DNA of 64,000 bases from Candidatus Calditenuaceae archaeon (GTDB lineage Archaea > Thermoproteota > Nitrososphaeria_A > Caldarchaeales > Calditenuaceae): contig JANXEU010000007.1 of NCBI GenBank assembly GCA_025058055.1, positions 379 to 64,378 of the forward strand, written 5' to 3'. The position numbers and the translations under genes were made by a program. The notes under the pieces were generated by a model. It worked only from the letters and a program-made list of their open reading frames with translations. It was not told the DNA's origin and ran no database searches. Below, one piece after another: positions 1 through 64,000 of this stretch (position 1 is its first letter; each line of letters starts with the position of its first letter).

Positions 1-1149
1 GTCATCCATTCCCCTCTCGTCGAGCCTTATGTGCATCTCGAGGTGCGGCGATGTTCCAGGTACTGTCCTGACTACGTTCTCCACGGCCGTCTGATAGACA
101 TTCACTCCCCTGATCTTCACGACGTAGTCCGTTCTGCCGAGAACGGTGCCTTTGAAGAATGTCCAGGTCCTGCCGCACTCGCAGGGTTCCGAGTGGTGCC
201 ACTCAACCACGTCCTTGGTCCTGTACTTTATGACGGGTTGTGCCAGTTGAGAGAAGCTGGTGACCACGTTCTCTCCGCGCTCTCCCTCTGCGACCACCTC
301 TCCACTCTCTGGATCCATAACGATGCAGTGGTAGTTCGATTCGTTGAGATGTGTGCCGTCCTGTTTGGGACACGCGGGTGCGATGGCACCTACTTCCGCA
401 ACGCCGTACAGTTCGTACGCCTTGACACCGAACGACGACTCTATCTCATCCCTGAGCTTCGGTAGGGCAGTAGGTCCGGGCTCTCCGGCACCGTAGAAGT
501 ATTTCAAGCCGAGGCTCTTTGGATCCACCCCCATCTTTCTCGCGGTCTCAGCGAGATACAACGCGTAAGTCGGCGTCGCAACCAGCACCGTGGGCCTGAG
601 CGACTGCATCTGCCTGATCCTGTCCTCCGTCCCGACACCACCACCCGAGATCACCCTGCCTCCAAGTCTCCTCACTCCCCAGTAACTGGACCAGAACCCG
701 GTGTACATCCCCCACCCGAATGCGAAGTAAAACGAGTCGGACGGCCTGATTCCTACTGCCCAAAAACCGTACGCCCAATCCTCACCGTATTTTATTGTGT
801 CGTAATGAGTAAACGGGATCCTCAGAGGGGTGCCGGTAGTTCCTGAAGTCTGGAAGACGTGCAGAACCTCCGAGGGGTCACAAGCCAGTGCCTCACCGAA
901 CGGAGGGGAGACCGACTGTGCAGCCGTGATCTCCTCTTTCGTTGTGACCGGCACTCGCTTCACGAAGTCCTCCATGGTCTTGACGTCGTCCACCTTGAGC
1001 CCAGCCTTGCGGAACTTCTCGTGGTAGAACCTTGAGTTCTCATATGCGTATTTCAATAACTGTTTAATTCGACGGAGCTGGACCTCTTCCAACCGCTTGC
1101 GAGGCATGCACTCCCAATACGAGCTCCAGAAACGATCGTCACTTCTCAT
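1..1149 (-). CDS. Phenylacetate-CoA ligase family (PaaK / coenzyme F390 synthetase-like) adenylate-forming enzyme, 3'-truncated by window edge
   Basis: Reverse-strand translation from the ATG at 1149-1147 reads an uninterrupted ~383-codon frame to position 1. It includes MRSDDRFWSSYWECMPRKRLEEVQLRRIKQLLKYAYENSRFYHEKFRKAGL, the P-loop LHVFQTSGTTGTPLRIPFTHYD, and ...YGVAEVGAIAPAC... typical of PaaK. The ORF track does not list it because no in-window stop exists. The listed + ORF 31..465 is its antisense shadow. Confidence 0.7.
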   Translation of the reverse strand, partial: MRSDDRFWSSYWECMPRKRLEEVQLRRIKQLLKYAYENSRFYHEKFRKAGLKVDDVKTMEDFVKRVPVTTKEEITAAQSVSPPFGEALACDPSEVLHVFQTSGTTGTPLRIPFTHYDTIKYGEDWAYGFWAVGIRPSDSFYFAFGWGMYTGFWSSYWGVRRLGGRVISGGGVGTEDRIRQMQSLRPTVLVATPTYALYLAETARKMGVDPKSLGLKYFYGAGEPGPTALPKLRDEIESSFGVKAYELYGVAEVGAIAPACPKQDGTHLNESNYHCIVMDPESGEVVAEGERGENVVTSFSQLAQPVIKYRTKDVVEWHHSEPCECGRTWTFFKGTVLGRTDYVVKIRGVNVYQTAVENVVRTVPGTSPHLEMHIRLDERGMDD

Positions 1150-1273
1150 AGTTCACATGAGCAGATCGCGTTTATTAATAAGCATACATATTCAATAACC
1201 GTTTACCTTGTGTGACCTCTGGATGGAAAGGTAGATTACTTAGACTGCATTTAAAACAACGAGGTGCCCTATT

Positions 1274-2734
1274 TTGGGGTTAAGGACCGGCCAGGATTAC
1301 CTTAAGAGCTTAAATGACGGTAGGGAGTTGTATATAGGAAACGAACTCGTGAAGGACCCTGCAACTCATCCTACCCTTCGTTATACTGCTCAGAGCGTGG
1401 CCAGATGTTACGATCTGCAGCTAGCGCGCGCTGACGAGGTGACTTTCGTTGAGAACGGAGAGAGGTTCAGTAACATCTGGCTACCGGTAAGGACTAAGGC
1501 AGACTTCGAGAGGGTGAGAAAAGGAGTAACCCTTTGGCACCGCACGACAGCCGGAATCTTCGGCAGGCTACACGATTACCTCACCATCTGGGTCACTACC
1601 CTTTACATGTTACATGACGTTCTCTCAAAACCCGATCCGAAGTTCGGTAAGAACATGATAGAATATTATTATTACGCGAGATCGAAAGACTTGGCACTTA
1701 CTCACGCGATCAGCATGCCTCAGATTGACAGATCACCTGGTGCTGGACGTAAACAGAACGAAGACCTTCACATCGTTGAGGTAAATGACAGAGGCGTCGT
1801 AATAGAGGGGTGCAGGACGGTCAGTACTTACGCACCCTTTGCGAATGAGTTCATCACTCTGCCTCAGCTACCTGCGAACCCGGACGAAGACCCCGATTAC
1901 GTGATAGGTTTCGCACTGCCGATGAACGCGAAGAACCTAGTATTCCTGTGCAGAGAGACCTACTCGTCTCCTGAAGCACCGTGGGATCACCCCTTGTCTA
2001 CGCTCTACGACGACCTAGACGCTCAAGCAGTCTTTGACAGGGTGTTAATACCTTGGGAGAGGATCTTCATCTATCGAGATCCCAAAATTAACTTTGAGAT
2101 CTATGACCCAATAATGGCTTACGCGACTTGGCAGGCGACTGTCAGGGCGATAGTCAAACTGGAGTTCATAATTGGTCTCGCGGCGAAGTGGGCAGAGATG
2201 TTGGGTATCGACGCCTATCCTAACGTGCAGGAGAGGATCGGATGGCTGATAGAATGGCGAAACGTCTTGAGCGCGGCGGTCGAAGGAGTAGAGCTGACTG
2301 CGCGACCCCACAACGGGTTCCTGATACCTGAGGTCTGGAAGACATGGCCGCTTGTCATGGTGCACGGTACCTACATCTACCCGATGGCGGTGGAGACATT
2401 GAGAGTGCTTACAGGAAGCGGCGTTATCATGAACCCACCGATGTCAGTTTTCAAGGATGAGAAGCTGCGCAAGTATGCTCACAAGTATTTCAGAGCGAAG
2501 GGAGCGTCGGCCTTCGACAGGCTACTCGTCTCGAAGTTCGTGCACGACATTACAGTGGGTTCGCTTGGTGGGAGGCTTCTCCAGTACGAGAGGTACTTCG
2601 CTGCAGATCCGTTCAGGGTCGCGATTGTTCACTACAGGTTCTCCGACAAAAGCCAGTTCAAGCAGCTCGTTGACGACCAGGCCGCATTCATCAAGTCGCT
2701 TATGAAAGAAGCTGGAATAAGCGAGGAAGGATGA
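1274..2734 (+). CDS. hpaB: 4-hydroxyphenylacetate 3-monooxygenase oxygenase component family (HpaB / 4-hydroxybutyryl-CoA dehydratase superfamily) flavin-dependent monooxygenase
   Basis: 486 aa. TGQDYLKSLNDGRELYIGNELVKDPATHP and VLIPWERIFIYRD match the HpaB N-terminal and C-terminal signature regions. The start codon is TTG; there is no in-frame ATG, and a TAG lies 30 nt upstream. Confidence 0.75.
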   Translation: MGLRTGQDYLKSLNDGRELYIGNELVKDPATHPTLRYTAQSVARCYDLQLARADEVTFVENGERFSNIWLPVRTKADFERVRKGVTLWHRTTAGIFGRLHDYLTIWVTTLYMLHDVLSKPDPKFGKNMIEYYYYARSKDLALTHAISMPQIDRSPGAGRKQNEDLHIVEVNDRGVVIEGCRTVSTYAPFANEFITLPQLPANPDEDPDYVIGFALPMNAKNLVFLCRETYSSPEAPWDHPLSTLYDDLDAQAVFDRVLIPWERIFIYRDPKINFEIYDPIMAYATWQATVRAIVKLEFIIGLAAKWAEMLGIDAYPNVQERIGWLIEWRNVLSAAVEGVELTARPHNGFLIPEVWKTWPLVMVHGTYIYPMAVETLRVLTGSGVIMNPPMSVFKDEKLRKYAHKYFRAKGASAFDRLLVSKFVHDITVGSLGGRLLQYERYFAADPFRVAIVHYRFSDKSQFKQLVDDQAAFIKSLMKEAGISEEG

Positions 2735-2738
2735 AGGA

Positions 2739-3263
2739 TTGTCGCAAACGACGGTCGCCGAAACTATTAAGGGGTTCATGAGATCTTATCCTCAGGGAGT
2801 GAGCGTTTCCACCACTACTCATAACTCCAAGCCCTGGGGGTTAACGGTAAGCTCGTTCACGTCGATATCACTGGACCCGCCGTTGGTGATGATCTCGATA
2901 GCCAAAGGTTCAAAGAGCCACGAAGTTTTCACGAAGTCCGATAACTTCGCAATAAATATGCTCGCTACGGGACAGGAGAGTATAGCGGAGATATTCGCAG
3001 GCAAAGTGCCTCCGGAGAGGAGGTTTGAACACGTGAGATACAGGTATGGCAAGTCCGGTGCTCCAATTCTCACGGATTGTAGTGCCTACCTAGACTGTAA
3101 AAATTACCGGACATACGACGGTGGTGATCACAGCATCATCCTGGGAGAAGTTATAGACGGTGCCGTGTCAGGACCGTTCTCGCCACTCGTCTACTTCAAC
3201 AGGAGGTACACTACAGTAGCCATCACGTATCTGGAAACAGTCTTTGCACCCGATCCATGGTGA
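2739..3263 (+). CDS. hpaC: Flavin reductase-like domain protein (HpaC-type reductase partner)
   Basis: 174 aa. Flavin_Reduct-like pattern (GLTVSSFTSISLDPPLVMISI ... ILGEV). It starts 4 nt after the hpaB stop, so it is probably translationally coupled. Confidence 0.7.
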   Translation: MSQTTVAETIKGFMRSYPQGVSVSTTTHNSKPWGLTVSSFTSISLDPPLVMISIAKGSKSHEVFTKSDNFAINMLATGQESIAEIFAGKVPPERRFEHVRYRYGKSGAPILTDCSAYLDCKNYRTYDGGDHSIILGEVIDGAVSGPFSPLVYFNRRYTTVAITYLETVFAPDPW

Positions 3264-3322
3264 CGTGATTTTTTATCAGGGTTGATTTAATAGATACGAG
3301 CAATGTAGGTTAGGGTATAGAC

Positions 3323-5437
3323 ATGAGCATGCAGAGTTTCTTCAACCCAAAGAGTGTTGCTATAATCGGCGCCTCACGCGACCCTAATAGACCGGGTAAC
3401 ACCATCCTCAAGAACTTGAAGTCAATGGGATACCGGGGTAGAGTGTTTCCGGTTAATCCGAATCTCACGGAGATTGACGGCCTCCAGTGCTATCCCGACG
3501 TCCTGAGCATAGATGAGGACGTGGAGAACGTTGTGATTTTAGTCTCCGCGGACCGGGCCGTGAGGGTAGCCGAGGAGATAGCTGAGAGGCGCAAGAGACG
3601 TAATGACGTTAAGGCAGTGATTTGCATATCTGGGGGATTCAGCGAGCTCAACACGTCCGAGGGCAGGGAAAGGGAGAGGAGGCTTGTAGAGACCCTTAAG
3701 GGATCTGGTGTGAGACTGATGGGACCCAACTGCGTAGGAGTAATTGACTGCTACAGCAGATTCACCACGAACTTCGATTTGGGTGACTATCCGACCGGCG
3801 GAATATCGCTAGTCTCTCAGAGTGGTGCTTTAGCGACTGCTTTCCTCTTCTGGGCACGACCCTTTAACAGAATTGGTCTCAGTAAGCTTGTCTCGATAGG
3901 GAACATGGCTGACGTGGACATGGTCGAGTGTATCGAGTACTTGGGTAATGATCCAACCACCGACGTGATAGGGGTTTACTTGGAGGGATACCGTGATCCG
4001 CGGAAGCTCTTTGAGACGATGAGGAACGTCTCGAGTGAGAAGCCAATAGTGCTGCTGAAGGCAGGTAGGTCTGAAATCGGGAGCAGTGCGGCACTTAGTC
4101 ACACGGCCTCATTAACGGGCTTGGACGCCCTCTACGACGCCGCCTCGAAGCAGTGTGGAGTCATCAGAGTCAAAGACGTGCTGGAATGGTATGAGACCCT
4201 CCACGCTATAGGGAAGCAACCGATTCCACAAGGCAACAGGGTGGCTGTGCTGACACATATCGGAGGCCCCGGAACGCTTACCGTCGATAGAATAGGGATT
4301 GGCCGAGTGCTCAGAATGGCAGCGATATCGGATCGCGGAAAGTCTGCCATAAGATCGATGGTTGCCCCAACAGCCACAGTATGCAGTCCGGATGGGTACA
4401 TCGACTTGACCGCCTCACATACAGAAGAGCTTCACTACAAAGTACTGAAGGTCTTGTTCGAGGAAGAGGGAGTAGACTCGGTCATTCAAGTGGTGGGACA
4501 CAGCATGTTTCTCTCTCAGACCCTCATGGCTGACAGGATCAGCACTGCCTTCGAAGAGGTGGGGAGAGCTAACAGGAAGACGTTTCTGAACGTCGTAGCC
4601 TTTGACGAGTCACTTCCGGAATTCAAGTTAGGACTGGAAAACAGGGGGTTGCCTGAGTTTCCGACACCCGAGATCGCCGTCACGGTCTTAGAGTACATGT
4701 ATTGGTACGCCAATAAGAGAAAGAGATTGGCATCGGCACCGAGACTTACTCCTTTGCCCCCTGCGCGATCAGAACCACCCGTCCTTGGAAGAGAGGTACT
4801 CCTAGAGAGCGAGGCCTATCCCATCCTGAAGAGATACGGTATCTCTGTGGCGGATTACAGGATTGAGACGAACTACGATGAACTCGAGGACGCGGCCGAG
4901 GAGATCGGATTTCCTGTAGTATTGAAGGCCCAGCACCAAAGGTTGATTCATAAAACAGATGCCGGAGCGGTGGCGCTGAACATCAGCGATGCGAGTGAGT
5001 TACGCGAGCGGTTTCATGAGGTCACAGAGAACGTGATCAGGCACATAGGTGAACCCCCATCGTCTTATTTGGTACAGAAGATGATAAAACCGGGTGCCGA
5101 GGTCATAGTCGGTGCTGTGCATGACGACTCCTTCGGACCTGTTATAAGCTTCGGCAGCGGAGGTGTGTTGGTTGAGCTCCTCAAGGACGTGAGCTCGAGA
5201 TTGATCCCTCTAAGTGAAGACGAGGCTGCGGAGATGATTCAAGAGACCTTCGCTTCAAGGTTGTTATCGGGGTTCAGAGGTGAGGAACCGAAGGACATCA
5301 ACGCCTTGGTAGAACTCTTGTTGAAGGTGAGCGAAATGATGCTTAAGGAGGGTTGGATTAAGGAGCTCGATCTCAACCCGGTCAAACCATTGAGAAAGGG
5401 ATACGCGGTGGTCGATGCGAGGATCGTGCTACGCTGA
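3323..5437 (+). CDS. Acyl-CoA synthetase (ADP-forming), fused alpha/beta subunits (CoA-binding + ATP-grasp; ACD family)
   Basis: 704 aa. The N-terminal CoA-binding Rossmann region reads KSVAIIGASRDPNRPGN. A succinyl-CoA-synthetase-like ligase-CoA domain and a C-terminal ATP-grasp follow (FPVVLKAQ..HKTDAGAVALN). Confidence 0.8.
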   Translation: MSMQSFFNPKSVAIIGASRDPNRPGNTILKNLKSMGYRGRVFPVNPNLTEIDGLQCYPDVLSIDEDVENVVILVSADRAVRVAEEIAERRKRRNDVKAVICISGGFSELNTSEGRERERRLVETLKGSGVRLMGPNCVGVIDCYSRFTTNFDLGDYPTGGISLVSQSGALATAFLFWARPFNRIGLSKLVSIGNMADVDMVECIEYLGNDPTTDVIGVYLEGYRDPRKLFETMRNVSSEKPIVLLKAGRSEIGSSAALSHTASLTGLDALYDAASKQCGVIRVKDVLEWYETLHAIGKQPIPQGNRVAVLTHIGGPGTLTVDRIGIGRVLRMAAISDRGKSAIRSMVAPTATVCSPDGYIDLTASHTEELHYKVLKVLFEEEGVDSVIQVVGHSMFLSQTLMADRISTAFEEVGRANRKTFLNVVAFDESLPEFKLGLENRGLPEFPTPEIAVTVLEYMYWYANKRKRLASAPRLTPLPPARSEPPVLGREVLLESEAYPILKRYGISVADYRIETNYDELEDAAEEIGFPVVLKAQHQRLIHKTDAGAVALNISDASELRERFHEVTENVIRHIGEPPSSYLVQKMIKPGAEVIVGAVHDDSFGPVISFGSGGVLVELLKDVSSRLIPLSEDEAAEMIQETFASRLLSGFRGEEPKDINALVELLLKVSEMMLKEGWIKELDLNPVKPLRKGYAVVDARIVLR

Positions 5438-7057
5438 GACCGCGTGCGGAGGTTGTTCCCTGAGCTTGAACCTCTGAATCTTTCCCGTTGGAGTCTTCGG
5501 CAGGTCGCTTGTGAAGATCACCCACGCAGGTACCTTGTAGCCAACACCTAACCTCATCATGACGTGACGCTTTATCTCCTCTGCGAGTTCGTCGCTGGCT
5601 GAATATCCGGCCTTTAAGACTACGTGTGCCTTGGGTCTGCCTAATCCGTCAGGAGTGTATGCTTGAACAACCGCACATTCAACTACCGCGTGATGTGAGA
5701 GGATGGCCGACTCAACCTCAACCGGCGAGACCCATACTCCACCAGACTTGATGAGGTCGTCTGCTCGCCCCATGTGAACGAAATATCCCTCCTCGTCGGC
5801 CACGTATAGGTCACCGGTGTAGAACCATTCGCCGAGGAAGTGCTCTCTGGTCTTCTCGTATCGCCTCCAGTACATCGCTGCGACGCTTCCACCCTTGACG
5901 AGCATCCTTCCAGGCTCGCCGTAATTGACCTCTTTCATCTGCTCATCGACAAGCTTAACCTCATATCCTGGAACAACGACTCCTGATGTCCCAGGCCTTA
6001 TTTTATCAGGTCTATTCGATACGAAGATATGGCACATCTCTGTCGTCCCGATTCCATCCAAGATGTCCTTCCCAAATGTCTGTTTCCACTTGTGATAAAT
6101 CGGCGCGGGAAGAGCCTCGCCGGCGCTTACGCAGTACCTGACGCTGTCGAGATTGAAGCTCGTAGCACCTCTGGAATCGACGTGAGCCAAGGCTCTACTG
6201 TAAAAGACGGGAACGGAGAAGAAGAGCGTCACACGGAACCTTTCGATCGATTTGAGTACGAACTCTGGATCAGGTGGACCCGACATGAGAACCGTTGAAG
6301 CCCCGAAGTATAGTGGCGCCCAGACCGAGTTTCCTAAGCCGTACGCGAAGAAGATCTTGCTAGTCGAGAAGTTGACATCGTTACGGCTCTCCTTCAGGAC
6401 GTGTCTGTAATAGGACTCGCATGAGTAGAGCGGATCGTGTTGGTAATGAATGACACCCTTCGGCGGCCCCGTAGTCCCAGAACTGTACTGCCAGTAACAG
6501 AAGTCGTCCTTGTGGAGCCTCTCTGGTTGCAGGTTTCCGCTCGCGTTCTTGATGAGTTCCTCGTAACTCAACGCCTTACCGATTCCCGACCCACCCACCG
6601 CTATTACCTTCCTGAGACGTCCGAGCCTGTCTGTTGCGTCTCGCACTTTCTCGAGTAGGTTGGCGTGAACTACCAAAGCCTTAGCGCGGCAGTCTCCTAA
6701 GACGAACTCGTAGAACTGTTTAGACTCAAGCGTCGATAAGAGGACCGGCTGAGCTCCCACCCTTATCGCGCCCAGCAGCACCTCGACGTACTCAATCGAG
6801 TCCGGCAGTATTATCGCGACCCTGTCCTCCATCTCAACTCCAATGTCAAGCAGTACGTTCCCGGCCCTGTTGATCCGCTCGTGCAGTTGAGCGTAAGTTA
6901 CGGACCTCCCGCTCTCGGCCTGTATATACGCAAGACGATCTCCAAGCCCCGATGTCACGTGCCTGTCCACGAGGTACTCGGTCAGGTTGAAGCTTTCTGG
7001 GACTTGAAAGTCCACCGGCTCACCGGTCAAATGTACCATCTTATCTCTCACTCGCAT
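5429..7057 (-). CDS. AMP-forming aromatic acid-CoA ligase (benzoate/4-hydroxybenzoate-CoA ligase family)
   Basis: 542 aa. The YSSGTTGPPKGVIH P-loop, WFYTGDLY motif and terminal PKTPTGKIQR lysine motif are present. An alternative ATG start lies 18 nt downstream (MVHLTGE). Confidence 0.75.
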   Translation of the reverse strand: MRVRDKMVHLTGEPVDFQVPESFNLTEYLVDRHVTSGLGDRLAYIQAESGRSVTYAQLHERINRAGNVLLDIGVEMEDRVAIILPDSIEYVEVLLGAIRVGAQPVLLSTLESKQFYEFVLGDCRAKALVVHANLLEKVRDATDRLGRLRKVIAVGGSGIGKALSYEELIKNASGNLQPERLHKDDFCYWQYSSGTTGPPKGVIHYQHDPLYSCESYYRHVLKESRNDVNFSTSKIFFAYGLGNSVWAPLYFGASTVLMSGPPDPEFVLKSIERFRVTLFFSVPVFYSRALAHVDSRGATSFNLDSVRYCVSAGEALPAPIYHKWKQTFGKDILDGIGTTEMCHIFVSNRPDKIRPGTSGVVVPGYEVKLVDEQMKEVNYGEPGRMLVKGGSVAAMYWRRYEKTREHFLGEWFYTGDLYVADEEGYFVHMGRADDLIKSGGVWVSPVEVESAILSHHAVVECAVVQAYTPDGLGRPKAHVVLKAGYSASDELAEEIKRHVMMRLGVGYKVPAWVIFTSDLPKTPTGKIQRFKLREQPPHAVSA

Positions 7058-7285
7058 ATGCTGAATATATCCGTATTTCGCAAGTTTCGTCGAGCCACGA
7101 GGCTCCCAAGGCTACCGCTCGGTCATCAAGCGACAAGTAGATATACGATCGGCTGTAATAATGGAAGGACTAATGACGAGGTTTGGTCTGGTATTGCCGA
7201 ACATAAATTTTGAAGAGGAGGGCCGGTTCTTTGATCTCGGGTCACTCGCGTTCTATCACCCCTACAGAATTGAGGTGCGTTTGTG

Positions 7286-9535
7286 ATGGTCACTCGTTAT
7301 GTAGGTAAGCCGATACTGCCCGAGGAGTCTATCGCATACGTCATGGGAAAGGGTATGTATGTAGACGACGTAAGGTCGAACGCGCCTCTTCACCTCGCAG
7401 TCCTCCGAAGCCCTTATCCTAACGCGATAATCAAGAAAATAGACTGTTCTGATGCGGTTTTGAAATCTAAACTAGTGCTTCTACCGAGGGACAACCAGAC
7501 GTTAATGAAGTCGGCAGCGATGCCCGCGAACTTCGATCACAAGGGCCGCTCTAATTTGGTGAGGCTACCTGCACTTCCTTCAGACCTTCGGGTAAGGTTC
7601 GAGGGGCAACCTGTTGCAGCTGTGGTAGCAGAGTCGCGTTATGAAGCCCATGATTTATTGGACTCAATATCAGTGGAATACGAACAACTACCACCAGTTA
7701 AGACGATTGATGAAGCCCTGAGAGGAGACGTTCTAGTGCACGAGGAAACGCAGTCGAACATATCTGTTGAAGTGATCTACTCCGGAGGAGAAATCGATAC
7801 GGCGTTCTCAGAGGCAAACCTAGTGATTGAGGACAGTCTGGAAATTCACAAGACGATGCCGAACCCAATAGAGACGCGTGGGATCCTCGCCGAGCTAGTC
7901 GGTGACAAGCTGAAAGTATGGAGCACAAACCAAGGGCTCTTCAGAATCAGAGACCAACTTACGGACACCTTAGGCCTTCCGAAGGAAAGTCTCATCGTTG
8001 AACACGTGGATGTAGGAGGAGCGTTCGGCGTCAAGTCGTTCCTCTACCCAGAACAAGTACTCGTTTGCTACGCGGCCCTCATTCTAAAGAGACCGGTGAA
8101 ATGGATAGAAACCAGAAGTGAGCACCTGAGGTGTACCACTCACTCCAGAGATGTGAGGGCGAACCTCTCACTAGCAGTAAAGAGGGACGGAAAAATATTG
8201 GGAATAAGAGGCACCGTGATCGCGGACATAGGAGCCTATAACATCTTCGTCAACCCTAATTACGCGCCATTCATCGCGCAACAGCTCACCGGTCCCTATG
8301 ACATCAGTGCGGGTGAGGTGAGGGCAATCTCGGTTTTCACCAACAAGACACCGCTAGGGCCGTACAGAGGGGCCGGCAGACCTGAGGCCGCTTACTTCTA
8401 CGAACGCATGGTTGACTTGGTGGCCGAGGAACTCGGACTCGACCCGGTGGAGGTGAGGAAGAGGAATCTCGTGCCGCGGGAGAAAATGCCTTACAGGAAC
8501 CCCTTCGGCCTAACTCTGGACGTCGAGGACTACAACGCCATACTCAACAAGGCCATCAAGGAGTTCAGATACGAGGAGTTGAAGAGGTCTGTCTCCGAAG
8601 CGAAGGCCAAGGGCGAACTGGTCGGTATAGGAGTCGTCAACTACATCGAATTGAACAGAGCATCCTTCGGTGAGTCTGCTAAGGTCATCTTGCGCTCGGA
8701 CGGTAAGCTTCAGCTGATGTTCGGTTCCTCACCTCACGGCCAATATCATCAAACGGTGTTCAGACAGCTGGCAGCCGATGAGTTGAGGGTCGGTTTAAAC
8801 GAGGTGGTTTGGATTAAACCCTCGAGCGATCTCCTGCCACAGGGCGTCGGTACTTTCGGAAGCAGGAGCGCTGTCATTGGTGGAGAGGCGGTCATCAGGG
8901 CCACACGCAAGCTAAAGCAGATCGTGCTTGAGAGGGCTTCCGAGATGTCGGGGGTTAACCTCGAGTCGCTGGACCTCGAGGACGGTTGGGTCATCAAAAG
9001 GGACGACGGCGAGAGGTTGATGCGAATGAGCGAGCTAATCAAGTCAGAAGAGATTGAGGTCTTCGAGTTCGTCAAGGGCGAAGACATCTTCTCTTACGGC
9101 GTTCACATGGCGGTCGTTGAACTGGACAAAGAGACTTACACCATCAAACGGATAAAGTACTTTGCGATTGACGACGCTGGAAGGGTAATCAATCCACTGA
9201 TAGCAGAGGCACAGGTCACGGGCGGCATCGCGCAGGGGCTTTCGCAAGTGCTCTATGAGAGCGTCGCATACAACGACGAGGGTCTCCTTTCTGTGGGAAG
9301 CATCCTCGAGGCCGGCGTACCTGCCGCTGCTGACCTTCCGATCGATCTAACCTCTGAGCTCCACGAATACCCGTCACACTACAGTCACGGAGTGCGAGGT
9401 ATAGGTGAGGCCGGCACGATCGGAGCTCTGCCCTGTATAGTCGCTGCGCTCGAGGACGCTCTCAACAGACGCCTAAGTTCGACTCGCGGCCTTGCACACG
9501 TGCTCTGGTCGTTAGTCAGCGGCCCACATGAATAA
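7286..9535 (+). CDS. Molybdopterin-dependent hydroxylase large subunit (xanthine dehydrogenase / aerobic CO-dehydrogenase CoxL family)
   Basis: ~749 aa. The ORF track starts at GTG 7283, immediately followed by ATG 7286. It contains the Ald_Xan_dh_C/C2 domains and the loop GPYRGAGRPEA. Confidence 0.8.
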   Translation: MVTRYVGKPILPEESIAYVMGKGMYVDDVRSNAPLHLAVLRSPYPNAIIKKIDCSDAVLKSKLVLLPRDNQTLMKSAAMPANFDHKGRSNLVRLPALPSDLRVRFEGQPVAAVVAESRYEAHDLLDSISVEYEQLPPVKTIDEALRGDVLVHEETQSNISVEVIYSGGEIDTAFSEANLVIEDSLEIHKTMPNPIETRGILAELVGDKLKVWSTNQGLFRIRDQLTDTLGLPKESLIVEHVDVGGAFGVKSFLYPEQVLVCYAALILKRPVKWIETRSEHLRCTTHSRDVRANLSLAVKRDGKILGIRGTVIADIGAYNIFVNPNYAPFIAQQLTGPYDISAGEVRAISVFTNKTPLGPYRGAGRPEAAYFYERMVDLVAEELGLDPVEVRKRNLVPREKMPYRNPFGLTLDVEDYNAILNKAIKEFRYEELKRSVSEAKAKGELVGIGVVNYIELNRASFGESAKVILRSDGKLQLMFGSSPHGQYHQTVFRQLAADELRVGLNEVVWIKPSSDLLPQGVGTFGSRSAVIGGEAVIRATRKLKQIVLERASEMSGVNLESLDLEDGWVIKRDDGERLMRMSELIKSEEIEVFEFVKGEDIFSYGVHMAVVELDKETYTIKRIKYFAIDDAGRVINPLIAEAQVTGGIAQGLSQVLYESVAYNDEGLLSVGSILEAGVPAAADLPIDLTSELHEYPSHYSHGVRGIGEAGTIGALPCIVAALEDALNRRLSSTRGLAHVLWSLVSGPHE

Positions 9536-9568
9536 CTACTTATTGAGCGGATAGAACTCTGAGACATA

Positions 9569-11992
9569 ATGCCCGAAGGGGGAGTTAAACCCGGCGAGCA
9601 CCGAACCCAGATGAAATTTAAGTGGATTGGAAGACCCATGAAGAGGAAAGAGGACCTGAGGTTCCTGACCGGAAAGGGGCTATTCACCGACGATCTGAAG
9701 ATTCATAACGCGCTTCACGCAGTTATCCTGAGAAGTCCATATCCGCATGCGAGGATAAAATCTATCGATACCCTCAGAGCGGAGAAGCTTCCTGGCGTTC
9801 GGGCGGTTTTAATTGGGGCGCACTTGAAAGACCTCATCTCACCCTTTAGGCACCTCATCGACGTCCCACCTTACTACCCAATGGCGGTTGACAAGGTTCG
9901 ATACGTCGGAGAGCCGGTGGTGGCGCTGGCTGCAGAGGACAAATACACCGCGAGGGACGCTACCGAATTGATCGACATCGATTACGAGCCTCTGGATGCC
10001 GTGGTGGATGTGAAAGACGCCTTGAGGGAGGGCGCGCCGCTGGTTCACGAGGGGTACGAGCGGAACGTTGCTTGGCACAGGGAGTTCTCGTACGGAGACC
10101 CGGAGGAGGCTTTTTCGAGAGCTGAATGGGTAGTCCGTGGCACTTACAGATTCCACAGGTACAGTTCCACGCCTCTGGAGCCCTACGCTTGTGCGGTCCA
10201 CTTCGACCGAGGCACGGGTGTACTGACGGTCTGGGACCAAAACCAACAGGTAGGGCTTTACAGGGCTAGGTTCCCAGCGGCCATGAGAATGCCAGAGCAC
10301 TTGGTCAGACACATCACTTTGGACATAGGTGGAGGGTTTGGAAACAAGGTTATGTGTTACAGCACCTCTGCAATCGTTGCAGCGCTCGGTATTCTCACTG
10401 AAAGACCTGTGAAGTGGATGGCCGCAAGGAGCGAGGACATGTCACAAGTCCAGTCTGCCGACAGGCTTGCGGAGGTTGAGATGGCTCTCAGGAAGAACGG
10501 TGAGATTATCGGAATGAAGGTCAAGATATTTGAGAACATAGGAGCTTGGCTGAGACATCCTGAACCTCAGACCATAACGAGAGGGTTCTTCACCTTCACC
10601 GGTGCGTACAGGATCAGGGACCTATACATCGACGCGACGGCGGTGTTCACGAACAAGGCCCCAACTGTCCCAAATAGAGGCTACGGATGCCATCCGGCGT
10701 ATTTCCATCTCGAGCGCATGGTCGATAAGGCGGCCACGGAGCTGGGGATCGACGGAGCAGAACTGCGTCTCAGGAACTTCGTCCGACCCGAGGAGATGCC
10801 ATACACGACTCCCCTTGGCTGTGTTTACGACGGCGGTGACTACCCTGAGGCCCTGAAGCTGGTGATGGAGAAGATAGGTTACTGGGAGTTCAGGAGGAAA
10901 CAGCCGGATTATTGGGCGAAAGGCGTATACAAGGGGATCGGAGCGATCCTGATAGTTGAGCCGGCCTCAACACACGCCTCCGTGACCGCTCTCTGGGGGT
11001 CACCGATTCACCAAAGGTACGCGAGCACAAGTGAAGCTGCGATGGTAAGGGTTCACCCTACAGGCAAAGTCGTAGCGGCCTTAGGTACTGTTCCTCAGGG
11101 ACAGGGACACGAGACAGTGGTTGCACAGATAGTTGCAGACGTGTTATCTATAGACCCTGATGACGTAGAGGTCTTGCCGGGTTTCGACTCTCACACGCAC
11201 CCGTTCGGTGGTGAGTCGGGAACCTACGCGAGCAGATTCGCGGTCGTCGGAGCGGGTGCCGTATACGGAGCTGCAGTCGCCGTGAGGGAGAAGGCGCTCA
11301 GGATCGCTGCTAACCTCCTTGAGGTGAGGGCCGAGGACCTAGAGATGCAGGACGGTCGCATTTACGTCAAGGAGGATCCGAGCAGGTACGTCACTTTACG
11401 GGAGGTTGCCAGAGCAGCCTACCATCAGCTCGCCATGCTGCCGAAGGGCGAGGATCCCGGGCTCGAGGAGACATACACCTACAGGTTCCCTGTGGGCGAA
11501 CCGGCAGACGAGAAACTGAGATCGAACTACAGCTCATCATATGCATACATGGCGGGCGGCTGTATCGTGGAGGTAGACCCTGAGACTGGAAGCGTGAAGG
11601 TTGAGAGGCTGGTGATCGTGCACGACGCAGGCACCGTTCTGAACCCGCTGATCATGGACGGACAGGTTCACGGCGCTACGTACCATGGCATCGCAGGAGC
11701 GCTCCTGGAGGAGTTCGCGTACTCTCAGGACGGTTATCCTCTCGCTACGAACTTCGTCGACTACTTGGCACCAACTTCGGCAGACACACCAGACATGGAG
11801 GTGTACCACACCGAGCACCCCTCTCCCTTCTCGCCACTCGGGTCAAAGGGCAGTGGAGAGGGAACCACTATTCTGATGCCGCCACTGCTTGCATGTGCCG
11901 TTGAAGACGCCCTGAGGCCCTTCGCAGTCGAAGTGAACGAGCTCCCTCTCTCACCGCAAAGGTTGTGGAGCCTTATCGCCCGGCGGCGATGA
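9569..11992 (+). CDS. Molybdopterin-dependent hydroxylase large subunit, second tandem paralog
   Basis: 807 aa. Same family as the upstream paralog but with a deviant loop (VPNRGYGCHPAYFHLERMVD). The start could alternatively be ATG 9611 (MKFKWIGRP). Confidence 0.8.
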   Translation: MPEGGVKPGEHRTQMKFKWIGRPMKRKEDLRFLTGKGLFTDDLKIHNALHAVILRSPYPHARIKSIDTLRAEKLPGVRAVLIGAHLKDLISPFRHLIDVPPYYPMAVDKVRYVGEPVVALAAEDKYTARDATELIDIDYEPLDAVVDVKDALREGAPLVHEGYERNVAWHREFSYGDPEEAFSRAEWVVRGTYRFHRYSSTPLEPYACAVHFDRGTGVLTVWDQNQQVGLYRARFPAAMRMPEHLVRHITLDIGGGFGNKVMCYSTSAIVAALGILTERPVKWMAARSEDMSQVQSADRLAEVEMALRKNGEIIGMKVKIFENIGAWLRHPEPQTITRGFFTFTGAYRIRDLYIDATAVFTNKAPTVPNRGYGCHPAYFHLERMVDKAATELGIDGAELRLRNFVRPEEMPYTTPLGCVYDGGDYPEALKLVMEKIGYWEFRRKQPDYWAKGVYKGIGAILIVEPASTHASVTALWGSPIHQRYASTSEAAMVRVHPTGKVVAALGTVPQGQGHETVVAQIVADVLSIDPDDVEVLPGFDSHTHPFGGESGTYASRFAVVGAGAVYGAAVAVREKALRIAANLLEVRAEDLEMQDGRIYVKEDPSRYVTLREVARAAYHQLAMLPKGEDPGLEETYTYRFPVGEPADEKLRSNYSSSYAYMAGGCIVEVDPETGSVKVERLVIVHDAGTVLNPLIMDGQVHGATYHGIAGALLEEFAYSQDGYPLATNFVDYLAPTSADTPDMEVYHTEHPSPFSPLGSKGSGEGTTILMPPLLACAVEDALRPFAVEVNELPLSPQRLWSLIARRR

Positions 11993-12604
11993 AATTATCT
12001 CAATCAGGTCGGACCTCGTGAGTTTAACGTTGTAGAGGCTAGAGAACTTCCATAGCCCAAAGAGCTGTGCGGCTGGGGTCCTATCGGCTACACAGTCCAC
12101 AGGAACCACCACCCTGTAACCTCTGTGAAAGAGCCCAGACACTGTGTGATAGACGCAAGTAGTTGTCACGGCACCCGCAACAACTATCGTGGACCTTTCA
12201 GGCTTCAACCCGCGTGATTTGAGAGCTGCCTCCAATTCCGAGCTTAAGAAGGGATCGTAACAGTCCTTCTCAACTACAACGTCGGTTGGCGTGAGGTTCA
12301 GCTCGTCTACCAACTCGAACCCCCACTCACCTTTACGTGGATACGTCCTTGACTCTAGACCGGCGAACCTCGGATCCTTAGGATCGAAGTGAACTTTGGT
12401 GAAGAAGACCCACGCACCATGAGCTCGAAACACATCGAGAAGTCTTATGACGTTGGGTAGTATCTCTTGAGAAGTCTCAAGATATTTGCGACCTCGCGGA
12501 TGACAATATTCACGTTGAAGGTCCACTACGATTAAAGCGTCGGAACTTCTGTCGAGCTTAATCGCGACCGGTTCGGGAACGCTCCATTCCTCGGGAATGG
12601 ACAT
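11951..12604 (-). CDS. Isochorismatase-family (cysteine) hydrolase
   Basis: The ORF track's start is TTG at 12631. The more plausible ATG at 12604 gives MSIPEEW... The isochorismatase hallmark ALIVVDLQREY is present. It sits 15-40 nt downstream of livM on the same strand. Confidence 0.6.
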   Translation of the reverse strand: MSIPEEWSVPEPVAIKLDRSSDALIVVDLQREYCHPRGRKYLETSQEILPNVIRLLDVFRAHGAWVFFTKVHFDPKDPRFAGLESRTYPRKGEWGFELVDELNLTPTDVVVEKDCYDPFLSSELEAALKSRGLKPERSTIVVAGAVTTTCVYHTVSGLFHRGYRVVVPVDCVADRTPAAQLFGLWKFSSLYNVKLTRSDLIEIISSPPGDKAPQPLR

Positions 12605-12646
12605 CAACGCGTTTTTGAACTTAGTGCGCAACTTAGATTCCCCACC

Positions 12647-13621
12647 TCAAAATATCAAACTGGTCCATCGTCTTAGAACCGAGACGAGCCCGTTTCTGAA
12701 AACGGAGAACAATATAACAAGCACCGCACCGTACACGCTGAGTGATATGGGTCCCAAATACCGAACATTTTCGTTGATGTACGTAAAGATAACAGAACCT
12801 ATAACGGGTCCCATGACAGATGCCAACCCGCCAAAAACCGCCATTACCTGAGAAAGGATGTCTATGCTCGCAAAAGAGTAGTAGATAGGAGCGACCAGCC
12901 CATTGAAGTATCCGTAGAGGGCTCCTGCTGCACCGATGACGAAACCAGATATCGAGGCTACAATCACCTTGACACGTGTAACGTTAATTCCGACGACCTC
13001 CGAGGCCAGCTCCTCGCTCTTTACAGCCTTCATTATAAGACCCCATCTGCTCCTTTCCAACAACCAGTACCTTACGACAATCCACAGAATCGCCAAAGAG
13101 ACCGCTATGAAGTAGTTCGTCAATTCCAAACCCAGTGTCGCTTCCAATGGGCCCAGGCTGAGGGTGGGTGGCCGAAAGCCTGTGTCACCTCCTGTGACGC
13201 TGACTAAACCAGTTACGACGTTCTCGAAGATGAGCTGAAAAGAGAGCGTTAGGATCGCAACGAAAGCGACTCCAAGCTTTCTGACGTTAGACACGTAGCT
13301 CAGACCCGCCGCGACTCCGGCCGACATCACCGAACCGATTACTATAGTAAGCCACTGACTCAACCCGAAGTGAAGGCTGAGCAAGCCGCTGACATAGGCT
13401 GAGATCCCCGCTAGCGCAGCGACGCAGAGGAAGAGCTGATTCGTTCCGCCGAACAGAAGCGCAAAGGAACCTGCGAACACGGTGAAGTACGCCATTTGAG
13501 TCAAAATCCTCCAGTAGTATCGTCCGGTGAAGACGAAAGGGAGAACTATCAGAACCGCGATGAGGGCTAGCAGCGCGTAAAACTTGAGACTGTCTGATGT
13601 CAGACCGGAGCTGGGTCGCAA
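12647..13621 (-). CDS. livM: Branched-chain amino acid-type ABC transporter permease (LivM-like)
   Basis: 324 aa polytopic membrane protein with the LivM/BPD_transp_2 pattern. Confidence 0.75.
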   Translation of the reverse strand: MRPSSGLTSDSLKFYALLALIAVLIVLPFVFTGRYYWRILTQMAYFTVFAGSFALLFGGTNQLFLCVAALAGISAYVSGLLSLHFGLSQWLTIVIGSVMSAGVAAGLSYVSNVRKLGVAFVAILTLSFQLIFENVVTGLVSVTGGDTGFRPPTLSLGPLEATLGLELTNYFIAVSLAILWIVVRYWLLERSRWGLIMKAVKSEELASEVVGINVTRVKVIVASISGFVIGAAGALYGYFNGLVAPIYYSFASIDILSQVMAVFGGLASVMGPVIGSVIFTYINENVRYLGPISLSVYGAVLVILFSVFRNGLVSVLRRWTSLIF

Positions 13622-13632
13622 ATCCTCCTCCC

Positions 13633-14322
13633 CTACGGAGCCATTGGGAATTCCTGCACACCTTTCTCCCTGAAGACCTTCTCGAAACCGTAGATCTCGT
13701 ATGAAGTCTTGCCTTGGTCGTAGAGCCTCCTGCTCTCCCTCTCCCTCTCCTCCCTCTGCTTGGCTCGCTGCAAAACTTCCGCCGCTATCTCCCGAGGTAC
13801 AACCACTACACCGTCGTCGTCACCTACTATCACATCACCAGGTTTCACTAGGACTCCGCCGCAGATGACAGGCACGTTGATTGAACCCGGGTGCATCTTC
13901 GAGGACCCAATCGGGGAGACGTGTCGCGCGAACACTGGAAAACCCATCCTCCGGATCTCGGCAACATCTCTAACCGAACCGTCAACGACCACGCCGGCGA
14001 TGCCTTGACGCTTCGCCTGATAGCTCATCAAACCTCCCCACATGACGCCTAGAAGTCCGCTAGCGGCGATCACGATGACGTCACCTGGCTTGGCGAGGGC
14101 CATTGCTCTGTGCACCGTAACGTTGTCTGCGGGGTAACTGTTCACAGTGAGGGCAGGTCCAACCAGCTTAACGTCTTGTGCTATAGGCTTGATCTCAGGG
14201 TCCATAACGCACCTGTATTCCTTACTGATCGACTCGTAAACTGTTGAAGCCCCGAGGTCTTTGAAAGCATCTATTATCTCCCTCGGTAACTTAGGAAAAT
14301 CCCTGTAGACTATCGAGGTCAT
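13633..14322 (-). CDS. RraA-family protein / class II HMG-CHA aldolase-like (4-hydroxy-4-methyl-2-oxoglutarate aldolase family)
   Basis: ~229 aa from ATG 14322 (MTSIVYRDFPKLPREIIDAFKDL...). The ORF track starts at GTG 14343. RraA fold motifs are present (GDVIVIAASG...GGLMS...GIAGVVVDGSVRD..GDVIVGDDDGVVVVP), plus a ~60 aa C-terminal extension as in ProA/LigK-type aldolases. Confidence 0.7.
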   Translation of the reverse strand: MTSIVYRDFPKLPREIIDAFKDLGASTVYESISKEYRCVMDPEIKPIAQDVKLVGPALTVNSYPADNVTVHRAMALAKPGDVIVIAASGLLGVMWGGLMSYQAKRQGIAGVVVDGSVRDVAEIRRMGFPVFARHVSPIGSSKMHPGSINVPVICGGVLVKPGDVIVGDDDGVVVVPREIAAEVLQRAKQREERERESRRLYDQGKTSYEIYGFEKVFREKGVQEFPMAP

Positions 14323-14381
14323 CCTTATCCCGGAGGATGCCACCTGCTAATATATCTGATTCGCGTCTGTTTGAGAACGGT

Positions 14382-15275
14382 TCACTCGAACTCTCCGAGA
14401 ATCCCCTCGGGTCTGCTGAGGAGGACGACAGCAGCTGCCAACAACATTATCACCACGGACATGAAGGTGCCGACCAAGAAGCTCGCAACCATGTAAACTA
14501 TCCCCAGCAGAACACCCGATATGACCGTTCCCAGGATGCTTCTCACGCCGCCGACCACGCTGATCAACAGCGCGAGCACCGTAATCTCTATGCCAGACTC
14601 AGGCCCAATAGTGGCCGCCAACCCCCTCATTATGCCCGCAGCTCCAGCGAGGCCGCAACCCAGCACGAAGGTGATGAGCCTCATTCTGTCAATGGGGATG
14701 CCCGTAATCTCTGCTCCGGTCTCGTTCTGAGAGACTGCCCTTATGGCCTTACCTATTATCGTCGCCCTCAAGAGCGCTGCTAGAAGCATGAGCAACCCCA
14801 AGGATATGAGAGCGGAGAGGATCGCCGAAAACCGAAACGACATCCCCATAATCGTGATGGTCTGAACCTCGGGTCTGATAGAAAGGTAAACTGTCGGGAA
14901 CTGATTGGTGAAGTAGCCGTGAAGCAAAAGATAGAGGCCCAAAGTGATGAAGAGCCCGAGGAGCACGCGCTGCTCGCCCACGGACCTGAAGGCCGGCAGC
15001 AGAACCACCTTATAGACGAAGCCTCCGAAGGCGGCTGCGAGAGCAACACCTGCGAATGTTGCAGGGAAGACACCAATCGAGGGAATGAGCAGTGCCGCCG
15101 AGACGGAGGCGATCACCGCGAACTCGCCGTGTGAGATGTTGAGAATGTGAGCCTGACCGAATATCATTGTGATTCCGACAGCGACTAGTGCCAGCTGAAG
15201 CCCAAAAGTCACGCCGTCAACGATAATCACAGGCAGCTGCGAGATAAGGACAGCGGGGTTTTCTGCCACCATCAC
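14382..15275 (-). CDS. livH: Branched-chain amino acid-type ABC transporter permease (LivH-like)
   Basis: 297 aa membrane protein. It overlaps the livF stop by 4 nt. Confidence 0.75.
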   Translation of the reverse strand: MMVAENPAVLISQLPVIIVDGVTFGLQLALVAVGITMIFGQAHILNISHGEFAVIASVSAALLIPSIGVFPATFAGVALAAAFGGFVYKVVLLPAFRSVGEQRVLLGLFITLGLYLLLHGYFTNQFPTVYLSIRPEVQTITIMGMSFRFSAILSALISLGLLMLLAALLRATIIGKAIRAVSQNETGAEITGIPIDRMRLITFVLGCGLAGAAGIMRGLAATIGPESGIEITVLALLISVVGGVRSILGTVISGVLLGIVYMVASFLVGTFMSVVIMLLAAAVVLLSRPEGILGEFE

Positions 15276-15997
15276 GATCCACCGAGATAGTTGGCTCTCA
15301 CCCGTGGGTCTTGAGTCAGCACACGTGCGTCGCCTTTCATAACCACACGCCCACCCTCAAGCACGTAGACGAGCTCGCAGACCTTGAGCACAAGAGTTAC
15401 CTTCTGCTCTACCAGCAGTATCGTGAGGTCCTCGTTAAGGTCGCTGAGAAGGCGAAGCGAGTTGAAAAGCTCCTCCGTCAATAGAGGCGCCAGACCAGTC
15501 GACGGTTCGTCCAGTAAAAGAAGTCGGGGAGAGGACATCAAAGCCCTTCCGATGGCGAGCATTTGTTGCTCTCCACCGCTGAGCGTTCCCGCCTTCTGGT
15601 TCAACCGCTCGCGCAACCTTGGGAACAAGGAGAAGACGTAATCGAGGTTCTTCTCTATCTGGTCCTTGGCACGCGCCGTGTACGCACCTAGCTCAAGGAT
15701 CTCCTTCACAGTCATTTTCGGGAAAAGTTCCTTCTCAGCAGGAACGTACGCAATCCCCATCTTGACCCTCTCGTACGCAGGTACACCGTTTAGCCGCTTC
15801 CCCTCGAGAATTACCTCGCCCTTCTTAGGTTGTATGAGGCCAGCAACGGCCCTCATGAGAGTGGTCTTTCCAGCTCCGTTAGGCCCAATAACTCCAACTC
15901 TCATCCTCCGCTCAGGGATCTCTAAGTTAACCCCCCAAAGGACCTGAAACTCACCGTAACCAGCCTCTAGACCCTTTACCTCTAGGTAGGCGGTCAA
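15272..15997 (-). CDS. livF: ABC transporter ATP-binding protein (LivF-like)
   Basis: Walker A GPNGAGKTT, signature LSGGEQQ, Walker B LLLLDEP. Confidence 0.8.
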   Translation of the reverse strand: MTAYLEVKGLEAGYGEFQVLWGVNLEIPERRMRVGVIGPNGAGKTTLMRAVAGLIQPKKGEVILEGKRLNGVPAYERVKMGIAYVPAEKELFPKMTVKEILELGAYTARAKDQIEKNLDYVFSLFPRLRERLNQKAGTLSGGEQQMLAIGRALMSSPRLLLLDEPSTGLAPLLTEELFNSLRLLSDLNEDLTILLVEQKVTLVLKVCELVYVLEGGRVVMKGDARVLTQDPRVRANYLGGS

Positions 15998-16737
15998 ATC
16001 TCCACGCTCCTCCCGAGATATGCCTCGATTACCCTGCTGCTCTCCGCAATCTCAGACGGCGTACCCTCTGCTATGATCTCACCGAAATTCAGAACAACGA
16101 CCCTCTGCGCCAACCTCATTACAGCCCTGAGAAGGTGCTCTATCCAGAGAATCGTAACGCCGCTCTCCTCGTTCACCCTCCTCAACAGCTTTACAGCCTC
16201 GTCCACTTCAGAGGGGTTTAACCCGCTCATGTACTCGTCAACGAGAAGGAGTTTCGGCTGCTGGACGAGGGCCCTCGCGAGTTCGACGGACTTCTTCTCC
16301 TGCAGGTTCAGCTTCTTCACCTCGATGTCCGCTTTACTCTCCAAACCCAAGAACCTCAGGACCTCCTCGGCTATACTTGTAGCGTCGGGCACCCCTCGTG
16401 CTCTCCCGCTCCCTATCGCGCCCACAGCGACGTTCTCTATGACCGTCATGTCACCGAAGGGCCGTGGAATTTGGAAGGTCCTCGACATCCCTAAACGCGC
16501 TCTCTCATAGGGCGGCAGTTTAGTGACGTCCCGACCGTAAAAGACTACTCTACCTGACGTGGGTGGGTAGAGGCCGTTGATCACGTTGAAGAGGGTTGTT
16601 TTCCCCGCCCCGTTAGGCCCTATTATCGCGAGAATCTCACCTTCCGATACGGAGAACGAGACGTTCTTCAGCGCCGGCAACCCACCAAAGCGCTTGCTGA
16701 CCTGATCTAAGGAGAGCGCGACAGGCCGACGATCCAT
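15994..16737 (-). CDS. livG: ABC transporter ATP-binding protein (LivG-like)
   Basis: Walker A GPNGAGKTT, signature MSGLNPSE-like, LLLVDE Walker B. It has a 4-nt overlap with livF. Confidence 0.8.
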   Translation of the reverse strand: MDRRPVALSLDQVSKRFGGLPALKNVSFSVSEGEILAIIGPNGAGKTTLFNVINGLYPPTSGRVVFYGRDVTKLPPYERARLGMSRTFQIPRPFGDMTVIENVAVGAIGSGRARGVPDATSIAEEVLRFLGLESKADIEVKKLNLQEKKSVELARALVQQPKLLLVDEYMSGLNPSEVDEAVKLLRRVNEESGVTILWIEHLLRAVMRLAQRVVVLNFGEIIAEGTPSEIAESSRVIEAYLGRSVEI

Positions 16738-16937
16738 TCTTCCACTGCATACTTTTGAATGATATTTAAATGTATAACATCAGGTACCTAAGTAAGGGAA
16801 AGTCGTGCGGTGAAGGTCTTTCACGTCGTCCGAGGAGAAGTCGGTTAATACCGCGTGAAAAACGCGGCACGGCCCCTCGATTCGCCTAAAAAGATATAAA
16901 AGGGGTGCTGTCTTTCTGCGGCCAGAGTAGGCAAGAA

Positions 16938-18857
16938 ATGGCGCGACACAGCCGCGACCTGAAGGACATGTACGAGTGGGCTGAATCGGACTACTTAGGG
17001 TTCTGGAAGAGCTTCGCTTCAAACGTGGACTGGTTCAGCAAATGGGACGAGGAGTTCTCTTGGGATCGAGAGGAGCACAAGTTCGAATGGTTCCGCGGCG
17101 CACAGACTAATTTATGCTATAACTGCGTCGATAGACATGCCACCGATCCGGAGCTCAGATGGAAACCCGCAATAGTGTGGTGGTCTGAGGGTGCCTCTTC
17201 GAGGAGGGCAATAACCTATTGCGAGTTGTTGGATAGGGTCAGCAGATTCGCCGCTGTTTTGAGGGACAGCGACGTGAAAAGAGGGGACAGGGTAGGGATC
17301 TACATGTCAATGGTGCCTGAGGCCCTGATAGCCATGCTCGCAGCGGTCCGAATTGGGGCGATCCACGTGAACTTCTTCTCCGGCTTGGGAGTGGAATCCG
17401 TTGCGAAGAGGGTCTCTGAGGTCTCACCGAAGATCATGATTGCATTGGACGTGGCCTATCGGCGCGGAAGAGAAATTCAACTCAAAAGTACGCTAGATGA
17501 AGCGCTAGAACTCTCAGGTCATCGTTGCAAGGTGCTCCTCTTTGAACGCAGGCCTGAAGGTGAACCACGCTTGGTGAACGGCGACGAGCGCCTCAGGCCG
17601 ACCACCCTCTCAGACGCGAGTGATCGCGACCGCGTCGAATGCTCGAAGATGGAGTCCAACGAACCAGCTTTCATCAACTTCACCTCTGGCACTACTGGAC
17701 GACCTAAGGGAGTAGTCCATGTTCACGGCGGTTTTCAAGTTGGAATGCCTGCGGCTACGCACATGACGTGCGGTATGAGAGCAGAAGACGTCAGCTTCTG
17801 TCTGGCAGACATAGGATGGATCGGAGGTACTGCTTATGCGGTTTACGCGCCTTTGTTTTTCGGGAGCACTACCGTGCTTTATGAGGGAGCGATCGATTAC
17901 CCGACATCCGACGTCCTTTGGAAGATCGTAGAGGCCGAGCGCGTCACTCTCATGTGGACCTCGCCCACCGCGATGAGATTGCTGATGAAGCACGGCCCTG
18001 AACCGGCAAGGAAACACGACATCACAAGCCTGCGATATGTCCTCTGTGGAGGCGAAGTCCTAACATCACCCGTTAGGAAATGGTTCGAGGAGAACGTTTT
18101 ACCTGAGGGAACGGTGCTCATCGATCACATGGGACAGACCGAGGCAGGATGTATGATGATAACTTACCCATTTGGGCTTGCGAGCGACCTGATCATTAAA
18201 CCCGGTGCTTGTGGCTTCCCGCTGCCCGGGATGATCGTGAGAGTCGTCGGTGAGGACGGAAAGCCCGTGCCGGTGGGGGTGAAAGGTGAGATGGTCGTCG
18301 AGAAGCCATTCCCAAGTCTTACGCCGACCGTCTGGGGCGACCACTCGAGATACGTTGAGGATTACTGGAGCAAATACCCTGGAAGGTACAGAGTGGGCGA
18401 TATGGCGTACGTCGATGCGGATGGTTACGTCTACTTGTTGGGTAGGGCTGATGAGACGCTCAAGGTCTCGGGACATAGGATTGGTGCGCCTGAGCTCGAG
18501 ACGGTTATTTCAGAGCTGCCAGAGGTCGCTGAGGTGGCTGTCGTTGGGGTCCCTGATGAAGTCAAAGGCGAGGTAGCCGTAGCCTACGTCGTTCTGAGGC
18601 AGGGCAAATCCCCCTCTAAGGATCTGACTGATGCCATCGCTACAGAGGTAAAGAGAAAGTACGGCGCGATCGCCGATGTCAGATATGTCGTGTTCGTGAG
18701 CTCCCTACCGAAGACACGGACCGGTAAGATAATGAGACACCTTCTCAAGGCCATCGCCCGAAGAACGGAGCTCCCCGATTACTCGAACATAGAGGAGGAG
18801 TCCATCGTCGCAGAGTTAGTGGCTAAAACGAATGAAGCGCTACAGAATGGGAAATGA
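16938..18857 (+). CDS. AMP-forming acetyl-CoA/short-chain acyl-CoA synthetase (ACS family)
   Basis: ACS N-terminal domain (DYLGFWKSFA...), P-loop FTSGTTGRPKGVVH, C-terminal LPKTRTGKIMR. The ORF track starts at GTG 16905; ATG 16938 (MARHSRDLKDMYEW) is preferred. Confidence 0.8.
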   Translation: MARHSRDLKDMYEWAESDYLGFWKSFASNVDWFSKWDEEFSWDREEHKFEWFRGAQTNLCYNCVDRHATDPELRWKPAIVWWSEGASSRRAITYCELLDRVSRFAAVLRDSDVKRGDRVGIYMSMVPEALIAMLAAVRIGAIHVNFFSGLGVESVAKRVSEVSPKIMIALDVAYRRGREIQLKSTLDEALELSGHRCKVLLFERRPEGEPRLVNGDERLRPTTLSDASDRDRVECSKMESNEPAFINFTSGTTGRPKGVVHVHGGFQVGMPAATHMTCGMRAEDVSFCLADIGWIGGTAYAVYAPLFFGSTTVLYEGAIDYPTSDVLWKIVEAERVTLMWTSPTAMRLLMKHGPEPARKHDITSLRYVLCGGEVLTSPVRKWFEENVLPEGTVLIDHMGQTEAGCMMITYPFGLASDLIIKPGACGFPLPGMIVRVVGEDGKPVPVGVKGEMVVEKPFPSLTPTVWGDHSRYVEDYWSKYPGRYRVGDMAYVDADGYVYLLGRADETLKVSGHRIGAPELETVISELPEVAEVAVVGVPDEVKGEVAVAYVVLRQGKSPSKDLTDAIATEVKRKYGAIADVRYVVFVSSLPKTRTGKIMRHLLKAIARRTELPDYSNIEEESIVAELVAKTNEALQNGK

Positions 18858-19090
18858 ATTCGTTTACAGCTCAAGGTATGATAGTGCGTTGAACCATAGA
18901 AACGTCGAGCGATCTCAAGCATGGTTTAATGAGCTTCTGCCTTCGGACATACCTCACGTTCGTGATCGCCCAGAGCCTAGACCCGAGAAGTTTTCTTCTC
19001 CTGTTGATGAATCCGTCGACGTCCCTTACGCGCTATCCAATTTCAGATTGAGAACCTGATTGTGTCATTGCACGCCTATCCGATTCAACA

Positions 19091-19100
19091 CGTTGATATA
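19091..19100 (+). promoter_or_regulatory. TATA box upstream of the SDR gene
   Basis: tgatataaag lies about 28-37 nt upstream of ATG 19128. Confidence 0.4.
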
Positions 19101-19127
19101 AAGCAAGTTAGGTTTGCTCTTAATGGC

Positions 19128-20078
19128 ATGAGGATACTAATCACAGGGACAGGTTTCATAGCGAGCTATGTGGCTAAGAAGCTCCTCGATACGGGCGATG
19201 AGGTCACGCTTTACGGCTATTTCGAGAACCCACAGGCTATGGCTAACGTGATCGGCGACTTGGAGAAGGTCGGGAGAGTTAAGGGCGACGTGCTCGAGAC
19301 AGATCATCTGATTCGTACAGTGAAGGAGCGGGAGGTGGATGCTATAGTACACACCGCTGCAGTACTTATCGCTGGTGCGAGGGAGAACCCCTTCAACGCG
19401 GTTAAGGTTAACGTGCTTGGAACGGCATCGGTTCTAGAGGCCGCTCGAACGACTGATGCCAAGAAGGTGGTGTACACGAGCTCCGGAAACGTCTATTCTA
19501 TGTTGAACCCGTTCATCAAATATCTTCCACCCGAAGGCGGCCTCGTTAAGGAAGACGACCAGACAATACCCGGGAGCGTTTACGGAACCACGAAACTCGC
19601 AAGCGAACTCTTAGGCTTGAACCACTCGCAGATATACGGAATCGACTTCGTGGCCCTCAGGCTTCCAACAGTCTACGGCGGCTGGCTTGGTGCCATGGGA
19701 CTAGCCAGCGTCGTGAGGGATATGTGCAGGGCCGCGCTGAGATCTGAACCTTTGACGGTTGAAGAGTACAAGAGCGAATGGTTGCATGTGAAGGATGCAG
19801 CGCTTGCCTGTCAACTCGCCGTTCACTCTAAGAACCTCAAGAACAGAATATTCAATATCGGTACCGCGAAAATAAACTCACTTCGCGAGGCACTTGACGC
19901 GATCTCCGAAGAGCTGAAAAGACCGATCAACAACATAACGATCAAGGAGGTCCAGCGACCGCTTAGGTATCCGGTGGATATAAGCAGGGCGAGGGAGGAG
20001 TTGGGGTTCGAGCCTCAATTCGACTTCAAGTCCGGTGTGATAGATGTCTTGAAGTGGGTACGTTCCTACTACGTCTGA
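19128..20078 (+). CDS. NAD-dependent epimerase/dehydratase (extended SDR) family oxidoreductase
   Basis: MRILITGTGFIASYVAKKLL Rossmann motif. The ORF track starts at GTG 19062. The ATG at 19128 is preceded by TGATATAAAG about 30 nt upstream. Confidence 0.7.
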   Translation: MRILITGTGFIASYVAKKLLDTGDEVTLYGYFENPQAMANVIGDLEKVGRVKGDVLETDHLIRTVKEREVDAIVHTAAVLIAGARENPFNAVKVNVLGTASVLEAARTTDAKKVVYTSSGNVYSMLNPFIKYLPPEGGLVKEDDQTIPGSVYGTTKLASELLGLNHSQIYGIDFVALRLPTVYGGWLGAMGLASVVRDMCRAALRSEPLTVEEYKSEWLHVKDAALACQLAVHSKNLKNRIFNIGTAKINSLREALDAISEELKRPINNITIKEVQRPLRYPVDISRAREELGFEPQFDFKSGVIDVLKWVRSYYV

Positions 20079-20204
20079 CTCCTCTTTCTAAAGGGCTGAA
20101 CGCAGAGCGTCAATCTCCGAACAAGAGGGCACGAATGGAAAGACTTCTAATTACACTCCGATAATCAAGAGGTTTAACGTTGCACCGCGATTAAGGGTCA
20201 ATAT

Positions 20205-20216
20205 TTATATATAAAT
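20205..20216 (+). promoter_or_regulatory. TATA box (tttatatataaa) for ligB-ligA-thioesterase operon
   Basis: A canonical archaeal A/T box lies 28-39 nt upstream of ATG 20244. It is too close to ATG 20226 to serve that start, which supports the downstream start. Confidence 0.55.
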
Positions 20217-20243
20217 GAATGCCATATGAATCTCGAGACGACC

Positions 20244-21062
20244 ATGGTAAAAATTGTGGGTGCATTTGCGACTTCTCACACGCCACAGATCCTCGTCCAG
20301 CCTAAGATCTCAGAAGAGTTCACTAGGCAGCTCCAAGAGGTCCACAACGCCCTTATGCAGGTGGGGAGGAGGATAAAGGAAGCGAACGCAGACACGATAA
20401 TAGTGTTCGGGTCGGATCACATGGAGACGTTCTGGTTGAACAACTACCCGCAACTACTTCTGTTCACGGGGAAGGAGGTTGGTGGGAAGTTCGCTGGGTA
20501 CGAGCTGAGGTTGCCAGCTGACCCGGAACTCTCCAAGGAGTTGCTCTACGGGTTAATTGATTTGGGATTCGACGTCTCCTTCGCCCATGAGCTTGAGCTT
20601 GACCACCCCTATATCTCACCGACGTATTGGGTGCTGAAGGGAGCACAGCACGACTCTTACAGACCGAGAATGATACCATTCCACATCAACAGCAACGTCG
20701 ACCCACGAATCAAACCGAGAAGGGCCTTCGAGCTCGGAAAGGCCATCAGACAGGTCTTGGACGGATCGAAGCTTCAGAACAGAGTTGCCCTGTTAGCGAC
20801 GGGGGGGCTGTCCCACTTCGTCGGCACGCCTTTCTACGGGAAGGTGGATGTCGAGGCTGATAACTTCCTCATCGAGAAGATGAAGGCAGGCAAGGGTTAC
20901 GAGCTGGCCGACCTTACGACGGACTGGCTCGATGAGCATGGCGAGTTCGAGTTCAGAACTTGGCTGACGCTGATAGGGGCCGTGAACAGCGCTCCTGCAG
21001 AGATCATCACTTATCAGAGGGCTTGGCACGCAGGATATTGCGTAGCCTCCTTTAAGGTTTAG
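20244..21062 (+). CDS. ligB: Class III extradiol ring-cleavage dioxygenase catalytic subunit (LigB family; protocatechuate 4,5-dioxygenase beta / gallate dioxygenase-like)
   Basis: MVKIVGAFATSHTPQ... parallels LigB MARVTTGITSSHIP. Fe-binding His motifs are present (GSDHME..., HELELDHPY). The ORF track starts at ATG 20226, but the TATA position favours 20244. Confidence 0.7.
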   Translation: MVKIVGAFATSHTPQILVQPKISEEFTRQLQEVHNALMQVGRRIKEANADTIIVFGSDHMETFWLNNYPQLLLFTGKEVGGKFAGYELRLPADPELSKELLYGLIDLGFDVSFAHELELDHPYISPTYWVLKGAQHDSYRPRMIPFHINSNVDPRIKPRRAFELGKAIRQVLDGSKLQNRVALLATGGLSHFVGTPFYGKVDVEADNFLIEKMKAGKGYELADLTTDWLDEHGEFEFRTWLTLIGAVNSAPAEIITYQRAWHAGYCVASFKV

Positions 21063-21081
21063 ATAAAGAGGTGAGAAGATA

Positions 21082-21384
21082 ATGGTGATCCTATACGGCT
21101 ATCCTGACCCGAAGTACCTGAATTTGTACAAACTCGGCAGAGCCATACACTTGGACCCGCAAGTAAGAGAGAAGTTCAAACTGGACAGAGAAGCGGTGAT
21201 GAACGAGTTCAAGCTCTCTGAGGAAGAAAAAGAGCTCGTCAGATCAGCCGACCCAGTCAAGTTGTTCAAGGCCGGTGTCTCACCCTATACAATCTTCTTC
21301 ATCTGCTGGGAGGGTTACGGATTCATGCAAAAGCCGATTGAAGAACAGATGATGTACAAAAGAATTAAAGAGACACAGCTCTAG
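21082..21384 (+). CDS. ligA: Small subunit of LigAB-type dioxygenase (LigA-like, PF07746-like) - tentative
   Basis: 100 aa ORF 20 nt after the ligB stop with a GGTGA Shine-Dalgarno-like element 9 nt upstream. Its size and position fit a LigA partner. Sequence-level assignment is not certain. Confidence 0.45.
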   Translation: MVILYGYPDPKYLNLYKLGRAIHLDPQVREKFKLDREAVMNEFKLSEEEKELVRSADPVKLFKAGVSPYTIFFICWEGYGFMQKPIEEQMMYKRIKETQL

Positions 21385-21390
21385 AGAATT

Positions 21391-21798
21391 ATGGTTAGAA
21401 GCGTAAAACTGAAGTTCGTGGTGGATTTTTTCGACATCGATGCAAGTGGATGGATAAACGGAGCTGTATACTTCCAATACAACAACAGAATTTTTGAAGA
21501 GTTGCTTAGGAGTAACGGCTACGAATTAAGAGGGCTACTGGAGCGAGGATACGGTTTTCCTCCGGTTCACTACAGAATCGACTACAAGAACGCGGTGATA
21601 TACGGTGACGTTCTTGAAGGTGAACAGGTGGTGACAAGGGTGGGTCGTTCCTCACTTGAGACTGAGTTCAACTTCAGGCGTGCCGATGGTGAATTGATCG
21701 CTCTGGGTACCGTGGTCAGAGTGTTCACAGACATGAGACGCAAGCAATCCGTACCTATTCCTGAAGAGCTGAGGGAGAGACTGTTAAGGGACTTATAG
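21391..21798 (+). CDS. Hotdog-fold acyl-CoA thioesterase (4HBT/YbgC-like)
   Basis: 135 aa. VVDFFDIDASGWINGAVYFQYNN... is the typical 4HBT N-terminal strand-helix. It starts 7 nt after the ligA-like stop. Confidence 0.6.
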   Translation: MVRSVKLKFVVDFFDIDASGWINGAVYFQYNNRIFEELLRSNGYELRGLLERGYGFPPVHYRIDYKNAVIYGDVLEGEQVVTRVGRSSLETEFNFRRADGELIALGTVVRVFTDMRRKQSVPIPEELRERLLRDL

Positions 21799-21845
21799 TG
21801 AAAACATCAATGTGATAACTAAGAAAAAGGGGCGTTTTATTTTCA

Positions 21846-23069
21846 CTACTGCGCAGGTCTGTAGGGCTCTACCGGTGAAGACCTGAATACGACTCTTGGT
21901 ACCCACTTCGCTCCAGGGTTGATCGAGCCGGGGTCTCCTCTCTCGAACTTGTAAAGGATTATTCTGGCCTCTTTGAACTCGCCCCACTCGGTATAGCTCA
22001 ACGGCCACGCGAGCAGCGGGTGATCGAATCTACTGGTCCTGATGTAGTCCGCCACCTTGACCGGATCGACAGATTGAGTCCTCTCGATTGCGTTGGCGAT
22101 GAGCAGTACGTTCAGATACCCGGTCGCTGCGTGGATGTCGAAGAACATGTTGTTAGTACGGTAGAAACGCTCAGCGATTTGTCTGTACTCTGGAGCATCG
22201 AAGTTTATGCACGAGAACTCCAGCAGTCCGGAGTTTATCAGACCGTCTTCTCCGAGGGCTGCCAGCCAGTTATCGACCGGAGTGTAGGAACCTACGAAGA
22301 ACCTAGGCCTCAGACCTATCTCCAGAGCCTGCTTGACGATCGTTGGACCGCCCGGCGGGTGACCCAGCGTAAGCACGACGTCTGGGTTGAGTGGCTGTAT
22401 CCTCCTCAGATAAGAGGTGAAGTCGGTCTCCCTCTGTGGTGCCTCTTCCATCTGATAATTGATGCCGCTGATGGTCTTTATCAGGCGATCTGAAGCGTCT
22501 CTAACCGCGAATCCCCACTCATAGGACGCTATGACGTTAGCGACGTTTCTGAGGTTCTGCTGCCTGATGAACTCAGCTACGGGCTGAGCGTTCATCGGGG
22601 CCGCTGGTAGACACGTTCTGAAGACATACCTGTTGGTTAACGTCAACAGCGTGTGAGACCCAGCCATGTGTAGCAAGAGGGTCACGCGAGCCTTGTTGGC
22701 CTCCGGTGTCAAAGCTGCGGCTATTCCGCTTGAGACTGGGCCGGTTACCGCTACGACCTTGTCCACATCGACGAGTCGTTGAAACGCCGCTACCGCCTCC
22801 TTGGCGTCGTTCTTATCGTCGTAAACCACCAGCTCGACGCGCGCGCCTAGAATGCCACCTCTGTCGTTGATCTCTTTTACCGCCATCTGAGCTCCAGCCA
22901 AGTGTTTCTTTCCCCACGTCGCGAAAGGTCCTGTTAGGGGGTTCAGCGCTCCTATCTTGACTGTCTCTACACCGAGTCTGGGTGCCAACAACGTCGGCAA
23001 CACAAACACTATGGCGATCGCAGCTACAATGACAGCTGCTACGCCCACCACTAAAATTCTCCTATTCAT
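21846..23069 (-). CDS. livK: Leu/Ile/Val-binding protein family ABC substrate-binding protein, membrane-anchored (LivK-like)
   Basis: Type I periplasmic-binding fold (IGALNPLTGPFATWGKKHLAGAQMAVKEIN) with an N-terminal TM anchor. The ORF track starts at GTG 23078; ATG 23069 is preferred. Confidence 0.75.
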   Translation of the reverse strand: MNRRILVVGVAAVIVAAIAIVFVLPTLLAPRLGVETVKIGALNPLTGPFATWGKKHLAGAQMAVKEINDRGGILGARVELVVYDDKNDAKEAVAAFQRLVDVDKVVAVTGPVSSGIAAALTPEANKARVTLLLHMAGSHTLLTLTNRYVFRTCLPAAPMNAQPVAEFIRQQNLRNVANVIASYEWGFAVRDASDRLIKTISGINYQMEEAPQRETDFTSYLRRIQPLNPDVVLTLGHPPGGPTIVKQALEIGLRPRFFVGSYTPVDNWLAALGEDGLINSGLLEFSCINFDAPEYRQIAERFYRTNNMFFDIHAATGYLNVLLIANAIERTQSVDPVKVADYIRTSRFDHPLLAWPLSYTEWGEFKEARIILYKFERGDPGSINPGAKWVPRVVFRSSPVEPYRPAQ

Positions 23070-23148
23070 GCAACCCACCAGATTGTGTTCTAAAATAAAA
23101 ATGCTTTGCAGGAAAGCGTATATGGTCGATGATCAGACCAGAGATCGT

Positions 23149-23856
23149 TTACTTACTCCGCTGCAACTGGAAGTACCTGTATTGTTGACGGGCCTCCCTG
23201 AGCGTCTTGCCGGACCTCACGGACTCGATGATCATCCTCTCCGCCTCTTCGATCTCCTTCGCGTCCCTGAGGACCTCACTCGCCCTCTCTTTGGGAACGC
23301 GGAGAAGCCCTGTGTCGTCGCCAACGATGATGTCGCCCGGCATGATCAGGACTCCGCCTGCCTGTACAGCCACGTTTATCCCATCTATCTGGAGCCGGTC
23401 CTTTCCGGTCCTAGGAATGGTACCTCTCGCGAAGATAGGATATCTGAATCTTAGTATGTTATCGTAATCTCTGAAGACGCCGTCTATCACGGTCCCCGCG
23501 ATCCCCAATTTCATCGCGGTAAAGGTCAGAATGTCTCCCCAACAGGTGTAGCTGGTCACGCCGCCGTTGTCAATCACGATAACGTCACCGGGTTGAGCGA
23601 GATCGAAAAGGTAGTCTCCGATGTCCTCCTTAGTTCCCTGCTCGGCTGGTGAGAGAGGGACGTACCTGACGGTTATGGCAGGGCCTGCGATCCTGACGCC
23701 TTGTACCATCGGACGTATGCCCTCTATTACTCCGCTGATCCTAGTGCGCTCCAATGAGTCAGATATGTTTGGTGTCGAAAGTTCCTTGAAAGCATCGACG
23801 ACGTCCCTTGAAGGTCTGCTCACCTCCTTAACCACAACGGGGTTATAATCACCCAT
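23149..23856 (-). CDS. RraA-family / HMG-CHA aldolase-like protein (paralog 2)
   Basis: MGDYNPVVVKEVSRPSRDVVDAFKEL...GDVIVIDNGG...GIAGTVIDGVFRD...GDIIVGDDTGLLRVP plus a C-terminal extension. The ORF track starts at GTG 23865. Confidence 0.7.
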   Translation of the reverse strand: MGDYNPVVVKEVSRPSRDVVDAFKELSTPNISDSLERTRISGVIEGIRPMVQGVRIAGPAITVRYVPLSPAEQGTKEDIGDYLFDLAQPGDVIVIDNGGVTSYTCWGDILTFTAMKLGIAGTVIDGVFRDYDNILRFRYPIFARGTIPRTGKDRLQIDGINVAVQAGGVLIMPGDIIVGDDTGLLRVPKERASEVLRDAKEIEEAERMIIESVRSGKTLREARQQYRYFQLQRSK

Positions 23857-23962
23857 CTCGTCCACACTCTCAAAGTCAGATTATTAAAAATGCTTGCTGC
23901 TGTTGTCGCAGAGTTAAAAGTTCTTGTCTGAGGGATAAATAGAACCTTGGCGATCCGAACTC

Positions 23963-24637
23963 ATGGTCTCGAGAAAGGTCGTGGACGAATTCGCGAAAAT
24001 TCCCACCTCAAACGTCTCCGACGCCCTCGACAGGTTCAGGATAAAGGGTGGGCTCGAGGACATTTCACCGATCGTGGACAACGTGAGAATCGCAGGTACG
24101 GCGTTCACGGTGAGGTTCGTTCCAGCCAATCAGGTAGAGTTGAAGCCCTGGGTCACGTACATAGACAAGGCCCAGCCTGGCGACGTGGTAGTGATCGATA
24201 ACGGCGGTAGGAAATATTGCACCGTTTGGGGAGGTCTTCTGTCCGCGAGAGCAAAGGACATGGGACTGAGGGGGACGGTGATCGACGGAGTCTGCAGGGA
24301 CATCGACGTTATCAGGGCGATTCGGTACCCGGTCTTCAGCAGAGGTCGGTTCATGATGACCGGTAAGGACAGGGTGCAGCTCGCGGGCCTCAACGAGCCG
24401 ATAAACATCGCAAACGTCCTCATCAAACCTGGTGACGTGATCGTCGCGGACGACAGCGGCGTCGTGGTGGTACCGCAAGAGAAGGCTGAAGAGGTGCTGG
24501 AGGCGGCGCTGGAGATCTACGAGAAAGAATCGAAGATCCTAGAGGAGGTGAAGCGGGGCGTACCGTTATCGGAGGCTAGGGCGAAATACGGTTACGGGGA
24601 ATTGCAGCGCCCCAAAGGCTTAACGCAATCGAAATAG
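23963..24637 (+). CDS. RraA-family / HMG-CHA aldolase-like protein (paralog 3)
   Basis: MVSRKVVDEFAKIPTSNVSDALDRF...GDVVVIDNGG...GLRGTVIDGVCRD...GDVIVADDSGVVVVP. It is divergent from paralog 2 and immediately upstream of the third Mo-hydroxylase. Confidence 0.7.
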   Translation: MVSRKVVDEFAKIPTSNVSDALDRFRIKGGLEDISPIVDNVRIAGTAFTVRFVPANQVELKPWVTYIDKAQPGDVVVIDNGGRKYCTVWGGLLSARAKDMGLRGTVIDGVCRDIDVIRAIRYPVFSRGRFMMTGKDRVQLAGLNEPINIANVLIKPGDVIVADDSGVVVVPQEKAEEVLEAALEIYEKESKILEEVKRGVPLSEARAKYGYGELQRPKGLTQSK

Positions 24638-24664
24638 TGGCCCCTAAATTGGGGGAAGACTACG

Positions 24665-27106
24665 TTGGAGTCCTTACCACCCGAAACGGTTCATAATTTA
24701 TCACGCAAAATAACAACAAGATGGATAGGCAGCCCAGTTAAAAGAAAGGAAGATCTCCGGTTCATAACAGGGAAGGGTCTATTCGTGGACGATTTCAGAT
24801 TCGATAACTGCCTCTATGTCGCATTCGTCAGAGGTAAGGTTGCTCATGCGAAGATAAGACACATAGAGACAGATAAAGCGTCCAGAGTGCGTGGGGTTGT
24901 GAAGGTTCTCACCGGCGAAGAGGTCGCCGATCTCGTCAAACCTTGGCCCCATCTAATTCCAACACCACCTTATTATGGAATCGCTGTTGATAAGATAAGA
25001 TATCAAGGCGAACCTGTGGCTATGGTAATAGCAGAAAGCAAATACGCTGCATGGGACGCGGCAGAGGCGATTGAAGTCTATTGCGAAGGGCTGCGGCCCT
25101 TGGTGACGATCGATGAGGCTTTATCACTCGATGCTCCCCTGATTCACGAGGGGTTCCCACGAAACGTTGCGTGGGAGAAGAAGTTCATTTACGGAGACGT
25201 TGATGGCGACTTCTCAAGGGCCGATAGGGTGGCAAGAGGAAGATACTATTATCACAGGTTCATATCCGCACCTCTGGAACCAACCGCGCTCGCCGCTGTC
25301 TACGATAGACATTCCGGACACCTGACCATCTACGACCAACACCAGCAGGCTCCGATGTATCACGCCAGATACTCCAGGGTGTTAGGCATACCGTCGAACA
25401 GAATTCGCATCAGAGTACCTGACCTAGGAGGAGGATTCGGAAACAAGCAGAGCGTCTACCCATACAGCGCACTAATCGGACTGGCAGCCTTGATAACGGG
25501 AAGACCAGTCAAATTCGTAGCTTCACGATCAGAGGACTTTCAAGCATTGATGCACTCCCCTGATAGATTGGCAAAAGTCGAAGCGGCCTACAAGCTCAAC
25601 GGTGAGGTAATTTCGGTGAGGATGAAGATCTATGACAACTTCGGCGCCTATCTCAGACATCCTGAACCCCATAACGTGACAAGGGCGTTCCCATCGATTG
25701 TCGGTCCTTACAGAATAAAGTCGATCGAGATTGACGCAACAGGGGTGTTCACCAACACCTGCCCGACCGGTCCCAACAGGGGGTACGGACAACAACACGC
25801 TAGCTTCTGCCTTGAGCGCATCATCGACAAGGTGGCTGAGGAGCTCGGATTGGATCCCGTTGAGCTCCGGACGGTCAATTTGATTAGGCGAAACCAGATG
25901 CCCTACGAGACACCCGTTGGATCAGTCTACGACGACGGCGATTACGCAGCAGCGTTGAGTTACGCACTAGAGCTAGCGGAATACGAACAACTCAAGCGAG
26001 AGCGGGAGAAGATGAGAGGAAACGGTGACTTGATGGGGTTGGGCGTTGCCACGATAGTGGAGGGAGGTGCGACCGCCTTCGGGTTCGCTAGGTTGTGGGG
26101 CGGGGATCCGGCCCATGTAGCGGGATATGCCTCCATGGCCGAGTCAGCGTCCGTTAGAGTTCACCCCGACGGGTCAATAACTGTCGCCATGGGAACAGTG
26201 CCACAGGGTCAAGGCCATGAAACCTCTGCTGCACAGATAGTCGCTGATGTTCTGGGCGTCACTCCCGACGACGTGACGGTGATTCCAGGCTTCGATAGCG
26301 ACACGCATCCCTACAGCGCCGCGGGATCAGGCACCTATGCAAGCAGGTTCTCCCAAATAGCAGTAGGCGCGCTGGTCGGAGCCTCACTGCGAATCCGAGA
26401 GAAGGTGTTACACATCGCCGCTCACAAGTTAGAGGCTAACCCTGCAGACTTGGAGATGAGGGACGGCATGATCTACATAAGGGGAAATCAGGAGCGGTTC
26501 ACGACCTTCAGAGAGATAGCTCGAATCGCGCACACCAGATTGGCCGATCTACCTCCGAACACAGAGGCCGGTCTGGATGCGTATTACACCTACCACTTCC
26601 CCTACAGCAAATCGGTCGGTGACGACCTGAGAGGGAACCTCTGTGGGTCATACGCTTTCTTAGCAGGCGTCGCGGCGGTGGTGATCGATAAGGAGACTGG
26701 CGCGGTAGATCTCAGGAGGTTGGTGGTAGTGCACGACTCCGGCAGGGCGTTGAACCCCATGATCCTCGAAGGACAACTGCACGGGGCCGTTGTCAACGGC
26801 ATCGGGGGTGCTCTTCTTGAGGGGTTCGAATATGATCAAGAAGGCAACCTTCTGACTTCAACTTTCGCGGATTATCTGCCTATATCGGCGACCGAGGTAC
26901 CCGAGCTCAGGTTCGGCCACATGGAGACCTCATCTCCTTTCACCCCGTTAGGCGCGAAAGGCAGCGGTGAGGGAGGAACCATATTGGTGCCGGTGCTGAT
27001 TGCCAATGCAATCAACGACGCCCTCAAACCATTAGGAGTCGAGATAACCACGTCGAGACTGACGCCATTCAACGTTTGGCGTTTCATGACCGGAAAAGGC
27101 CTCTGA
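24665..27106 (+). CDS. Molybdopterin-dependent hydroxylase large subunit (XDH/CoxL family), third paralog
   Basis: 813 aa with loop TGPNRGYGQQHASFCLERIID. It lies 27 nt downstream of the RraA-like gene and upstream of two hydrolases. Confidence 0.8.
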   Translation: MESLPPETVHNLSRKITTRWIGSPVKRKEDLRFITGKGLFVDDFRFDNCLYVAFVRGKVAHAKIRHIETDKASRVRGVVKVLTGEEVADLVKPWPHLIPTPPYYGIAVDKIRYQGEPVAMVIAESKYAAWDAAEAIEVYCEGLRPLVTIDEALSLDAPLIHEGFPRNVAWEKKFIYGDVDGDFSRADRVARGRYYYHRFISAPLEPTALAAVYDRHSGHLTIYDQHQQAPMYHARYSRVLGIPSNRIRIRVPDLGGGFGNKQSVYPYSALIGLAALITGRPVKFVASRSEDFQALMHSPDRLAKVEAAYKLNGEVISVRMKIYDNFGAYLRHPEPHNVTRAFPSIVGPYRIKSIEIDATGVFTNTCPTGPNRGYGQQHASFCLERIIDKVAEELGLDPVELRTVNLIRRNQMPYETPVGSVYDDGDYAAALSYALELAEYEQLKREREKMRGNGDLMGLGVATIVEGGATAFGFARLWGGDPAHVAGYASMAESASVRVHPDGSITVAMGTVPQGQGHETSAAQIVADVLGVTPDDVTVIPGFDSDTHPYSAAGSGTYASRFSQIAVGALVGASLRIREKVLHIAAHKLEANPADLEMRDGMIYIRGNQERFTTFREIARIAHTRLADLPPNTEAGLDAYYTYHFPYSKSVGDDLRGNLCGSYAFLAGVAAVVIDKETGAVDLRRLVVVHDSGRALNPMILEGQLHGAVVNGIGGALLEGFEYDQEGNLLTSTFADYLPISATEVPELRFGHMETSSPFTPLGAKGSGEGGTILVPVLIANAINDALKPLGVEITTSRLTPFNVWRFMTGKGL

Positions 27107-27183
27107 TACCTGCTTGCGTCGCTGCGATAGCTCCTAGAAGCTTGCCTTGACTCTCTCGTTCACAATCAGGAAACATTTAATAT

Positions 27184-28119
27184 TTGAACCCAGAATTCAC
27201 TGGCAACGTGAAATTCACCCACCGCATACAGCCTGAGAGAAAGCTGAGGGAGTATGCTTCTCTCCTCGAAGGCGTAGTTGATCTGCACGTACACACTGCG
27301 CCGGACGTACTGACGAGGGCGGTCGACGATTTAGAGTACATCAATTCTCTATCAGAGGTCGGCTACGTTGCCTATCTAGCAAAGAACCACTTCGTAGAGA
27401 CCGCGAGCAGGTCCTACATTTTATCTAAATTCAACGAAAAGGTAAGAGTGTTAGGAGGAGTAGTTCTCAATGAATCTGTCGGAGGGCTGAACCCCTCGGC
27501 TGTCGATAAGGCGTTGTCGATGGGTGCTGCCGAGGTTTGGATGCCTACTTTGGATGCTGAGAACCACATTAGGACGTTCGGAGCTGCACAGCTTCCCACA
27601 ACTCAACGAGTGAGAACGCTCAGTTCGTACAGGGCTCGATCCGCGTGCATAACAGTACTCAACACCGATGGTGAGCTGAAGCCGGAAGTCCAAGAGATCT
27701 TGGAGATGATAGCTGAGGCGGACGCGATTTTGGGCACGGGCCACCTATCTCTGAGGGAGGTCTACAAGGTCGTCGAGGGTGCTAGGAAGGCGGGGGTCAA
27801 GAAGATCTTGGTAACTCACCCGCACTTCAAGGCAACGCGTTTCTACGCCGACGACCAGATCAAATTGGCTGACATGGGAGCGGTCATGGAGCACTGCGCA
27901 GTGGCCGGATACGATCCGAAAGAACTCGCCGAGGACATCAGGAGAATCGGTGTCTCTAGGTGCATCGTCTCGAGTGACGCAGGTCAACCTCACAAGGGAC
28001 ACCCCGTCGATGTTCTCCTCAAGATGATCGAGGAACTGAAGGGCCAAGGAATATCAGACGCTGACATCGAGAGGCTGGTGGTCAAGAACCCGGCCAAGCT
28101 GGTAGAGAACTTCCTCTAG
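27184..28119 (+). CDS. Amidohydrolase-superfamily TIM-barrel metal-dependent hydrolase
   Basis: HxH (VVDLHVHTAPD), later His (ILGTGH, VTHPHF) and a terminal Asp (VSSDAGQPH) in amidohydrolase order. The ORF track starts at TTG 27184, GTG 27205 is also possible, and no ATG lies near the N-terminus. Confidence 0.5.
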   Translation: MNPEFTGNVKFTHRIQPERKLREYASLLEGVVDLHVHTAPDVLTRAVDDLEYINSLSEVGYVAYLAKNHFVETASRSYILSKFNEKVRVLGGVVLNESVGGLNPSAVDKALSMGAAEVWMPTLDAENHIRTFGAAQLPTTQRVRTLSSYRARSACITVLNTDGELKPEVQEILEMIAEADAILGTGHLSLREVYKVVEGARKAGVKKILVTHPHFKATRFYADDQIKLADMGAVMEHCAVAGYDPKELAEDIRRIGVSRCIVSSDAGQPHKGHPVDVLLKMIEELKGQGISDADIERLVVKNPAKLVENFL

Positions 28120-28442
28120 GCCATGAGTCACTCTTCACTCCCCGTCGAGCTGCTCGGTACGATCGAAGAACGCAGGGTTGACGGAATGTCCCGCAATAAG
28201 GTATCGCCCCGAGCGGTCGCGTACGCTGCGTCTCAGGACAACATGAGCTCTCAAACCGTTAAGGGACCTCTTGCCTCGCTTCGGGCAAGATCGCTGTGTG
28301 AACACTCCGGATTCAGGTACCTCTCGGGGCGGGTAACGCAAAGCGAACTGTTGGACACCCCGACCTCAAGGACGATGAGGTCAGAACTCTTTAGACCAAG
28401 GTGTCGTGTGGCACAGCCGGAGGGTGGAGGCAGGAGACAGGG

Positions 28443-29336
28443 ATGACGCTGAACAACGTGAAAATCAACGACGTGCACGTTCACGTGAACCCTTTCTCTA
28501 TGCTCCATAAACCGGCCCTCGAGTTCTTTGCCATGAATCAGGACTTTCGGCAGAACTGGAACCGAATAGAGAGGGACCCCTCATACGTGGTAAAAAGAAT
28601 GGACGAGGAGGGCGTTCAGAGAATCGTTCTCATTAACTACGTGGCTAAGGAGGTTATGGGGTACGACCTCTCGGTTAACGAATACGTCTTTCGATATTGT
28701 AGGGGTTACAGAGATAGATTGATCCCCTTCGGGGGAGTAGAAATTGGGTTAGACCATACCGAGTTCGCTCGGAGGATCGAGGAGGATTACTCGAAGTTCG
28801 AACTCGCAGGGTTAAAGCTACACCCTGTACATCAGCTTGTCTATGCGAACCAATACTTGCCGGAATACGGAGAAGCGCGCGTACGCAACTTAGAGACCCT
28901 CTATCAGTTCTGCAGCGACCACTCTGTCCCCCTCACCGTCCACACAGGATCCTCCATGTTCCCCGGTGCGCGGATCAAGTACGGAGACCCTCTCTACCTC
29001 GATGACGTGCTTGTCGACTTCCCAGAGCTCACCCTGATTATGGCGCATGGCGGTCGGCCCATCTGGATGGAGAAGGCGTTCTTTCTCATGCGCAGGCACA
29101 GGAACCTCTACTTAGACATCTCAGGCATTCCTCCGAACCGGCTCCTCGAGTACTTTCCTAGGATCACGGAGATCGCCGATCGGGTGATCTTCGGAAGCGA
29201 TTGGCCCAGCCCAGGCGTCAAGGGTATGAGAGCCAACGCTCTCGAGATACTGAAGCTACCTATCCCTGAGGACGTGAAGGAGAGGATACTGGGGCTGAAC
29301 TTCGAGCACCTCTTCAGGTCGCTTCGCGTAATATGA
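28443..29336 (+). CDS. Amidohydrolase-2 family hydrolase/hydratase (LigJ/LigI/ACMSD-like)
   Basis: MTLNNVKINDVHVHV..., ...HTGSS..., MAHGGRP..., GSDWP reproduce the PF04909 metal-ligand pattern. The ORF track's start 28401 lies inside the upstream gene region; ATG 28443 is preferred. Confidence 0.7.
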   Translation: MTLNNVKINDVHVHVNPFSMLHKPALEFFAMNQDFRQNWNRIERDPSYVVKRMDEEGVQRIVLINYVAKEVMGYDLSVNEYVFRYCRGYRDRLIPFGGVEIGLDHTEFARRIEEDYSKFELAGLKLHPVHQLVYANQYLPEYGEARVRNLETLYQFCSDHSVPLTVHTGSSMFPGARIKYGDPLYLDDVLVDFPELTLIMAHGGRPIWMEKAFFLMRRHRNLYLDISGIPPNRLLEYFPRITEIADRVIFGSDWPSPGVKGMRANALEILKLPIPEDVKERILGLNFEHLFRSLRVI

Positions 29337-29391
29337 CTATCAAAAGGTCTTTGCACCTTATATCTACCCGACAACCAGGTAGATCGGCGAC

Positions 29392-30159
29392 ATGCGGTGC
29401 GGTGTCTGCGACAAGGAAGAGGTACTGCCTTTCAGATGCGCTTACTGCGGACTGTATCACTGTGCTGAGCACAGGCTCCCCGAAGCTCACGACTGCAAAT
29501 ACCTCCACCTAGCCAAATCACCTGTCGAGATCGAGAAGGTCGAATCGACGATTCGCGAGAGGAGACCTATACGGGTGGGCATCAGGCTCAGCAGATCCGA
29601 GCTGATTAACTTAGTAATCGGCTCAGCACTCGTGAGCGCCGTCGGGTTCACGCTTCTCAGATTCGGAAGAATAGACACGGCGCACTTGGCGCTCGCAATC
29701 GGCGCGTTCACGGCCTCCTTTCTCGTTCACGAGCTAGCACACAAGTTCGAAGCTACAAGGCAAGGATACACCGCAGCCTTTAAGCTCTCGACCATAGGAG
29801 TCCTCCTCACACTCATATCGGTATTCTCTCCCTTGAAAGTCATCGCGCCTGGCGCGGTCAACGTTCACGGCCTCCCGACCTCAAAGGCACTCGCTCGAAT
29901 CGCAGCAGTTGGTCCATTAACCAACATCGTGATAGCGTTGGTGTGCTACATTGTCTCACTCGTCACACTGACGATCTCTCCAGCTTCTCAATTGGGCAGG
30001 GTCTCCTTCGTTGTTGGTTCTCTTAACTCCTTCCTGGCCCTTTTCAACATGCTTCCGTTCGGTCCTCTAGACGGGATGAAGGTGCTGAATTACAGCAAGA
30101 AGGCTTGGCTCGCGCTGTTCATACCGGCCGCACTCCTCACCCTCTACGGTTACCTTTGA
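29392..30159 (+). CDS. AN1-type zinc finger fused to site-2-protease/M50-like intramembrane metalloprotease
   Basis: The N-terminal CGVCDKEEVLPFRCAYCGLYHCAEHRLPEAHDC is an AN1 C6H2 pattern. Multiple TM helices carry HELAHKF (HExxH) and NMLPFGPLDG (the S2P LDG motif). Confidence 0.7.
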   Translation: MRCGVCDKEEVLPFRCAYCGLYHCAEHRLPEAHDCKYLHLAKSPVEIEKVESTIRERRPIRVGIRLSRSELINLVIGSALVSAVGFTLLRFGRIDTAHLALAIGAFTASFLVHELAHKFEATRQGYTAAFKLSTIGVLLTLISVFSPLKVIAPGAVNVHGLPTSKALARIAAVGPLTNIVIALVCYIVSLVTLTISPASQLGRVSFVVGSLNSFLALFNMLPFGPLDGMKVLNYSKKAWLALFIPAALLTLYGYL

Positions 30160-30177
30160 CCCCTCGCAAGACGTGAG

Positions 30178-30696
30178 ATGACCAACAGAGATATAGAGGC
30201 GTCCTTGGATAGATGCGGTTTGGAAGAGGGAGCGGAGAAGGAGGCCGCGATACTTCAGCAGATCAGGAGGGTCAGGAGCAAGTTCGGGAGAAGACATCAA
30301 CCCGACATCGAGGATTATCTCGAGGTGATATACGCCCTAGATCGGGTCAAAGGCTACACCACATCATCTGACGTCGCTCTTCACCTCAACGTCAAGCTTC
30401 CTGCGGTCACGAAGATGCTCAAGAGACTTCACGAGCTGGGATACATCAAGTACGAGCGTTACAGAGGTTTCGTCCTCACGGCGAGCGGCCGCGAGCTGGC
30501 CTCCGAGGTGCTGCGAAGACACGGCGTCTTAGTAGATTTCCTGAGAGTTTTGGGAGTCACAGAAGAGGTTGCGGAGGCGGAAGCCGAGTACCTCGAACAC
30601 GGCCTGAGCAGTGACACTCTGAAGAGACTCATCGGCGTTATAGAACTCTTCAGAAGGAAGCCCGAATTACTTCAGGAGCTTTCAAAATCTCATTAG
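30178..30696 (+). CDS. DtxR/MntR-family metal-dependent transcriptional regulator
   Basis: HTH (SSDVALHLNVKLPAVTKMLKRLHELGYI) plus a dimerisation helix region (RRHGVLVDFLRVLGV). Confidence 0.7.
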   Translation: MTNRDIEASLDRCGLEEGAEKEAAILQQIRRVRSKFGRRHQPDIEDYLEVIYALDRVKGYTTSSDVALHLNVKLPAVTKMLKRLHELGYIKYERYRGFVLTASGRELASEVLRRHGVLVDFLRVLGVTEEVAEAEAEYLEHGLSSDTLKRLIGVIELFRRKPELLQELSKSH

Positions 30697-30734
30697 TTGA
30701 CCTCAGGTTTGCGGTATTCAGAACGTCGTGAGCT

Positions 30735-31667
30735 CTACACGATCTCCACAGAGCCGTAGGCTGTTACGAACTTGTCGAGGTGCTGGATCCTCTTAGCTGG
30801 ATGTGGGTGCGTGCTGAAAAGGTCTGCTAGCGGGCTAGGCTTAGTTCTGCGCAACCTGTCAATGACCCCTTCTATGTTCACGTCGGGATCTACAAAAGTC
30901 TCAGGATCCGAGATGAAGAACATCTTGAGAGATTCTGTTCTAACTCGCTCCTCTGGTCTAACCCTGCCCGTAAGTGCCATGATTCTAACAAGCGCTCTCT
31001 GCAGCTTCCTCGCACCACCTGGCACGACTACCGCTGCGTGCGAGTCCGCGTAATACTCTCTCAACCTACTCATCAAGAAGACGAAGATGTTGAAGACGAA
31101 GCTTAGGACCATCAGCGCCAACCCCACGAGCAACGCGTATCCCCCGCCGTTGCGTCGACCTCCGCCAAACGCGCCCGACATGTAGAGCGAGTAGCCTATG
31201 TAGTAAATGATCGCGGGAAGGAGACTGATCATTAACATCACCATAACATCCCTGTGCTTAAGGTGCCCCACTTCGTGGGCTAGGACAGATTCAAGCTCGT
31301 CGCGCGGCATTCGCCTCAAGATGCCCCTAGTGACCGCGACCATCGGTCCCGTGACTGGGCTTCCGTAAGCGAAAGCGTTTGGAAGGTCTATCTCAGCGAT
31401 CATGACCTTGGGCTCTCGAGAGAGGCCGCTTCTCTGCGCGAGGTTCCTGACCGACTCGTATAACCACCCCTCGGACACGTTATCGGCGGGCCTCGCGTGA
31501 TATACCGCGTTTATGATGTACGGTCCAAAGAGCCACTGAATCAAGTTAAGGGCTAGCACGAAACCGATCACGCCGTAGAAGTAAAACGCCGGCAACCCGA
31601 GATAGAGGATAATACCTGTGAGCACGAGCGCTGCCGCTCCGAAGACCGCGAACCACACACCGACCAT
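30735..31667 (-). CDS. htpX: HtpX-like M48 zinc metalloprotease
   Basis: HEVGHLKHRD zincin motif, TM helices and a C-terminal THPHPAKRI. The ORF track starts at TTG 31712; ATG 31667 (MVGVWFAVFG) is more likely. Confidence 0.75.
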   Translation of the reverse strand: MVGVWFAVFGAAALVLTGIILYLGLPAFYFYGVIGFVLALNLIQWLFGPYIINAVYHARPADNVSEGWLYESVRNLAQRSGLSREPKVMIAEIDLPNAFAYGSPVTGPMVAVTRGILRRMPRDELESVLAHEVGHLKHRDVMVMLMISLLPAIIYYIGYSLYMSGAFGGGRRNGGGYALLVGLALMVLSFVFNIFVFLMSRLREYYADSHAAVVVPGGARKLQRALVRIMALTGRVRPEERVRTESLKMFFISDPETFVDPDVNIEGVIDRLRRTKPSPLADLFSTHPHPAKRIQHLDKFVTAYGSVEIV

Positions 31668-31800
31668 CGTCAGCCTAAGCTTCAGTAACGAGACTCCTAC
31701 TGCCGCTGTCAATTCTTACATCACCTCTAACTAGCGTTGACGGTTTCGATATTTATCCATTGAAGGATAACAATGAGATGTAAATGACTTGATGTAAAAG

Positions 31801-31872
31801 TGGGGCCGGCCGGACTCGAACCGGCGACCTCCACCGCGTCAGGGTGGCGTCATGCCTCTAGACCACGGCCCC
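31801..31872 (-). tRNA. tRNA-Val (anticodon GAC), no intron, CCA not encoded
   Basis: The reverse complement reads GGGGCCGUGGUCUAGAGGCAUGACGCCACCCUGACGCGGUGGAGGUCGCCGGUUCGAGUCCGGCCGGCCCCA. It has a 7-bp acceptor stem, a GGUUCGAGUCC T-arm, anticodon loop CUGACGC (U33, G34-A35-C36, G37) and discriminator A. Coordinates are +/-2 nt. Confidence 0.85.
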
Positions 31873-31895
31873 CAAACGCTGGCTATCGTACCACG

Positions 31896-31902
31896 TTATA
31901 AA
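31896..31902 (-). promoter_or_regulatory. TATA box (TTTATAA on - strand) about 25-30 nt upstream of tRNA-Val 5' end
   Basis: The reverse complement of 31873-31910 reads ggtttcgTTTATAAcgtggtacgatagccagcgttt followed by the tRNA G1. Confidence 0.5.
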
Positions 31903-32279
31903 CGAAACCACATTAGGTCGTTGCAAGAGCAAGTGGTTGGGGATGAGGCCAGTCGCTCCAGACTGACCTGTGAGGAGGGAAGAGCCGAGCCGACCCGCTA
32001 ATCAGCGTCAACTTCCTGCTAACATCGATTTCAGAATATCACGAATACACAGACGAAGCTCACAAACGAAGTTATCGAACTCGTTACTTCGATGTGTGAG
32101 TTTTCTCCTACAGGGCGTAAGTGCTGAGATCTCTCTTCCCGCGTGGCGAATAAAGAACCCTACCTAGCGTGACGTGTCGCACAATGAAACCGAATCGAAA
32201 TAACTGCGCTCAAACGCTCACCTGAACTCAGGAGGATAGCTGAAAAGAAGTCGGTTTTTGGCGGAGGGAGAGTTGGAGC

Positions 32280-33914
32280 TCAATCGAAGCTGGGGGTCTT
32301 TCCCTCTTCCTCGCCAGGCTTACCCTTTTCCTCCTTCTTCTTCGATGATGCGATGACGTCATCAATTCTGAGAATCATGGCAGTGGCCTCGAAGCTGGAC
32401 TTTAGCGCTTGGACTTTGACCCTGATGGGTTCAATGACTCCGTTCGCGAACATGTCCTCCACCTTACCTGTGAAGACGTTGATGCCGTAGGTTATTCCGT
32501 TCTCAGCGTGCCTGTTCCGCAACGCGGTCATTATGTCGATGGGGTCGAGCCCTGAGTTCTCGGAGAGGGTTTTGGGAATGGCCTCTAAGGCCTCTGCGTA
32601 GGCCAGCATGGCGAGCTGTTCCTTCCCCGGATATTTGGCAGCCTCCTCTCTCACCGCCCTTGCGAGCTCAACCTCCACTGCACCACCACCTGGAACGAAC
32701 CTGTTGTCCTCGACGATGTTGATGACATTCATGATCGCGTCGTTGAGCGCGCGCTCTGCTTCATCTAGCTGCCTCTCAAGGCCTGCTCTGATTAGTACAG
32801 CGACCGCCTTGGGATCCTTACATCCCTCGACGAAGACCATCCTGTCCTCACCGATCTTCCTCTCCTCGACCAAGCCGGCGCATCCGAGGTCCTTAGGCTG
32901 GAGGTCCTCGAAGTTGGTGATTATCCTTCCTCCTGTCGCCTTCTCGAGCTTCTCCATATCGCTCCGCTTAACTCTCCTGACCGCTAGTATTCCCTTCTTG
33001 GCTAAGAAGAACTGCGCGGCATCGTCTATCCCTTTCTGACAGAAGACGACGTTGGCACCGACACTCGCGACCTTGTTGACCATCTCCTCGAGTATTCTGT
33101 GCTCCTCATCGAGGAACTGCTTCATCAGTTCTGGGCTCCTTATCCTTATCTCAGCGCTGAACTCTGTCTTTTCGATCTCGAACGGAGCATCGATCAACGC
33201 GACGCTCGCGTTCCTGACGACCTTCGGCATGGCAGGATGAACGACCTCCTTGTCGACGATGATTCCCTTTACGACGTCCGACTCAAGGAGGCTCTTGCCC
33301 ATCTTCTTTATGATCTGGATGTCTTCCTTGTCGGCCTTCAGCTTTCCGTTTACCTCCTTGACAACGCTGAGCACCGACTCAATTGCAAGGTCTGCGATGT
33401 GGTCGGTCGCGAACCCTAGGGACTTGCTCCCTAGCGATGTCTTCACGATCTTCTTCAGGGTTGACCGGTCCTGAAGGCTGACGTTTTTCGCAATTTCATC
33501 TAGCCTCTTCAGGGCCGTGACCATCGCCCTCCTGTACCCAGTTATTACGGTGCTCGGATGAACCTTCTGATCAATCAGCTCCTCCGCTTTCTTGAGCAGC
33601 TCACCGGCGAGCACCACCGCGGTCGTGGTCCCGTCTCCCACCATCTTGTCTTGAGTCTTCGCGACCTCGATGATCATCTTGGCCGCCGGATGCTCAACGT
33701 CCATCTTCTCGAGGATGGTGGCACCATCGTTGGTAACCACAACGTCCCCTATCGAGTCGACCAGTATCTTGTCCATGCCCTTGGGGCCGAGGGTTGTCTT
33801 CACGATCTCCGCGATGATCTTCGCTGCGGCTATGTTGTTTCGCTGAGCAGCTCTTCCTCTGGTCCTAGAAGTCCCTTCCTTCAGTATGATTACGGGCTGG
33901 CTAGACAATGCCAT
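32280..33914 (-). CDS. ths: Thermosome subunit (group II chaperonin)
   Basis: 544 aa. [12 protein letters not shown], the ATP-binding [27 protein letters not shown] and a C-terminal Gly/Glu/Lys-rich tail are present. Confidence 0.95.
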
Positions 33915-33946
33915 CTCAGATCACCTCTCTGACCCATTCAGTGCCT

Positions 33947-33955
33947 TAATTTAAC
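33947..33955 (-). promoter_or_regulatory. TATA box (TTAAATTAA on - strand) for thermosome gene
   Basis: It lies about 35 nt upstream of ATG 33914 and is preceded by G-rich BRE-like ggggttaaattaagg. Confidence 0.5.
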
Positions 33956-34148
33956 CCCTTTTCCAACGTCCTTGAACAACGTATTTGAAAAGCCCACAAA
34001 ATTGTAAAGTTATACGCCAAGAATTGAGGAGGAGATTCTCGTGACCGCGTTACTCTCGTCCCCACTTCGGATTAACCTGAGACGCGCCCGATCTCACACT
34101 CCGTCGACGTGTAACGTATTTTAGTGTGTTGCACGCTCGTAAAATGGA

Positions 34149-34544
34149 TTGGTCAGGGAGTTCGCTTACAAAGGGTACACGGTCGAGCAGCTCCAGAAAA
34201 TGAGCATGGACGAGTTCATCAAGTTGCTTCCTAGCAGACGGAGGAGGACACTCAAAAGAGGGATGACCGACGCGCAGAGAAAGCTCCTAGAGAGGGTCAG
34301 GAAGTACAAGAGGCTAGGCGTGAGCAAACCTATTCGGACTCATGCTCGAGAAATGGTAATACTTCCTGAGATGGTCGGCTTGACTGTAGCCGTTCACAAC
34401 GGCAAGGAGTTCGTACCGGTCGAGATCGTCCCCGAGATGATAGGCCACAGGTTGGGTGAGTTCGCGATAACCAACAAGCGCGTCGTCCACGGAAGACCGG
34501 GCGTCGGTGCGACGAAGAGCTCCATGTACGTCCCGTTGAAGTAG
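34149..34544 (+). CDS. rps19p: 30S ribosomal protein uS19 (S19P; eukaryotic S15 family)
   Basis: [36 protein letters not shown] and the diagnostic [16 protein letters not shown] motif. The start is TTG; an in-frame TAA lies 9 nt upstream and there is no in-frame ATG. Confidence 0.85.
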
Positions 34545-34619
34545 GACTGTGAGCCAACCCCGACCGGAAATCGAACAGGCTTTTGACTTCTTGCGGTCTC
34601 AGTTTCAGAGGCGCTGGAG

Positions 34620-35927
34620 CTAAAGGTGAAACTCACCGGCCCTAACACCCGCTGAGGCCCTCTCCGTCGATGTAATGGAGAAGGCCTCCCTGATCATTCG
34701 CTCATGGGCCGGCGTGAGGACTTTCCCCCTCCTCGACATCATCCTCCTCGCGGTCTCGATGGCCGACTCCAACCTCAACCCGATGAGTTCCGCCCCCAAC
34801 TGCCTCGCGTAGATAGTGAAGGGTGGGACGTCGTCAGTCACGCAACCGTATAGATGGCTGAAGGCACCTATCCTCCTTCCCGAGAACACGGTCGTCCCTA
34901 TCGAGGCCTTCACGTGATCACCGAGCACCGGTCCCAAGAAGACGCGCCCTGTGTCGATGGTTCCCGACTTAGTCTTCACGCGCACAACTCCGTAGGTGTT
35001 CTTGAGGTTGGAGAAGGTAGTCCCTGCGCCGAGGTTGACCCATTCTCCCACGTAAGTGTCGCCGACGTATCCGTGGTGCCTCTTGTTCGAGAAACTGAGG
35101 AAGATCGAACGCTCAACCTCGCCACCGATCCTGCACGACTCACCGATAAAGGAGTTGCGCACGAATGAGTTCGGGAAGACGATTGACGACTTCCCTATGA
35201 CGCACGGCCCCTCGATCCTTGAGCCGGACATCAGGATCGTACCTTCCTCAAGGACTACAGGCCCTCTCCTGACGTCGAGTGTCACATTAGGCTCCACGAC
35301 GGCCCCTTTGCCGACTAAGACTCTGCGCCGATCTCCCAACACCGATACACCCTCATGGACTTCTCCCTCCCACTCCCTTGCCTCAACGGACGAGAGATCT
35401 GACTCGAGTAGTTCAAGGCTGATGCTCACGAGGTCCCAGAATCCGGTAACGCTTCTGATGTCGGGCACCTCTTTGAGCTCCTCCACACGCCTCAAGAGCC
35501 CGGTCGCGTCTATGGGATAGTGTGACGAACCTCTGAACGACTCCACCAGGTCCTCCCGCGTCAGAAGGGCCCCAACCAACTGCCCACCAGACACTACAGC
35601 GCACCTCCTTCTCCGGAGGTCTCTAAGGGCACGGAGAACCTCACCGACTGGCGGAAAGCAAGCGTTTACGATGAGCACGTCATCGGACTTTATCGCATCG
35701 GGTTCGTTGATCCTACAGTCTGGTAGCCTCTCGCGAAGCGCCTCAGTTAGGTATATCCTGGTGAAGACTACAACCGGATCCTTCCCTCCCAACTCCGTCC
35801 TCCGATATCTGTCCAGAATCGACATGCTTCCAAGCACGAGCTCACAGAGGGCCCTCGTCAACGTCAGCGGCTCGAAGGGCTCAACGTCCGGTTCGATAAC
35901 TCCCAGCTGGCTGGTTAGAGCGGTCAT
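34620..35927 (-). CDS. Left-handed beta-helix (hexapeptide-repeat) protein with degenerate nucleotidyltransferase-like N-terminal region
   Basis: The C-terminal half is rich in hexapeptide repeats (VIGKSSIVFPNSFVRNSFIGESCRIGGEVERSIF...). Its ATG abuts the upstream ACS stop codon. Confidence 0.55.
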   Translation of the reverse strand: MTALTSQLGVIEPDVEPFEPLTLTRALCELVLGSMSILDRYRRTELGGKDPVVVFTRIYLTEALRERLPDCRINEPDAIKSDDVLIVNACFPPVGEVLRALRDLRRRRCAVVSGGQLVGALLTREDLVESFRGSSHYPIDATGLLRRVEELKEVPDIRSVTGFWDLVSISLELLESDLSSVEAREWEGEVHEGVSVLGDRRRVLVGKGAVVEPNVTLDVRRGPVVLEEGTILMSGSRIEGPCVIGKSSIVFPNSFVRNSFIGESCRIGGEVERSIFLSFSNKRHHGYVGDTYVGEWVNLGAGTTFSNLKNTYGVVRVKTKSGTIDTGRVFLGPVLGDHVKASIGTTVFSGRRIGAFSHLYGCVTDDVPPFTIYARQLGAELIGLRLESAIETARRMMSRRGKVLTPAHERMIREAFSITSTERASAGVRAGEFHL

Positions 35928-37856
35928 TCAACTCCTACCCGAGAGTTCACGTTCGAGGACCTGCTTCGCCTCTAGCACCTCCCTAACGCTGGCGTCGTCC
36001 TCAAGAGTGGAGAGGTCGCCGAGCTCAGAACCGGTCAGAACGGCCCTGATCACCCTCCTCATGATCTTACCCGTTCTGGTCTTGGGTAGCCGATCCACAA
36101 CGACGACCCGCTCGACGTATGCCACGGCACCCATCTCTCTTCTTACCAGCTCCCTCACCTCTTCAGACAGCCTCTCTCTGTCGGCGTTTAGACTGATTTT
36201 AGGTGTGACCAGAACCACCAACGCCTCGCCCCTAATGGGATCGGGAACCGATACGACCGCAGCCTCTGCGACCGCGGGATGTCGAGAAGCGACGTTTTCT
36301 ACGTCAGCCGGCGCGAGCCTGTGACCCGCGACCTTGACAACGTCGTCCACCCTCCCGAGTATGTAGACGTATCCGTCGGAGTCGAGGTATCCGTAGTCAC
36401 CGGTCAAATACACTCCGAACTTCTGCCAGTAGGTCCTCACGTAACGATCCGGATCGCCCCAGATGGTGTACATGAACGCAGGTGGTGTCGGTGGGTAGAC
36501 CACCACGTTGCCGCGCTCATAGGGCCCCAGCTCCCGACCGCCGTCATCGATCACGCCTATCTTTATTCCCGGATAGGGAAGACCCACGGACCCTTGTCTG
36601 TAGGCTATGGCTCCCGCTATGCCATACCCTCCAGGTGCAGCTATGAATCCGCTGTTCTCGGTCTGGCCCCAAGTCTCTATCACGGCGCAGTCGTCTCTGT
36701 CCTTTGCGACGTTTCGGCGGAGCCACCTCCACGCTTCCTCACCCAATATCTCGCCTGCGCTGACGATGATCCTCAGAGACCTTAGGGAGTATTTCCCTGG
36801 GATCTGATCGCCGTACCTCATGAGCAACCTGACCGCCGTCGGCGCAACCCACATGCTCGTGACCTGATGTTCGTCGACGATCTCCCACCAGATCCCCGAA
36901 TGCGGATGGTCGGGTGCGTCCTCATACCAGAGAACGGTCGCACCGTTGAGCAGGGGGCCGTAAATACTGTAGCTGTGGCCGTTTATCCAGCCTATGTCTG
37001 GGGTGGAGAAGAACACGTCGTTGTCTCCCCAGTTGAAGAGCCACTTGTTGTGTGCGTACGCCCACACCATGTACTGGCCGTGCAGGTGCATGACGCCCTT
37101 CGGCCTCCCCGTTGTGCCGGACGTGTAAAGTATGAAGAGCGGATCCTCGGACCTGACGGGTTCGGGCTCAACGACTGGAGCCTTCTCGACCTCCGAGAGC
37201 AGATCGTGATACCAGTAATCAATGGATCGATTCATCTTTACGTCGATGCCGGGCCTCTTCACGACGATCACGCTCTCCACAGATCCCGCCCTCTCAACTG
37301 CACCGTCGACCACCTCCTTGAGCGGAATTACCTTCCCTCTCCTGAACATGGCATCTGCCGTTACGACGACCCTTGACTGAGAGTCCGCGATCCTCTCCGC
37401 AAGCGCTTGGACACCGAACCCGCTGAAGACGACGCTGTGCACCGCACCGAGCCTGGCGACGGAGAGAACGGCGATCATCGCCTCTGGTATCATCGGCATG
37501 TAGACCGTGACTCTGTCGCCCTTTCTGAGGCCTAAAGATTTGAGGGCGAGGGAGAACCTGTTCACCTCCCTCAACAGATCCCAGTAGGTCAGGTGACGCG
37601 ATTGCCGATCACGACCGACCCACGTAAGAGCGACCTTCGTGGCTCTGCCGCGTTTGATGTTCCTGTCTAAACAGTTGAAGGAGATGTTCGTCTCTCCGCC
37701 TACGAACCACCGGTAGAAGGGTGGATTGGAGTCGTCCAAGGTGATGTCCCATTTCTTAAACCACTCGAGCTCGGCCGCCACCCTCTCCCAGAACTTCGTC
37801 GGTTCGCGCATCGACTCCTCCCAGAGCTTGCGATGGGCCGCGATGACCCCATTCAT
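35928..37856 (-). CDS. AMP-forming acetyl-CoA synthetase family enzyme
   Basis: 642 aa. ACS N-terminal domain (EPTKFWERVAAELEWFKKWD), P-loop YTSGTTGRPKGVMH, LPKTRTGKIMRR. Confidence 0.85.
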   Translation of the reverse strand: MNGVIAAHRKLWEESMREPTKFWERVAAELEWFKKWDITLDDSNPPFYRWFVGGETNISFNCLDRNIKRGRATKVALTWVGRDRQSRHLTYWDLLREVNRFSLALKSLGLRKGDRVTVYMPMIPEAMIAVLSVARLGAVHSVVFSGFGVQALAERIADSQSRVVVTADAMFRRGKVIPLKEVVDGAVERAGSVESVIVVKRPGIDVKMNRSIDYWYHDLLSEVEKAPVVEPEPVRSEDPLFILYTSGTTGRPKGVMHLHGQYMVWAYAHNKWLFNWGDNDVFFSTPDIGWINGHSYSIYGPLLNGATVLWYEDAPDHPHSGIWWEIVDEHQVTSMWVAPTAVRLLMRYGDQIPGKYSLRSLRIIVSAGEILGEEAWRWLRRNVAKDRDDCAVIETWGQTENSGFIAAPGGYGIAGAIAYRQGSVGLPYPGIKIGVIDDGGRELGPYERGNVVVYPPTPPAFMYTIWGDPDRYVRTYWQKFGVYLTGDYGYLDSDGYVYILGRVDDVVKVAGHRLAPADVENVASRHPAVAEAAVVSVPDPIRGEALVVLVTPKISLNADRERLSEEVRELVRREMGAVAYVERVVVVDRLPKTRTGKIMRRVIRAVLTGSELGDLSTLEDDASVREVLEAKQVLERELSGRS

Positions 37857-37913
37857 CGAAATCTAGGCTGACGGCCATCCGATAAATCCGTTTCAACGAG
37901 TTAAAGGTGCTCC

Positions 37914-38444
37914 TCAACTAGCTCTCAAGAGGCCGACTATGTGGGGGAGCTCCTCGGAGATGAGCTCGGCAGCCAGCCTTGCACCATCCGGGGAACCCGG
38001 AAATGCTAATACAACACAGCCCATGACGATTCCGGCGGTGGCCCTGCTTAGCATCGCAGCGGCACCTATCCTCCTGAAGCTCTCGATCCTAAGGACCTCT
38101 CCAAACCCCGGCAACTCCTTCTCAAAGAGCGGCCTCAGAGCCTCGACGGTGACGTCCTTCCTAGCGACCCCAGTACCCCCTATCACGATGAAGACGTCAC
38201 AACCTTCTCCGATGCCCTTGAGCACGGCTTCACGTATCTGCTTGACGTCGTCGTCAACGACTCCGTACCTCAATACAGAGTGACCCTTTCGATCGAGCAC
38301 CTCCGTCACCGCATCGCCCGAGTCGTCGACTACCTTATCGCCGCGCTGGAGAGCCTCGTACCGCGAGGTGCTAGCAGTCACGACACCGATCTTGATGGTC
38401 TTTGGTGCCCTTTCCCTATGCTCCTTAACAGCACCGGTGCCCAT
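37914..38444 (-). CDS. moaB: MoaB/MogA-family molybdopterin adenylyltransferase-like protein
   Basis: IGVVTASTSRYE...DDSGDAV..., GGTGVARKD and a GxxDG-like pattern of the MogA/MoaB fold. Confidence 0.7.
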   Translation of the reverse strand: MGTGAVKEHRERAPKTIKIGVVTASTSRYEALQRGDKVVDDSGDAVTEVLDRKGHSVLRYGVVDDDVKQIREAVLKGIGEGCDVFIVIGGTGVARKDVTVEALRPLFEKELPGFGEVLRIESFRRIGAAAMLSRATAGIVMGCVVLAFPGSPDGARLAAELISEELPHIVGLLRAS

Positions 38445-38468
38445 GTCTTGATGGCCACGAACTCTCTA

Positions 38469-39413
38469 TTAATTCCGAGCCCGTCTTATCTGCTCGGCGA
38501 ATTCAATCACCTCGCCTGCAAGCCTCTTAGCGACCTCGCGCGAGGTCATTATCGTGTCCGTGACCAAAACCTCGATACCGAACCTCGACTTGAGAGAGTG
38601 TGCCTGATCGGAATCGATCCTGTCGATCACCAGACCCTCAATGAGGCCGTCGAAGAACTCAGCTACTCCGAGTACGCCCTTCTCGTACCCGTAGGCCTCG
38701 AGGAGTTTGTCCGCGGGCCCTCTGATAGCCTTACCTCCAACTATCGGGCTCACGGCGACCTTCACGGCTTCTGACAGCCTGATCTCTTCGATGACCCCTC
38801 GTGTCTCGAGTATGGGGTGAATGCTGAGGATGGGGTTACTGGGTGCGAAGACCATCGTCTCTGCGGACCTAAGTGCCTCAACGACGCCAGGCGCCGGATG
38901 CTCGGACGGCGACCTCTCCCACCTGACATCGATTACTCGGGGCTCGGTCCGACGTTTCACGAAGTACTCCTGAAAAGTCATGGGGCCCTCATCCGTGACT
39001 ACGACGCTTACGACCCTGTAATCGGTCATGGGCAACACTCTACATCTCAATCCTAACCTCCTCGAGATCACCTCGGTTGCCTCCGTGAGGCTGAACCCCT
39101 CGGCGAGCATCTTGTTCCTCATCAGGTTGACGGCCATGTCAGAGTCGCCGATCTTGAACCAGTTCTCGAAACCCAACACCCCAATCATCTCGTTGCACCT
39201 GAAGGTGTCGCCCTTTATTCCCCAGCCCCTCTCCCAGTCGCCGATGCCGGAGAGAGCGTAAATGACGGTGTCGATGTCCGGGGAAACGTGGAGCCCGTAT
39301 ATCACCTCGTCGTCAGCGGTATTCACGATCACCACCAGCGCCTCGCCCAAGAGGTCGTAGAGACCGGCTGCAAGCCTCGACCCACCGACTCCTCCGGAGA
39401 ACAGAACCATCAA
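38469..39413 (-). CDS. cofD: 2-phospho-L-lactate transferase (CofD family; F420 biosynthesis)
   Basis: VLFSGGVGGSRL, VIVNTADDEVIYGLHVSPDIDTVIYALSGI..GWGIKGDTF, FKIGDSDMA, FQEYFVKRRT, APSNPILSIHPIL and AVSPIVGGKAIRGPADKLL closely track the archaeal CofD sequence. Confidence 0.85.
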   Translation of the reverse strand: MMVLFSGGVGGSRLAAGLYDLLGEALVVIVNTADDEVIYGLHVSPDIDTVIYALSGIGDWERGWGIKGDTFRCNEMIGVLGFENWFKIGDSDMAVNLMRNKMLAEGFSLTEATEVISRRLGLRCRVLPMTDYRVVSVVVTDEGPMTFQEYFVKRRTEPRVIDVRWERSPSEHPAPGVVEALRSAETMVFAPSNPILSIHPILETRGVIEEIRLSEAVKVAVSPIVGGKAIRGPADKLLEAYGYEKGVLGVAEFFDGLIEGLVIDRIDSDQAHSLKSRFGIEVLVTDTIMTSREVAKRLAGEVIEFAEQIRRARN

Positions 39414-40051
39414 AGAGGATTACCCCACTTATCCATGAACGCTATCTCGCTCAACGGCCTCCTTCTGGGTGGCCTCTCTCCGCCGGGGGACCCGATCTCG
39501 ATCAGGGCCTGTGGCTCCACGTCCTCAGGTACGTTCAGCACCCTTCTGACGGCCTCCGGTGCAAAAAGCGGCCCGCTCCTCCAACAGGCACCAAGCCCCA
39601 ACGCGTGCAGCGCAAGTAGGAGGTTCTGAATGAAGGCCGCGACCGATTGGACGGCCATCAAGTACTCGAACCTCCTCCTTCGCTCATCGGGATACACGTC
39701 CATGTCGTCCATGGTGAGACAGACTACCAACAGCGCCGAGGCCCTTAAAGTCCTCTTCACGGACTCCCTCACGATCGTCTCGATCCTCCACTCCGGGTGG
39801 CCGTCTGCTCTGAGGTCACTCCTCCAGACCATCGCCATCTCCTCGAGCAGTTTAACGATGAGGGGCCTGTCTTTCACTATCACCACCCTCCAAGGTTGCG
39901 CGTTGTGGGCGCTGGGTGCACAGGACGCGACCTCCAACGCAGCGACTATCAGCTCAGTCGGAACTTCAACCTCTCTGAGAAGCTTCGAGGATCTCCTCGA
40001 CTTGATCAGATCCAATAGCTTCAACTTCTCCGGGGAGATCTGCTGCACCAT
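39410..40051 (-). CDS. Nitroreductase-family flavoprotein (FbiB-C-terminal-like or BluB-like)
   Basis: LLDLIKSRRSSKLL...HNAQPWRVVIV is the nitroreductase N-terminal signature. Its stop overlaps the cofD start (ATGA). The ORF track's start at 40108 would overlap the upstream gene; ATG 40051 (MVQQISPEKLKLLDLIKSRRS) is preferred. Confidence 0.6.
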   Translation of the reverse strand: MVQQISPEKLKLLDLIKSRRSSKLLREVEVPTELIVAALEVASCAPSAHNAQPWRVVIVKDRPLIVKLLEEMAMVWRSDLRADGHPEWRIETIVRESVKRTLRASALLVVCLTMDDMDVYPDERRRRFEYLMAVQSVAAFIQNLLLALHALGLGACWRSGPLFAPEAVRRVLNVPEDVEPQALIEIGSPGGERPPRRRPLSEIAFMDKWGNPL

Positions 40052-40088
40052 CACGAGTGCTTCCAAAGGGCCGGTGATATCCTTCGCT

Positions 40089-40730
40089 CTACAACGATCT
40101 CGCCACAAGCTCCGCTACTCGAAGGTCTTCAAGCGTGTTCACGTTGATCGCTAGGCGCGGTTCCTCCACCGTCACGAAGAAGGGATCCGAGAGCACCTCA
40201 CCGACCGGTACAGCTCCATACCTTATCATCCTGATACCTGTGGGGAAATAATGCTTGCCTTCATGGCTGAAACGTGTTACACTTCTGAGCGGAACTCCCA
40301 CCGACTTGGCGAGATGCTCGCTGACAACAACCACCACGTAGTTCCTGTCGGCCAAGTCGCCTGCGCTGTGACGCACCAGCAAACCATCGATCACCTGTGG
40401 AACGAGAAACGGGACGTCCGCGGAGAAGGTCACGTAGAGACCCGGCCCCAGCTTCTCGAGAGCCGCCTTGAGGTCTTCATAGTATCCGAGCCCTGCAGCC
40501 ACCAAGACGTCGTAGCCTACCTGCCGAAGGAAACTCGTCGTCTTGGGTGTGTTCGTGCTGGTGACGCATATTAGGCCCTTGAGCCCTCTCACTCCAATCA
40601 AACGGTCTAGAACGTGTTCGATCATCATCTTGCCAGCCAACTCCATCAGCGGCTTCTCGGTCGCGGTGCCCATCCTCGTCCCCTTGCCGCCGGCCATGAG
40701 AAGGCCAATGTGCGTCGGAGAGGGGTACAT
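40089..40730 (-). CDS. cobY: CobY-like GTP:adenosylcobinamide-phosphate guanylyltransferase / MobA-like NTP-transferase
   Basis: IGLLMAGGKGTRMGTATEKPLMELAGKMMIEHV...ICVTSTNTPKTTSFL...GLGYYEDL closely parallels archaeal CobY (ALIMAGGKGTRMG..EKPLIKL...ATSPNTPKT...GKGYIEDL). Confidence 0.65.
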   Translation of the reverse strand: MYPSPTHIGLLMAGGKGTRMGTATEKPLMELAGKMMIEHVLDRLIGVRGLKGLICVTSTNTPKTTSFLRQVGYDVLVAAGLGYYEDLKAALEKLGPGLYVTFSADVPFLVPQVIDGLLVRHSAGDLADRNYVVVVVSEHLAKSVGVPLRSVTRFSHEGKHYFPTGIRMIRYGAVPVGEVLSDPFFVTVEEPRLAINVNTLEDLRVAELVARSL

Positions 40731-40754
40731 CGGCCGGCATGCCGGAGTTCTATC

Positions 40755-40766
40755 GGGTTTTAAACA
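40755..40766 (-). promoter_or_regulatory. TATA-like box (TTTAAAA on - strand) for cobY-nitroreductase-cofD operon
   Basis: It lies about 30 nt upstream of the cobY ATG (40730), in the divergent intergenic region shared with tbp. Confidence 0.4.
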
Positions 40767-40802
40767 GTGTCGATCGGGTGCACTCGCCTTCCCATTATAA
40801 AC

Positions 40803-40834
40803 ATTTAAATGCGTAAAGGGGCGGGGCTTTAAAT
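40803..40834 (+). promoter_or_regulatory. Two direct copies of CTTTAAATG (TATA-like) upstream of tbp
   Basis: catTTAAATgcg lies at about -38 and ctTTAAATggg at about -15 relative to the tbp start. Confidence 0.4.
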
Positions 40835-40843
40835 GGGCAGATC

Positions 40844-41425
40844 ATGGCGCAGGAGTATCCTGAACCAAAGATCGAGATCCAGAACGTCGTGGCCTCTGTG
40901 ACGCTGAACCAGAGACTGGACCTTCAGTCGATTCAGAACGCCTTTCCTCAAGTGGACTATAAGCCAGCCCAGTTCCCAGGTCTAGTGTTCAGGCTTGAGA
41001 GGCCGAAGACCGCGACGCTGATCTTCAGCAGCGGCAAGATGGTCTGCACAGGCGCGAAGAGCGAGGAGGAGTCTAAGAGGGCCGTGAAGAGGGTGGTGAG
41101 GCTGTTGAAGGAGAAGGGTTTCTTGGTGAGCGAGGACGCGATCATCGAGGTCCAGAACATCGTCGCCTCCATCGACCTCTTCGGTCGGATCAACCTCGAG
41201 AGGGCCGCGCAGGTCCTGGAGACCGTGATGTACGAGCCCGAGCAATTCCCAGGCCTCATCTACAGGATGTCTGAACCGAAGGTCGTGATCTTGATGTTCG
41301 CTAGCGGCAAGCTCGTCTGCACGGGCGCCAAGACAGAGGCCGAGGTCCACGAGGCGGTGATGAGGCTCTCGGAGGAGTTAAGAAGGAAGGGACTGATCAC
41401 ATACGTCACCCGCGTGAACAAGTAG
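40844..41425 (+). CDS. tbp: TATA-box binding protein
   Basis: 193 aa with two direct repeats (IQNVVASVTLNQRLDLQSI.../IQNIVASIDLFGRINLERA...) and a PGLVFRL/PGLIYRM pair. Confidence 0.95.
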   Translation: MAQEYPEPKIEIQNVVASVTLNQRLDLQSIQNAFPQVDYKPAQFPGLVFRLERPKTATLIFSSGKMVCTGAKSEEESKRAVKRVVRLLKEKGFLVSEDAIIEVQNIVASIDLFGRINLERAAQVLETVMYEPEQFPGLIYRMSEPKVVILMFASGKLVCTGAKTEAEVHEAVMRLSEELRRKGLITYVTRVNK

Positions 41426-41431
41426 TGTTAT

Positions 41432-42115
41432 GTGTCCTGTTTAAATCCTGGGCATCACAAATTTAAGTGTGGAGTAGGCTTGATTAAGGTAAGGGCCCGG
41501 ATGCCGATCTACTGCCCTTGGGCCATGCTCCTGAGGTCTCTGGGTAATACCTGTGAACTCATCACTTGTGTACCTAGGGCCAAGTACCTCGGAGTGAACG
41601 CGTTAGTGAAGGTGAGGTCACCTGAGTTAGGAGCTGAAGAGTTGAGCGAGAGGGTCTCAACGGTGCAGGGTGTCGAGCGCGCCGTCTTTTACGACGCCCT
41701 TGAGGCAGGGAGTTACGTCGGAACTGTGATGACGAAAGTTTGTGCCTGCGCGCGATCCGGTGTACCGTTTAACAGGTTGCTAATGGCTAAGGAATCGGAA
41801 GGCGGTATCAGCTTTGAGTTTCTTTTTCAAGACCCCGACGAGTTCAGCGAATTCATCAAGGAGGCGGACGCCAGAGGGTACTCTGTGAACGTCGAGGAAG
41901 TTAGACCGGTTGAAAAAACATCAATTCAAACCCAACTCACTCGAACCCAGATGCAACTTCTCGCAGCGGCGCTACACATCGGTTTCTACGAGGTGCCCAA
42001 GAAGGCCGGAATGAGGGAGCTGGCACACCTCTTCGGCACTTCACCAAGAGCCGTCTCTGAAGTACTTAGGAGAGCTCACAAGAAGTTAGTTTCTTCAGCA
42101 TTAGCCTCAACCTAG
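41432..42115 (+). CDS. HTH_10 (bacterio-opsin-activator-type) transcriptional regulator
   Basis: C-terminal LTRTQMQLLAAALHIGFYEVPKKAGMRELAHLFGTSPRAVSEVLRRAHKKLV is the HTH_10 pattern. The N-terminal ~25 aa from the ORF track may be over-extension; Met 41501 is an alternative start. Confidence 0.55.
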   Translation: MSCLNPGHHKFKCGVGLIKVRARMPIYCPWAMLLRSLGNTCELITCVPRAKYLGVNALVKVRSPELGAEELSERVSTVQGVERAVFYDALEAGSYVGTVMTKVCACARSGVPFNRLLMAKESEGGISFEFLFQDPDEFSEFIKEADARGYSVNVEEVRPVEKTSIQTQLTRTQMQLLAAALHIGFYEVPKKAGMRELAHLFGTSPRAVSEVLRRAHKKLVSSALAST

Positions 42116-42279
42116 AAATTCTGAGCGCAATTATGACAATAGAATTCGCTTAGTATACGTCTGCACCAGAGCGAATATGCCGGGTCAAAAACTAGCTTGG
42201 CAGCCAGCTCTCGCGGTCGCGCGTATCTGTTGATGTTCTTTAGGTTCAGCAGTAGTGTAATTGAATTAACTTTCAGGAC

Positions 42280-43086
42280 TTAGCGATTACCGGTATCAAC
42301 GGCAGGCCTCCAATTGATAATCTTCTGTTCTAATAGAGCAACAGTAGTGAACATTGAGAGTCCCAGACTTGCCATGACCAAGCATATGGCGGCCGATAGC
42401 GCAACGTCAACATAGTAAATGCTCGCCAGTAACAGGTAACCTAGACCACCAGTAGAGCCTGCCATTTCGCCGACGACTGAGCCTACCACGGATAGGACCG
42501 ACGCGATCTTGAGTGCTGCGAAGACGTTCGGAAGTGCTGCCCTCAGTCTGACCTCGGTGAAGACCTTTCGCTCGTCGGCGCCTAAGGACTTCAAGAGGTC
42601 GGTTAACTCCTGATCGACGTATTTCAACCCCGAGACGGTCCCAACAGTTACTGGGAAATAAGAGACTAGCGCTGCCATGATGATCTTCGCCCAAACGTCG
42701 TAACCGAGCCAGAAGGTCAGAAGGGGAGCCATCGCGACTAGCGGGACAGCCTTGCTCGTGACGACGATGGGGTAGAGAATTCTCTCTAAGAATCTCGAGT
42801 AATACATCATTACTCCGATCCCGAAGCCTACTCCGGCACCTATCGCAAACCCAGCAACGGACTCGAAGGCAGTCATGCTGAAATGTCTTAAGAGGAACGA
42901 GGGCCCAGTATTGCGGATTGAGGCTGCCAAGTCTGAGACCGCGGGGAGTATCACCCTAGGGATGCTGTTGGTACGCGCGAACAGCTCGACAGCTAGCGTT
43001 AACAGACCTAGAAGCGCAACCGACGGCCACCACTCTTTCATCGTCGTCAAAGTCCCGCTGATCAAACTCCCCTTTGTCCGGGTCAA
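42280..43086 (-). CDS. ABC transporter permease (NitT/TauT/Ssu family)
   Basis: BPD_transp_1 signature region with 6 TM helices. It has a 4-nt overlap with the ATPase gene. Confidence 0.75.
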   Translation of the reverse strand: MTRTKGSLISGTLTTMKEWWPSVALLGLLTLAVELFARTNSIPRVILPAVSDLAASIRNTGPSFLLRHFSMTAFESVAGFAIGAGVGFGIGVMMYYSRFLERILYPIVVTSKAVPLVAMAPLLTFWLGYDVWAKIIMAALVSYFPVTVGTVSGLKYVDQELTDLLKSLGADERKVFTEVRLRAALPNVFAALKIASVLSVVGSVVGEMAGSTGGLGYLLLASIYYVDVALSAAICLVMASLGLSMFTTVALLEQKIINWRPAVDTGNR

Positions 43087-43868
43087 CTCGCCATCATCAA
43101 CCTCGGAATCCTGAGAGCCTTCCGAACGCTGATGACGTGTTCGTAGTACCGCTCGCTCTCAAGTAATCTAGGATCGCGAGCCGGACCCAAATCCACGCGA
43201 ACCTCGGTCACCTTTTGCCCGGGTCTCGCTGAAAGAACGACCACTCGATCAGAGAACAGAACCGCTTCGTACACGTTGTGAGTTATTAAAAGCGCCGTTA
43301 TGTGGGTCGGTTCACATAGCCTCAGCATGTCGAAGTTCAACATCTCTCGGTTCATCTCGTCGAGGGCTGCAAAAGGCTCGTCTAGAAGTAGAACTCTTGG
43401 AGACTGTATCATCGCTCGAGCTAAAGCGCAACGTTGTTGCATCCCAATCGAGAGCTCGTTGGGGTAACTGTGCTCGAAGCCTCCCAGCCCTATCGCTCTG
43501 AGTAAATTTACCGCTTTTCGCTTGACGCGGTCGTCGGTCCTGCCCCTGATCCGGAGAGGAAGCAGAACGTTCTCCAACACGCTCCTCCACGGCAAGAGAG
43601 TCGGTTTCTGAAAGACGACACCTATCTCTCCACGTCTTCTGGGAAGATCTGGCTCCTCTCCGTCTATCAACACTCTACCGCTAGTAGGCTTCAAGAGGCC
43701 TGCAGCGACTTTGAGCAGCGTGGTCTTCCCACAGCCCGAGGGCCCCAGCAACGCAACTTTCTCGCCTGCTTCAACGTGGATGGAAATGGGGCCGAGCGCG
43801 TCAACGAAGTTCCCGTTCTTCGATCTATAACGTACTGTCAGCTCGTCCACCGATATTTCTGCACCCAT
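43083..43868 (-). CDS. ABC transporter ATP-binding protein (NitT/TauT/Ssu family)
   Basis: Walker A GPSGCGKTT, signature LSIGMQQR, Walker B LLLLDEP. Confidence 0.8.
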   Translation of the reverse strand: MGAEISVDELTVRYRSKNGNFVDALGPISIHVEAGEKVALLGPSGCGKTTLLKVAAGLLKPTSGRVLIDGEEPDLPRRRGEIGVVFQKPTLLPWRSVLENVLLPLRIRGRTDDRVKRKAVNLLRAIGLGGFEHSYPNELSIGMQQRCALARAMIQSPRVLLLDEPFAALDEMNREMLNFDMLRLCEPTHITALLITHNVYEAVLFSDRVVVLSARPGQKVTEVRVDLGPARDPRLLESERYYEHVISVRKALRIPRLMMAS

Positions 43869-43872
43869 TTGC

Positions 43873-45258
43873 TCAGACCCCCAGCTTTCCTGGGTTCATG
43901 ATGCCGTTGGGGTCCACCCTTCGCTTGAAGTCCATCATGGCCTGCAGTTTCTCTGGAAAGAGGGCACCCAGCCTATCGTTTACGAGGTGCGAATGCAAGT
44001 CAAACTTGTAGCCGACTCCAGCGAACCTCTTCCTCAACGCCGCAAGCGTTTCGGCATCACCTTCCACAAAGAGCCCGAAGTGCGCGTACGGAGCACCTCT
44101 TATCCAGAAGAGGTTCACTTCGATTAAGGGGGCCCACTCCTCGTGCGCGGAGACCTCTTCAACAACGTCCCAAACTCTGTTATGGTGATGATAAAAGACT
44201 AAGTAAAGTAAATGTCTGTGAGGATCTCGTTCTTTTATGTGCCTGATTATGTATGGTGTCTGTGGAAGGCCGAACACCCCTGATAGTATTCTGTCGATGG
44301 AGACCCGATCCGTCACCTTAACACGGTCGATGCTTCCGCTACAACGTTCCACGTAACTCTTGAAGGTCGCAGCTAAGTGCCTATTTGTCGGGTAGGCGGC
44401 CATAACGTACCACCCCTCTCTAGCCCTGCTTGATCTGGTGAGGTCTTCCATCAACCTGCCATAACCCGAGTTTCTCACCGTTAGGTGCCAGAACTGAACT
44501 CTGTCTCGAATTAAGAGGTCAATGAACTCTGCCACTGAGCTCAGTTCACGAAAGTAACCCTCTGCGAGGACGTGATCCCATAAAGGTCGTAGCATCAGAC
44601 CCACCTCTACGACCACACCAACGGTTCCCATGCTGTGCGTGACTGTCTCGACTTCGTCCGACTGAAGTTCCAGCACCTCGCCCTTAGGTGTAACCAGCCT
44701 CAAGGAGGATACGTTGTCCCAGATAAGTCCGTACTCATATGACCCGATACCTCTACTGCCACCCACAACGAATCCACCGACTGTGGCCAGAGGATAGCTG
44801 GTGGGGTAGACTCTGAGGTCTAGGCCCCTAGCACGAACGTGCTGCATTAGCGTTCCAAACCTACATCCGCCCTCCACCCGAACCGTCGAATCATCGATCC
44901 TTCCAACTCCGTTCATCAATCTCATGTCCATCAGTATCCCTCCTCTGATAGGAAGGACGCCTCCCACGTTGTTGCCTGTCCCCCCGCCTTTCGGTACGAC
45001 CGGGATGCCGTGTGAGTCGGCAAAGCTCAACAACCATATCACTTCCTCCAAGCATCGAGGAAAAACCACCACGTCTGCTACGGCAGAGCCGATGAGCTCA
45101 GAAAAAGCCGGAGATATCCAGGCCCATTCGGTTGAGAGTTTCCTCCTGACCCACTCTTCTCGGTAGGTCCGACCCCTGAACTTCTTCTCGATTTCGCTCA
45201 AAAGGTCTTCATCCACAACAACCCTCTCGTGCCCCTCACAGCTATTTGGCAGAGACAT
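43873..45258 (-). CDS. FAD-linked oxidase (PCMH-type FAD-binding domain; GlcD/D-lactate dehydrogenase-like)
   Basis: 461 aa. FAD_binding_4 pattern (VVVFPRCLEEVIWLLSFADSHGIPVVPKGGGTGNNVGG) and C-terminal ...MDFKRRVDPNGIMNPGKL typical of FAD-linked oxidases. Confidence 0.7.
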   Translation of the reverse strand: MSLPNSCEGHERVVVDEDLLSEIEKKFRGRTYREEWVRRKLSTEWAWISPAFSELIGSAVADVVVFPRCLEEVIWLLSFADSHGIPVVPKGGGTGNNVGGVLPIRGGILMDMRLMNGVGRIDDSTVRVEGGCRFGTLMQHVRARGLDLRVYPTSYPLATVGGFVVGGSRGIGSYEYGLIWDNVSSLRLVTPKGEVLELQSDEVETVTHSMGTVGVVVEVGLMLRPLWDHVLAEGYFRELSSVAEFIDLLIRDRVQFWHLTVRNSGYGRLMEDLTRSSRAREGWYVMAAYPTNRHLAATFKSYVERCSGSIDRVKVTDRVSIDRILSGVFGLPQTPYIIRHIKERDPHRHLLYLVFYHHHNRVWDVVEEVSAHEEWAPLIEVNLFWIRGAPYAHFGLFVEGDAETLAALRKRFAGVGYKFDLHSHLVNDRLGALFPEKLQAMMDFKRRVDPNGIMNPGKLGV

Positions 45259-46246
45259 CCATTACGACCTCCTCGGCCCTCACCTCTCTGGACAGCTTGC
45301 CGCCCTCAACTAAGAGCCTGCTAAGACCGATCAGAGGTTCGCGCTCGATCACTCCCACTTTAGCAGGATCCCTCGCGCCCATTAGCTCAAGCCCTATCGA
45401 GAACCTCTCAAGGAGAACATCGCGGTCTGTAGGAGGGTTGTAATCGCGGTAACTCATCGCTATGTCCACGGCCTGCTCTCTATTCGAGTAGGCCCAAGCT
45501 ATCCCCTTTCTAACCGCGTTCAGGAAACGCCTTACGACGTCGGCGTTCGCGTTCAGGTATTCCTCGTTGCCGAAGATGACCAGCGAAGGAAAGTTGAGCC
45601 CCAGATCACCGAAACGAATGAACTCCACGTCTATCCCCACTTTCCTGAACGAGGCCAGATCGGTGACCCAACCGACGGCCGCGTCGACTCTTCCTGACGC
45701 CAGAGGAGTTACCACATCGAAACCGATGTTCACTTTGTTCACCGAATCTGTCCTCAGCCCTTCCCTTTTGAGCAGCAAGTCGAACTGCAGGTCCTGTGTC
45801 GACCCAATCAGGGCTCCGACGGTCTTTCCTTGAAGGTCTGCCACAGATCGCGCTCTCGATGCCTTCAGCACGAATATTCCAGCGGGGTTCTCCTTGAAGA
45901 CCTGAAAGACGACCTTGAGCTTAGCCCCTTTGTCTATGGCTGAGAGGACCACGTCCAAAGTCGCGAGGCCGAGGTCGGCCTTCCCGGATGTGACCAGCTC
46001 AACGGCGTACGGGCTGTTCTTTCCGGGTACGATCTCTAACGCGATGCCTTCGTCCCTGAAGAAGCCTCTGCTCAACGCCGCGAAGTAGGGTACGTGGTGC
46101 CCGTCGAGAGCCCCGTAGTTGAGGACGAACCTGACGTGCCTCATTTCAGCAGGTTTGCCGTCTGACGACGGGTTGGAGAGGAACGCTGCCGTCGCGACGA
46201 TCGCGACCGCCATCAAAGCTAGCAGTAAGACTATTTTGGACCTCAC
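45242..46246 (-). CDS. ABC substrate-binding protein (NMT1/THI5 / SsuA-TauA-like), membrane-anchored
   Basis: The N-terminal TM/signal (MRSKIVLLLALMAVAIVATAAF) is followed by an NMT1-like fold (FVLNYGALDGHHVPYFAALSRGFF). It overlaps the oxidase start by 17 nt. Confidence 0.65.
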   Translation of the reverse strand: MRSKIVLLLALMAVAIVATAAFLSNPSSDGKPAEMRHVRFVLNYGALDGHHVPYFAALSRGFFRDEGIALEIVPGKNSPYAVELVTSGKADLGLATLDVVLSAIDKGAKLKVVFQVFKENPAGIFVLKASRARSVADLQGKTVGALIGSTQDLQFDLLLKREGLRTDSVNKVNIGFDVVTPLASGRVDAAVGWVTDLASFRKVGIDVEFIRFGDLGLNFPSLVIFGNEEYLNANADVVRRFLNAVRKGIAWAYSNREQAVDIAMSYRDYNPPTDRDVLLERFSIGLELMGARDPAKVGVIEREPLIGLSRLLVEGGKLSREVRAEEVVMDVSAK

Positions 46247-46566
46247 GGCCGCCCTCGATTTCCTCCTCTAGTTAAATTCGTCGCGGGTTTATTGTTGAAA
46301 ATTTATGCGGAATTATCATAATCACAGCAAATTGTGAGTGCGCGTACGACGCAAGACCAGATTCGACCGGCGTAGCGATCCTCGAAGGAGAGGCTTGGCT
46401 CAGGCGAAGTGGCCGGTGTGTGCCTGGATCCCGAAGTCCGACCGGGCATATTTTCTCACCTGTGGGCCAACGCCAGTAGAAGTAGCCCGCCATTTGAGTA
46501 GACGAAGATCAACATAAATCGGTCTTGTCTCAGAACGCCGCAGTCTCTCAGTTATTTGAGCGTGCC

Positions 46567-46579
46567 CTTAATTTATAAA
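46567..46579 (+). promoter_or_regulatory. TATA box (TTAATTTATAAAG) upstream of methyltransferase-ATP-grasp gene
   Basis: It lies 45-80 nt upstream of the candidate starts (TTG 46626 / ATG 46647). Confidence 0.35.
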
Positions 46580-46646
46580 GAAATAGGTATTTTATCAGGT
46601 AACATCGAACCGAATTGACGACCTGTTGGTGGCTAAACAGAGGACG

Positions 46647-48542
46647 ATGAGGGACGTTCCCTGGGGGACGGGCCCGGTGCCTCTGGAGGAGAGGGAAGAA
46701 CGCGACTGGTGGAGGAAGCTCTTCAACGACGTGTATCTGCTAACAGACGGCGATGTCGTCTGCAACAGGCGGCTGACCGAGTACGAGGTCGATATCGTAA
46801 TCGATCTCCTCGATTTGGACAAGGATGACCCGCTGCTGGATCTCTGCTGTGGAAACGGTAGACACTCCCTCGAGCTTGCGAGGCGGGGCTTCAGGAAGGT
46901 TTACGGGCTTGACTACTCGCAAACCCTCCTAAACGTCGCGAGGGACTCTGCACTCAGCGAGGGCCTTCTCGTCGACTTCCGGCAAGGAGACGCGAGGCGC
47001 CTGCCTTACGAGGACAACGCTTTCAACGCCGTCATAATGATGGGAAACAGCTTCGGTTACTTCAGGGATGAGGCTGACAACATTAGAGTGCTGAGGGAGG
47101 TTCACCGAGTCCTACGACCCTACGGCAGGCTGCTGATGGACTTGACTGACGCAGAGTGCTTCCGAAATACTTTCGAACCTGTAAGAGCTGAGGTTCACGA
47201 CCACACGCTCGTCGTTAGGTTGAGGGAGCTCTCGAGGGACCGTAGTAGGTTCTTCACACGAGAGATCGTCATCTCGGGTGATGCGATCGTAGCGGATCAG
47301 GTCTACGGCATCAGGCTTTACACGTTCGACGAGCTGAAGCGACTCTTGAGAGAGGCGGGATTCGTGAACGTCGCTCTTAGGACCAAACTCACCTACAATC
47401 CAGTCGATAAGGACCCCGGAATGATGGGCTCGAGGATGGTCGTTACAGCTCTGGCATCTAAAGAACCGAAGAACACAGGGAACAAACCGCTGATAGTGGT
47501 CCTTCTGGGCGATCCGAGAAGGCCGCATCCCGTTAAACCGGGATTCAGGTTCGACGAGGACGACGTTCACGCGGTAAACGAACTCAGGTCTGCTCTGCAC
47601 GGCATCGGAGACTACACGTACGCGTTCCTGGACGACCACTCAAAGATGCTACACTTCTTGATGGAGAAGAGGAACTCGATTCACATGGTCCTTAACCTCT
47701 GCGACGACGGCTTCTTCAACGATCCCTACAAGGAGGGACACGTGGCTGCGGTTCTGGACGTATTAGACGTGAGGTACACCGGAGCCGGACCCGCATGTCT
47801 CAGCATTTGCTACGACAAGTCCGCGGTGAAGGCCGTTGCCCGATCGATGGGCATTCCCGTTCCATATCACTTGGTGGTCAACAGCGTTAGGGAACTGCGT
47901 TCCGTGTCGACCCGACTTCTGCCGGCAGTAGTGAAGCCGAACTACGGGGACAACAGCTGGGGCATAACCAGTGAGAGCCTCGTTAAGACCACGGAAGAGC
48001 TCGTGAACGCCTTCAGGTCCCTCCGAGAGGAGTGGAAATACTCGGGCCCAGTGATCGTTGAGAAGTTCATAGAAGGTGACGACCTGACGGTCTCGATGAT
48101 CGGAAACCCACCGAACCTAATCTTCTTACCGGTCCTCAAGGAGGATTACTCCCAACTCCCCGCCGGGCTACCGCGAATTTTGACGTACGACGCGAAGTGG
48201 AACCCCAACTCTCCCTACTGGCGAGTCAATTCCGTTCCGGCACACCTGGACGACGGCCTCCGGGCTAAGCTACTCAAGTGGAGCGAGAAGCTCTTCGTGA
48301 GGTTGGGATGCAGAGACTACGCGCGGTTTGACTGGAGGCTTGGTAGCGACGGAGTTCCGAGGTTGCTCGAGGCCAACCCTAACCCCGGTTGGGTGTGGGA
48401 CGGCCACCTCCGCAAGGCTTGCAAGCACGCTGGGTGGACCTATGAGAGGATGTTCAAAGAGATCATCAGAGCTGCGGAGAAGAGATACGCGTTAAAGAAC
48501 CAAAACGGCAACGAGTTCAAGCATCTGTACCCCTCAACTTGA
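46647..48542 (+). CDS. Fusion protein: class I SAM-dependent methyltransferase (N-terminal) + D-alanine-D-alanine-ligase-like ATP-grasp domain (C-terminal)
   Basis: N-terminal half: motif I VIDLLDLDKDDPLLDLCCGNGRHSLELARRG plus the post-I acidic and motif II/III pattern. C-terminal ~330 aa: Ddl-like pre-ATP-grasp (LIVVLLGDPR...DYTYAFLDD) and ATP-grasp (LPAVVKPNYGDNSWGI..., VIVEKFIEGDDLTVSMIGN, RFDWRLGSDGVPRLLEANPNPG). The ORF track starts at TTG 46626. Confidence 0.7.
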   Translation: MRDVPWGTGPVPLEEREERDWWRKLFNDVYLLTDGDVVCNRRLTEYEVDIVIDLLDLDKDDPLLDLCCGNGRHSLELARRGFRKVYGLDYSQTLLNVARDSALSEGLLVDFRQGDARRLPYEDNAFNAVIMMGNSFGYFRDEADNIRVLREVHRVLRPYGRLLMDLTDAECFRNTFEPVRAEVHDHTLVVRLRELSRDRSRFFTREIVISGDAIVADQVYGIRLYTFDELKRLLREAGFVNVALRTKLTYNPVDKDPGMMGSRMVVTALASKEPKNTGNKPLIVVLLGDPRRPHPVKPGFRFDEDDVHAVNELRSALHGIGDYTYAFLDDHSKMLHFLMEKRNSIHMVLNLCDDGFFNDPYKEGHVAAVLDVLDVRYTGAGPACLSICYDKSAVKAVARSMGIPVPYHLVVNSVRELRSVSTRLLPAVVKPNYGDNSWGITSESLVKTTEELVNAFRSLREEWKYSGPVIVEKFIEGDDLTVSMIGNPPNLIFLPVLKEDYSQLPAGLPRILTYDAKWNPNSPYWRVNSVPAHLDDGLRAKLLKWSEKLFVRLGCRDYARFDWRLGSDGVPRLLEANPNPGWVWDGHLRKACKHAGWTYERMFKEIIRAAEKRYALKNQNGNEFKHLYPST

Positions 48543-48990
48543 CGAGCTTCGTCTTCCCATAGGGCTTCGTTGTGACGACGCCGCGTCTCTCTAGCTGCTT
48601 GATGACTCTGTGTGCCTTGACCCGTGAAATGCCAAGCCTTCTGGCGATCTCCTTCTGCGTCATCGGACCGGTACTCGACAGAAGATCGACGACCCTACTC
48701 TCCTCGTCCAGAAGACCGACTAGTTTCGTGGCTTGCGTGGGAGCCGCCAGCACGAATGCGAGTGTGACTCCGAGACCTACCGCGCCTATGACCACTAAAA
48801 TTCCGAGAACAGGGCCGAACGACATCACTTGATGACACATGGGACAATGCACCGTCATTGGAGGAAACGGTTGAACCGAGAGTACTGCCGCGACGGGAAG
48901 GATCAAGGCTACGGTAGAGATCACGAGGAGGGTCAGCAGAGCTCTGTTCACGAATAAACTTAGACGCCTCCTTATGATAACCGTTTTCAA
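48517..48990 (-). CDS. Membrane-anchored winged-helix (MarR/TrmB-like) transcriptional regulator
   Basis: Two predicted TM helices are followed by a C-terminal wHTH (MTQKEIARRLGISRVKAHRVIKQLERRGVV). Confidence 0.5.
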   Translation of the reverse strand: MKTVIIRRRLSLFVNRALLTLLVISTVALILPVAAVLSVQPFPPMTVHCPMCHQVMSFGPVLGILVVIGAVGLGVTLAFVLAAPTQATKLVGLLDEESRVVDLLSSTGPMTQKEIARRLGISRVKAHRVIKQLERRGVVTTKPYGKTKLVKLRGTDA

Positions 48991-49099
48991 TTCGGTGGGC
49001 TGGGAGACACGAAATCTAACTCATTGAGCCTGAGATTGAGATCTCTGAGTGTTGCGGGGAGCACCGATCTCCACACCTCGAGATGAACGAGTGCGGGGC

Positions 49100-49723
49100 C
49101 TAATGATTAAAGATCCAAGAAGCGAAAACCCAAGCGCCAATTCCCACGAGTATAAGGCTCCATATCCTATCGAAGTCAATCCAAAGCCTCTTCAGTGACC
49201 CTATACCCAGCACGAGGTAAACGGAGGCCGCAAAAGACGCCATTACTAAGACGGATGCGGTTGAGTGAAGCGCGATCATGTACAGACCTCCTGTCAAGCT
49301 CCCGGTCGCTCCTCCGTAAATGGAACAGTAGAGCGCGAAGAACGGCATCACCGATGGTATCGACCCATGAACTACACCTAACGCTGCGCCCAATGGGATC
49401 ATCTCAAGCCTTGAGCGCTTCAGCCCGAAGTACCAGTGTGTCCTTCTGAGAAGCCTGTAGGCTCCGAAGGCGATCAACGCCACAGCCGACGCCGGTGCGG
49501 TGACAGAGTTCAGCCACGATGTCGCGATGGAGATGGGCAGGAGCGAGAGCATCGCCAGAGTATGCCCAGCACCCAACAGTCCGACGGTAATGAACACCTC
49601 TCCTCTGCTCTTGTTCATCATACCTCGATGGACGCTGAGCAACCATCCAGACGTAGGGTTAGCACCGTGAATTAGCCCCATGTAGATGACCGTTGAGGCT
49701 ATGACTTCTTCAGGGAGGACCAT
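49100..49723 (-). CDS. Integral membrane protein (about 6 TM), possible metal/small-solute transporter
   Basis: Hydrophobic throughout with a His/Asn N-terminal motif (IHGANPTSGW). No confident family assignment. Confidence 0.4.
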   Translation of the reverse strand: MVLPEEVIASTVIYMGLIHGANPTSGWLLSVHRGMMNKSRGEVFITVGLLGAGHTLAMLSLLPISIATSWLNSVTAPASAVALIAFGAYRLLRRTHWYFGLKRSRLEMIPLGAALGVVHGSIPSVMPFFALYCSIYGGATGSLTGGLYMIALHSTASVLVMASFAASVYLVLGIGSLKRLWIDFDRIWSLILVGIGAWVFASWIFNH

Positions 49724-49727
49724 GAAC

Positions 49728-51119
49728 TCACGCTGACGGGTAACAGAAACTGTCCGAGCTCGAGTCGCCGCCCTCGAGCCTCACCTGATGGGCCTTCGCT
49801 TGGCCGAAATCAACGAAGAACCTGTCATCGACCGAAAGTTGCCCACCCTCAGAGTTGAGCTTAACCAACCATCCGTAAAGTCCCTCGGGATAGAATATCG
49901 GATCCCACGAGCTGTAAAGCGAGTTGGTCACATACACCCTCCTACCGTCTCTGCTCACCTCTACCATCTGCGGCGCACCGGTAAGTCTCCTTCCTGACGG
50001 ATGATCTGCTCTGTGAACTATTCCACCCAGCTTCGCTATCGACTTGAGCTTGGGCTCGAAGGGGTTGCTTACGTCGTAGCATCTCAGCTCTCCCGTACCC
50101 CAGCAGGAGACGTAGAGGTATCTATCGTCAACTGAGAGAACTATATCGGTCACCAATGGTGGAACGGCTCCGAAGGGCTTCAGGACGCCAGGCAAAAGGT
50201 TCTCTTCTAGCGGAACGGCCTCTATTTCGATCACCTTGCTCACATCCCAGCGGTTATCCTCCTTGTGCCAGAGCCAGATGCTGGAGCTTAGGTCCTTAAC
50301 GCTGATGACGACGTTCGCGAACCCCATCAACTTGGTGGGCTCGTGAAAAGGTCTCAACTCGAGCACCATCCGCTGCTCCTTCCCAAGCTCGATCGATTTT
50401 AGATGCTTCCTTTTCCTGAGGTCCCAGAAGTGAATCCTGTTACCGTAAAGGCCTTTGACAAGCGCGTCTAAGTCGAGCCCGTTCTCGAAGTACTTGGGGA
50501 CGGTCCACTCACTGGATATCATGACCTCTTCTGTGAGGTGCCACCAGAAATCGTAAGCCAAGTACTGGTCTCCCCGGTCGATCTCGAACCTTCCAAGTGG
50601 CTCGAGGGTCCTGTGGTCGAGCAACAAAACGCCTCCCGGACCTTCGTCACCAGTGCCGCCTAGACCGCTGAGGTAGACCGCATCCGGTCCACAATGTACG
50701 GTGTGAATTCTCGAGTATCCGCTGACCTCTCTTATCCTCTCACCTCTGATCTTCTTGACGAGCGTAGGCCTACGCGGATCTGGTTTCGTGTCAATCACGT
50801 AGACGTTCGAGGACCTCAACCCAGGCACTATCAGATACCGTCTCTCTAAAGTGGGGTCGCCATAGGGGCACAGCATGGAGCTACAGGCGTTCCATCCGAA
50901 GTGGTGAAGCTCGTCCCCGATCTCGGGAAGCTCTACCCTGTGTAAGATCTGGCTGTAGGTATCAGATTTCGGATCAACGTCTACGACGGCCAGGAAGTCC
51001 GGCTTCTGCAGACCTGTGCCAGTGTAAAGCCCGGCGACATACGCTATCGTCTCAGGAGGGCCTCTAACCGCCTCTCTCGGCGTCGGGTAAAAAGTCTGGT
51101 CGGGTTTGAGCCTGCTCAC
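49728..51119 (-). CDS. Selenium-binding protein family (SBP56 / methanethiol oxidase-like)
   Basis: 463 aa. FYPTPREAVRGPPETIAYVAGLYTGTG...DFLAVVDVDPKSDTYSQILHRVELPEIGDELHHFGWNACSS closely matches the SBP56 N-terminus. The start is GTG. Confidence 0.85.
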   Translation of the reverse strand: MSRLKPDQTFYPTPREAVRGPPETIAYVAGLYTGTGLQKPDFLAVVDVDPKSDTYSQILHRVELPEIGDELHHFGWNACSSMLCPYGDPTLERRYLIVPGLRSSNVYVIDTKPDPRRPTLVKKIRGERIREVSGYSRIHTVHCGPDAVYLSGLGGTGDEGPGGVLLLDHRTLEPLGRFEIDRGDQYLAYDFWWHLTEEVMISSEWTVPKYFENGLDLDALVKGLYGNRIHFWDLRKRKHLKSIELGKEQRMVLELRPFHEPTKLMGFANVVISVKDLSSSIWLWHKEDNRWDVSKVIEIEAVPLEENLLPGVLKPFGAVPPLVTDIVLSVDDRYLYVSCWGTGELRCYDVSNPFEPKLKSIAKLGGIVHRADHPSGRRLTGAPQMVEVSRDGRRVYVTNSLYSSWDPIFYPEGLYGWLVKLNSEGGQLSVDDRFFVDFGQAKAHQVRLEGGDSSSDSFCYPSA

Positions 51120-51137
51120 GCGCTACACACAAATCTA

Positions 51138-51151
51138 GTCATATATATAAT
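51138..51151 (-). promoter_or_regulatory. AT-rich TATA element (TTAATTATATATAT on - strand) upstream of SBP56 gene
   Basis: It lies 20-33 nt upstream of GTG 51119 within a strongly AT-rich ~60 nt stretch. Confidence 0.45.
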
Positions 51152-51446
51152 TAAAATGATTACTCAATAGGTCCAATATTATATTGCATTAATGCCCGAG
51201 AGGAGGTTGGAGAGGGTCTGAGTGGGTGGAAAACCGCGGAGTTCACGTTCTAGCGCGGTTGGGAGCGGTTCGACCAAAAGGGCTTTGGAGACCTGCCTCA
51301 GCTGCTCGAGGGCCTTGAAGCCCAATGCCGACACGTGGGAGCGTGATCGAACTAAGAAGTCCTCGGGCTGAGAGGCTATGCTCGGACGGTGATATCTTTT
51401 TATGGACGCCGTAGTGTCGCATTCACGCAAAAAGGTGAAAGATGAG

Positions 51447-51719
51447 ATGAGCACTTCGGACGTGACCGTGTTGGTAGGGAAGAAGCCAGCGATGAGCTAC
51501 GTTCTAGCGTGTCTGATAGCGTTGCAACAGGGCCAGAACATCACGTTGAAGGCTAGGGGTAAGGCGATCAGCAGGGCAGTGGACGTAGTTCAGATACTTC
51601 GAAACAGGTTCCTGAGGGACCTGAGGGTGCAGCAGATAAACTTGGGGACCGAGACGCTGAAGGGGCAGGACGGCCGCGACGTCAACGTCAGCACCATCGA
51701 GATCAAAATAGCCCACTGA
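51447..51719 (+). CDS. albA: Alba (Sso10b) chromatin/RNA-binding protein
   Basis: VTVLVGKKPAMSYVLACLIALQQGQNITLKARGKAISRAVDVVQILRNRF...VSTIEIKI is the Alba fold signature. The ORF track starts at ATG 51402; Met 51447 gives the canonical length. Confidence 0.85.
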   Translation: MSTSDVTVLVGKKPAMSYVLACLIALQQGQNITLKARGKAISRAVDVVQILRNRFLRDLRVQQINLGTETLKGQDGRDVNVSTIEIKIAH

Positions 51720-51765
51720 ACTAAAGTCGACAGGTGCGGAGCGATGAGCTGGGGGACCAGGGGAG

Positions 51766-52263
51766 TTGAGACTTCCGGTTTGCGAGTTCGACGTCAGGAC
51801 CGGAACCCTCTGCCCGAAATGCGAGCCCCTCATCTCGTCCGGTGCGTTATCACCGGAAGACCTACGAGCGATGAGGGAGCTTCTGGAGGCAGAGCTTCAG
51901 TTTCCCCAGCTCAAGACAGCTGAATACGTAAAAACCATACGAGCAAGCGGAATTTTCTTTGTCTTGCTTCGATATTACGCCGACCTGAGGCAGTTCAAGT
52001 TCAGACTTGAGCGACACCTTTCTCAGAGGCTAGGCGCTCAGGTGAACGTCATCGAGTACGCTGGGAGCGTGAACGCGTTGCTGGAGCAGCTCTTGAAGCC
52101 TGCAAGGGTGACCGGCATCAGCAGGGTGTGGCTTCCTGACGGAACCGAGCAACTCCTCGTGAAGGTGGACAAGATGTCCTCCGTTACCATCGGAATAGAC
52201 AGAGTTACCGATGTGCTCAAGGCCCTCCGGGGCATTGAGGTAGTAATCGAAGAGGCCGGGTGA
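51766..52263 (+). CDS. Putative RNA-binding protein: N-terminal Cys4 zinc ribbon + NusA-like KH region
   Basis: CEFDVRTGTLCPKCE zinc ribbon. The C-terminal VNVIEYAGSVNALLEQLLKPARVTGISRV...IGIDRV resembles archaeal NusA-like KH repeats. Tentative. Confidence 0.4.
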   Translation: MRLPVCEFDVRTGTLCPKCEPLISSGALSPEDLRAMRELLEAELQFPQLKTAEYVKTIRASGIFFVLLRYYADLRQFKFRLERHLSQRLGAQVNVIEYAGSVNALLEQLLKPARVTGISRVWLPDGTEQLLVKVDKMSSVTIGIDRVTDVLKALRGIEVVIEEAG

Positions 52264-52264
52264 C

Positions 52265-53161
52265 TCAGGTCAGTAGCCCTATGTAACGAGAGGCGCTGTC
52301 GGGTAACACGGTAACTACGAGGCCCTCTTCTAAATCCTGTGCCACGGAGATGGCCGCATAGACATTCGCACCTGCCGACGGCCCCGTGAGAAGTCCGAAC
52401 CTCCTCGCTAGGACGCGGGCCGTGTTATACGCATCCTCAGTCCTGACGAACACTCGAACGTCGGCAAAGCTATCGTCGTAAATCTTGGGAACGATCGCGT
52501 TGTACATGTTCTTCAGCCCCTCGATGCCGTGAAGCGGTTCGGCCGGCTGGACCTCCACCAACCTCACGTCTCTGATGACCTCCTTCAACCTCTTCCCCGC
52601 ACCCATAAGCGTTCCCGACGTGCCGACCCCCGCGACGAAGTGCGTTACCTTCCCTAATGTCTGCTCTATGATCTCCGGCCCGGTAGTCTCGTAGTGAGCC
52701 CTCAGGTTGGATGGGTTGTCGTATTGATTCGCGTAAAAGTATCGCTTTGGGTCGGATTCGTAGATCTCCCTCGCCTTCCTGATGGCGCCGTCGATGCCCT
52801 CGAGCGCGTCTGAGACGATGATCTCTGAGCCGAGATACCTCAAAAGGGCGAGCTTTTGCTGGCTGATGCTGCCCGGTACTACTAGGGTGACACCTATTCC
52901 AAGGGAGGCTCCCACCAACGCGAGCCCCAACCCCATGTTCCCCGACGTAGCATCGAGTATCCGTTTCTCTTGGGTCAGCGCACCGCTCCTCAATGCGTCC
53001 ATCACTATGTATAGGGCAGGCCTGTCCTTGACCGAGCCGCCAGGGTTCATGAACTCGGCTTTAGCCATGAGCCTCACCCCTCTCCGGTCTCCCAGTAGCC
53101 GCGTCAAATCGATCATAGGCGTCCTGCCGATAGCGCTCAGCACGCTTCCGAGCTCCATCAC
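52265..53161 (-). CDS. cysK: Cysteine synthase / O-acetylserine sulfhydrylase family (PLP-dependent, fold type II)
   Basis: GRTPMIDL, PGGSVKDRPA (PLP-lysine motif) and GVGTSGTLMG glycine loop. Confidence 0.8.
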   Translation of the reverse strand: MMELGSVLSAIGRTPMIDLTRLLGDRRGVRLMAKAEFMNPGGSVKDRPALYIVMDALRSGALTQEKRILDATSGNMGLGLALVGASLGIGVTLVVPGSISQQKLALLRYLGSEIIVSDALEGIDGAIRKAREIYESDPKRYFYANQYDNPSNLRAHYETTGPEIIEQTLGKVTHFVAGVGTSGTLMGAGKRLKEVIRDVRLVEVQPAEPLHGIEGLKNMYNAIVPKIYDDSFADVRVFVRTEDAYNTARVLARRFGLLTGPSAGANVYAAISVAQDLEEGLVVTVLPDSASRYIGLLT

Positions 53162-53243
53162 CGAAACTTGTATTGTCCTGTTATAATTTCAACGTAAGCA
53201 GTAACACCAGAACCAACAAATCCAGAAGCCATCTCCTTCCGGT

Positions 53244-54815
53244 GTGGGCAATTGGGATACAAATGACGCACTAGAGTATCACGAGAACACCAAGCACAGC
53301 TACGTATCCGTTAGGCTGCGAGGGCGAGGTCTGGACTGGGAGAACATGCCTTACCCCTTCAAAGTTTACCCTGATGCACCTAGGGTCGAGCTTCCCAGTT
53401 CCTTTCCCTCACCAACCGCCACCCTCTTCGAGGCGCTGCGCCGTCCTGAATCGCGAACGCTCCGAGAGATCGAGCTGCCGCTGATCGCGGAGCTCCTCTT
53501 CTATAGTGCCGGCATCACCAGAATTAAGGACTACGGATGGGGAAGGGTCTACTTCAGGGCGGCAGCTGCCACAGGCAACCTCCACGAGACTGAGCTCTAC
53601 TTAGTCGTGGGTGGTGGAGGAGATCTGGAACCCGGAGTTTACCACTTCGATCCTTGTGAGTTCTGCCTGTCGCAGATCAGAAGAGGTGATTACAGGCAGC
53701 GCTTGGCTAGGTCTACGCGCTCGGCCGAAGTGCTGGAATCCGGCCTGACGGTCGTTCTCAGCTCCGTGGCGTGGAGGAACGCTTGGAAGTACGGCCCGAG
53801 GTCCTACAGACACTGGTTCTGGGACGGTGGCGCTCTATGCGCGAACCTGCTGGCCGTCTCGAGGGCCGAGGGTCTCGAGCCAGAGGTCCTGATGGGGTTC
53901 GTAGACGAGGAGGTCAACGCTCTGATCGGCGCCGAGCAGCCTAGGGAGGCGGCGATAGCAGTCGTGGCCCTGAAGGGGCTCGAGTCGAGCCACCCGGGCT
54001 CGAGCCCGTCCACCGACCCAATTCGGTACCGGCCGATGCCCTACTCGAGGCGCGAGGTCCAGTATAGAGAGATCGCTGAGGCCCACGCATCCTCCTGCCT
54101 CCGCGACGCCGACGAGGTGGCGAGGTGGAGGGACGGTGCCGGGCGGCTGAGGCCGACCAGCGACCTTGAGCCCCCTGCGGCCAGCTGGCTGTGGGCCGAC
54201 CTGCGCCCCCTACCGCTCGGCGAAGCGATCCTGTTACGGGGCTCGGCGAGGAGGTTCACCCAGACACCAATACGCGGCGAGGTGCTACGCGCCGTGACGT
54301 GGGCGATGTGCGCCCCGATCGAGGCTGACTTCGTCCCGAGAGGACTGACGACGCTGCTGGAGCGGTTCGCGATCGTGAACGCGGTCGATGGACTCGATCC
54401 AGGCTCCTACCTTCATGAGCGCGGGAGCCTCGAGCTCCGCCTCCTTAAGCCTGGGAACTTCAGGAGGGTAGCGGGGTACCTCTGCTTGGAGCAGGGCCTG
54501 GGGAGCGACGCCTCGGTCGTCTTCTTCCTGATGGCGAGGCTCGGGGAGGTCCTCGGACACATGGGCAACAGGGGCTACAGGGCGGTCCAGTTCGAGGCGG
54601 GGGTCAGGGTCGGACTGGCGTACCTAGTCGCGTACTCGCTGGGGATCGGCGCGACCGGGCTGACGTTCTACGACGACGTCCGGGAGTTCTTCGCGCCTGC
54701 CTCGGACGGCATGGAGAACATGATGGTGGTGGCGCTTGGGAACCCGTCCTACAGGTCCAGGCCCGGCAGGATTCACGTCCGGGAGTGCAGGCACCCGGCC
54801 TTTAGGAGGTCGTGA
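53244..54815 (+). CDS. Tandem-domain SagB-type dehydrogenase (nitroreductase superfamily; McbC/SagB-like)
   Basis: The N-terminal EYHENTKHSY is the SagB-domain hallmark. A second nitroreductase-like domain begins around LLRGSARRFTQTPI. This gene, especially its 3' half, is visibly more GC- and CpG-rich than the surrounding DNA. Confidence 0.7.
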   Translation: MGNWDTNDALEYHENTKHSYVSVRLRGRGLDWENMPYPFKVYPDAPRVELPSSFPSPTATLFEALRRPESRTLREIELPLIAELLFYSAGITRIKDYGWGRVYFRAAAATGNLHETELYLVVGGGGDLEPGVYHFDPCEFCLSQIRRGDYRQRLARSTRSAEVLESGLTVVLSSVAWRNAWKYGPRSYRHWFWDGGALCANLLAVSRAEGLEPEVLMGFVDEEVNALIGAEQPREAAIAVVALKGLESSHPGSSPSTDPIRYRPMPYSRREVQYREIAEAHASSCLRDADEVARWRDGAGRLRPTSDLEPPAASWLWADLRPLPLGEAILLRGSARRFTQTPIRGEVLRAVTWAMCAPIEADFVPRGLTTLLERFAIVNAVDGLDPGSYLHERGSLELRLLKPGNFRRVAGYLCLEQGLGSDASVVFFLMARLGEVLGHMGNRGYRAVQFEAGVRVGLAYLVAYSLGIGATGLTFYDDVREFFAPASDGMENMMVVALGNPSYRSRPGRIHVRECRHPAFRRS

Positions 54816-54858
54816 GGTCGGCCAACCCCTTTACTGTTATATGGGATGATTCAGCACT

Positions 54859-55437
54859 ATGATTATGGTGATGGACTCCAAGGTGAGGGCGATCACGAGG
54901 AGCGATGTGGTCACGATCGATGAGGACTCGACGGTCGAGGAGGCCGCGAAGCTGATGGGGTCAAAAGGGATCGGTGCGCTCGCGGTGACGAGGAATGGGA
55001 GGATCGTGGGGATCATCACGGAGAGGGATGTCCTCAAGCGCGTGGTCGCTGAGGGGAGGGACCCTAAGCTCACGAAGGTGAGGGACGTGATGACCTCGCC
55101 GCCGATAACCGTTGGCCCCGACACGACCATCAGGGAGGCGATAGACCTGATGAACAGGAGGAGGATCAGGAGGCTCTTGGTCGAGGAGGAGGGCAGGATC
55201 GTGGGGATCTTCACGCAGAGGGACATTCTCGCCCTTACGAGGATCTGCCTCTACTGCGTCAAGGAGGTCTCCCTGCTCGCCCCGACCGATGACGGCGAAC
55301 CTTTGATCGTCTGCGGTTGCGGAGCCATCTATCACAAGTCCTGCGCGACGACGGTCGTCTACTGCCTTGACTGCTCAACTAGATTGATCGAGGTGATTCG
55401 GGCACCAGCTCCGGAAGACACCTTGGCTGGCGACTGA
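54859..55437 (+). CDS. CBS-domain pair protein with C-terminal Cys-rich zinc-ribbon-like module
   Basis: Two CBS motifs (VVTIDEDSTVEEAAKLM...ALAVT, PITVGPDTTIREAIDLM...RLLV) are followed by CLYCVKE...CGCGAIYHKSCATTVVYCLDCS. Confidence 0.7.
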   Translation: MIMVMDSKVRAITRSDVVTIDEDSTVEEAAKLMGSKGIGALAVTRNGRIVGIITERDVLKRVVAEGRDPKLTKVRDVMTSPPITVGPDTTIREAIDLMNRRRIRRLLVEEEGRIVGIFTQRDILALTRICLYCVKEVSLLAPTDDGEPLIVCGCGAIYHKSCATTVVYCLDCSTRLIEVIRAPAPEDTLAGD

Positions 55438-55524
55438 GCACTCTTAGGTCTCACCCGCCGATCGCTAGAGGGTCTCACGAAGACTCAGTTGATATACGGG
55501 AAGCAGAAAAGAGCTCTAGGAGCG

Positions 55525-57084
55525 ATGACGTCTCAGGTGAGGTTCGAGGAGATCAGCCCAGCTGACTTCTTCTACAGGAATAGAGATCTGGCTGGGTTCA
55601 CAAATCCGGCGAGGTCGCTTTACATGTGCATTCGAGAGCTCGTGGAGAACAGCCTCGACGCGACCGAGATCATCAGGGTTCCACCGAACGTCTGGGTCCA
55701 GCTGGAACCGGTCAACGGCGAGAGCGAACGAATCCTCAAGTTGACGGTCAAGGACAACGGGGTAGGAGTCGATGGTGACAAGATACCGAAGGCCTTCGGG
55801 ACGGTCCTTTACGGCAGCAAGTACGGCTTCAAGCAGTCGAGGGGGACTTTCGGCGTCGGAGGCACGATGGCCTTGCTTTACGGCCAGATCACGACGAACC
55901 AGGCTTTCACGATTGCCTCAAGCACCGGGGGCAAGGAGATCCACGAGTACAAGATGATGATAGACATCGTAGACAACAAGCCGAAGGTCTTAGAACACAA
56001 AGTCCTCCCGAACCAGAGGCGGTGGAGGGGGACGATTGTCAAGGTAACGCTGGAGGGTGATTACGCCGGCAGCAGGTCCAAGATCCTTGAGTACTTCACG
56101 ATGAGCGCAATCGTCAACGCGAACGCCAACATCGTCTTCGTGGATCCGAGGTACCGACTCTACGTCTTCAGGAGAGTGATAGAGGATGTCCCCGAACCTC
56201 CAAAGGAGGGGAGACCTCACCCGCTGGGCGTGGACGTCGAGACTGTGAACAGACTGCTCGCCAACACCAAGTCGAGGGACGTTCGGTCATTCCTGGTCGC
56301 GGAGTTCCAGAGGATGGGCCCGAAGACCGCGGAGGAGGTGCTCAAGCTAGCGGGAATAGATCGCGACAGGAAGGTCAAGGACGTCTCCCACGACGAGGTC
56401 ACGAAACTCGTTGAGGCGTTCAAGAGCTACGGCAAGTTCAGGGCACCCGAGACCAGCACGATCAGTCCCGTCGGGGTCAAGTTCATCGAGGCCGGGCTCA
56501 GGGCGATCTATAGGCCCGACTTCCTGCACGTCGTTCAGAGACCCCCCTCAAGCTACTCCGGAATACCCTTCGTCGTGGAGGCGGCCATAGCATACGGTGG
56601 CTCAATCGAGCCCTCGGAGGAGATCCACCTCCTGAGGTTTGCGAACAAGATACCTCTGCTCTACGACGAGAAGGCCGACGTTTCTTGGAAGGTGATATCG
56701 GAGAGGATCGACTGGAGCTCTTACAAGGTCCAGAAGGGGATGCCTGTTTTGGTGCTGACAAGCGTCTGCTCGCCGAAGGTGCCCTACAAGACGGTCGGGA
56801 AGGAGGCGATCTCGGACCGGCCCGAGATCGAGAGGGAGCTCACGATCGCGATCAGGGAGTGCGCCAGGAACTTGAGACTCTACCTCAGCAGGCTAGAGAA
56901 GGGCGAGGCAGCCAAGAGGAGGCTTAGCGTCTACGCGAGGTACCTCCCGATGATCGCGAAGAACTCAGCCTACGTTGCGGGCACGGATCCACCGGACGTG
57001 ATGCCCTTGCTCAGATCAATAGGCGTCACGGCCCGGATGGTTGAGGAAGAGACGAGGGCTCTCGCCGAAGAGCTAGCTTCCTGA
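55525..57084 (+). CDS. top6B: DNA topoisomerase VI subunit B
   Basis: Bergerat ATPase fold motifs (YMCIRELVENSLDA, KDNGVGV, GTFGVGG), an H2TH region and the transducer domain. The ORF track starts at ATG 55489; Met 55525 (MTSQVRFEEISPADFF) fits the family N-terminus. Confidence 0.9.
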   Translation: MTSQVRFEEISPADFFYRNRDLAGFTNPARSLYMCIRELVENSLDATEIIRVPPNVWVQLEPVNGESERILKLTVKDNGVGVDGDKIPKAFGTVLYGSKYGFKQSRGTFGVGGTMALLYGQITTNQAFTIASSTGGKEIHEYKMMIDIVDNKPKVLEHKVLPNQRRWRGTIVKVTLEGDYAGSRSKILEYFTMSAIVNANANIVFVDPRYRLYVFRRVIEDVPEPPKEGRPHPLGVDVETVNRLLANTKSRDVRSFLVAEFQRMGPKTAEEVLKLAGIDRDRKVKDVSHDEVTKLVEAFKSYGKFRAPETSTISPVGVKFIEAGLRAIYRPDFLHVVQRPPSSYSGIPFVVEAAIAYGGSIEPSEEIHLLRFANKIPLLYDEKADVSWKVISERIDWSSYKVQKGMPVLVLTSVCSPKVPYKTVGKEAISDRPEIERELTIAIRECARNLRLYLSRLEKGEAAKRRLSVYARYLPMIAKNSAYVAGTDPPDVMPLLRSIGVTARMVEEETRALAEELAS

Positions 57085-57655
57085 TCAGGAGTAGAGCGGC
57101 ATAGGCTAACACGCCTGCGAGCGTGACCCATCCTATGAGGTCCACGTAGTTGAGGATCAGGTCGACCATGCCCTCGCCGTAGAACGAGAGGAAGAGGCTC
57201 ACGGGGATGAACCGGGCTGCACGCCCTATCGCAGCTGCAACGATGAACCCTTTAACGTCCCTCATCCCTAGAGCCCCGGCGCCGATGGTGAACACCTTGA
57301 AGGGGAGTGGTGTGAACGCGGCCAGTCCGACCGCGAGAGCACCGTAGCGATCGAAGTATCGCTCGAGAGCGGAGATGTTTCGCTTCCCCGCGACCCTGAG
57401 CAGCAGCGGCCTCCCGAACCTCCTTCCTAAATAGTAGCCTACCAAACCACCTGCGACCGAGGAGACGACCGTTATCGCGCCGTAGAGCGGGCCGTTGGCA
57501 GGGTCTAGCAGCACCATCGGTACCAGAAGCGCATCAGGTGGGACAGGGAAGAATATCGACTCGGTGAAGGAGAGCAGAGCCAGCCCGAAGGGGCCTATGT
57601 GAAGGAGGTGGTTCCGCGCGAACTCTATCATCGCCTCAAGCAGGTCCCTCAGCAA
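57026..57655 (-). CDS. DedA / SNARE-associated (TVP38/TMEM64) family membrane protein
   Basis: The DedA core (GPFGLALLSFTESIFFPVPPDALLVPMVLL...) is followed by a GRRFGRP loop. Its 3' end overlaps the top6B 3' end convergently by ~59 nt. Confidence 0.7.
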   Translation of the reverse strand: MLRDLLEAMIEFARNHLLHIGPFGLALLSFTESIFFPVPPDALLVPMVLLDPANGPLYGAITVVSSVAGGLVGYYLGRRFGRPLLLRVAGKRNISALERYFDRYGALAVGLAAFTPLPFKVFTIGAGALGMRDVKGFIVAAAIGRAARFIPVSLFLSFYGEGMVDLILNYVDLIGWVTLAGVLAYAALLLIRKLALRREPSSLPQPSGP

Positions 57656-57731
57656 CTGCTGTGTCCTAAAGCCGTTGATGATTTAAAGGTCCCTGACCAA
57701 AACCATTATACCGCCGAACCGGTGGAACTGC

Positions 57732-58529
57732 GTGGAGGTACTACTGGTTTACACGCGGCTTAAGGAGGCGAGCGTTGCTCTTGCGTCCAAACTCGAAAAC
57801 CTGATCTCGGGAAGTGGTCACCGCGTGACCGTTATGGACGTCGACTCCTTACAGGAGAGGCGGTTCGATGTGGACTTGGGTGTAGCCATCGGTGGCGACG
57901 GCACCATACTCAGGACCTTTTATCACCTCGAGGAACCAGAGACACCAGTTCTTCCGGTCTCGGTGGGAAGGGGAGGATATTTGGCCGAGGTGGGGCCGGA
58001 GATGGCTCAGGAGGCGGTGGAGAAGGTCGTCGGGGGCTCCTACTATACGGAGAGGCACATGAGGGTGAGGGTGGAGGTCGATGGCGACGTCGTCGCAGAC
58101 GCCGTCAACGACGCCTACGTCTCTGCCACGGAGCCCGGCAAGGTGATCGAGTACTCCATCGCACTCGACGGGTTCGTCCTCAACGGCATCGTCAGTGACG
58201 GTCTGGTGGTCTCAACTCCCGTGGGATCGACGGCCTACAACTTCTCCTGCGGAGGGCCTGCGGTGGACGACACGATGGAATGCTTCGTCATGGCCCCAGT
58301 CGCTCCGATCACGTATTTCAGACCGTTGGTCGTTTCGGGTCTTAAGACACTCGAGCTAAACGTTATAGGAGGCAGAGCGTCCGTCCTCTGCGACGGCTTC
58401 GCCAGGACTGACGTCACGAACTCCGTGAGGTTCTTCAGATCGCCTCACTACGCCGTCATCGTCAGGGTCGGCAGGGGGCCCCTCTTCGAGAGGAGGTTGA
58501 GGAAGAGGCTAGGTTGGACGGTGAGGTGA
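57732..58529 (+). CDS. ppnK: NAD(+) kinase
   Basis: AIGGDGTILRTF GGDG motif, NDAYVSATEPGK and VSTPVGSTAYNFSCGGP conserved blocks. The start is GTG per the ORF track. Confidence 0.8.
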   Translation: MEVLLVYTRLKEASVALASKLENLISGSGHRVTVMDVDSLQERRFDVDLGVAIGGDGTILRTFYHLEEPETPVLPVSVGRGGYLAEVGPEMAQEAVEKVVGGSYYTERHMRVRVEVDGDVVADAVNDAYVSATEPGKVIEYSIALDGFVLNGIVSDGLVVSTPVGSTAYNFSCGGPAVDDTMECFVMAPVAPITYFRPLVVSGLKTLELNVIGGRASVLCDGFARTDVTNSVRFFRSPHYAVIVRVGRGPLFERRLRKRLGWTVR

Positions 58530-58933
58530 AGAAGGACAGGTACGTGGTTTTGGACGCTACTCCATTAATCGTCAGCCCATCGGTCCCCACGGGCGAGGCT
58601 GTTGCCGTAACGACGCCCTCGGTCGTCTATGAGCTCCTCAGAACCACGTCAGAGGTTCAGGAGGCGCGAATCACGGCGCTGCTGGAGGCGGGCCACCTCA
58701 ACGTCATGACGCCGTCCAAAAGCTACTTGGAGAGGGTCTGGCGGTCTATGAACAAAAGGGAGAAGTCTGGCGCGTCGGAGGCTGACGTTGAGGTGATAGC
58801 CATAGCCCTGCAGCTGGCCGACGCTGGAAACGACGTCGTCCTCCTCTCAGATGACTCAGTCGTCCAGAAGGTCGCGGCGAAATTGGGGATCCGCTGCAGG
58901 GGGGTGAAGTATCCTAAGCGTGAAGGAGCATGA
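58514..58933 (+). CDS. PIN-domain protein (VapC/Nob1-like nuclease fold)
   Basis: Acidic quartet positions VVLDATP, ...SEADVEVIAIA and VVLLSDD. It overlaps ppnK by 16 nt and the next gene by 4 nt. Confidence 0.5.
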   Translation: MDGEVKKDRYVVLDATPLIVSPSVPTGEAVAVTTPSVVYELLRTTSEVQEARITALLEAGHLNVMTPSKSYLERVWRSMNKREKSGASEADVEVIAIALQLADAGNDVVLLSDDSVVQKVAAKLGIRCRGVKYPKREGA

Positions 58934-59817
58934 GGAGGTTCAGGGTCGCGGTGGTAGGGCATTTAGTCATAGACGAGGTCGTCGTCAAGGCCGGCTCTTA
59001 CTCCTCGATCGGCGGAGTGCCTACCTACGCTGGGCTTTCGATAGCCGCGCTGGGGCACGAGCCACACGCCGTGACCGTCGTCGGCGCCGACGGACTTCAA
59101 GCTCTGAAGGAGCTGGAAGGGCTCGGAGTCTCAGTTGATAGGGCCACGGTTTCCGGGGACCGAACCACGAGGTTCAGGATCGTTTACTCGGACGACCAGA
59201 GGGAGATGTGGCTGCTCAGCAGGGCACCGGACATACTCGTGGAGTCCCTGGGGGAGGAATTCGACGCGGTCTACCTAGGGCCGGTGGCTGGAGAAGTTAA
59301 GGCAGAGCTACTCGATAAGGCTAGGCTCTTCAGGTGGTCGCTGCTCGACCCTCAGGGTCTGATGCGCAGATTCGGCGAGGGAGGCAGGCTGACCTCCTTG
59401 GACCCCATCGATCCGGACGCGTTCAAGAGCGTCAGGGTGATCAAGCTCGCATGGGAAGAGGCTAGGGCCCTCGGATACAACAGCCCTGAGCAGGCTGTGA
59501 ACGAGCTGAGCCGGACGATCGGGTCTACCATAGCGGTTACTCTGGGAAGGAGAGGTGTCCTCGTCTCAAACGGCGACCGCGAAGTCAGGGGACGGATCGA
59601 TTTAGAACCGGTAGACGCAACGGGTGCCGGGGACGTCTTCGGCGGAGCCTTCTTGGTGGGTCTGATGGAGACAGGAGACCTTTCTGAGGCGACGGCCCTA
59701 GGCCTCTCTGCATCGGCCGAGAGGGTGATGAGGATGGGGCCAGTGAGGCTGGATGGAAACGCGATCAGGAGGAGGGCCAGAGAGACCCTCAGGAGGCTTG
59801 AAGTGAGCCGACGGTGA
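58930..59817 (+). CDS. PfkB-family carbohydrate/nucleoside kinase
   Basis: N-terminal GG region (VVGHLVIDEVV...GGVPTYAG) and C-terminal anion-hole motif VDATGAGDVFGGAF. Confidence 0.75.
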   Translation: MRRFRVAVVGHLVIDEVVVKAGSYSSIGGVPTYAGLSIAALGHEPHAVTVVGADGLQALKELEGLGVSVDRATVSGDRTTRFRIVYSDDQREMWLLSRAPDILVESLGEEFDAVYLGPVAGEVKAELLDKARLFRWSLLDPQGLMRRFGEGGRLTSLDPIDPDAFKSVRVIKLAWEEARALGYNSPEQAVNELSRTIGSTIAVTLGRRGVLVSNGDREVRGRIDLEPVDATGAGDVFGGAFLVGLMETGDLSEATALGLSASAERVMRMGPVRLDGNAIRRRARETLRRLEVSRR

Positions 59818-59832
59818 TCAGGTCTTCAAGGG

Positions 59833-60423
59833 TCACAGTTTGAGCCTGTTCACCAAGCTCCTTGCCAACTCCAGCTCCTCCGGCGAATCTACGTCCATCA
59901 GCTCCAGAGGGTCGACCTCGACGGCAACGGCCGACCCGATGTGACGCATCACCACCCTCTTTGCTCCCTCGTCGCCTTCTAGGGCCATCAAGTCCTTGAA
60001 GTACCTCGAGCTGAAGGCCACCGGGCTGCGAACCTCCCCAGCGACTGCGCAGTAAGCTATCCCTTCCCCACAGGCCTTCACCAACTTGTTCAGCGTTTCG
60101 GACCTCACGAAGGGCATGTCGCCGGGACAGATGATCACACCTTCAGCCCTCGCCATCACCGCTTCAACCCCCTTCCTTATGCTCGAGGACATCCCTGATG
60201 ACCAATCCGAGTTCAGGACCACCTCCACGCCCTTCGGCAGAACGCTCCGGACCCGTTCAGCCATGTAGCCGAGCACGACCACGACGGGACTGCATTCAGA
60301 GCCAAGAGCCGCCTCGACAACCCTCCTCACCACCTCCTTCCCCCCGACCTCTTCGACCAGCTTGAACCCTCCCCTCATCCTAATCGAGGCACCCGCACCG
60401 AGAACAATGGCCGCGAACCTCAT
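59833..60423 (-). CDS. MobA/MocA-like molybdenum cofactor nucleotidyltransferase (likely molybdopterin cytidylyl- or guanylyl-transferase)
   Basis: FAAIVLGAGASIRMRGG-KL (the GxGxSxRMG loop of MobA/MocA) and a C-terminal ...CPGDMPFV. The ORF track starts at TTG 60438; ATG 60423 is preferred. Confidence 0.65.
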   Translation of the reverse strand: MRFAAIVLGAGASIRMRGGFKLVEEVGGKEVVRRVVEAALGSECSPVVVVLGYMAERVRSVLPKGVEVVLNSDWSSGMSSSIRKGVEAVMARAEGVIICPGDMPFVRSETLNKLVKACGEGIAYCAVAGEVRSPVAFSSRYFKDLMALEGDEGAKRVVMRHIGSAVAVEVDPLELMDVDSPEELELARSLVNRLKL

Positions 60424-60462
60424 TCCATTTTCACCCAACTCAACGTAACATTCTTATACCAT

Positions 60463-60475
60463 CTTATTACAATAA
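60463..60475 (+). promoter_or_regulatory. TATA-like box (TTATTACAATAAT) upstream of small K-rich ORF
   Basis: It lies 18-30 nt upstream of ATG 60493. The divergent MocA-like gene starts on the other side. Confidence 0.35.
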
Positions 60476-60492
60476 TTGCTGAGTGATGGAAG

Positions 60493-60624
60493 ATGCCAGC
60501 TAAGAAGGTGAAGAAGAAGGCAGCGAAGAAGAAGGTGGCGAAGAAGGCTCCGGCCAAAAAGAAGCCGGTTGCCAAGCCACCGGAGAAGCCACCAGCACAG
60601 GCAGCCCCACCGGCCGGGACATAA
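60493..60624 (+). CDS. Unannotated 43-aa lysine/alanine/proline-rich basic protein
   Basis: ATG...TAA reads MPAKKVKKKAAKKKVAKKAPAKKKPVAKPPEKPPAQAAPPAGT, with host-like AAG/GCG codon usage. It is below the ORF-track size cutoff. The two listed minus-strand ORFs here (60420..60656, 60500..60706) are low-complexity antisense shadows (FFFAAFFFTF...). Confidence 0.4.
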   Translation: MPAKKVKKKAAKKKVAKKAPAKKKPVAKPPEKPPAQAAPPAGT

Positions 60625-60662
60625 GCTTCCCCAGGCCCCAACACAAGACGATGCATTTTTTG

Positions 60663-60911
60663 TTACTTCGCTTCCGTTCTCTTCGATCTGTTCCTGATCT
60701 CCTCAATTAGCTCCTCTCTGGTCTTACCCTCGGTAGGTATGCCAAGGCGCTCGGCCAGCCTGTAAACCTCGTCATCCGACCCGACCCGGGAGGCCTCAGC
60801 CTTCAGCCTTCCCAGAGTTCTCCCCCACCTCACCAGAACCTCTGGCTTCAATAGCACCCAGATGAGGATGATGGCCGCGATCAGCAGAAGGGCCTCTGTT
60901 ACCGAGATCAA
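60663..60911 (-). CDS. tatA: TatA/TatE-like twin-arginine translocase component
   Basis: A single N-terminal TM helix (LLLIAAIILIWVLL) is followed by the amphipathic KPEVLVRWGRTLGRLKAEA, like the FGPxKLPExxRxLG motif. Confidence 0.55.
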   Translation of the reverse strand: MISVTEALLLIAAIILIWVLLKPEVLVRWGRTLGRLKAEASRVGSDDEVYRLAERLGIPTEGKTREELIEEIRNRSKRTEAK

Positions 60912-60917
60912 TGGAGC

Positions 60918-61208
60918 TCACTTCTTCTCCTTGAGCTTCGCCGCGATCTCGTCCGCTATCTGATCCTTCGTCTTGCCCTCGGTCTCGATTCCGAGCGACC
61001 TAGCGATCGATATTATGTCCGCTGAGGACTGCGGAGCAGCGAGTGATGTGGGCTCGCCGACGCCCGATCTCAACTCCTCTTGAAGGTCCCTAGAGGCCCT
61101 TTCGTACTCCCTCCTCGCCTGACCTATCGCCCTAGCAATCTTCGGGATCTTCTCAGGGCCCCAGAGGAGTAAGATGGCAACTACAACGAGCACGATCACC
61201 CACTCCAT
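60918..61208 (-). CDS. tatA: TatA/TatE-like twin-arginine translocase component (tandem paralog)
   Basis: MEWVIVLVVVAILLLWGPEKIPKIARAIGQARREYERA is a near-canonical TatA TM+hinge+amphipathic helix. Its C-terminal tail is similar to the neighbouring paralog (LGIETEGKTKDQIADEI vs LGIPTEGKTREELIEEI). The ORF-track ORF 60918..61754 is an over-extension running antisense into rfcS. Confidence 0.65.
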   Translation of the reverse strand: MEWVIVLVVVAILLLWGPEKIPKIARAIGQARREYERASRDLQEELRSGVGEPTSLAAPQSSADIISIARSLGIETEGKTKDQIADEIAAKLKEKK

Positions 61209-61341
61209 GCCCTGGATCAAGGCCTTTTCCCAACCGCTGTTTCGCCCTCCACGTAAAAAGGTTTCCCGGCAACGCGCAGAGACCTGCACGGGGCTCGGAC
61301 TAGCTTTAACTAATATTGTGTGGTCGGGGGTAACTAACGGA

Positions 61342-62313
61342 ATGAGCGAGGGCATCCCTTGGATCGAGAAGTACAGGCCAAAATCGCTCAGGGACGTGAT
61401 CGACCAGGAGCCGATTGTTGAGGCGCTGACGGGTCTACTGAAGACGAAGGGCATCCCCCACATGATCTTCACCGGCCCCCCGGGCGTAGGGAAGACTGCC
61501 GCGGCACACGCCCTCGCGAGAGACCTCTTCGGCGATAGGTACGTCGAGGACGGACACTTCCTCGAGATCAACGCATCTGATGAGCGCGGTATCGATGTGA
61601 TCAGGGAGAAGGTCAAGACGTTCGCTAGGATGATCCCAATGGCTGGACCGGGCTTCAAGATACTGCTCCTCGACGAGTCGGACATGCTTACGGCCGAGGC
61701 CCAGCACGCCTTCAGGCGGGTGATGGAGCAGTTCTCTGCGACCTGCAGGTTCATCCTCGCGGCGAACTACCTCAACAGGATCATTGAACCTATACAGTCC
61801 CGATGCGCGGTGTTCAGGTTCAGGGCGATCGACGAGTCCGGCGTTAGGAAAATGGTCGAAAGGGTCTCAAAATCTGAGGGGATAAGCGTGGAAGAGGGGG
61901 CCCTGAAGGCCCTCTACGAGGTCTCCGAGGGCGACCTGAGGAAGGTCTTGAACGTCCTGCAGACCGCTTCGATCTACTCTCGAACCGTGACGGCCGACCT
62001 CGTTTACAGGGTCGTGGGGTTCGCGGCTGCTGTCGATGTGAGGAGGATGATGGAGCTGGCCCTGAACGGCAAGCTCGACGAGGCCAAACGGGTCCTCAGA
62101 CAAGCCCTCTACGTCAACGGCGTGTCCGAGAGGGAGATCTTGAACCGGATGTACGCCGAGGTCTTCTACATCCCCGTGAGGGAGGTCGACAAAGCTAGGA
62201 TCCTCAGCCTGCTAGGAGAGATCGATTACCGCATATCACAGGGCGCCACGCCAGAGGTTCAGATCATGACGGTCCTCGCGACCCTTCAATCAGCTTCCCA
62301 GGCCCTCAAGTAG
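61342..62313 (+). CDS. rfcS: Replication factor C small subunit
   Basis: PWIEKYRPKSLRDVIDQE, Walker A GPPGVGKTAAAHALARDLFG, DEAD-like LLDESDMLT, and a SRC-like arginine finger region (QSRCAVFRF). The ORF track starts at ATG 61174; the family N-terminus fits Met 61342 (MSEGIPW). No intein. Confidence 0.9.
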   Translation: MSEGIPWIEKYRPKSLRDVIDQEPIVEALTGLLKTKGIPHMIFTGPPGVGKTAAAHALARDLFGDRYVEDGHFLEINASDERGIDVIREKVKTFARMIPMAGPGFKILLLDESDMLTAEAQHAFRRVMEQFSATCRFILAANYLNRIIEPIQSRCAVFRFRAIDESGVRKMVERVSKSEGISVEEGALKALYEVSEGDLRKVLNVLQTASIYSRTVTADLVYRVVGFAAAVDVRRMMELALNGKLDEAKRVLRQALYVNGVSEREILNRMYAEVFYIPVREVDKARILSLLGEIDYRISQGATPEVQIMTVLATLQSASQALK

Positions 62314-62388
62314 AGCGTCAGAACCCTTAAGTCAATCTCGCGCTCGGAGCCTTTGATACGACTGAGGTACTTTCTCGTTCTCCGCGTC

Positions 62389-62946
62389 ATGAAGTCCACC
62401 GAACGAGAGTCGGCTCCGTTTGTCGTCAACACACATATAGTTGGTCTAGCTAGAACCGCTGTGCCCGCTAAGGTCGACAAGATAACGTCTGAGGTCGTGA
62501 GGTTGCTGAACGATCCGGCGCTCAAGGGCTTAGCCACGCTGAGGCACTACCCGATGGAGAAGAGGATCTACGCGCGGTTCGGGAGATGCGGGTTCGCTCT
62601 GGACCTTCTGTTCGACTCGGGGAGGGAGACCAGACACGTCTCGATACTGGTCGAGGCAGTGGCTTCGGGATCGGGAAGGAGAGGTAAGCGGGGGTTCTTG
62701 AAGTCTCAGGGTACCGTGACCGCCCACTTCGTCGAACTGGTAGGCAACACGAGGCGTTACAGGACGATCAGGTCGGCTTACAGGGACGCGGACGAGCTCT
62801 TCTCCCAAGTGGAGAAGGTCAGGGCCGAGTTCTACAGGAGGTACGAGGAGATCAGGGCAAGGGTTCCAGAAGCGGTGGGAAGGGTAGAGGCCGAGGTCTT
62901 CCACTCTATCGGCGTGAGAGAGCCAGACCTCTTCCTCGGAGTCTAG
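62389..62946 (+). CDS. Hypothetical protein
   Basis: Intact ORF with host-like codon usage and no recognisable motifs. The start is uncertain (the ORF track starts at 62353). Confidence 0.35.
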   Translation: MKSTERESAPFVVNTHIVGLARTAVPAKVDKITSEVVRLLNDPALKGLATLRHYPMEKRIYARFGRCGFALDLLFDSGRETRHVSILVEAVASGSGRRGKRGFLKSQGTVTAHFVELVGNTRRYRTIRSAYRDADELFSQVEKVRAEFYRRYEEIRARVPEAVGRVEAEVFHSIGVREPDLFLGV

Positions 62947-63383
62947 CTCAGATACCTCTCGATCATCGACTTGAACTTCTGCTTAGGCATGGCGCCCACT
63001 ATCGCGTCTATCGGCTTTCCTCCCCTGAAGACCATGAAGGTCGGTATGCTCATTATCCCGAACCTCGCCGCGGTCCTCGGGTTCTCATCGACGTTTAGCT
63101 TGGCGAACACCACTCTTCCCGCCATCTCCTTGGCTAGGTCCTTCACCACTGGAGCCATGAACCTGCAGGGCATGCACCACTCAGCCCAGAAGTCCACGAT
63201 CACCAAGCCGTGAGACTTAACGAACTCGTCGAAGTTCGCGTCCGTCAGGTCAACAGGAGCATCTATCGACTGCTGCGGCTTGGGGTCGTCACCGCTGACC
63301 GAGGATCGCATCCGATCCCATAGCTTCCTGTTTTTGATCTTCTCAAGTTCTGAGTCGTCCAACCCGCTCATGCTCCCATTCAA
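62943..63383 (-). CDS. trx: Thioredoxin with ~40 aa N-terminal extension
   Basis: VIVDFWAEWCMPCRFMAPV (WCxPC active site) and FAKLNVDENP...GIMSIPT of the Trx fold. Confidence 0.8.
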   Translation of the reverse strand: MNGSMSGLDDSELEKIKNRKLWDRMRSSVSGDDPKPQQSIDAPVDLTDANFDEFVKSHGLVIVDFWAEWCMPCRFMAPVVKDLAKEMAGRVVFAKLNVDENPRTAARFGIMSIPTFMVFRGGKPIDAIVGAMPKQKFKSMIERYLS

Positions 63384-63515
63384 CGTTTTGGCTGGTAAAT
63401 AGGGTTGCCTCAGGACGCTGCGAGACGTATGTCCTCATCAACCGTCTAATTGCGCGATTTACGGGGCTTAGTCGGTGCGAATCGGTGAAATACCGCTAGC
63501 CGGTGAGGAGGCTCG

Positions 63516-64000
63516 ATGAGGGTCGTCTCTTTGGTTCCCAGCGTCACCGAAAGCCTTTACGCTCTGGGGATGCATGACGAAGTAGTCGGCATAACCTATG
63601 CTTGCCCTAACCCCGAGCCCAATCACCACAGGAGGGTAGTTGTAAGGCCTGTGCTGAATACCGAGAACATGGGCCAGCTCGAGATCGATAATGCGGTGAG
63701 GGAACACCTAGCGGCACGTAAGCCTCTTTACGAGATTGACTATGAAGCCATTCTCAACCTCAGGCCCGATTTGATAGTGGTTCAGGACCTGTGCCACGTC
63801 TGCGCCGTAACCCCTTCGCAGGTCCAGGTCGAGGGCCTTCCGAGGACGATCGCTGTCGCGCCGAAGACGGTGAACGAGTCCCTTCAGTCGATCCTCGAGT
63901 TGGCTAGGCTCGTGGGGAGGGAGGCGGAGGGCAAGGAACTGGTTGAACGATTGAGAATGAGGCTCGATTTGGTGCGGGACTTGGTCTCGGGGCTCGAGGT
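63516..64000 (+). CDS. Periplasmic-binding-protein type 2 (BtuF/FepB-like cobalamin/siderophore-binding) protein, 3'-truncated by window edge
   Basis: From ATG 63516, preceded by a GGTGAGGAGG Shine-Dalgarno-like element, the frame reads MRVVSLVPSVTESLYALGMHDEVVGITYAC... (the PF01497 LxPSxTExLxxLG motif) through ...IVVQDL to the window end. It is absent from the ORF track because no in-window stop exists. Confidence 0.6.
   Translation, partial: MRVVSLVPSVTESLYALGMHDEVVGITYACPNPEPNHHRRVVVRPVLNTENMGQLEIDNAVREHLAARKPLYEIDYEAILNLRPDLIVVQDLCHVCAVTPSQVQVEGLPRTIAVAPKTVNESLQSILELARLVGREAEGKELVERLRMRLDLVRDLVSGLE

What the first reader, a model, noticed from the sequence alone, without database searches (positions are those of the whole stretch)
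46626..48542. Novel-looking fusion of a class I SAM methyltransferase with a D-Ala-D-Ala-ligase-like ATP-grasp enzyme
A single 630-640 aa polypeptide carries a complete Methyltransf_11/25-type domain (motif I LDLCCGNGRHSLELARRG) and a complete Ddl-like ligase. The ligase has an N-terminal alpha/beta domain, a central ATP-grasp (KPNYGDNSWGI, EKFIEGDDLTVS) and a C-terminal catalytic loop (RFDWRLGSDGVPRLLEANPNPG). I know of no described enzyme with this architecture. It could ligate an amino acid or amine to a carboxylate and then methylate the product or substrate in one protein. Stand-alone O-MT plus Ddl-like pairs occur in mycosporine-like amino acid biosynthesis, but that is an analogy only.
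Basis: seen in the sequence. Interest (0 to 1): 0.75.

Follow-up and report, generated by a model that had tools for sequence, protein, structure and literature searches.

The report
Widespread methyltransferase–amide ligase fusion enzyme
This archaeal gene really does encode one protein that joins a SAM-dependent methyltransferase to a D-Ala-D-Ala-ligase-like ATP-grasp ligase; the same fusion is conserved in hundreds of bacterial, archaeal and a few eukaryotic species, and I found no report of what it does.

Summary
The ORF 46626-48542 (+) is real and intact. Both halves are significant: Methyltransf_25 E 6e-23 and Dala_Dala_lig_C E 2e-21. All SAM-binding and ATP-grasp catalytic motifs are invariant across relatives.

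It is not a frameshift artefact. The 120 best homologues are all full-length fusions. At least 595 GTDB species in more than 20 phylum-level groups carry it, as do chytrid and blastoclad fungi and Monosiga.

It is not a D-Ala-D-Ala ligase. It scores at half the curated cut-offs, the D-Ala-specific residues are replaced by other invariant residues, and the host is an archaeon.

The methyltransferase half belongs to the four-β-strand-cap class whose characterised members mostly N-methylate amines (NmbA, CypM, glycine-sarcosine N-MT). The ligase module also occurs alone in DPANN archaea, and a sister family carries a C-terminal GNAT acetyltransferase. The partner domains are therefore typically amine-modifying enzymes.

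No operon partner is conserved. CorA, MscS and CitMHS transporters lie next to it more often than chance in about 15 of 83 loci.

My best reading, which is inferred, is a self-contained synthase of an N-methylated aminoacyl-amide or dipeptide-like solute. A role in modifying proteins or RNA is not excluded.

The architecture is common in databases under generic names. I found no functional description.

The parts
46626..48542 (+). Coding sequence of the fusion protein. The longest ORF starts at TTG 46626, the probable start is ATG 46647 (631 aa), and the stop codon ends at 48542.
   Evidence: It is 100% identical to public protein P0001 ('MAG: methyltransferase domain-containing protein [Thaumarchaeota archaeon]').
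46647..47471 (+). N-terminal half, aa 1-275. It is a class I SAM-dependent methyltransferase with an N-terminal helical cap (DWWRKLF..VYLLTDGDVV) and a four-β-strand cap insertion. Motif I (LDLCCGNGRHS) is at aa 64-74 (46836-46868). GNSFGYF is at aa 133-139.
47496..48506 (+). C-terminal half, aa ~284-620. It is a Ddl-like ATP-grasp carboxylate-amine ligase with all three subdomains. Family hallmarks are GDPxxPxxxKP...FDxDD (aa 288-306), NLCDDG (aa 350-355), VKPNYGD (aa 429-435), EDYS (aa 499-502), AKW (aa 516-518), RDYARFDWRL (aa 556-565) and EANPNPGWVWDGH (aa 575-587).
48324..48389 (+). Catalytic loop region, aa 560-581 (RFDWRLGSDGVPRLLEANPNPG). It carries the counterparts of DdlB R255, D257, E270 and N272, which handle Mg/ATP and the acyl-phosphate.
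   Evidence: Residue-by-residue alignment to DdlB (1iov/2dln). R560, D562, E575 and N577 are invariant in 108 sequences.
46572..46579 (+). TTTATAAA, a candidate archaeal TATA box. It lies 47 nt upstream of TTG 46626 and 68 nt upstream of ATG 46647. This is inferred only.
   Evidence: Read directly from the sequence. The host is an archaeon: TBP at 40844-41425 and Topo VI-B at 55489-57084.

Best explanation
The gene encodes a genuine, self-contained bifunctional enzyme that probably works on a small molecule. The C-terminal ATP-grasp half would use ATP/Mg to turn a carboxylate into an acyl-phosphate and join it to an amine, forming an amide bond as D-Ala-D-Ala ligase does. Its substrates are different from D-Ala. 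The N-terminal half would transfer a methyl group from SAM, most likely to a free amino group of the ligase's substrate or product. The expected product is an N-methylated aminoacyl-amide or dipeptide-like compound made from common metabolites by one protein. It would likely be a cytoplasmic solute used in ionic, osmotic or redox stress homeostasis, such as a compatible solute or a low-molecular-weight-thiol-like compound. What is shown: the fusion, the integrity and conservation of both catalytic centres, the non-Ddl substrate residues, the mostly-N-methyltransferase structural class, and the distribution. What is inferred: N-methylation rather than O- or C-methylation, a small-molecule substrate, the order of the two steps, and the physiological role. 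The substrates are unknown.
For: (1) The fusion is conserved. All 120 best homologues (45-77% identity, about 97% coverage) carry both domains. Eukaryotic orthologues keep all motifs. (2) The catalytic machinery is intact. Motif I and the other MT motifs are invariant, as are the DdlB counterparts K97, K144, E180, K215, R255, D257, E270 and N272. (3) It is not Ddl. TIGR01205 scores 118.7 against a cut-off of 245.65. Y216 is replaced by an invariant W518. H280/S281/L282 are replaced by D585/G586/H587. No Dala_Dala_lig_N hit is found. (4) The nearest solved MTs by sequence and fold are amine N-methyltransferases acting on alpha-amino groups or amino sugars: NmbA, CypM, YunM, CgnL, CcbJ, GSMT and DesVI (PMC12719100). 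The GNSFGYF motif resembles GNSFAH of glycine N-methyltransferase, which I recall from memory. (5) The ligase module recurs with typically amine-modifying partners. A class I MT is the dominant partner. A sister family has a C-terminal GNAT in 5 of 5 representatives of 496-533 aa. The module also stands alone. (6) No conserved operon partner is seen in 87 loci, so both steps appear to be supplied by the one protein. (7) CorA (5/5 loci), MscS (5/5) and CitMHS (5/6) lie within 1.5 kb of the gene, while only 28.6% of the flanking sequence does (P 0.002-0.009 each). These loci span about 10 phyla. (8) There is a precedent. Ngg both N-acetylates glutamine and forms a peptide bond in one protein to make the osmoprotectant NAGGN (PMC8070244).
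Against: No substrate is identified, and nothing here tests activity. The transporter association covers only about 18% of loci. In eight Planctomycetota loci the gene follows trmD, often with a 4-bp overlap, in the ffh-rpsP-trmD operon. A DPANN stand-alone ligase sits among RNA- and protein-modification genes next to a SET protein. Other fusions of the ligase module are to SET, LRR and prolyl oligopeptidase. DPANN archaea have little biosynthetic metabolism. All of these fit a macromolecular substrate equally well. Identity of about 45% between domains of life could reflect a conserved macromolecular target. I could not read the model coordinates, so I do not know whether the two active sites face each other. 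No riboswitch was found that might name a ligand.
Confidence: 0.45

Rival explanations
1. The enzyme modifies a macromolecule. It would act on an amino-acid-like group of a protein or RNA of the translation or chromatin apparatus, such as a protein N-terminus, a side-chain carboxylate or a 3-amino-3-carboxypropyl-type appendage. It would form an amide at the carboxylate and N-methylate the amine.
For: In 8 of 9 Planctomycetota loci the gene is directly downstream of trmD, with 0-4 bp overlaps, after ffh and rpsP. The stand-alone ligase in a Pacearchaeote (L089) lies among a MiaB-like radical SAM enzyme, a PrmA/MTS-like MT, a Peptidase_U32, an FKBP and a SET-domain gene. The ligase is fused to SET, LRR or prolyl oligopeptidase in other proteins. 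It is retained in metabolically minimal DPANN archaea. A diphthamide gene is adjacent in L092, and a Dph6-like gene lies about 0.9 kb away in L001. CypM and YunM methylate peptide N-termini. The sister family's GNAT is of the Acetyltransf_3 type, which I recall includes RimJ/RimL. The ligase half is strongly acidic (median net charge -16), and most members have a basic N-terminal tail.
Against: The closest relatives of both halves are small-molecule enzymes: Ddl, NmbA and GSMT. The trmD linkage is confined to one phylum. The DPANN context is not conserved in L090, L091 or L092. The SET fusion rests on one noisy nanopore contig. No candidate substrate gene is consistently adjacent.
Confidence: 0.25
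2. The methyltransferase is an O-methyltransferase that makes a transient methyl ester to protect or direct one carboxylate of a di- or tricarboxylate before ATP-grasp ligation. This is the logic of the cystargolide/belactosin β-lactone pathways. More generally, the protein could be a tailoring enzyme of a natural-product pathway.
Against: There is no biosynthetic gene cluster around the gene in 87 loci. The best MT matches are N-methyltransferases, with BelI far down the list. The gene is present in hundreds of species, including DPANN relatives, which is atypical for secondary metabolism.
Confidence: 0.1
3. It is a true D-alanine-D-alanine (or D-Ala-D-Lac/Ser) ligase, as several databases name it, with an accessory methyltransferase.
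For: The JGI, NCBI and UniRef names are 'D-alanine-D-alanine ligase' and 'VanB'. Ddl is the nearest characterised family by sequence and fold.
Against: Scores are about half of every curated Ddl cut-off. Y216, S281 and L282 are replaced by other invariant residues, and the N-terminal D-Ala1 loop is replaced by GDP..KP..FDxDD. The hosts include archaea and eukaryotes. No mur genes are nearby.
Confidence: 0.02
4. The fusion in this window is an assembly, frameshift or sequencing artefact that joins two adjacent genes.
For: None was found. The source is a metagenome-assembled genome, so this had to be checked.
Against: The same continuous architecture is seen at 45-77% identity in the 120 best homologues, in the 80 retained genome loci from independent assemblies including complete chromosomes, and in eukaryotes. 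The linker aligns without a frame break. The shorter 'ligase-only' hits of 370-600 aa are N-truncated fragments of fusions on short contigs.
Confidence: 0.01

Closest known systems
D-alanine-D-alanine ligase family (DdlA/DdlB, VanA; Pfam Dala_Dala_lig_C, TIGR01205)
   Different: It scores 118.7 bits against the 245.65 cut-off. There is no Dala_Dala_lig_N match. The D-Ala-binding residues are replaced by a different invariant set (W518, D585, G586, H587, C352, GDP..KP..FDxDD). The omega-loop region is about 9 residues longer. It is fused to a methyltransferase. It occurs in archaea and eukaryotes and has no mur context.
NmbA (N-methyl-bacillithiol synthase, PDB 9RI2) and the four-β-strand-cap natural-product methyltransferases (CypM, YunM, CgnL, CcbJ, GSMT, DesVI, 1WZN, 3D2L)
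   Different: Identity is only 23-28%, below the 35% used to define NmbA homologues in PMC12719100. That paper found no archaea or eukaryotes with the complete bacillithiol pathway. Here the MT is covalently joined to a ligase, and its acceptor is unknown.
Ngg of NAGGN biosynthesis (one protein that N-acetylates glutamine and forms the Gln-Gln peptide bond)
   Same: One polypeptide combines N-capping of an amino acid with peptide-bond formation. The product is a cytoplasmic osmoprotectant (PMC8070244). This parallels the GNAT-fused sister family found here.
   Different: The cap is acetyl rather than methyl. The relationship of Ngg's ligase domain to this Ddl-like module was not tested, because I held no Ngg sequence. 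Ngg works with AsnO in an operon, whereas this gene has no constant partner.
Ligase-then-N-cap pathways with separate enzymes: BshC + NmbA, MshC + MshD, carnosine synthase (ATP-grasp) + carnosine N-methyltransferase
   Same: The chemical logic is the same: an ATP-dependent amide ligation, then methylation or acetylation of a nitrogen in the product. This is recalled from established pathway knowledge. NmbA is documented in PMC12719100.
   Different: In those pathways the enzymes are separate proteins, and most of the ligases belong to other families. No homology beyond NmbA was shown here.
   Same: It has an MT and a Ddl-like ligase in one pathway.
   Different: The proteins are stand-alone and the MT is an O-methyltransferase. 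A dehydroquinate-synthase-like partner is required. None of this appears in the loci examined, and the MT half here groups with a mostly N-methyltransferase class. No direct sequence comparison with MysD or MysB was made.

Membership tests
ATP-grasp superfamily, Ddl-like branch (fold and catalytic machinery) | ATP-grasp fold with a conserved ATP-binding Lys pair, Mg-binding Asp/Glu/Asn, and an Arg that stabilises the acyl-phosphate | tested here: met
D-alanine-D-alanine ligase (functional Ddl/Van) | Scores above the curated family thresholds (TIGR01205, NF002378 and the equivalogs) | tested here: not met
   118.7 against 245.65 bits, and 115.6 against 243. All equivalogs are far below their cut-offs. 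The same holds for relatives P0030, P0127, P0129, P0134 and P0149.
D-alanine-D-alanine ligase (functional Ddl/Van) | D-Ala-specific residues: Y216 in the omega loop, S281/L282, and the N-terminal Glu15 loop | tested here: not met
   Y216 is replaced by W518. H280/S281/L282 are replaced by D585/G586/H587, all invariant in the family. No Dala_Dala_lig_N hit is found. The N-terminal loop reads GDPRRPHPVKP. The exact counterpart of Glu15 could not be assigned.
D-alanine-D-alanine ligase (functional Ddl/Van) | Peptidoglycan context (mur/ddl neighbourhood in a murein-containing host) | tested here: not met
   The host is an archaeon (TBP, Topo VI-B). No mur genes appear in any examined locus. Orthologues occur in fungi and Monosiga.
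Class I SAM-dependent methyltransferase | Rossmann-like fold with motif I (D/E-x-G-x-G-x-G), an acidic post-I residue, and motifs II-IV | tested here: met
NmbA (bacillithiol N-methyltransferase) | At least 35% identity clustering with NmbA, and co-occurrence with BshA, BshB and BshC | tested here: not met
Glycine/sarcosine N-methyltransferase; UbiE/MenG | Scores above the curated NCBIfam cut-offs | tested here: not met
   GlySarMtaseBact scores 49.6 against 350. TIGR01934 scores 68.8 against 158.35.
N-methyltransferase (as opposed to O-, C- or S-methyltransferase) | The methyl acceptor is a nitrogen atom | not testable with these tools
   This is inferred only from the nearest structural class (Table 2 of PMC12719100). 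That class also contains C-methyltransferases (PsmD) and non-methyl-transfer enzymes (SpnF; MccD, whose activity I recall from memory).
The fusion family itself (MT + 'GDP/NLCDEG/NPNPGW' ligase) | Full-length collinear match with the hallmark motifs of both halves | tested here: met
   The window protein aligns end to end with 107 homologues at 45-77% identity, and all invariant columns are present.

The most novel reading that the evidence does not exclude
The family carries out a modification not described before, on a conserved macromolecule of the translation or chromatin apparatus. It would form an ATP-dependent amide at the carboxylate of an amino-acid-like group (a protein terminus, a side chain or an acp-type appendage) and N-methylate its amine. 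The modification would be shared by Bacteria, Archaea including Asgard and DPANN lineages, and early-branching opisthokonts. A less radical variant is that it makes an unknown but very widespread N-methylated dipeptide-like metabolite, such as a new low-molecular-weight thiol or compatible solute of anaerobes and thermophiles. I put that variant at about 0.3 probability.
Probability: 0.12. Interest if true: 0.85.

Novelty: new variant of a known kind. Interest (0 to 1): 0.6.

Why it matters
One gene would define a two-step pathway, so the hypothesis can be tested directly by expressing a single protein. The family is large: at least 595 species in this scan, more than 20 phylum-level groups and three domains of life. 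It is strongly conserved, at about 45% identity between Aigarchaeota and Planctomycetota. It is currently misnamed as a cell-wall or vancomycin-resistance enzyme, or given a generic name. Finding its product would correct thousands of annotations. It could also reveal a common metabolite or modification in poorly known lineages such as Asgard, Aigarchaeota, Atribacterota, Planctomycetota and DPANN relatives. Finally, it would add a new substrate class to the Ddl-like ATP-grasp ligases.

Tried and rejected
- **Frameshift or artefact.** Rejected.
- **Split genes in relatives.** The apparent 370-600 aa 'ligase-only' proteins are N-truncated fragments of fusions. True stand-alone ligases exist, mainly in DPANN archaea, with no adjacent orthologue of the MT half. 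One locus, L089, does have an unrelated PrmA/MTS-like MT about 2.3 kb upstream.
- **Conserved operon partner.** I clustered 972 ORFs from 87 loci and ran two Pfam censuses of immediate neighbours. No universal partner emerged.
- **Riboswitch or leader RNA that might name a ligand.** An Rfam gathering scan of 20 bacterial loci found only a tRNA and a group II intron fragment.
- **Literature.** Ten full-text searches combined ATP-grasp, methyltransferase, Ddl, fusion, compatible solute, amidoligase, SET and Pfam names. None described this architecture. PMC11237513, on archaeal fusions, does not mention it.
- **DsyGD.** I recalled this DMSP enzyme as an MT plus ATP-grasp fusion. On reading the paper, its second domain is ureidoglycolate-lyase-like, so it is not relevant.
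- **Curated family assignment.** No NCBIfam model reaches its cut-off.
- **Foldseek against AFDB50.** The library was unavailable.
- **Diphthamide link.** The evidence is one adjacent PF01866 ORF and one nearby Dph6-like gene. This is too thin, and it is contradicted by the wide bacterial distribution, so it is kept only as a note.
- **LMW-thiol idea.** The support is the NmbA similarity, the CysK-family gene and other sulfur genes near the window gene, and GGACT next to two archaeal orthologues. It is suggestive but unproven.
Full report
**Observation**

The window holds a single ORF at 46626..48542 on the + strand, 638 aa from TTG.

Pfam finds a class I SAM methyltransferase at aa 64-163 (Methyltransf_25 E 5.8e-23, Methyltransf_11 E 4.5e-20). 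It also finds the C-terminal part of a D-Ala-D-Ala ligase at aa 419-607 (E 1.7e-21), numbered from the ATG at 46647.

The start codon is ambiguous. Candidates are TTG 46626, GTG 46629 (which would give the 637 aa of the public annotation) and ATG 46647, which is preceded by GAGG. The N-terminus is variable in relatives, so this does not affect the finding. A TTTATAAA box at 46572-46579 is a plausible archaeal promoter element.

The host is an archaeon. TBP lies at 40844-41425 and topoisomerase VI-B at 55489-57084. The identical public protein is labelled 'MAG: Thaumarchaeota archaeon', and its closest relatives are Caldarchaeales/Calditenuaceae. Base composition is unremarkable.

**Is the fusion real?**

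Yes. A search of 5.8 billion proteins returned 590 hits among the 8000 candidates scored. The best 120 are all 534-713 aa, cover 81-100% of the query at 45-77% identity, and carry both the methyltransferase and the Dala_Dala_lig_C Pfam domains.

Of these, 595 were confirmed by tblastn. The 80 retained loci all match query residues about 9-617 collinearly.

The hosts span Nitrososphaerota/Aigarchaeota, several Asgard groups and Halobacteriota, including the cultured Methanoculleus chikugoensis. On the bacterial side they span Thermotogota, Atribacterota, Planctomycetota (many), Acidobacteriota, Nitrospirota, Desulfobacterota, Chloroflexota, Calditrichota (Caldithrix abyssi DSM 13497), Sumerlaeota, Omnitrophota, Spirochaetota and others.

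The representative library also holds eukaryotic orthologues with all hallmark motifs of both halves. These are Monosiga brevicollis XP_001745518.1, Gonapodya prolifera KXS18563.1, Synchytrium endobioticum TPX47760.1 and Blastocladiella britannica KAI9216328.1.

Shorter 'ligase-only' proteins of 370-600 aa turned out to be N-truncated fragments of fusions on short contigs.

**Are both halves catalytically competent?**

Across 108 homologues the MT motifs are invariant or nearly so. They are LDLCCGxGRHS, GLDxS, GDARxLPY and GNSFGYF.

Residue-by-residue alignment to E. coli DdlB (PDB 1iov/2dln) shows the ATP, Mg and acyl-phosphate residues conserved and invariant:

| DdlB | This protein |
|---|---|
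| K97 | K391 |
| K144 | K430 |
| E180 | E472 |
| K215 | K517 |
| R255 | R560 |
| D257 | D562 |
| E270 | E575 |
| N272 | N577 |

The second refutation criterion, a dead domain, is also not met.

An AlphaFold2 model built on the 108-sequence alignment is confident (mean pLDDT 91.6, pTM 0.90). This is consistent with a compact two-domain body rather than beads on a string. I could not read the coordinates, so the relative orientation of the two active sites is unknown.

**What it is not**

It is not a D-Ala-D-Ala ligase, although JGI, UniRef and one NCBI record call relatives 'D-alanine-D-alanine ligase' or 'VanB'.
- Every curated NCBIfam Ddl/Van model scores at about half of its cut-off or less, for example TIGR01205 at 118.7 against 245.65 bits. 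The same is true of five relatives.
- The residues that give Ddl its D-Ala specificity are replaced by a different invariant set. Y216 becomes W518. H280/S281/L282 become D585/G586/H587. H63 becomes C352.
- The N-terminal loop reads GDPxxPxxxKP...FDxDD, and Pfam's Dala_Dala_lig_N is not detected.
- The hosts include archaea and eukaryotes, and no mur genes are nearby.

The MT half does not reach the cut-offs for UbiE/MenG or glycine/sarcosine N-methyltransferase either.

**What each half resembles**

The best solved sequence match to the MT half, over its whole length (aa 18-254, E 2.6e-18), is 9RI2. This is NmbA, the enzyme that N-methylates the cysteine amino group of bacillithiol (PMC12719100).

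**The ligase is a module with its own identity**

Searching only the ligase half against 1.84 billion representatives gave 376 proteins at E<1e-30 and 3807 at E<1e-10.

Besides MT fusions there are true stand-alone ligases of about 340 aa that keep the hallmark motifs. They are found notably in DPANN archaea (Pacearchaeota, Nanoarchaeia).

Other partners appear in single cases:
- An LRR-ligase occurs in a Lokiarchaeon.
- A ligase-prolyl-oligopeptidase occurs in Monosiga, at the locus tag next to the MT-ligase.
- A ligase-SET protein occurs on one noisy nanopore contig, with a class I MT ORF abutting it.

A sister family at 31-37% identity has a C-terminal GNAT acetyltransferase in all five representatives of 496-533 aa that I scanned. 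It lacks the GDP motif but keeps K-W and NPNP.

The recurrent partners of this ligase are thus enzymes whose families typically modify amines, by methylation or acetylation. That is the strongest argument here that the partner domain modifies a nitrogen of the ligase's substrate or product.

**Genomic context**

In the window the gene is monocistronic.
- Upstream there is a 380-bp gap. Beyond it runs a divergent operon encoding an SsuA/NMT1-type binding protein, an FAD oxidase and ABC transporter components (42280-46246, - strand).
- Downstream a TrmB/MarR-like winged-helix gene (48517-48990, - strand) converges on it and overlaps its 3' end.

Across 87 loci I called ORFs, clustered them by BLASTP and ran Pfam censuses of the immediate neighbours. 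There is no universal partner. This fits a protein that supplies both steps itself.

Four recurrent associations stand out. Only 28.6% of the flanking sequence lies within 1.5 kb of the gene.

| Neighbour | Loci within 1.5 kb | P | Hosts |
|---|---|---|---|
| CorA | 5 of 5 | 0.002 | Thermotoga, HR11, Atribacter, Aminicenantes, one other MAG |
| MscS | 5 of 5 | 0.002 | Desulfobacteraceae, Acidobacteriota, Nitrospirota, Nitrosotalea, one other |
| CitMHS/ArsB-type transporter | 5 of 6 | 0.009 | Asgard, Methanosarcinaceae, 'Halobacteria' |
| trmD (after ffh and rpsP) | 8 of 9 | 3e-4 | Planctomycetota only |

CorA is mostly upstream on the same strand. trmD is often joined to the gene by a 4-bp overlap. 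ABC ATPases, as a control, are never within 1.5 kb (0 of 11).

The first three associations link the gene to ion and osmotic homeostasis across about ten phyla, though in only about 18% of loci. The fourth is strong but confined to one phylum.

Opposite-strand neighbours are heterogeneous. A GGACT/AIG2 γ-glutamylcyclotransferase converges on the gene in two archaeal loci. No riboswitch precedes the gene in 20 bacterial loci.

**Mechanism proposed**

Shown:
- It is a conserved bifunctional protein.
- Its ATP-grasp centre is competent for acyl-phosphate chemistry, but its substrate residues are not those of Ddl.
- Its SAM-binding centre sits in a cap architecture typical of amine methyltransferases.

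Inferred:
- The ligase activates the carboxylate of an amino-acid-type substrate and couples it to an amine.
- The MT methylates a free amino group of that substrate or product.
- The result is an N-methylated aminoacyl-amide or dipeptide-like solute.

The precedent is Ngg, which both N-acetylates glutamine and forms the Gln-Gln bond of the osmoprotectant NAGGN in one protein (PMC8070244). Ligate-then-cap logic also occurs with separate enzymes, in bacillithiol to N-methyl-bacillithiol (PMC12719100) and, from general knowledge, in mycothiol and anserine synthesis.

The transporter neighbours suggest a role in ionic or osmotic balance. Three things give a thin thread toward a thiol-containing product:
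- the MT half resembles NmbA;
- the window neighbourhood is sulfur-flavoured, with a CysK/CysM-family enzyme that is also 1.4 kb from the gene in the two closest relatives, an SBP56/methanethiol-oxidase-like protein, and a sulfonate-type transporter;
- GGACT neighbours two archaeal orthologues.

I put the general small-molecule model at 0.45 and any specific product much lower.

**Main rival**

The enzyme may instead modify a macromolecule. Several results fit a protein or RNA substrate equally well:
- the trmD operon linkage;
- a Pacearchaeote locus where the stand-alone ligase sits among a MiaB-like radical SAM enzyme, a PrmA-like MT, a Peptidase_U32, an FKBP and a SET gene;
- the SET, LRR and oligopeptidase fusions;
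- retention in DPANN archaea;
- peptide-N-terminal methyltransferases among the nearest structures;
- the Acetyltransf_3-type GNAT of the sister family, a type I recall includes RimJ/RimL;
- the acidic ligase surface (median net charge -16) together with a basic N-terminal tail.

I give this 0.25. The other rivals rank lower: an O-methyl-ester 'protecting group' or natural-product tailoring logic (0.1), a true Ddl (0.02) and an artefact (0.01).

**Novelty**

Ten full-text searches found no description of this architecture or of its function. No curated NCBIfam model covers it.

The architecture itself is abundant in public databases under generic or wrong names.

It combines two well-known folds in a distinct, conserved family with new substrate-binding residues. 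I therefore class it as a new variant of a known kind.

I score interest at 0.6. It is widespread, spans three domains of life, is misannotated and can be tested with a single gene. The function remains inferred.

Noticed in passing
window 48517-48990 (-): A TrmB/MarR-like winged-helix protein (DUF7343) converges on the fusion gene and overlaps its 3' end by 26 bp. The same arrangement, with 11-20 bp overlaps, is kept in the two closest relatives (L007, L008). It could be a local regulator or just lineage synteny. The NAGGN genes asnO-ngg are also controlled by a MarR-type regulator (PMC8070244).
   Followed up: partly
window 42280-46246 (-), 49728-51119 (-), 52265-53161 (-): The neighbourhood is sulfur-flavoured. 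It holds an SsuA/NMT1-type sulfonate-binding protein with ABC permease and ATPase plus an FAD-linked oxidase, an SBP56 selenium-binding/methanethiol-oxidase-like protein (Pfam E 3.6e-185), and a CysK/CysM-family PLP enzyme (TIGR01136 at 306.9 bits, below the 344 cut-off). The CysK-like gene is also 1.4 kb from the fusion gene in L007 and L008.
   Followed up: partly
window 53244-54815 (+): A 523-aa protein has two SagB-family (nitroreductase-fold) dehydrogenase domains (TIGR03605 at 127 bits, above the 78.4 cut-off). This type of enzyme is used in azole-forming peptide maturation. No cyclodehydratase or precursor was looked for.
   Followed up: no
window 49100-49723 (-), 51179-51454 (-), 51504-51833 (-): Three ORFs (207, 91 and 109 aa) have no Pfam hit. 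The 207-aa ORF also has no NCBIfam hit. They lie between the winged-helix gene, the SBP56 gene and the CysK-like gene. It is not established whether they are real genes.
   Followed up: no
L089 1-7646 (Pacearchaeota contig Ga0376277_0000495): The stand-alone ligase homologue P0361 lies in a run of macromolecule-modification genes: a MiaB-like radical SAM enzyme, a B12-binding radical SAM enzyme, a PrmA/MTS-like MT, a Peptidase_U32, the ligase, an FKBP and a SET-domain protein.
   Followed up: partly
L092 6077-6403 (+); L001 10833-11513 (-): Diphthamide-pathway genes lie near the ligase in two archaeal loci. A PF01866 (Dph1/2-like) ORF sits 30 bp downstream of a DPANN stand-alone ligase. A Dph6-like PF01902 gene sits about 0.9 kb from the Caldarchaeum subterraneum fusion gene. 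Diphthamide synthesis needs N-methylation of an amine and ATP-dependent amidation of a carboxylate, which is the chemistry this fusion could provide. However, the family is also widespread in bacteria.
   Followed up: no
L088 4387-7156 (ENA contig_177704_np1212): On a nanopore metagenome contig with a eukaryote-type aspartyl protease gene nearby, a class I MT ORF abuts a ligase+SET ORF, and a second SET fragment follows. This may be an MT-ligase-SET triple fusion broken by sequencing errors.
   Followed up: no
Monosiga brevicollis MONBRDRAFT_25175 / 25176 (P0216, P0164): Consecutive locus tags encode a ligase-prolyl-oligopeptidase fusion (1210 aa) and an MT-ligase fusion (806 aa). They are probably adjacent paralogous genes in a choanoflagellate.
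   Followed up: no
L001 6585-7389 and 10004-10727: In Caldarchaeum subterraneum the fusion gene is flanked on both sides by HEPN/nucleotidyltransferase (MNT) toxin-antitoxin-like pairs.
   Followed up: no
L010 7950-8405 (-), L011 6556-7032 (-): A GGACT/AIG2-like γ-glutamylcyclotransferase gene converges on the fusion gene, 18-38 bp from its stop, in two archaeal MAGs (Nitrososphaerales and Aigarchaeota).
   Followed up: partly

Follow-up and report, generated by a model that had tools for sequence, protein, structure and literature searches.

A GC-rich tract of discordant ancestry running from a tandem SagB-like gene into a CBS/zinc-ribbon gene in a Calditenuaceae archaeon

Genes at the locus

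The window, i.e. the whole stretch of DNA analyzed here, covers 64 kb of a Calditenuaceae archaeon. Between positions 52,265 and 55,437 (counted from its first nucleotide) we distinguish the following features:

52265..53161, minus strand: cysteine-synthase-family PLP enzyme (CysK-like), 298 aa, resident allele (PALP E 2e-63)
53162..53243, no strand: divergent intergenic region between the CysK-like and SagB-like genes, 82 bp, GC low (~0.44-0.53)
53244..54815, plus strand: SagB-like tandem-domain protein, 523 aa, hybrid (TIGR03605; PDB 3EO7 / Ava_2154 family)
53277..53297, plus strand: YHENTKH motif, aa 12-18, aligning to YHERTKY of 3EO7
53769..55257, no strand: imported recombinant tract, 1,489 bp (maximum-likelihood bounds from the mismatch density between the window and genome L091)
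53784..53828, plus strand: W181-K182-Y183 ... Y188-R-H-W-F-W-D-G196, Lys-Tyr block of the N domain (invariant columns)
54237..54257, plus strand: RGSARRF, aa 332-338, nitroreductase-type FMN-phosphate motif (conserved columns)
54859..55437, plus strand: CBS/Zn-ribbon protein, 192 aa, Ta0289 family, hybrid (Pfam CBS E 1e-35, two stretches)

The gaps around the genes measure 82, 43 and 51 bp. The CysK-like gene is transcribed divergently from the SagB-like gene and lies outside the tract. Its product is a family member by its PALP match and its SVKDR lysine motif (53,021-53,035), and it does not reach the CysK/CysM equivalog level of the curated models: TIGR01136 306.9 (cut-off 344.15), TIGR01138 294.8 (394.2) and TIGR01139 266.2 (350.95). 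As the TIGR01136 score lies under the cut-off, the term 'divergent cysteine synthase', used in an earlier annotation of this DNA (the first-pass annotation), is apt.

The CBS/Zn-ribbon call of that annotation agrees with the Pfam CBS pair at aa 7-125 and the seven cysteines of the predicted Zn ribbon (130, 133, 152, 154, 162, 169 and 172). The protein aligns to PDB 1PVM/2QH1 (Ta0289) over aa 8-157 and also matches 3GHD ('CBS domain protein fused to a Zn-ribbon-like domain'). With these Ta0289-type proteins it shares its length of ~190 aa and its layout, in which a Cys-rich ribbon comes after a CBS pair, and it is a putative nucleotide sensor of the same type. It differs from them in its low identity and in being encoded by a hybrid of the alleles of two lineages (codons 1-~133 imported, the remainder resident).

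A tandem SagB-like protein

The 523-aa protein had been described as a tandem SagB-type dehydrogenase with an EYHENTKH start and a second nitroreductase-like domain around RGSARRF, and all of these elements are recovered. The protein starts with ...ALEYHENTKHS, the SagB-domain model TIGR03605 matches two stretches with 127 bits (cut-off 78), and Pfam Nitroreductase (PF00881) matches aa 332-479, RGSARRF included. A 100%-identical protein in NCBI is named 'SagB/ThcOx family dehydrogenase'. The AF2 model (pLDDT 92, pTM 0.94) is aligned by Foldseek to 3EO7 with TM 0.72/0.77 over 531 columns and also matches ThcOx, McbC and BmdC, which points to an FMN-type nitroreductase fold; phmmer finds 3EO7 in two stretches (aa 9-256 and 370-501, E 3e-41).

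In an alignment of 53 homologues T16, K17 and H18 are invariant. The same holds for K182-Y183, a pair that is confined to the N domain and lies in a WKY aligning with that of ThcOx, and for R332, G333, S334, R336 and F338 of the C domain, whereas the equivalent N-domain segment is unconserved. The internal duplication is ancient: since BLASTP of the N half against the C half yields just E = 0.046 over 36 aa, its support comes from the fold and not from the sequence.

We infer that two nitroreductase folds form a pseudo-dimer within this single chain, and that each domain may retain one half of a shared active site, the halves being complementary. The RGSxRxF FMN-phosphate motif would come from the C domain, and R105, a TG loop and the Lys182-Tyr183 pair, which is invariant, from the N domain. 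Complementary conservation suggests that K182/Y183 and R332/S334/R336 belong to the same site, and the occurrence of RGSxRxF in the C domain only and of K-Y in the N domain only is consistent with one FMN site per chain. In McbC, Lys201-Tyr202 is the catalytic pair; in azoline dehydrogenases this pair takes the alpha-proton while a hydride goes to FMN N5 (PMC6395948). Given this mechanism and the complementary motifs, we predict from sequence that the protein is most likely an FMN-dependent alpha,beta-dehydrogenase or oxidase, probably with a non-RiPP substrate, and it appears to work alone.

Like Ava_2154 of Anabaena variabilis (PDB 3EO7, an unpublished JCSG 'putative nitroreductase'), the protein has a chain of ~510-530 aa that contains two halves of nitroreductase fold and carries an N-terminal YHExTK[HY] motif, but the identity is ~25% and 3EO7 has R-Y where the window's clade has an invariant K-Y. 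Homologues of similar length number >5,500 in archaea and bacteria, a large uncharacterised family, and a literature search for a characterised member of this tandem family found none. The FMN nitroreductase fold and the W-K-Y block are shared with the azoline dehydrogenases McbC (6GOS), ThcOx (5LQ4), BmdC (7LY7) and SagB; the Foldseek matches to this group are single-domain (E 1e-8 to 4e-12). Azoline dehydrogenases are, however, homodimers with two symmetric sites, against the predicted fused pseudo-dimer with its asymmetric motif retention, and they have RRE, E1-like and YcaO components (fused or as partners) and an adjacent precursor gene, none of which accompanies the window protein. Monomeric nitroreductase-fold proteins with a single flavin site that desaturate C-C bonds are found in the Acg/TyzC 'FDO' subgroup (PMC10404671). 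The likeness is one of principle (one chain, one predicted flavin site): Acg/TyzC proteins form a different subgroup, measure ~340 aa and are often ThiF-linked, and Foldseek aligns the Acg homologue 2YMV only weakly (E 2e-4, TM 0.23-0.34).

Composition of the patch

The GC profile of the window is clearly non-uniform. In sliding windows the highest 1-kb GC of the 64 kb is 0.676, at 53,801-54,800 (against a mean of 0.551, SD 0.031), and the top 25 GC windows all lie within the patch; the earlier observation of a GC-rich patch above the window average therefore stands. The 1,489 bp from 53,769 to 55,257 form the GC maximum of the window (GC 0.649, z = 4.1). A refined tract (53,831-55,288) yields GC 0.651 with z = 4.1 relative to all non-overlapping windows of equal size, whose maximum is 0.613.

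The first-pass annotation had assigned the excess to both the 3' half of the SagB-like gene and the CBS gene. The former part holds, as codons ~176-523 have a GC of 0.67 and carry the strong excess, but the CBS gene (0.60) is barely richer than its downstream flank (0.58-0.61). Likewise, the patch does have the higher CpG density ascribed to it, but only because its GC is higher: CpG observed/expected is ~1.0 inside and outside alike, and CpG enrichment was rejected. The raw tetranucleotide distance of the tract is the largest among 597 windows, but its usage becomes ordinary after GC normalisation. Within the SagB-like gene GC3 is 0.86 in the imported part against 0.65 for codons 1-170. The imported segment consists for 38% of G/A/R/P and for 0.8% of Lys, which raises GC1 and GC2 too.

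Discordant ancestry of the tract

We compared the window with three related Calditenuaceae genomes from a GTDB scan (L091, L092 and L097) over 9.4 kb of shared synteny; all compared genomes are metagenome-assembled, and the window's own genome does not figure among the GTDB representatives. L091, L092 and L009 make up a high-GC clade (63-66% GC), whereas L097 and L010 have 59% GC. In the flanks, 575 quartet sites group the window with L097 and L091 with L092, against 97 for both alternatives combined (150 against 13/15 in the 5' flank, 425 against 33/36 in the 3' flank). Inside the tract the counts are 16 against 33/16, so that the topology switches in favor of the window with L091. These two differ by a p-distance of 0.092 within the tract, against 0.24-0.25 in the flanks, and 53.78-55.11 kb is the sole interval of the 9.4 kb where the window is nearer to L091/L092 (0.83-0.93) than to L097 (0.59-0.77). 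Outside the tract, the CysK-like protein is closer to L097 (86% identity) than to L091 and L092 (84 and 82%).

The density of mismatches between the window and L091 is 0.089 inside the tract and 0.225 outside. Informative sites join the window to the high-GC clade in 88-96% of cases inside and 31-67% outside, and the log-likelihood ratio (LLR) is 97 against a maximum of 11.3 across 100 permutations. The 5' junction falls within 53,766-53,831, in the conserved Lys-Tyr stretch of the N domain, and the 3' junction within 55,237-55,291. The tract thus holds SagB codons ~176-523, the first ~133 codons of the CBS gene and the 43-bp spacer between them; codons 1-~175 of the SagB-like gene belong to the resident allele. 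At codon ~170 of this gene third-codon identity to L001 changes from 0.36-0.58 to 0.76-0.94. Even the variable linker (aa 250-320, inside the tract) is 85-92% identical to L091 and 51-61% to L010, and the discordant signal runs on through the non-coding spacer into the CBS gene.

The patch is hence one uninterrupted segment with a phylogeny at odds with that of both flanks. It is 87-91% identical to the sampled high-GC relatives (9-13% diverged from each), and its composition fits the donor clade and not the recipient: the tract GC of 0.65 resembles that of the donor-clade loci (0.63-0.66; 0.655 for L091 and 0.655 for L009), against 0.55 for the window. Within the tract, changes on the window branch number 42 GC>AT against 14 AT>GC (63:46 on the sister branches), a weak A/T bias (p = 0.04 pooled, 0.17 against L091 alone). 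As a negative control, the conserved TBP gene is also 0.93 identical to L001, but its topology is unchanged because L001-L092 identity there climbs to 0.96-0.99. With a GC3 of 0.84 it was considered as a second tract and rejected, the sister genomes being closer still to each other.

Origin of the tract and alternative explanations

The explanation that we prefer (with a probability of roughly 0.82 for the whole) is an imported recombination tract of ~1.5 kb that has left two hybrid genes, with a SagB-like enzyme acting without partners. The replacement of a fragment, the donor-like GC and the hybrid genes can be read directly from the data. The recipient would be a Calditenuaceae archaeon (Caldarchaeales, 'Aigarchaeota') of ~55% GC with L097/L010 as its nearest sampled relative across the region, and the donor a member of the sister clade (L091/L092/L009), closest to L091 but itself outside the sampled genomes. 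A donor fragment would have swapped out the resident alleles by homologous recombination (gene-conversion-like), bounded by two short stretches that are conserved: at the 5' side the ...WKYGPRSYRHWFWDG... block within the SagB-like gene, and at the 3' side the end of the CBS pair with the first CxxC of the CBS/Zn-ribbon gene. The donor's base composition would have been retained, chiefly as a GC3 of ~0.86, which accounts for the GC-rich patch, after which ~4% lineage-specific changes would have accumulated in the tract, 3:1 towards A/T. The outcome would be two hybrid genes that are both in frame. The horizontal acquisition suggested in the first-pass annotation is accordingly supported solely as the replacement of alleles by those of a sister lineage: the imported patch has a foreign composition, but the genes are not new.

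It might be argued that the contig of the 55%-GC population is chimeric, reads from a co-occurring relative of high GC having been joined to it at shared k-mers during assembly. The window is indeed a contig of a metagenome-assembled genome (MAG), related lineages do co-occur (L010 and the window's Logan contigs are both present in SRR15826900), and both junctions lie in stretches conserved across all lineages, with exact matches of 17-36 nt. Nonetheless, an independent assembler (Logan) reproduces both junctions at 100% identity, in one contig spanning 51,677-54,059 and another spanning 54,573-55,548, and one contig occurs in two samples; together they cover the tract up to 54,059 and from 54,573 onwards. 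Proteins identical to those of the window are deposited in NCBI under two accession series, while a scan of JGI metagenomes for further copies of the window population found none (best match 57% identical). The divergence of 9-13% from all sampled high-GC genomes implies that the tract was not copied from a known co-occurring genome, its specific changes show the A/T bias expected after a stay in a lower-GC genome, and to form a chimera the assembly would have had to switch genomes twice, in and out again, within 1.5 kb and come back to the same frame and synteny. We therefore regard a chimera as quite improbable. Less probable still is that transfer never took place and that a protein rich in Gly/Ala/Arg/Pro and poor in Lys, with its strong codon bias, has lifted both GC and cross-genome identity. 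The amino acid content of the segment would suit this, as would the SagB gene of other genomes, which exceeds its own flanks by 1-3 GC points, and the TBP gene, which reaches high identity without transfer. However, the excess is mainly in third positions and steps up within the gene, the tree topology changes in the tract where distances would have to shrink proportionally, and both the variable linker and the non-coding spacer take part in the signal; the quartet counts already contradict such local constraint.

Short-tract homologous recombination and gene conversion between diverged archaeal lineages are known from Sulfolobus and haloarchaea. The imported tract resembles these cases in being contiguous and kb-scale, with discordant phylogeny, donor-like composition and crossovers in conserved stretches. 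It differs in that it concerns uncultivated Calditenuaceae, the lineages involved differing by ~25% in sequence at the locus and by ~10 points in GC, and in that both ends lie inside genes; to our knowledge, tracts of this kind have rarely been documented in Caldarchaeales. A vague 'GC island' is thereby turned into a dated and bounded recombination event between uncultivated thermophilic archaea ~10 GC points apart, for which donor clade, transfer direction and junctions are all resolved. This is relevant for species barriers, for MAG quality control and for GC-based 'island' calls, which at this locus would falsely point to a foreign gene cluster. We consider it unlikely, though worth mentioning, that the import was adaptive, an introgression that brought in the FMN-binding half of the SagB-like pseudo-dimer and the sensor half of the CBS protein as a co-adapted pair. 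If so, the CBS/Zn-ribbon protein would regulate the SagB-like oxidoreductase, and kb-scale recombination over ~25% divergence would routinely reshuffle enzyme halves in hot-spring Calditenuaceae.

Gene context

The first-pass annotation also envisaged a sulfur-transfer or thio-modification module, or a TOMM/RiPP pathway, in which the CysK-like, SagB-like and CBS proteins would act jointly and would have been acquired as an island. Such a module could draw on the azoline-dehydrogenase Lys-Tyr pair in the N domain, on the SagB and CBS genes lying on the same strand 43-50 bp apart in the window's genus, and on archaeon HR01, which has a 45%-identical CBS/Zn-ribbon gene 1.8 kb downstream of its SagB homologue. 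Against it, Pfam scans of all ORFs >=193 aa in the 64-kb window revealed no YcaO or ThiF/E1 (the absence of YcaO and precursor peptide had been noted before), nor was an RRE present. No short Cys/Ser/Thr-rich, precursor-like ORF occurs over 46-63.5 kb, the 82-bp intergenic region included, and YcaO, ThiF and precursor peptides are likewise absent from ~120 related loci. The CBS gene adjoins SagB only in a single genus-level clade, and CysK does so only in a single family-level clade, the Calditenuaceae, where SagB, CysK-like, Alba and NusA-KH are in conserved synteny; ~100 other loci with the same SagB family have unrelated neighbors and lack CysK beside SagB. The CysK-like enzyme thus appears to be a syntenic neighbor only, by lineage-specific adjacency. 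Since the gene groups with housekeeping archaeal homologues in conserved synteny, the module and RiPP readings fall, and since the tract starts inside the SagB gene, stops inside the CBS gene and leaves out CysK, no gene set was transferred as a unit. We hold joint action of an acquired island to be about as improbable as local constraint.

Retention of the azoline-dehydrogenase Lys-Tyr pair without RiPP context in a widespread tandem 3EO7-type family calls for caution: such genes should not be annotated as peptide-maturation enzymes. The proposed asymmetric, one-site architecture of 3EO7-type proteins can be tested. Clustering of neighboring ORFs in 87 loci (the context set includes 80 loci from the JGI metagenome scan) gave no partner that is conserved family-wide; the neighbors that do recur are clade-specific only, namely a GNAT-like protein and membrane proteins.

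Base composition of the SagB/CBS region

The locus consists of three genes, with Alba and a NusA-like KH protein upstream and topoisomerase VI subunit B downstream, neighbours that mark the window as archaeal:

52,265-53,161, minus strand: cysteine-synthase-family PLP enzyme (CysK-like), 298 aa
53,244-54,815, plus strand: SagB/nitroreductase-type protein of two halves, 523 aa
54,859-55,437, plus strand: CBS-pair/Zn-ribbon protein, 192 aa

All three genes are already publicly annotated and fall in known families; NCBI has identical proteins on record from MAGs of the Calditenuaceae, a family of the Caldarchaeales (once called 'Aigarchaeota'). The CysK-like protein carries the SVKDR lysine motif and misses every NCBIfam equivalog cut-off, and the CBS protein falls in the Ta0289 family of CBS/Zn-ribbon proteins.

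The first-pass annotation described a patch rich in both GC and CpG at the SagB and CBS genes. Sliding-window analysis bears out the former: GC over 1 kb peaks at 0.676 (53,801-54,800; the 64 kb have a mean of 0.551 and SD of 0.031), and the 25 highest-GC 1-kb windows all lie in this patch. The refined tract has a GC of 0.65 (z = 4.1), other windows of equal size reaching at most 0.613, and in raw tetranucleotide distance it ranks first among 597 windows. The excess starts within the SagB gene, where GC3 is 0.65 for codons 1-170 against 0.86 for codons 171-523; GC1 and GC2 are raised in the latter segment too, because it is rich in Gly, Ala, Arg and Pro and nearly free of Lys. CpG, on the other hand, is only as frequent as the GC content would lead one to expect (observed/expected ~1.0), and tetranucleotide usage is ordinary once GC-normalised; both results point to a close relative as the source, not to an exotic organism. 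Apart from this sharp tract there is a broad GC gradient, with 0.57-0.62 in the last ~12 kb (52-64 kb) and 0.49-0.55 in much of the first half (1-35 kb).

Ancestry of the GC-rich tract

The closest homologue (85% identity) is that of Caldarchaeales DT_Bin_10 (L001, the same as L091), whose locus has the same gene order and a GC of 65% throughout. This order is also common to L009 (a Logan contig, 65.5% GC), L092 (SKYBB_hs_bin131, 63% GC) and L097/L010 (SKYB46, Calditenuaceae, 59% GC). At third codon positions of the SagB gene, the window agrees with L001 at a level of only 0.36-0.58 as far as codon ~165, and of 0.76-0.94 from there on. Over the 9.4 kb compared, the window is at least as near to L097 as to L091 or L092, with ~53.78-55.11 kb as the sole exception: here it is 83-93% identical to L091/L092, matching the identity of those two to each other, and only 59-77% to L097. 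Quartet sites show the same reversal (see table).

Quartet sites supporting each grouping in the 5' flank, the tract and the 3' flank.
Grouping: 5' flank; tract; 3' flank
(window,L097) with (L091,L092): 150; 16; 425
(window,L091) with (L092,L097): 13; 33; 33
(window,L092) with (L091,L097): 15; 16; 36

The distance between window and L091 is 0.092 in the tract and 0.24-0.25 outside it, and a two-breakpoint model is preferred over the null with a log-likelihood ratio of 97 (permutation maximum 11.3). Mismatch density bounds the tract at 53,769-55,257, and informative sites confine the junctions to 53,766-53,831 (5') and 55,237-55,291 (3'). The 5' junction falls in the most conserved block of the SagB family (...AWKYGPRSYRHWFWDG...), the 3' junction where the CBS pair ends, at the ribbon's first CxxC. 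Within these bounds the GC of the window equals that of the high-GC clade. Since the discordant ancestry is confined to the tract and is accompanied by this clade-like GC, the tract is most likely an allelic replacement through homologous recombination. The donor would belong to the 63-66%-GC clade, with L091 as its nearest sampled relative, and the recipient would be a 55%-GC genome. The horizontal acquisition proposed at first pass thus holds in a narrower form, as kilobase-scale allelic import from a sister lineage.

As all compared genomes are MAGs, the main rival explanation is an assembly chimera, which we nevertheless consider very unlikely. Between them, two Logan contigs, each 100% identical to the window, cover the two junctions: L125 (51,677-54,059, present in two samples) and L124 (54,573-55,548). 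Moreover, the hybrid proteins are filed under two NCBI accession series, and the tract diverges 9-13% from each sampled high-GC genome. Within the tract, substitutions specific to the window number 42 GC>AT against 14 AT>GC (63:46 for the sister branches; p = 0.04), a bias of the kind that a stay in a lower-GC genome should produce. It might also be argued that the patch merely reflects conservation, given that the TBP gene (40,844-41,425, plus strand) likewise has a GC3 of 0.84, topping its neighbourhood, and reaches up to 0.93 identity to L001. This gene served as negative control: L001-L092 identity climbs there as well (to 0.96-0.99), so that the topology is unchanged and TBP is not a mosaic of the SagB kind. 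Conservation alone does not explain the patch. Even the highly variable SagB linker inside the tract is 85-92% identical to L091 and only 51-61% to L010.

Recombination of this kind is a known process, to which the tract adds a clean new case. Its value lies in documenting inter-lineage recombination among uncultivated thermophilic archaea, and in the caution it brings to GC-island calls and 'SagB' annotations. A second short tract may exist in a sister genome: at the L092 equivalent of 57,190-57,640 (a DedA/VTT-domain gene), L092 is only 0.78 identical to L091 across ~450 bp, down from ~0.90, and its own GC falls to 0.55.

Gene neighbourhood

The sulfur-transfer or RiPP module of CysK, SagB and CBS suggested at first pass is not supported. 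As that annotation had itself remarked for YcaO and precursor peptides, the partners are missing: no YcaO, ThiF/E1 or RRE occurs among window ORFs of at least 193 aa, and no Cys/Ser/Thr-rich small ORF is found nearby; the gaps flanking the locus genes are only 82, 43 and 51 bp. The order Alba, NusA-KH, CysK (minus), SagB (plus) is kept only within Calditenuaceae (13 of 90 loci; 6 of 33 GTDB loci), a CBS gene lies 3' of SagB solely in the window's genus-level clade, and in other clades the same SagB family has unrelated neighbours. Furthermore, the tract boundaries split the SagB and CBS genes and leave CysK outside; therefore no functional unit was moved.

The tandem SagB-like protein

Both halves of the 523-aa protein match PDB 3EO7 (E 3e-41), an unpublished structural-genomics entry for Ava_2154 of Anabaena. 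Its confident AF2 model (pLDDT 92, pTM 0.94) superposes on 3EO7 over the full length (TM 0.72-0.77); ThcOx, 3HJ9, BmdC and McbC match single halves. The family counts more than 5,500 proteins at E<=1e-5, each about 520 aa, of which most come from archaea (Caldarchaeales, Bathyarchaeia, Nitrososphaerales) and some from bacteria; no characterised tandem member was found in the searchable literature.

The two halves retain different invariant residues across 53 homologues, the most distant of them 41% identical: T16-K17-H18 and W181-K182-Y183-x2-R-x-Y-R-H-x2-W-D-x-G in the N half, R332-G-S-x-R-x-F and R443-G-Y-R in the C half. The W-K-Y motif aligns with that of ThcOx. In McbC, Lys201-Tyr202 abstract the substrate alpha-proton while hydride passes to FMN N5, and the FMN phosphate is gripped by arginines of both subunits (PMC6395948). 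Because motif retention is complementary between the halves, the sequence suggests a pseudo-dimer fused into one chain, whose halves would build a single composite flavin site; such an architecture is known elsewhere in the nitroreductase superfamily (PMC10404671). The best reading is a predicted FMN-dependent alpha,beta-dehydrogenase or oxidase, and the proposed single flavin site offers a testable hypothesis for the 3EO7 family.

Other features of the window

Relative to L001/L091, the window carries two insertions. The one at 42,280-46,246, at least part of which is common to L097, encodes an ABC transporter (BPD_transp_1, ABC_tran), a FAD_binding_4 protein and an NMT1/THI5-like binding protein. 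The other (49,100-51,119) encodes a 207-aa membrane protein without family match and a 463-aa SBP56 selenium-binding/methanethiol-oxidase-like protein (Pfam E 4e-185). At 46,626-48,542 (plus strand) lies a 638-aa fusion of unusual architecture, kept in L001, L092 and L097, which joins a class-I SAM methyltransferase (aa ~65-170) to a D-Ala-D-Ala-ligase-type ATP-grasp domain (aa ~426-614). According to longest-ORF calls, the convergent 3' ends of topoisomerase VI subunit B (plus) and the DedA/VTT gene (minus) share 59 bp (57,026-57,084), an overlap annotated in L001 too.

CofD (2-phospho-L-lactate transferase), a 232-aa nitroreductase-family protein and a MobA-like NTP transferase stand in a row at 38,469-40,730 (minus strand), as they do in L001; the three resemble a gene set for F420 biosynthesis. 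Finally, catabolic genes cluster at 1,274-29,336, among them those for three molybdopterin (xanthine-dehydrogenase-family) large subunits (7,283-9,535; 9,569-11,992; 24,665-27,106), three RraA-like aldolase paralogues, HpaB, LigB, an isochorismatase, amidohydrolases, acyl-CoA ligases and a branched-chain-amino-acid-type ABC transporter.

Follow-up and report, generated by a model that had tools for sequence, protein, structure and literature searches.

A conserved lysine-rich small open reading frame of Caldarchaeales is a candidate gene for a disordered, nucleic acid-binding polycation

A 64,000-nucleotide stretch of the genome of a Candidatus Calditenuaceae archaeon (hereafter the window) contains a 43-codon open reading frame, K-ORF, which runs on the plus strand from ATG 60493 to TAA 60622–60624 (60493..60624) and whose product, MPAKKVKKKAAKKKVAKKAPAKKKPVAKPPEKPPAQAAPPAGT, is a 4.4 kDa Lys/Ala/Pro-rich protein (MPAKK...PPEKPP...AGT). 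We propose, with a probability of about 0.55, that K-ORF is a genuine translated gene and that its product would be a disordered polycation binding nucleic acid, most probably DNA. The parts of this proposal differ in strength: that K-ORF is a real small gene of Caldarchaeales appears highly probable from comparison with its relatives, and, given a real gene, DNA would be its principal partner at slightly better than even odds.

Location and composition of K-ORF

K-ORF occupies a 239-bp gap in which GC content drops from about 0.60 to 0.49. On one side lies the gene for a MobA-like NTP transferase (59833..60423, minus strand; PF12804, E=1.8e-34), which encodes 196 aa from ATG 60423, a start that agrees with the public contig call, and is divergent from K-ORF at a distance of 69 nt. 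On the other side lies TatA-2 (60663..60911, minus strand), which is convergent with K-ORF and encodes an 82-aa TatA-like membrane protein with no Pfam match. This gene context (Tat components, nucleotidyltransferase) gives no functional hint.

A first-pass annotation of the window had placed the start and stop of this ORF exactly and had called its product highly basic, which is borne out by a net charge of +14 and a pI of 10.8. The product contains 15 Lys, 11 Ala and 9 Pro residues (35%, 26% and 21%, respectively), no Arg and no aromatic residue, and PAKK occurs in it twice, at residues 2–5 and 20–23. The AAG and GCG codons had been described as typical of the host, and codon choice does fit the genome: 14 Lys codons are AAG and one is AAA, against an AAG share of 77% among the Lys codons of long ORFs in the window, where GCG is also the most frequent Ala codon. 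These long ORFs encode 4.3% Lys versus 7.3% Arg, and among the 646 ORFs of at least 25 aa in the window, K-ORF alone has at least 20% Lys together with at least 33% Lys plus Arg. With 646 such ORFs, the length of K-ORF is by itself unremarkable, and the case for a gene therefore has to be made by comparison with relatives.

Conservation of the locus in two clades

The comparison set consists of seven sequences, the window and six relatives, all of which are metagenome-derived and which are not phylogenetically independent. Relatives were found through the MobA-like protein, which in both clades is 56–79% identical to that of the window. Clade 1 joins to the window three MAG contigs of Caldarchaeales/Calditenuaceae (L002, L003 and L004; 72–79% identity), L013 and L014 being identical to L004, and clade 2 comprises L012 (NCBI), L015 (ENA) and L017 (JGI), whose MobA-like homologues are 56–58% identical. 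The gene order TatA / TatA-2 / K-ORF / MobA-like is kept at all seven loci, each of which has an intact ORF starting with MPAKK that is flanked by TatA-2 and the MobA-like gene and runs in the opposite direction to them. Loss of the frame in relatives had been named as a result that would speak against a gene; instead, the plus-strand frame is intact at seven syntenic loci and its substitutions are of the coding type.

The seven versions are 42, 43, 43, 44, 47, 53 and 55 aa long, with 42–44 aa in clade 1 (43 in the window) and 47, 53 and 55 aa in clade 2. Common to all are the N-terminal MPAKK, a series of (A/G/P/V)xKK repeats whose number differs among genomes (4–8 units), one or two KPP(x)EKPP units followed by a short Ala/Ser/Thr/Gly end, and the lack of Arg and of aromatic residues. 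Lys, Ala and Pro together make up 71–86% of residues, and the pI ranges from 10.5 to 10.8.

The view that such genes are routinely missed by gene callers held for the close relatives, where two Logan contigs of a clade-1 organism show the K-ORF gap without a called gene, but not for the more distant ones, since all three clade-2 K-ORFs were called as genes in independently produced public annotations. The exact window product is absent from the gene-call collection, an exact look-up in a collection of 15 billion sequences found none of the seven peptides, not even the three called as genes, and protein database searches with the 43-aa peptide and with ORF78, the antisense frame discussed below, gave no matches. 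Because even the called homologues are absent from the collection, these database negatives carry no weight on distribution. JGI metagenome contigs yielded no match to a DNA pattern for MPAKK...KPPEKPP and none to a profile of the MobA-like neighbour. Two more distant MobA-like homologues (L016 and L018) lie in other, partly bacterial contexts without K-ORF, which is known from the two clades only.

Substitution pattern of the plus-strand frame

In clade 1, the variable columns of K-ORF are distributed over codon positions 1/2/3 as 4/8/22 (chi-square p=4e-4), and in clade 2 as 6/7/18. The 69 nt upstream show no periodicity, with variable columns by phase of 4/7/4 (p=0.55), nor do the 30 columns past the plus-strand stop, 24 of which vary. 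Codon periodicity begins at the plus-strand ATG and stops at the plus-strand stop. This ATG is invariant, and each clade keeps the position of the stop, past the C-terminal motif, the codon being TAA in the window and TGA in its six relatives. Lys codons differ by A/G exchanges alone, whereas Ala and Pro codons have all four bases at their third position. Gap runs within K-ORF are all multiples of three (3, 6, 9, 12 and 15 nt), while those outside are of 1–2 nt; AAG-rich DNA could slip in 3-nt steps even if non-coding, a caveat on these in-frame indels.

The proportion of synonymous differences (pS) is 0.30–0.61 for K-ORF and 0.27–0.62 for the MobA-like gene, and the corresponding pN/pS values are 0.06–0.29 and 0.19–0.32. 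The equal synonymous divergence of the two genes, coupled with the lower non-synonymous divergence of K-ORF, points to purifying selection of the ordinary kind acting on a protein, without additional constraint at the nucleotide level. The locus thus has the general marks of protein-coding sequence, namely a kept frame, in-frame indels and a synonymous excess bounded by start and stop. The first-pass annotation had taken K-ORF for a real small gene, a claim now backed by seven syntenic intact versions, by their indels, by the bounded periodicity and by a pN/pS below that of the neighbouring enzyme gene. From this evidence we infer that K-ORF is transcribed and translated.

Candidate transcription signals

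An AT-rich, TATA-like box at 60463..60476 (plus strand) is the candidate promoter of K-ORF. The octamer CTTATTAC lies at −30 to −23 and continues into AATAAT, and the stretch TTATTACAATAAT at 60464–60476 covers −29 to −17 relative to the K-ORF ATG. The box is nearly invariant in clade 1, where it reads CTTATTACAATAAT and only columns 60464 and 60475 vary; clade 2 has the weaker, T-rich (T)TTTCA(C/A)AATAGAAA at the same distance. In the related contigs, CTTATAAC, CTTTAAAG or CTATAAGA precedes the ATG of other called genes, at about −34 to −22, suggesting that mRNAs in these genomes are mostly leaderless, and the K-ORF mRNA would also be leaderless or nearly so. That K-ORF has a TATA box of its own, as had been claimed, is plausible, since CTTATTAC is positioned like the TATA-like boxes of these other called genes.

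The distance between the ATGs of the MobA-like gene and K-ORF is 69–71 nt at all seven loci. This divergent promoter region, 69 nt long in the window, contains a second TATA-like box on the minus strand at 60453..60460 (CTTATACC; reverse complement GGTATAAG), in which TTATAC (60454–60459) is invariant in all seven sequences while the flanking bases vary. The conserved sequence resembles CCTATAAGAG, found upstream of the argininosuccinate synthase gene in L012. The box probably serves the MobA-like gene, and conceivably it is used in both directions.

An invariant GAGTGA at 60481..60486 (plus strand), at −12 to −7 from the K-ORF ATG, is mirrored by a GGTGA that precedes the MobA-like ATG. The conserved CATTCCAYTTTCACC in the divergent region corresponds to the MobA start plus this GGTGA on the other strand. 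GAGTGA forms an imperfect inverted repeat with the MobA start region. GAGTGA may be either a Shine-Dalgarno-like element, GTGAT being able to pair with the 16S 3' end, or a promoter-proximal element. We did not adopt the Shine-Dalgarno reading: in a crude window-wide test, Shine-Dalgarno 5-mers preceded 11.3% of candidate starts versus 11.6% of internal start-like codons, and most called genes nearby look leaderless. Downstream of K-ORF, a run of six T residues at 60656..60661 (plus strand; ATTTTTTG) is a candidate archaeal oligo-T terminator. It is invariant in all seven sequences within an otherwise unconserved stretch, 31 nt past the stop in clade 1, the window included, and 34 nt past it in clade 2.

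The predicted product

Searches of Pfam, NCBIfam and PDB sequences with the K-ORF product gave nothing meaningful. At E <=10, neither the window protein nor its L012 counterpart drew any Pfam family, and the L015 version drew two unrelated chance matches (E 1.5 and 9); the sole match in the PDB sequence search was a viral capsid tail (E=0.74). Single-sequence AlphaFold2 predicted a chain that is all coil, with no secondary structure (pLDDT 70, pTM 0.14). The (A/G/P/V)xKK repeats fill the N-terminal two thirds, which have a net charge of +13 to +17 and no Arg, and the Pro-rich KPP(x)EKPP part forms the C-terminal third. Neither a signal peptide nor a hydrophobic segment is present. In clade 2 the C-terminal Gly and a nearby JAB gene raised the question of a ubiquitin-like or SAMP protein; this link was rejected, as the product has neither a beta-grasp domain nor a terminal GG, and clade 1 has no JAB gene next to the locus.

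These features lead us to the following proposal. K-ORF would be expressed from its own promoter, in the 69-nt divergent region common to the MobA-like gene, and its transcription would end at the oligo-T run 31 nt past the stop. The product would be a chain of 42–55 residues without a folded core, presumably disordered in vivo, that binds polyanionic nucleic acid, most probably DNA, through non-specific electrostatic contacts. Neutralisation of the backbone charge could then bring about condensation, bridging or duplex stabilisation in a thermophile, and the mode of action would be that of the C-terminal tail of H1 and of the PAKKA-repeat tails of mycobacterial Hlp and Ku. This functional reading is drawn from composition, the protein having no detectable homology to any DNA-binding family.

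Comparison with known lysine-rich proteins

The C-terminal domain of the linker histones H1/H5 is Lys/Ala/Pro-rich, and the kinetoplastid H1 is a stand-alone protein without a globular domain (Kasinsky et al. 2001, as cited in PMC10919886 and PMC9239181). The K-ORF product resembles the H1/H5 C-terminal domain in its content of about 80% Lys/Ala/Pro, its use of Lys over Arg, its predicted disorder, its strong positive charge, its AKK/PAKK-type repeats and their variable number, so that both composition and predicted coil are those of an H1/H5-type tail. Its closest analogue in architecture is the kinetoplastid H1, with which it shares the lack of a globular domain. It differs from H1/H5 in being archaeal and only 42–55 aa long, in having no detectable sequence homology to them and no winged helix (the 43-aa, predicted-coil window protein has no Pfam match to the PF00538 globular domain), and in the absence of S/T-P-x-K (SPKK) motifs from all seven sequences. 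The likeness to histone H1 tails or small nucleic-acid-binding proteins put forward in the first-pass annotation therefore stands as one of composition but not of homology, none being detectable in Pfam, NCBIfam or the PDB.

A second group of proteins carries PAKKA- or AKKA-type tails. Lys-rich PAKKA repeats of Mycobacterium smegmatis Ku and Hlp interact with DNA and promote end-joining, with DNA interaction and end-apposition documented for these tails, which are said to have "evolved repeatedly" (PMC3553676). The literature credits such sequences with charge-driven binding of nucleic acid and views them as convergent. AlgP has an H1-like tail that associates with polyphosphate granules as well as the nucleoid (PMC9239181). 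The K-ORF product has tandem Lys/Ala/Pro repeats of the same low-complexity, pentapeptide type, and in variable number, as do Hlp/HupB, M. smegmatis Ku, Rv3852, HBHA and, with KPAA repeats, Pseudomonas AlgP. In those proteins, however, the tail is appended to folded DNA-binding or other domains, whereas K-ORF encodes the repeat alone plus a Pro-rich end, standing by itself between a conserved ATG and stop with no folded domain attached. The NCBIfam family of Rv3852 gave E=3 and 8.4 bits versus a cut-off of 100, and there was no Pfam match to chlamydial Hc1/Hc2 (Pfam Hc1).

The small basic proteins of archaea (Alba, Cren7, Sul7d, MC1 and the histones) share with the K-ORF product a small size, richness in Lys, a thermophilic lineage and a presumed DNA-coating role. 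Unlike these proteins, which have a defined fold, the K-ORF product is predicted to lack secondary structure and found no match in Pfam or the PDB, and neither Pfam nor NCBIfam matched it to the known archaeal chromatin families (histone fold, Alba, Cren7, Sul7d, MC1). A 74-aa lysine-rich candidate nucleoid-associated protein is described from Methanomassiliicoccus (PMC7613761).

Viral sequences offer a further likeness. Some viral tiny ORFs and tails have the identical N-terminus MPAKK(A/V)xKK, in ORFs that may be 20–40 aa long and 30–55% Lys, but they lack the KPP(x)EKPP part and the Caldarchaeales context. A DNA pattern for MPAKK(A/V)xKK gave 54 matches in IMG/VR viral contigs, none with the rest of the protein, indicating that MPAKK(A/V)xKK is a recurrent motif rather than a family. 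A viral origin of K-ORF is accordingly not supported. Judged by its sequence, the K-ORF product is a member of none of the H1, PAKKA-tail and archaeal chromatin families.

Other possible partners of a polycation

Lys-rich tails also bind RNA, polyphosphate and membranes. The product of a real K-ORF gene might accordingly have a partner other than DNA: rRNA or the ribosome, as an accessory basic protein or RNA chaperone, polyphosphate granules, or membranes, in the manner of cell-penetrating or antimicrobial Lys/Pro-rich peptides. We regard this as possible though on balance unlikely. The same compositional features fit it, and there are precedents, in that AlgP, with its Lys/Ala/Pro tail, spaces polyphosphate granules (PMC9239181) and Ku-tail peptides penetrate cells (PMC10739243). 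MPAKK-type tiny ORFs or N-terminal tails also recur in many unrelated viral proteins, which makes the motif functionally promiscuous. This alternative is opposed by the lack of any signal peptide or hydrophobic segment for export. The variable repeat number argues against a precise fit to the ribosome, the two-clade distribution known so far would be unlike that of a core ribosomal protein, and the product has no Pfam or NCBIfam match to ribosomal protein families. Between DNA, RNA and polyphosphate as such, the present analysis does not discriminate.

A bolder form of the DNA-binding proposal is that the K-ORF product is an abundant Lys/Ala/Pro polycation on archaeal chromatin, in effect a stand-alone, H1-tail-like "mini linker histone" of Caldarchaeales. 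We consider this doubtful, well below the DNA-binding proposal itself. Such a protein could possibly be regulated by lysine modification, since Lys is its exclusive basic residue.

Antisense and non-coding readings of the locus

Two minus-strand ORFs overlap K-ORF. ORF78 (60420..60656, 78 aa) is Phe/Ala/Gly-rich, and a 68-aa ORF (60500..60706), which also overlaps the 3' end of TatA-2, is Ser/Pro-rich; the first-pass description of both as Phe/Ala/Gly strings is thus right for the former and wrong for the latter. The 68-aa ORF is not conserved, the relatives having ORFs of 40 and 57 aa whose ends differ, and we treat it as an artefact.

ORF78 deserves closer consideration, since the locus could in principle be an operon of TatA-1, TatA-2, ORF78 and the MobA-like gene in which ORF78 encodes a small hydrophobic membrane protein and K-ORF is its shadow. 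ORF78 is co-directional with these three neighbours, starts 6 nt past the TatA-2 stop, terminates in an ATGA shared with the MobA-like start, is open at all seven loci and has a coding-like pN/pS of 0.07–0.43. Position 2 of the plus frame also varies more than position 1 (8–9 versus 4 columns), mostly through Val/Ala exchanges; read in the minus frame, the order of variability is position 2 < 1 < 3 (4/8/22), as expected of a gene on that strand, and taken alone this would tip the balance slightly towards the minus frame. That the antisense frame is open is, however, to be expected here, as Lys, Ala, Pro and Gly codons are unable to make stops in it. The two frames share their wobble position and so give nearly the same dN/dS signal, for which reason the low complexity of ORF78 proves nothing against it, and dN/dS was dropped as a sufficient discriminator of strand; the strand was judged instead from where periodicity begins and ends and from how far start and stop are conserved. 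The pN/pS ratio is higher in the minus than in the plus frame in all six pairs, a result that is not decisive alone.

By these measures ORF78 fails. Its start is unconserved (ATG, ATG, TTG and TTG at different sites), and in L015 it is joined to an ORF of 150 aa. In clade 2 the frame closes either 10 or 33 nt before the MobA ATG is reached; the ATGA overlap is thus clade-specific and follows from the Met-Arg codons of MobA. The N-terminal 11 codons fall within the stretch where 24 of 30 columns vary, and the C-terminal 23 codons show no wobble enrichment (4/7/4). The conserved run downstream of K-ORF is T6 on the plus strand but A6 on the minus strand, and where callers made a gene call they chose the plus-strand ORF in three of three cases. 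ORF78 as a gene is thus largely refuted, and we give it only a very small chance; it is best described as an antisense shadow frame of K-ORF. The dismissal of the antisense ORFs as artefacts in the first-pass annotation is borne out, though by the unconserved ends and non-coding-like outer codons of ORF78 and not by its low complexity.

Least probable of all is an untranslated stretch, whether as a conserved, AAG-rich polypurine tract or as an RNA with a regulatory or antisense role. In favour of this reading, purines strongly predominate on the plus strand (AT skew +0.36), conservation is higher in the 69 nt upstream than in K-ORF, and an imperfect inverted repeat joins both start regions. 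It is contradicted by the strong 3-nt periodicity of substitutions, the kept ATG and stop position, the exclusively in-frame indels, the restriction of Lys codons to A/G changes versus all four bases at Ala/Pro third positions, and synonymous sites that diverge as fast as those of the neighbouring gene with no added nucleotide-level constraint. A structured RNA is not supported, with no Rfam match, an unexceptional folding energy (z of −1.35) and a covariation term of +0.31. The antisense-gene and non-coding readings are both largely excluded.

Implications

Eukaryotes have Lys/Ala/Pro polycations in the form of H1 tails, and bacteria have them appended to DNA-binding proteins; the H1 C-terminal domain is at present considered to have originated in bacteria. 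In the searchable literature, no report of an archaeal Lys/Ala/Pro mini-protein that stands alone was found, in itself weak evidence. Small low-complexity genes of this kind escape both gene callers and protein databases, and with none of the seven peptides present in a collection of 15 billion sequences, inventories of archaeal chromatin proteins compiled from annotated proteomes would miss them. Should the K-ORF product not be both abundant and DNA-bound, it would be an ordinary lineage-specific small protein. If it is abundant and DNA-bound, it would represent a new type of nucleoid-associated protein in a thermophilic TACK lineage and would offer a minimal model, found in nature, of how charge drives DNA condensation at high temperature; and if the mini linker histone idea, doubtful as it is, were true, archaea would have in this protein a counterpart of the H1 C-terminal domain, whether arisen by convergence or in some other way.

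Putative promoter region and flanking genes

The 43-codon lysine-rich ORF (K-ORF; 60493-60624, plus strand) lies between the convergent TatA-2 gene and a divergent MobA-like gene (59833-60423, minus strand). The start regions of the two divergent genes are joined by an imperfect inverted repeat, with arms CATTCCATTTTCACC (60420-60436) and GAGTGATGGAAGATG (60481-60495), so that both genes have G(A/G)GTGA...GGA(AG)ATG. The repeat is invariant or nearly so across seven genomes, and could represent an operator common to both genes and recognised by a dimeric regulator, or else a pair of SD-like elements.

Two TatA-like genes, TatA-1 (60918-61208) and TatA-2 (60663-60911), stand in tandem on the minus strand, and the pair is kept in every related locus. 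Their C-terminal ends have in common the motif LGI(E/P)TEGK(T/S)(K/R)(D/E)(Q/E)(I/L)..EI, whose sequence resembles a SAP/HeH (Rho_N-like) helix-extension-helix. SAP_new25 matched TatA-1 below threshold (E=0.0012), and no Pfam family at all matched TatA-2. The listed long ORFs at 61174-62313 (plus strand) and 60918-61754 (minus strand) are both extended too far, each in a shadow reading across the other. Of the 278 aa of the minus-strand ORF, TatA-1 accounts for no more than some 96-104 aa. As in relatives, the true start of the replication factor C small subunit is most likely MSEGIPWIEKYRP, near 61342.

Elsewhere in the window, at 57732-58933, a NAD-kinase-like ORF (GGDGT motif) is followed, with a 16-nt overlap, by a PIN-domain gene (PIN_6/DUF3368) and next by a PfkB-family sugar kinase gene. 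The same order is present in Logan contigs from relatives.

K-ORF homologues and lysine-rich peptides

The clade 2 homologues of K-ORF, of 47, 53 and 55 aa, are annotated as called genes on their own contigs, yet their exact sequences were not found in a collection of 15 billion proteins. Therefore, very short or low-complexity products seem to be omitted from this collection, an omission that makes protein-level searches blind to genes of the K-ORF type.

Tiny lysine-rich ORFs with an MPAKK start, such as MPAKKAVKKKVVKKKVSKKK (20 aa) and MPAKKATKKAAKKATKKVTKVTKSIPKKGGGKKGGYSSGY (40 aa), were also observed on IMG/VR viral contigs (L058, L071, L054, L021/L032/L067, L024/L025 and L050), and the same motif forms the N-terminal tail of many larger phage proteins. 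The viral peptides may condense DNA; they have no relation to K-ORF past the motif.

Arginine is absent from all seven K-ORF versions, that of the window (60493-60621) and those of loci L002-L004, L012, L015 and L017. By contrast, in the long ORFs of the window arginine (7.3%) exceeds lysine (4.3%). Lysine methylation or acetylation is common among chromatin proteins of thermophilic archaea. By analogy, the exclusive use of lysine may point to regulation of the K-ORF proteins through lysine methylation or acetylation.
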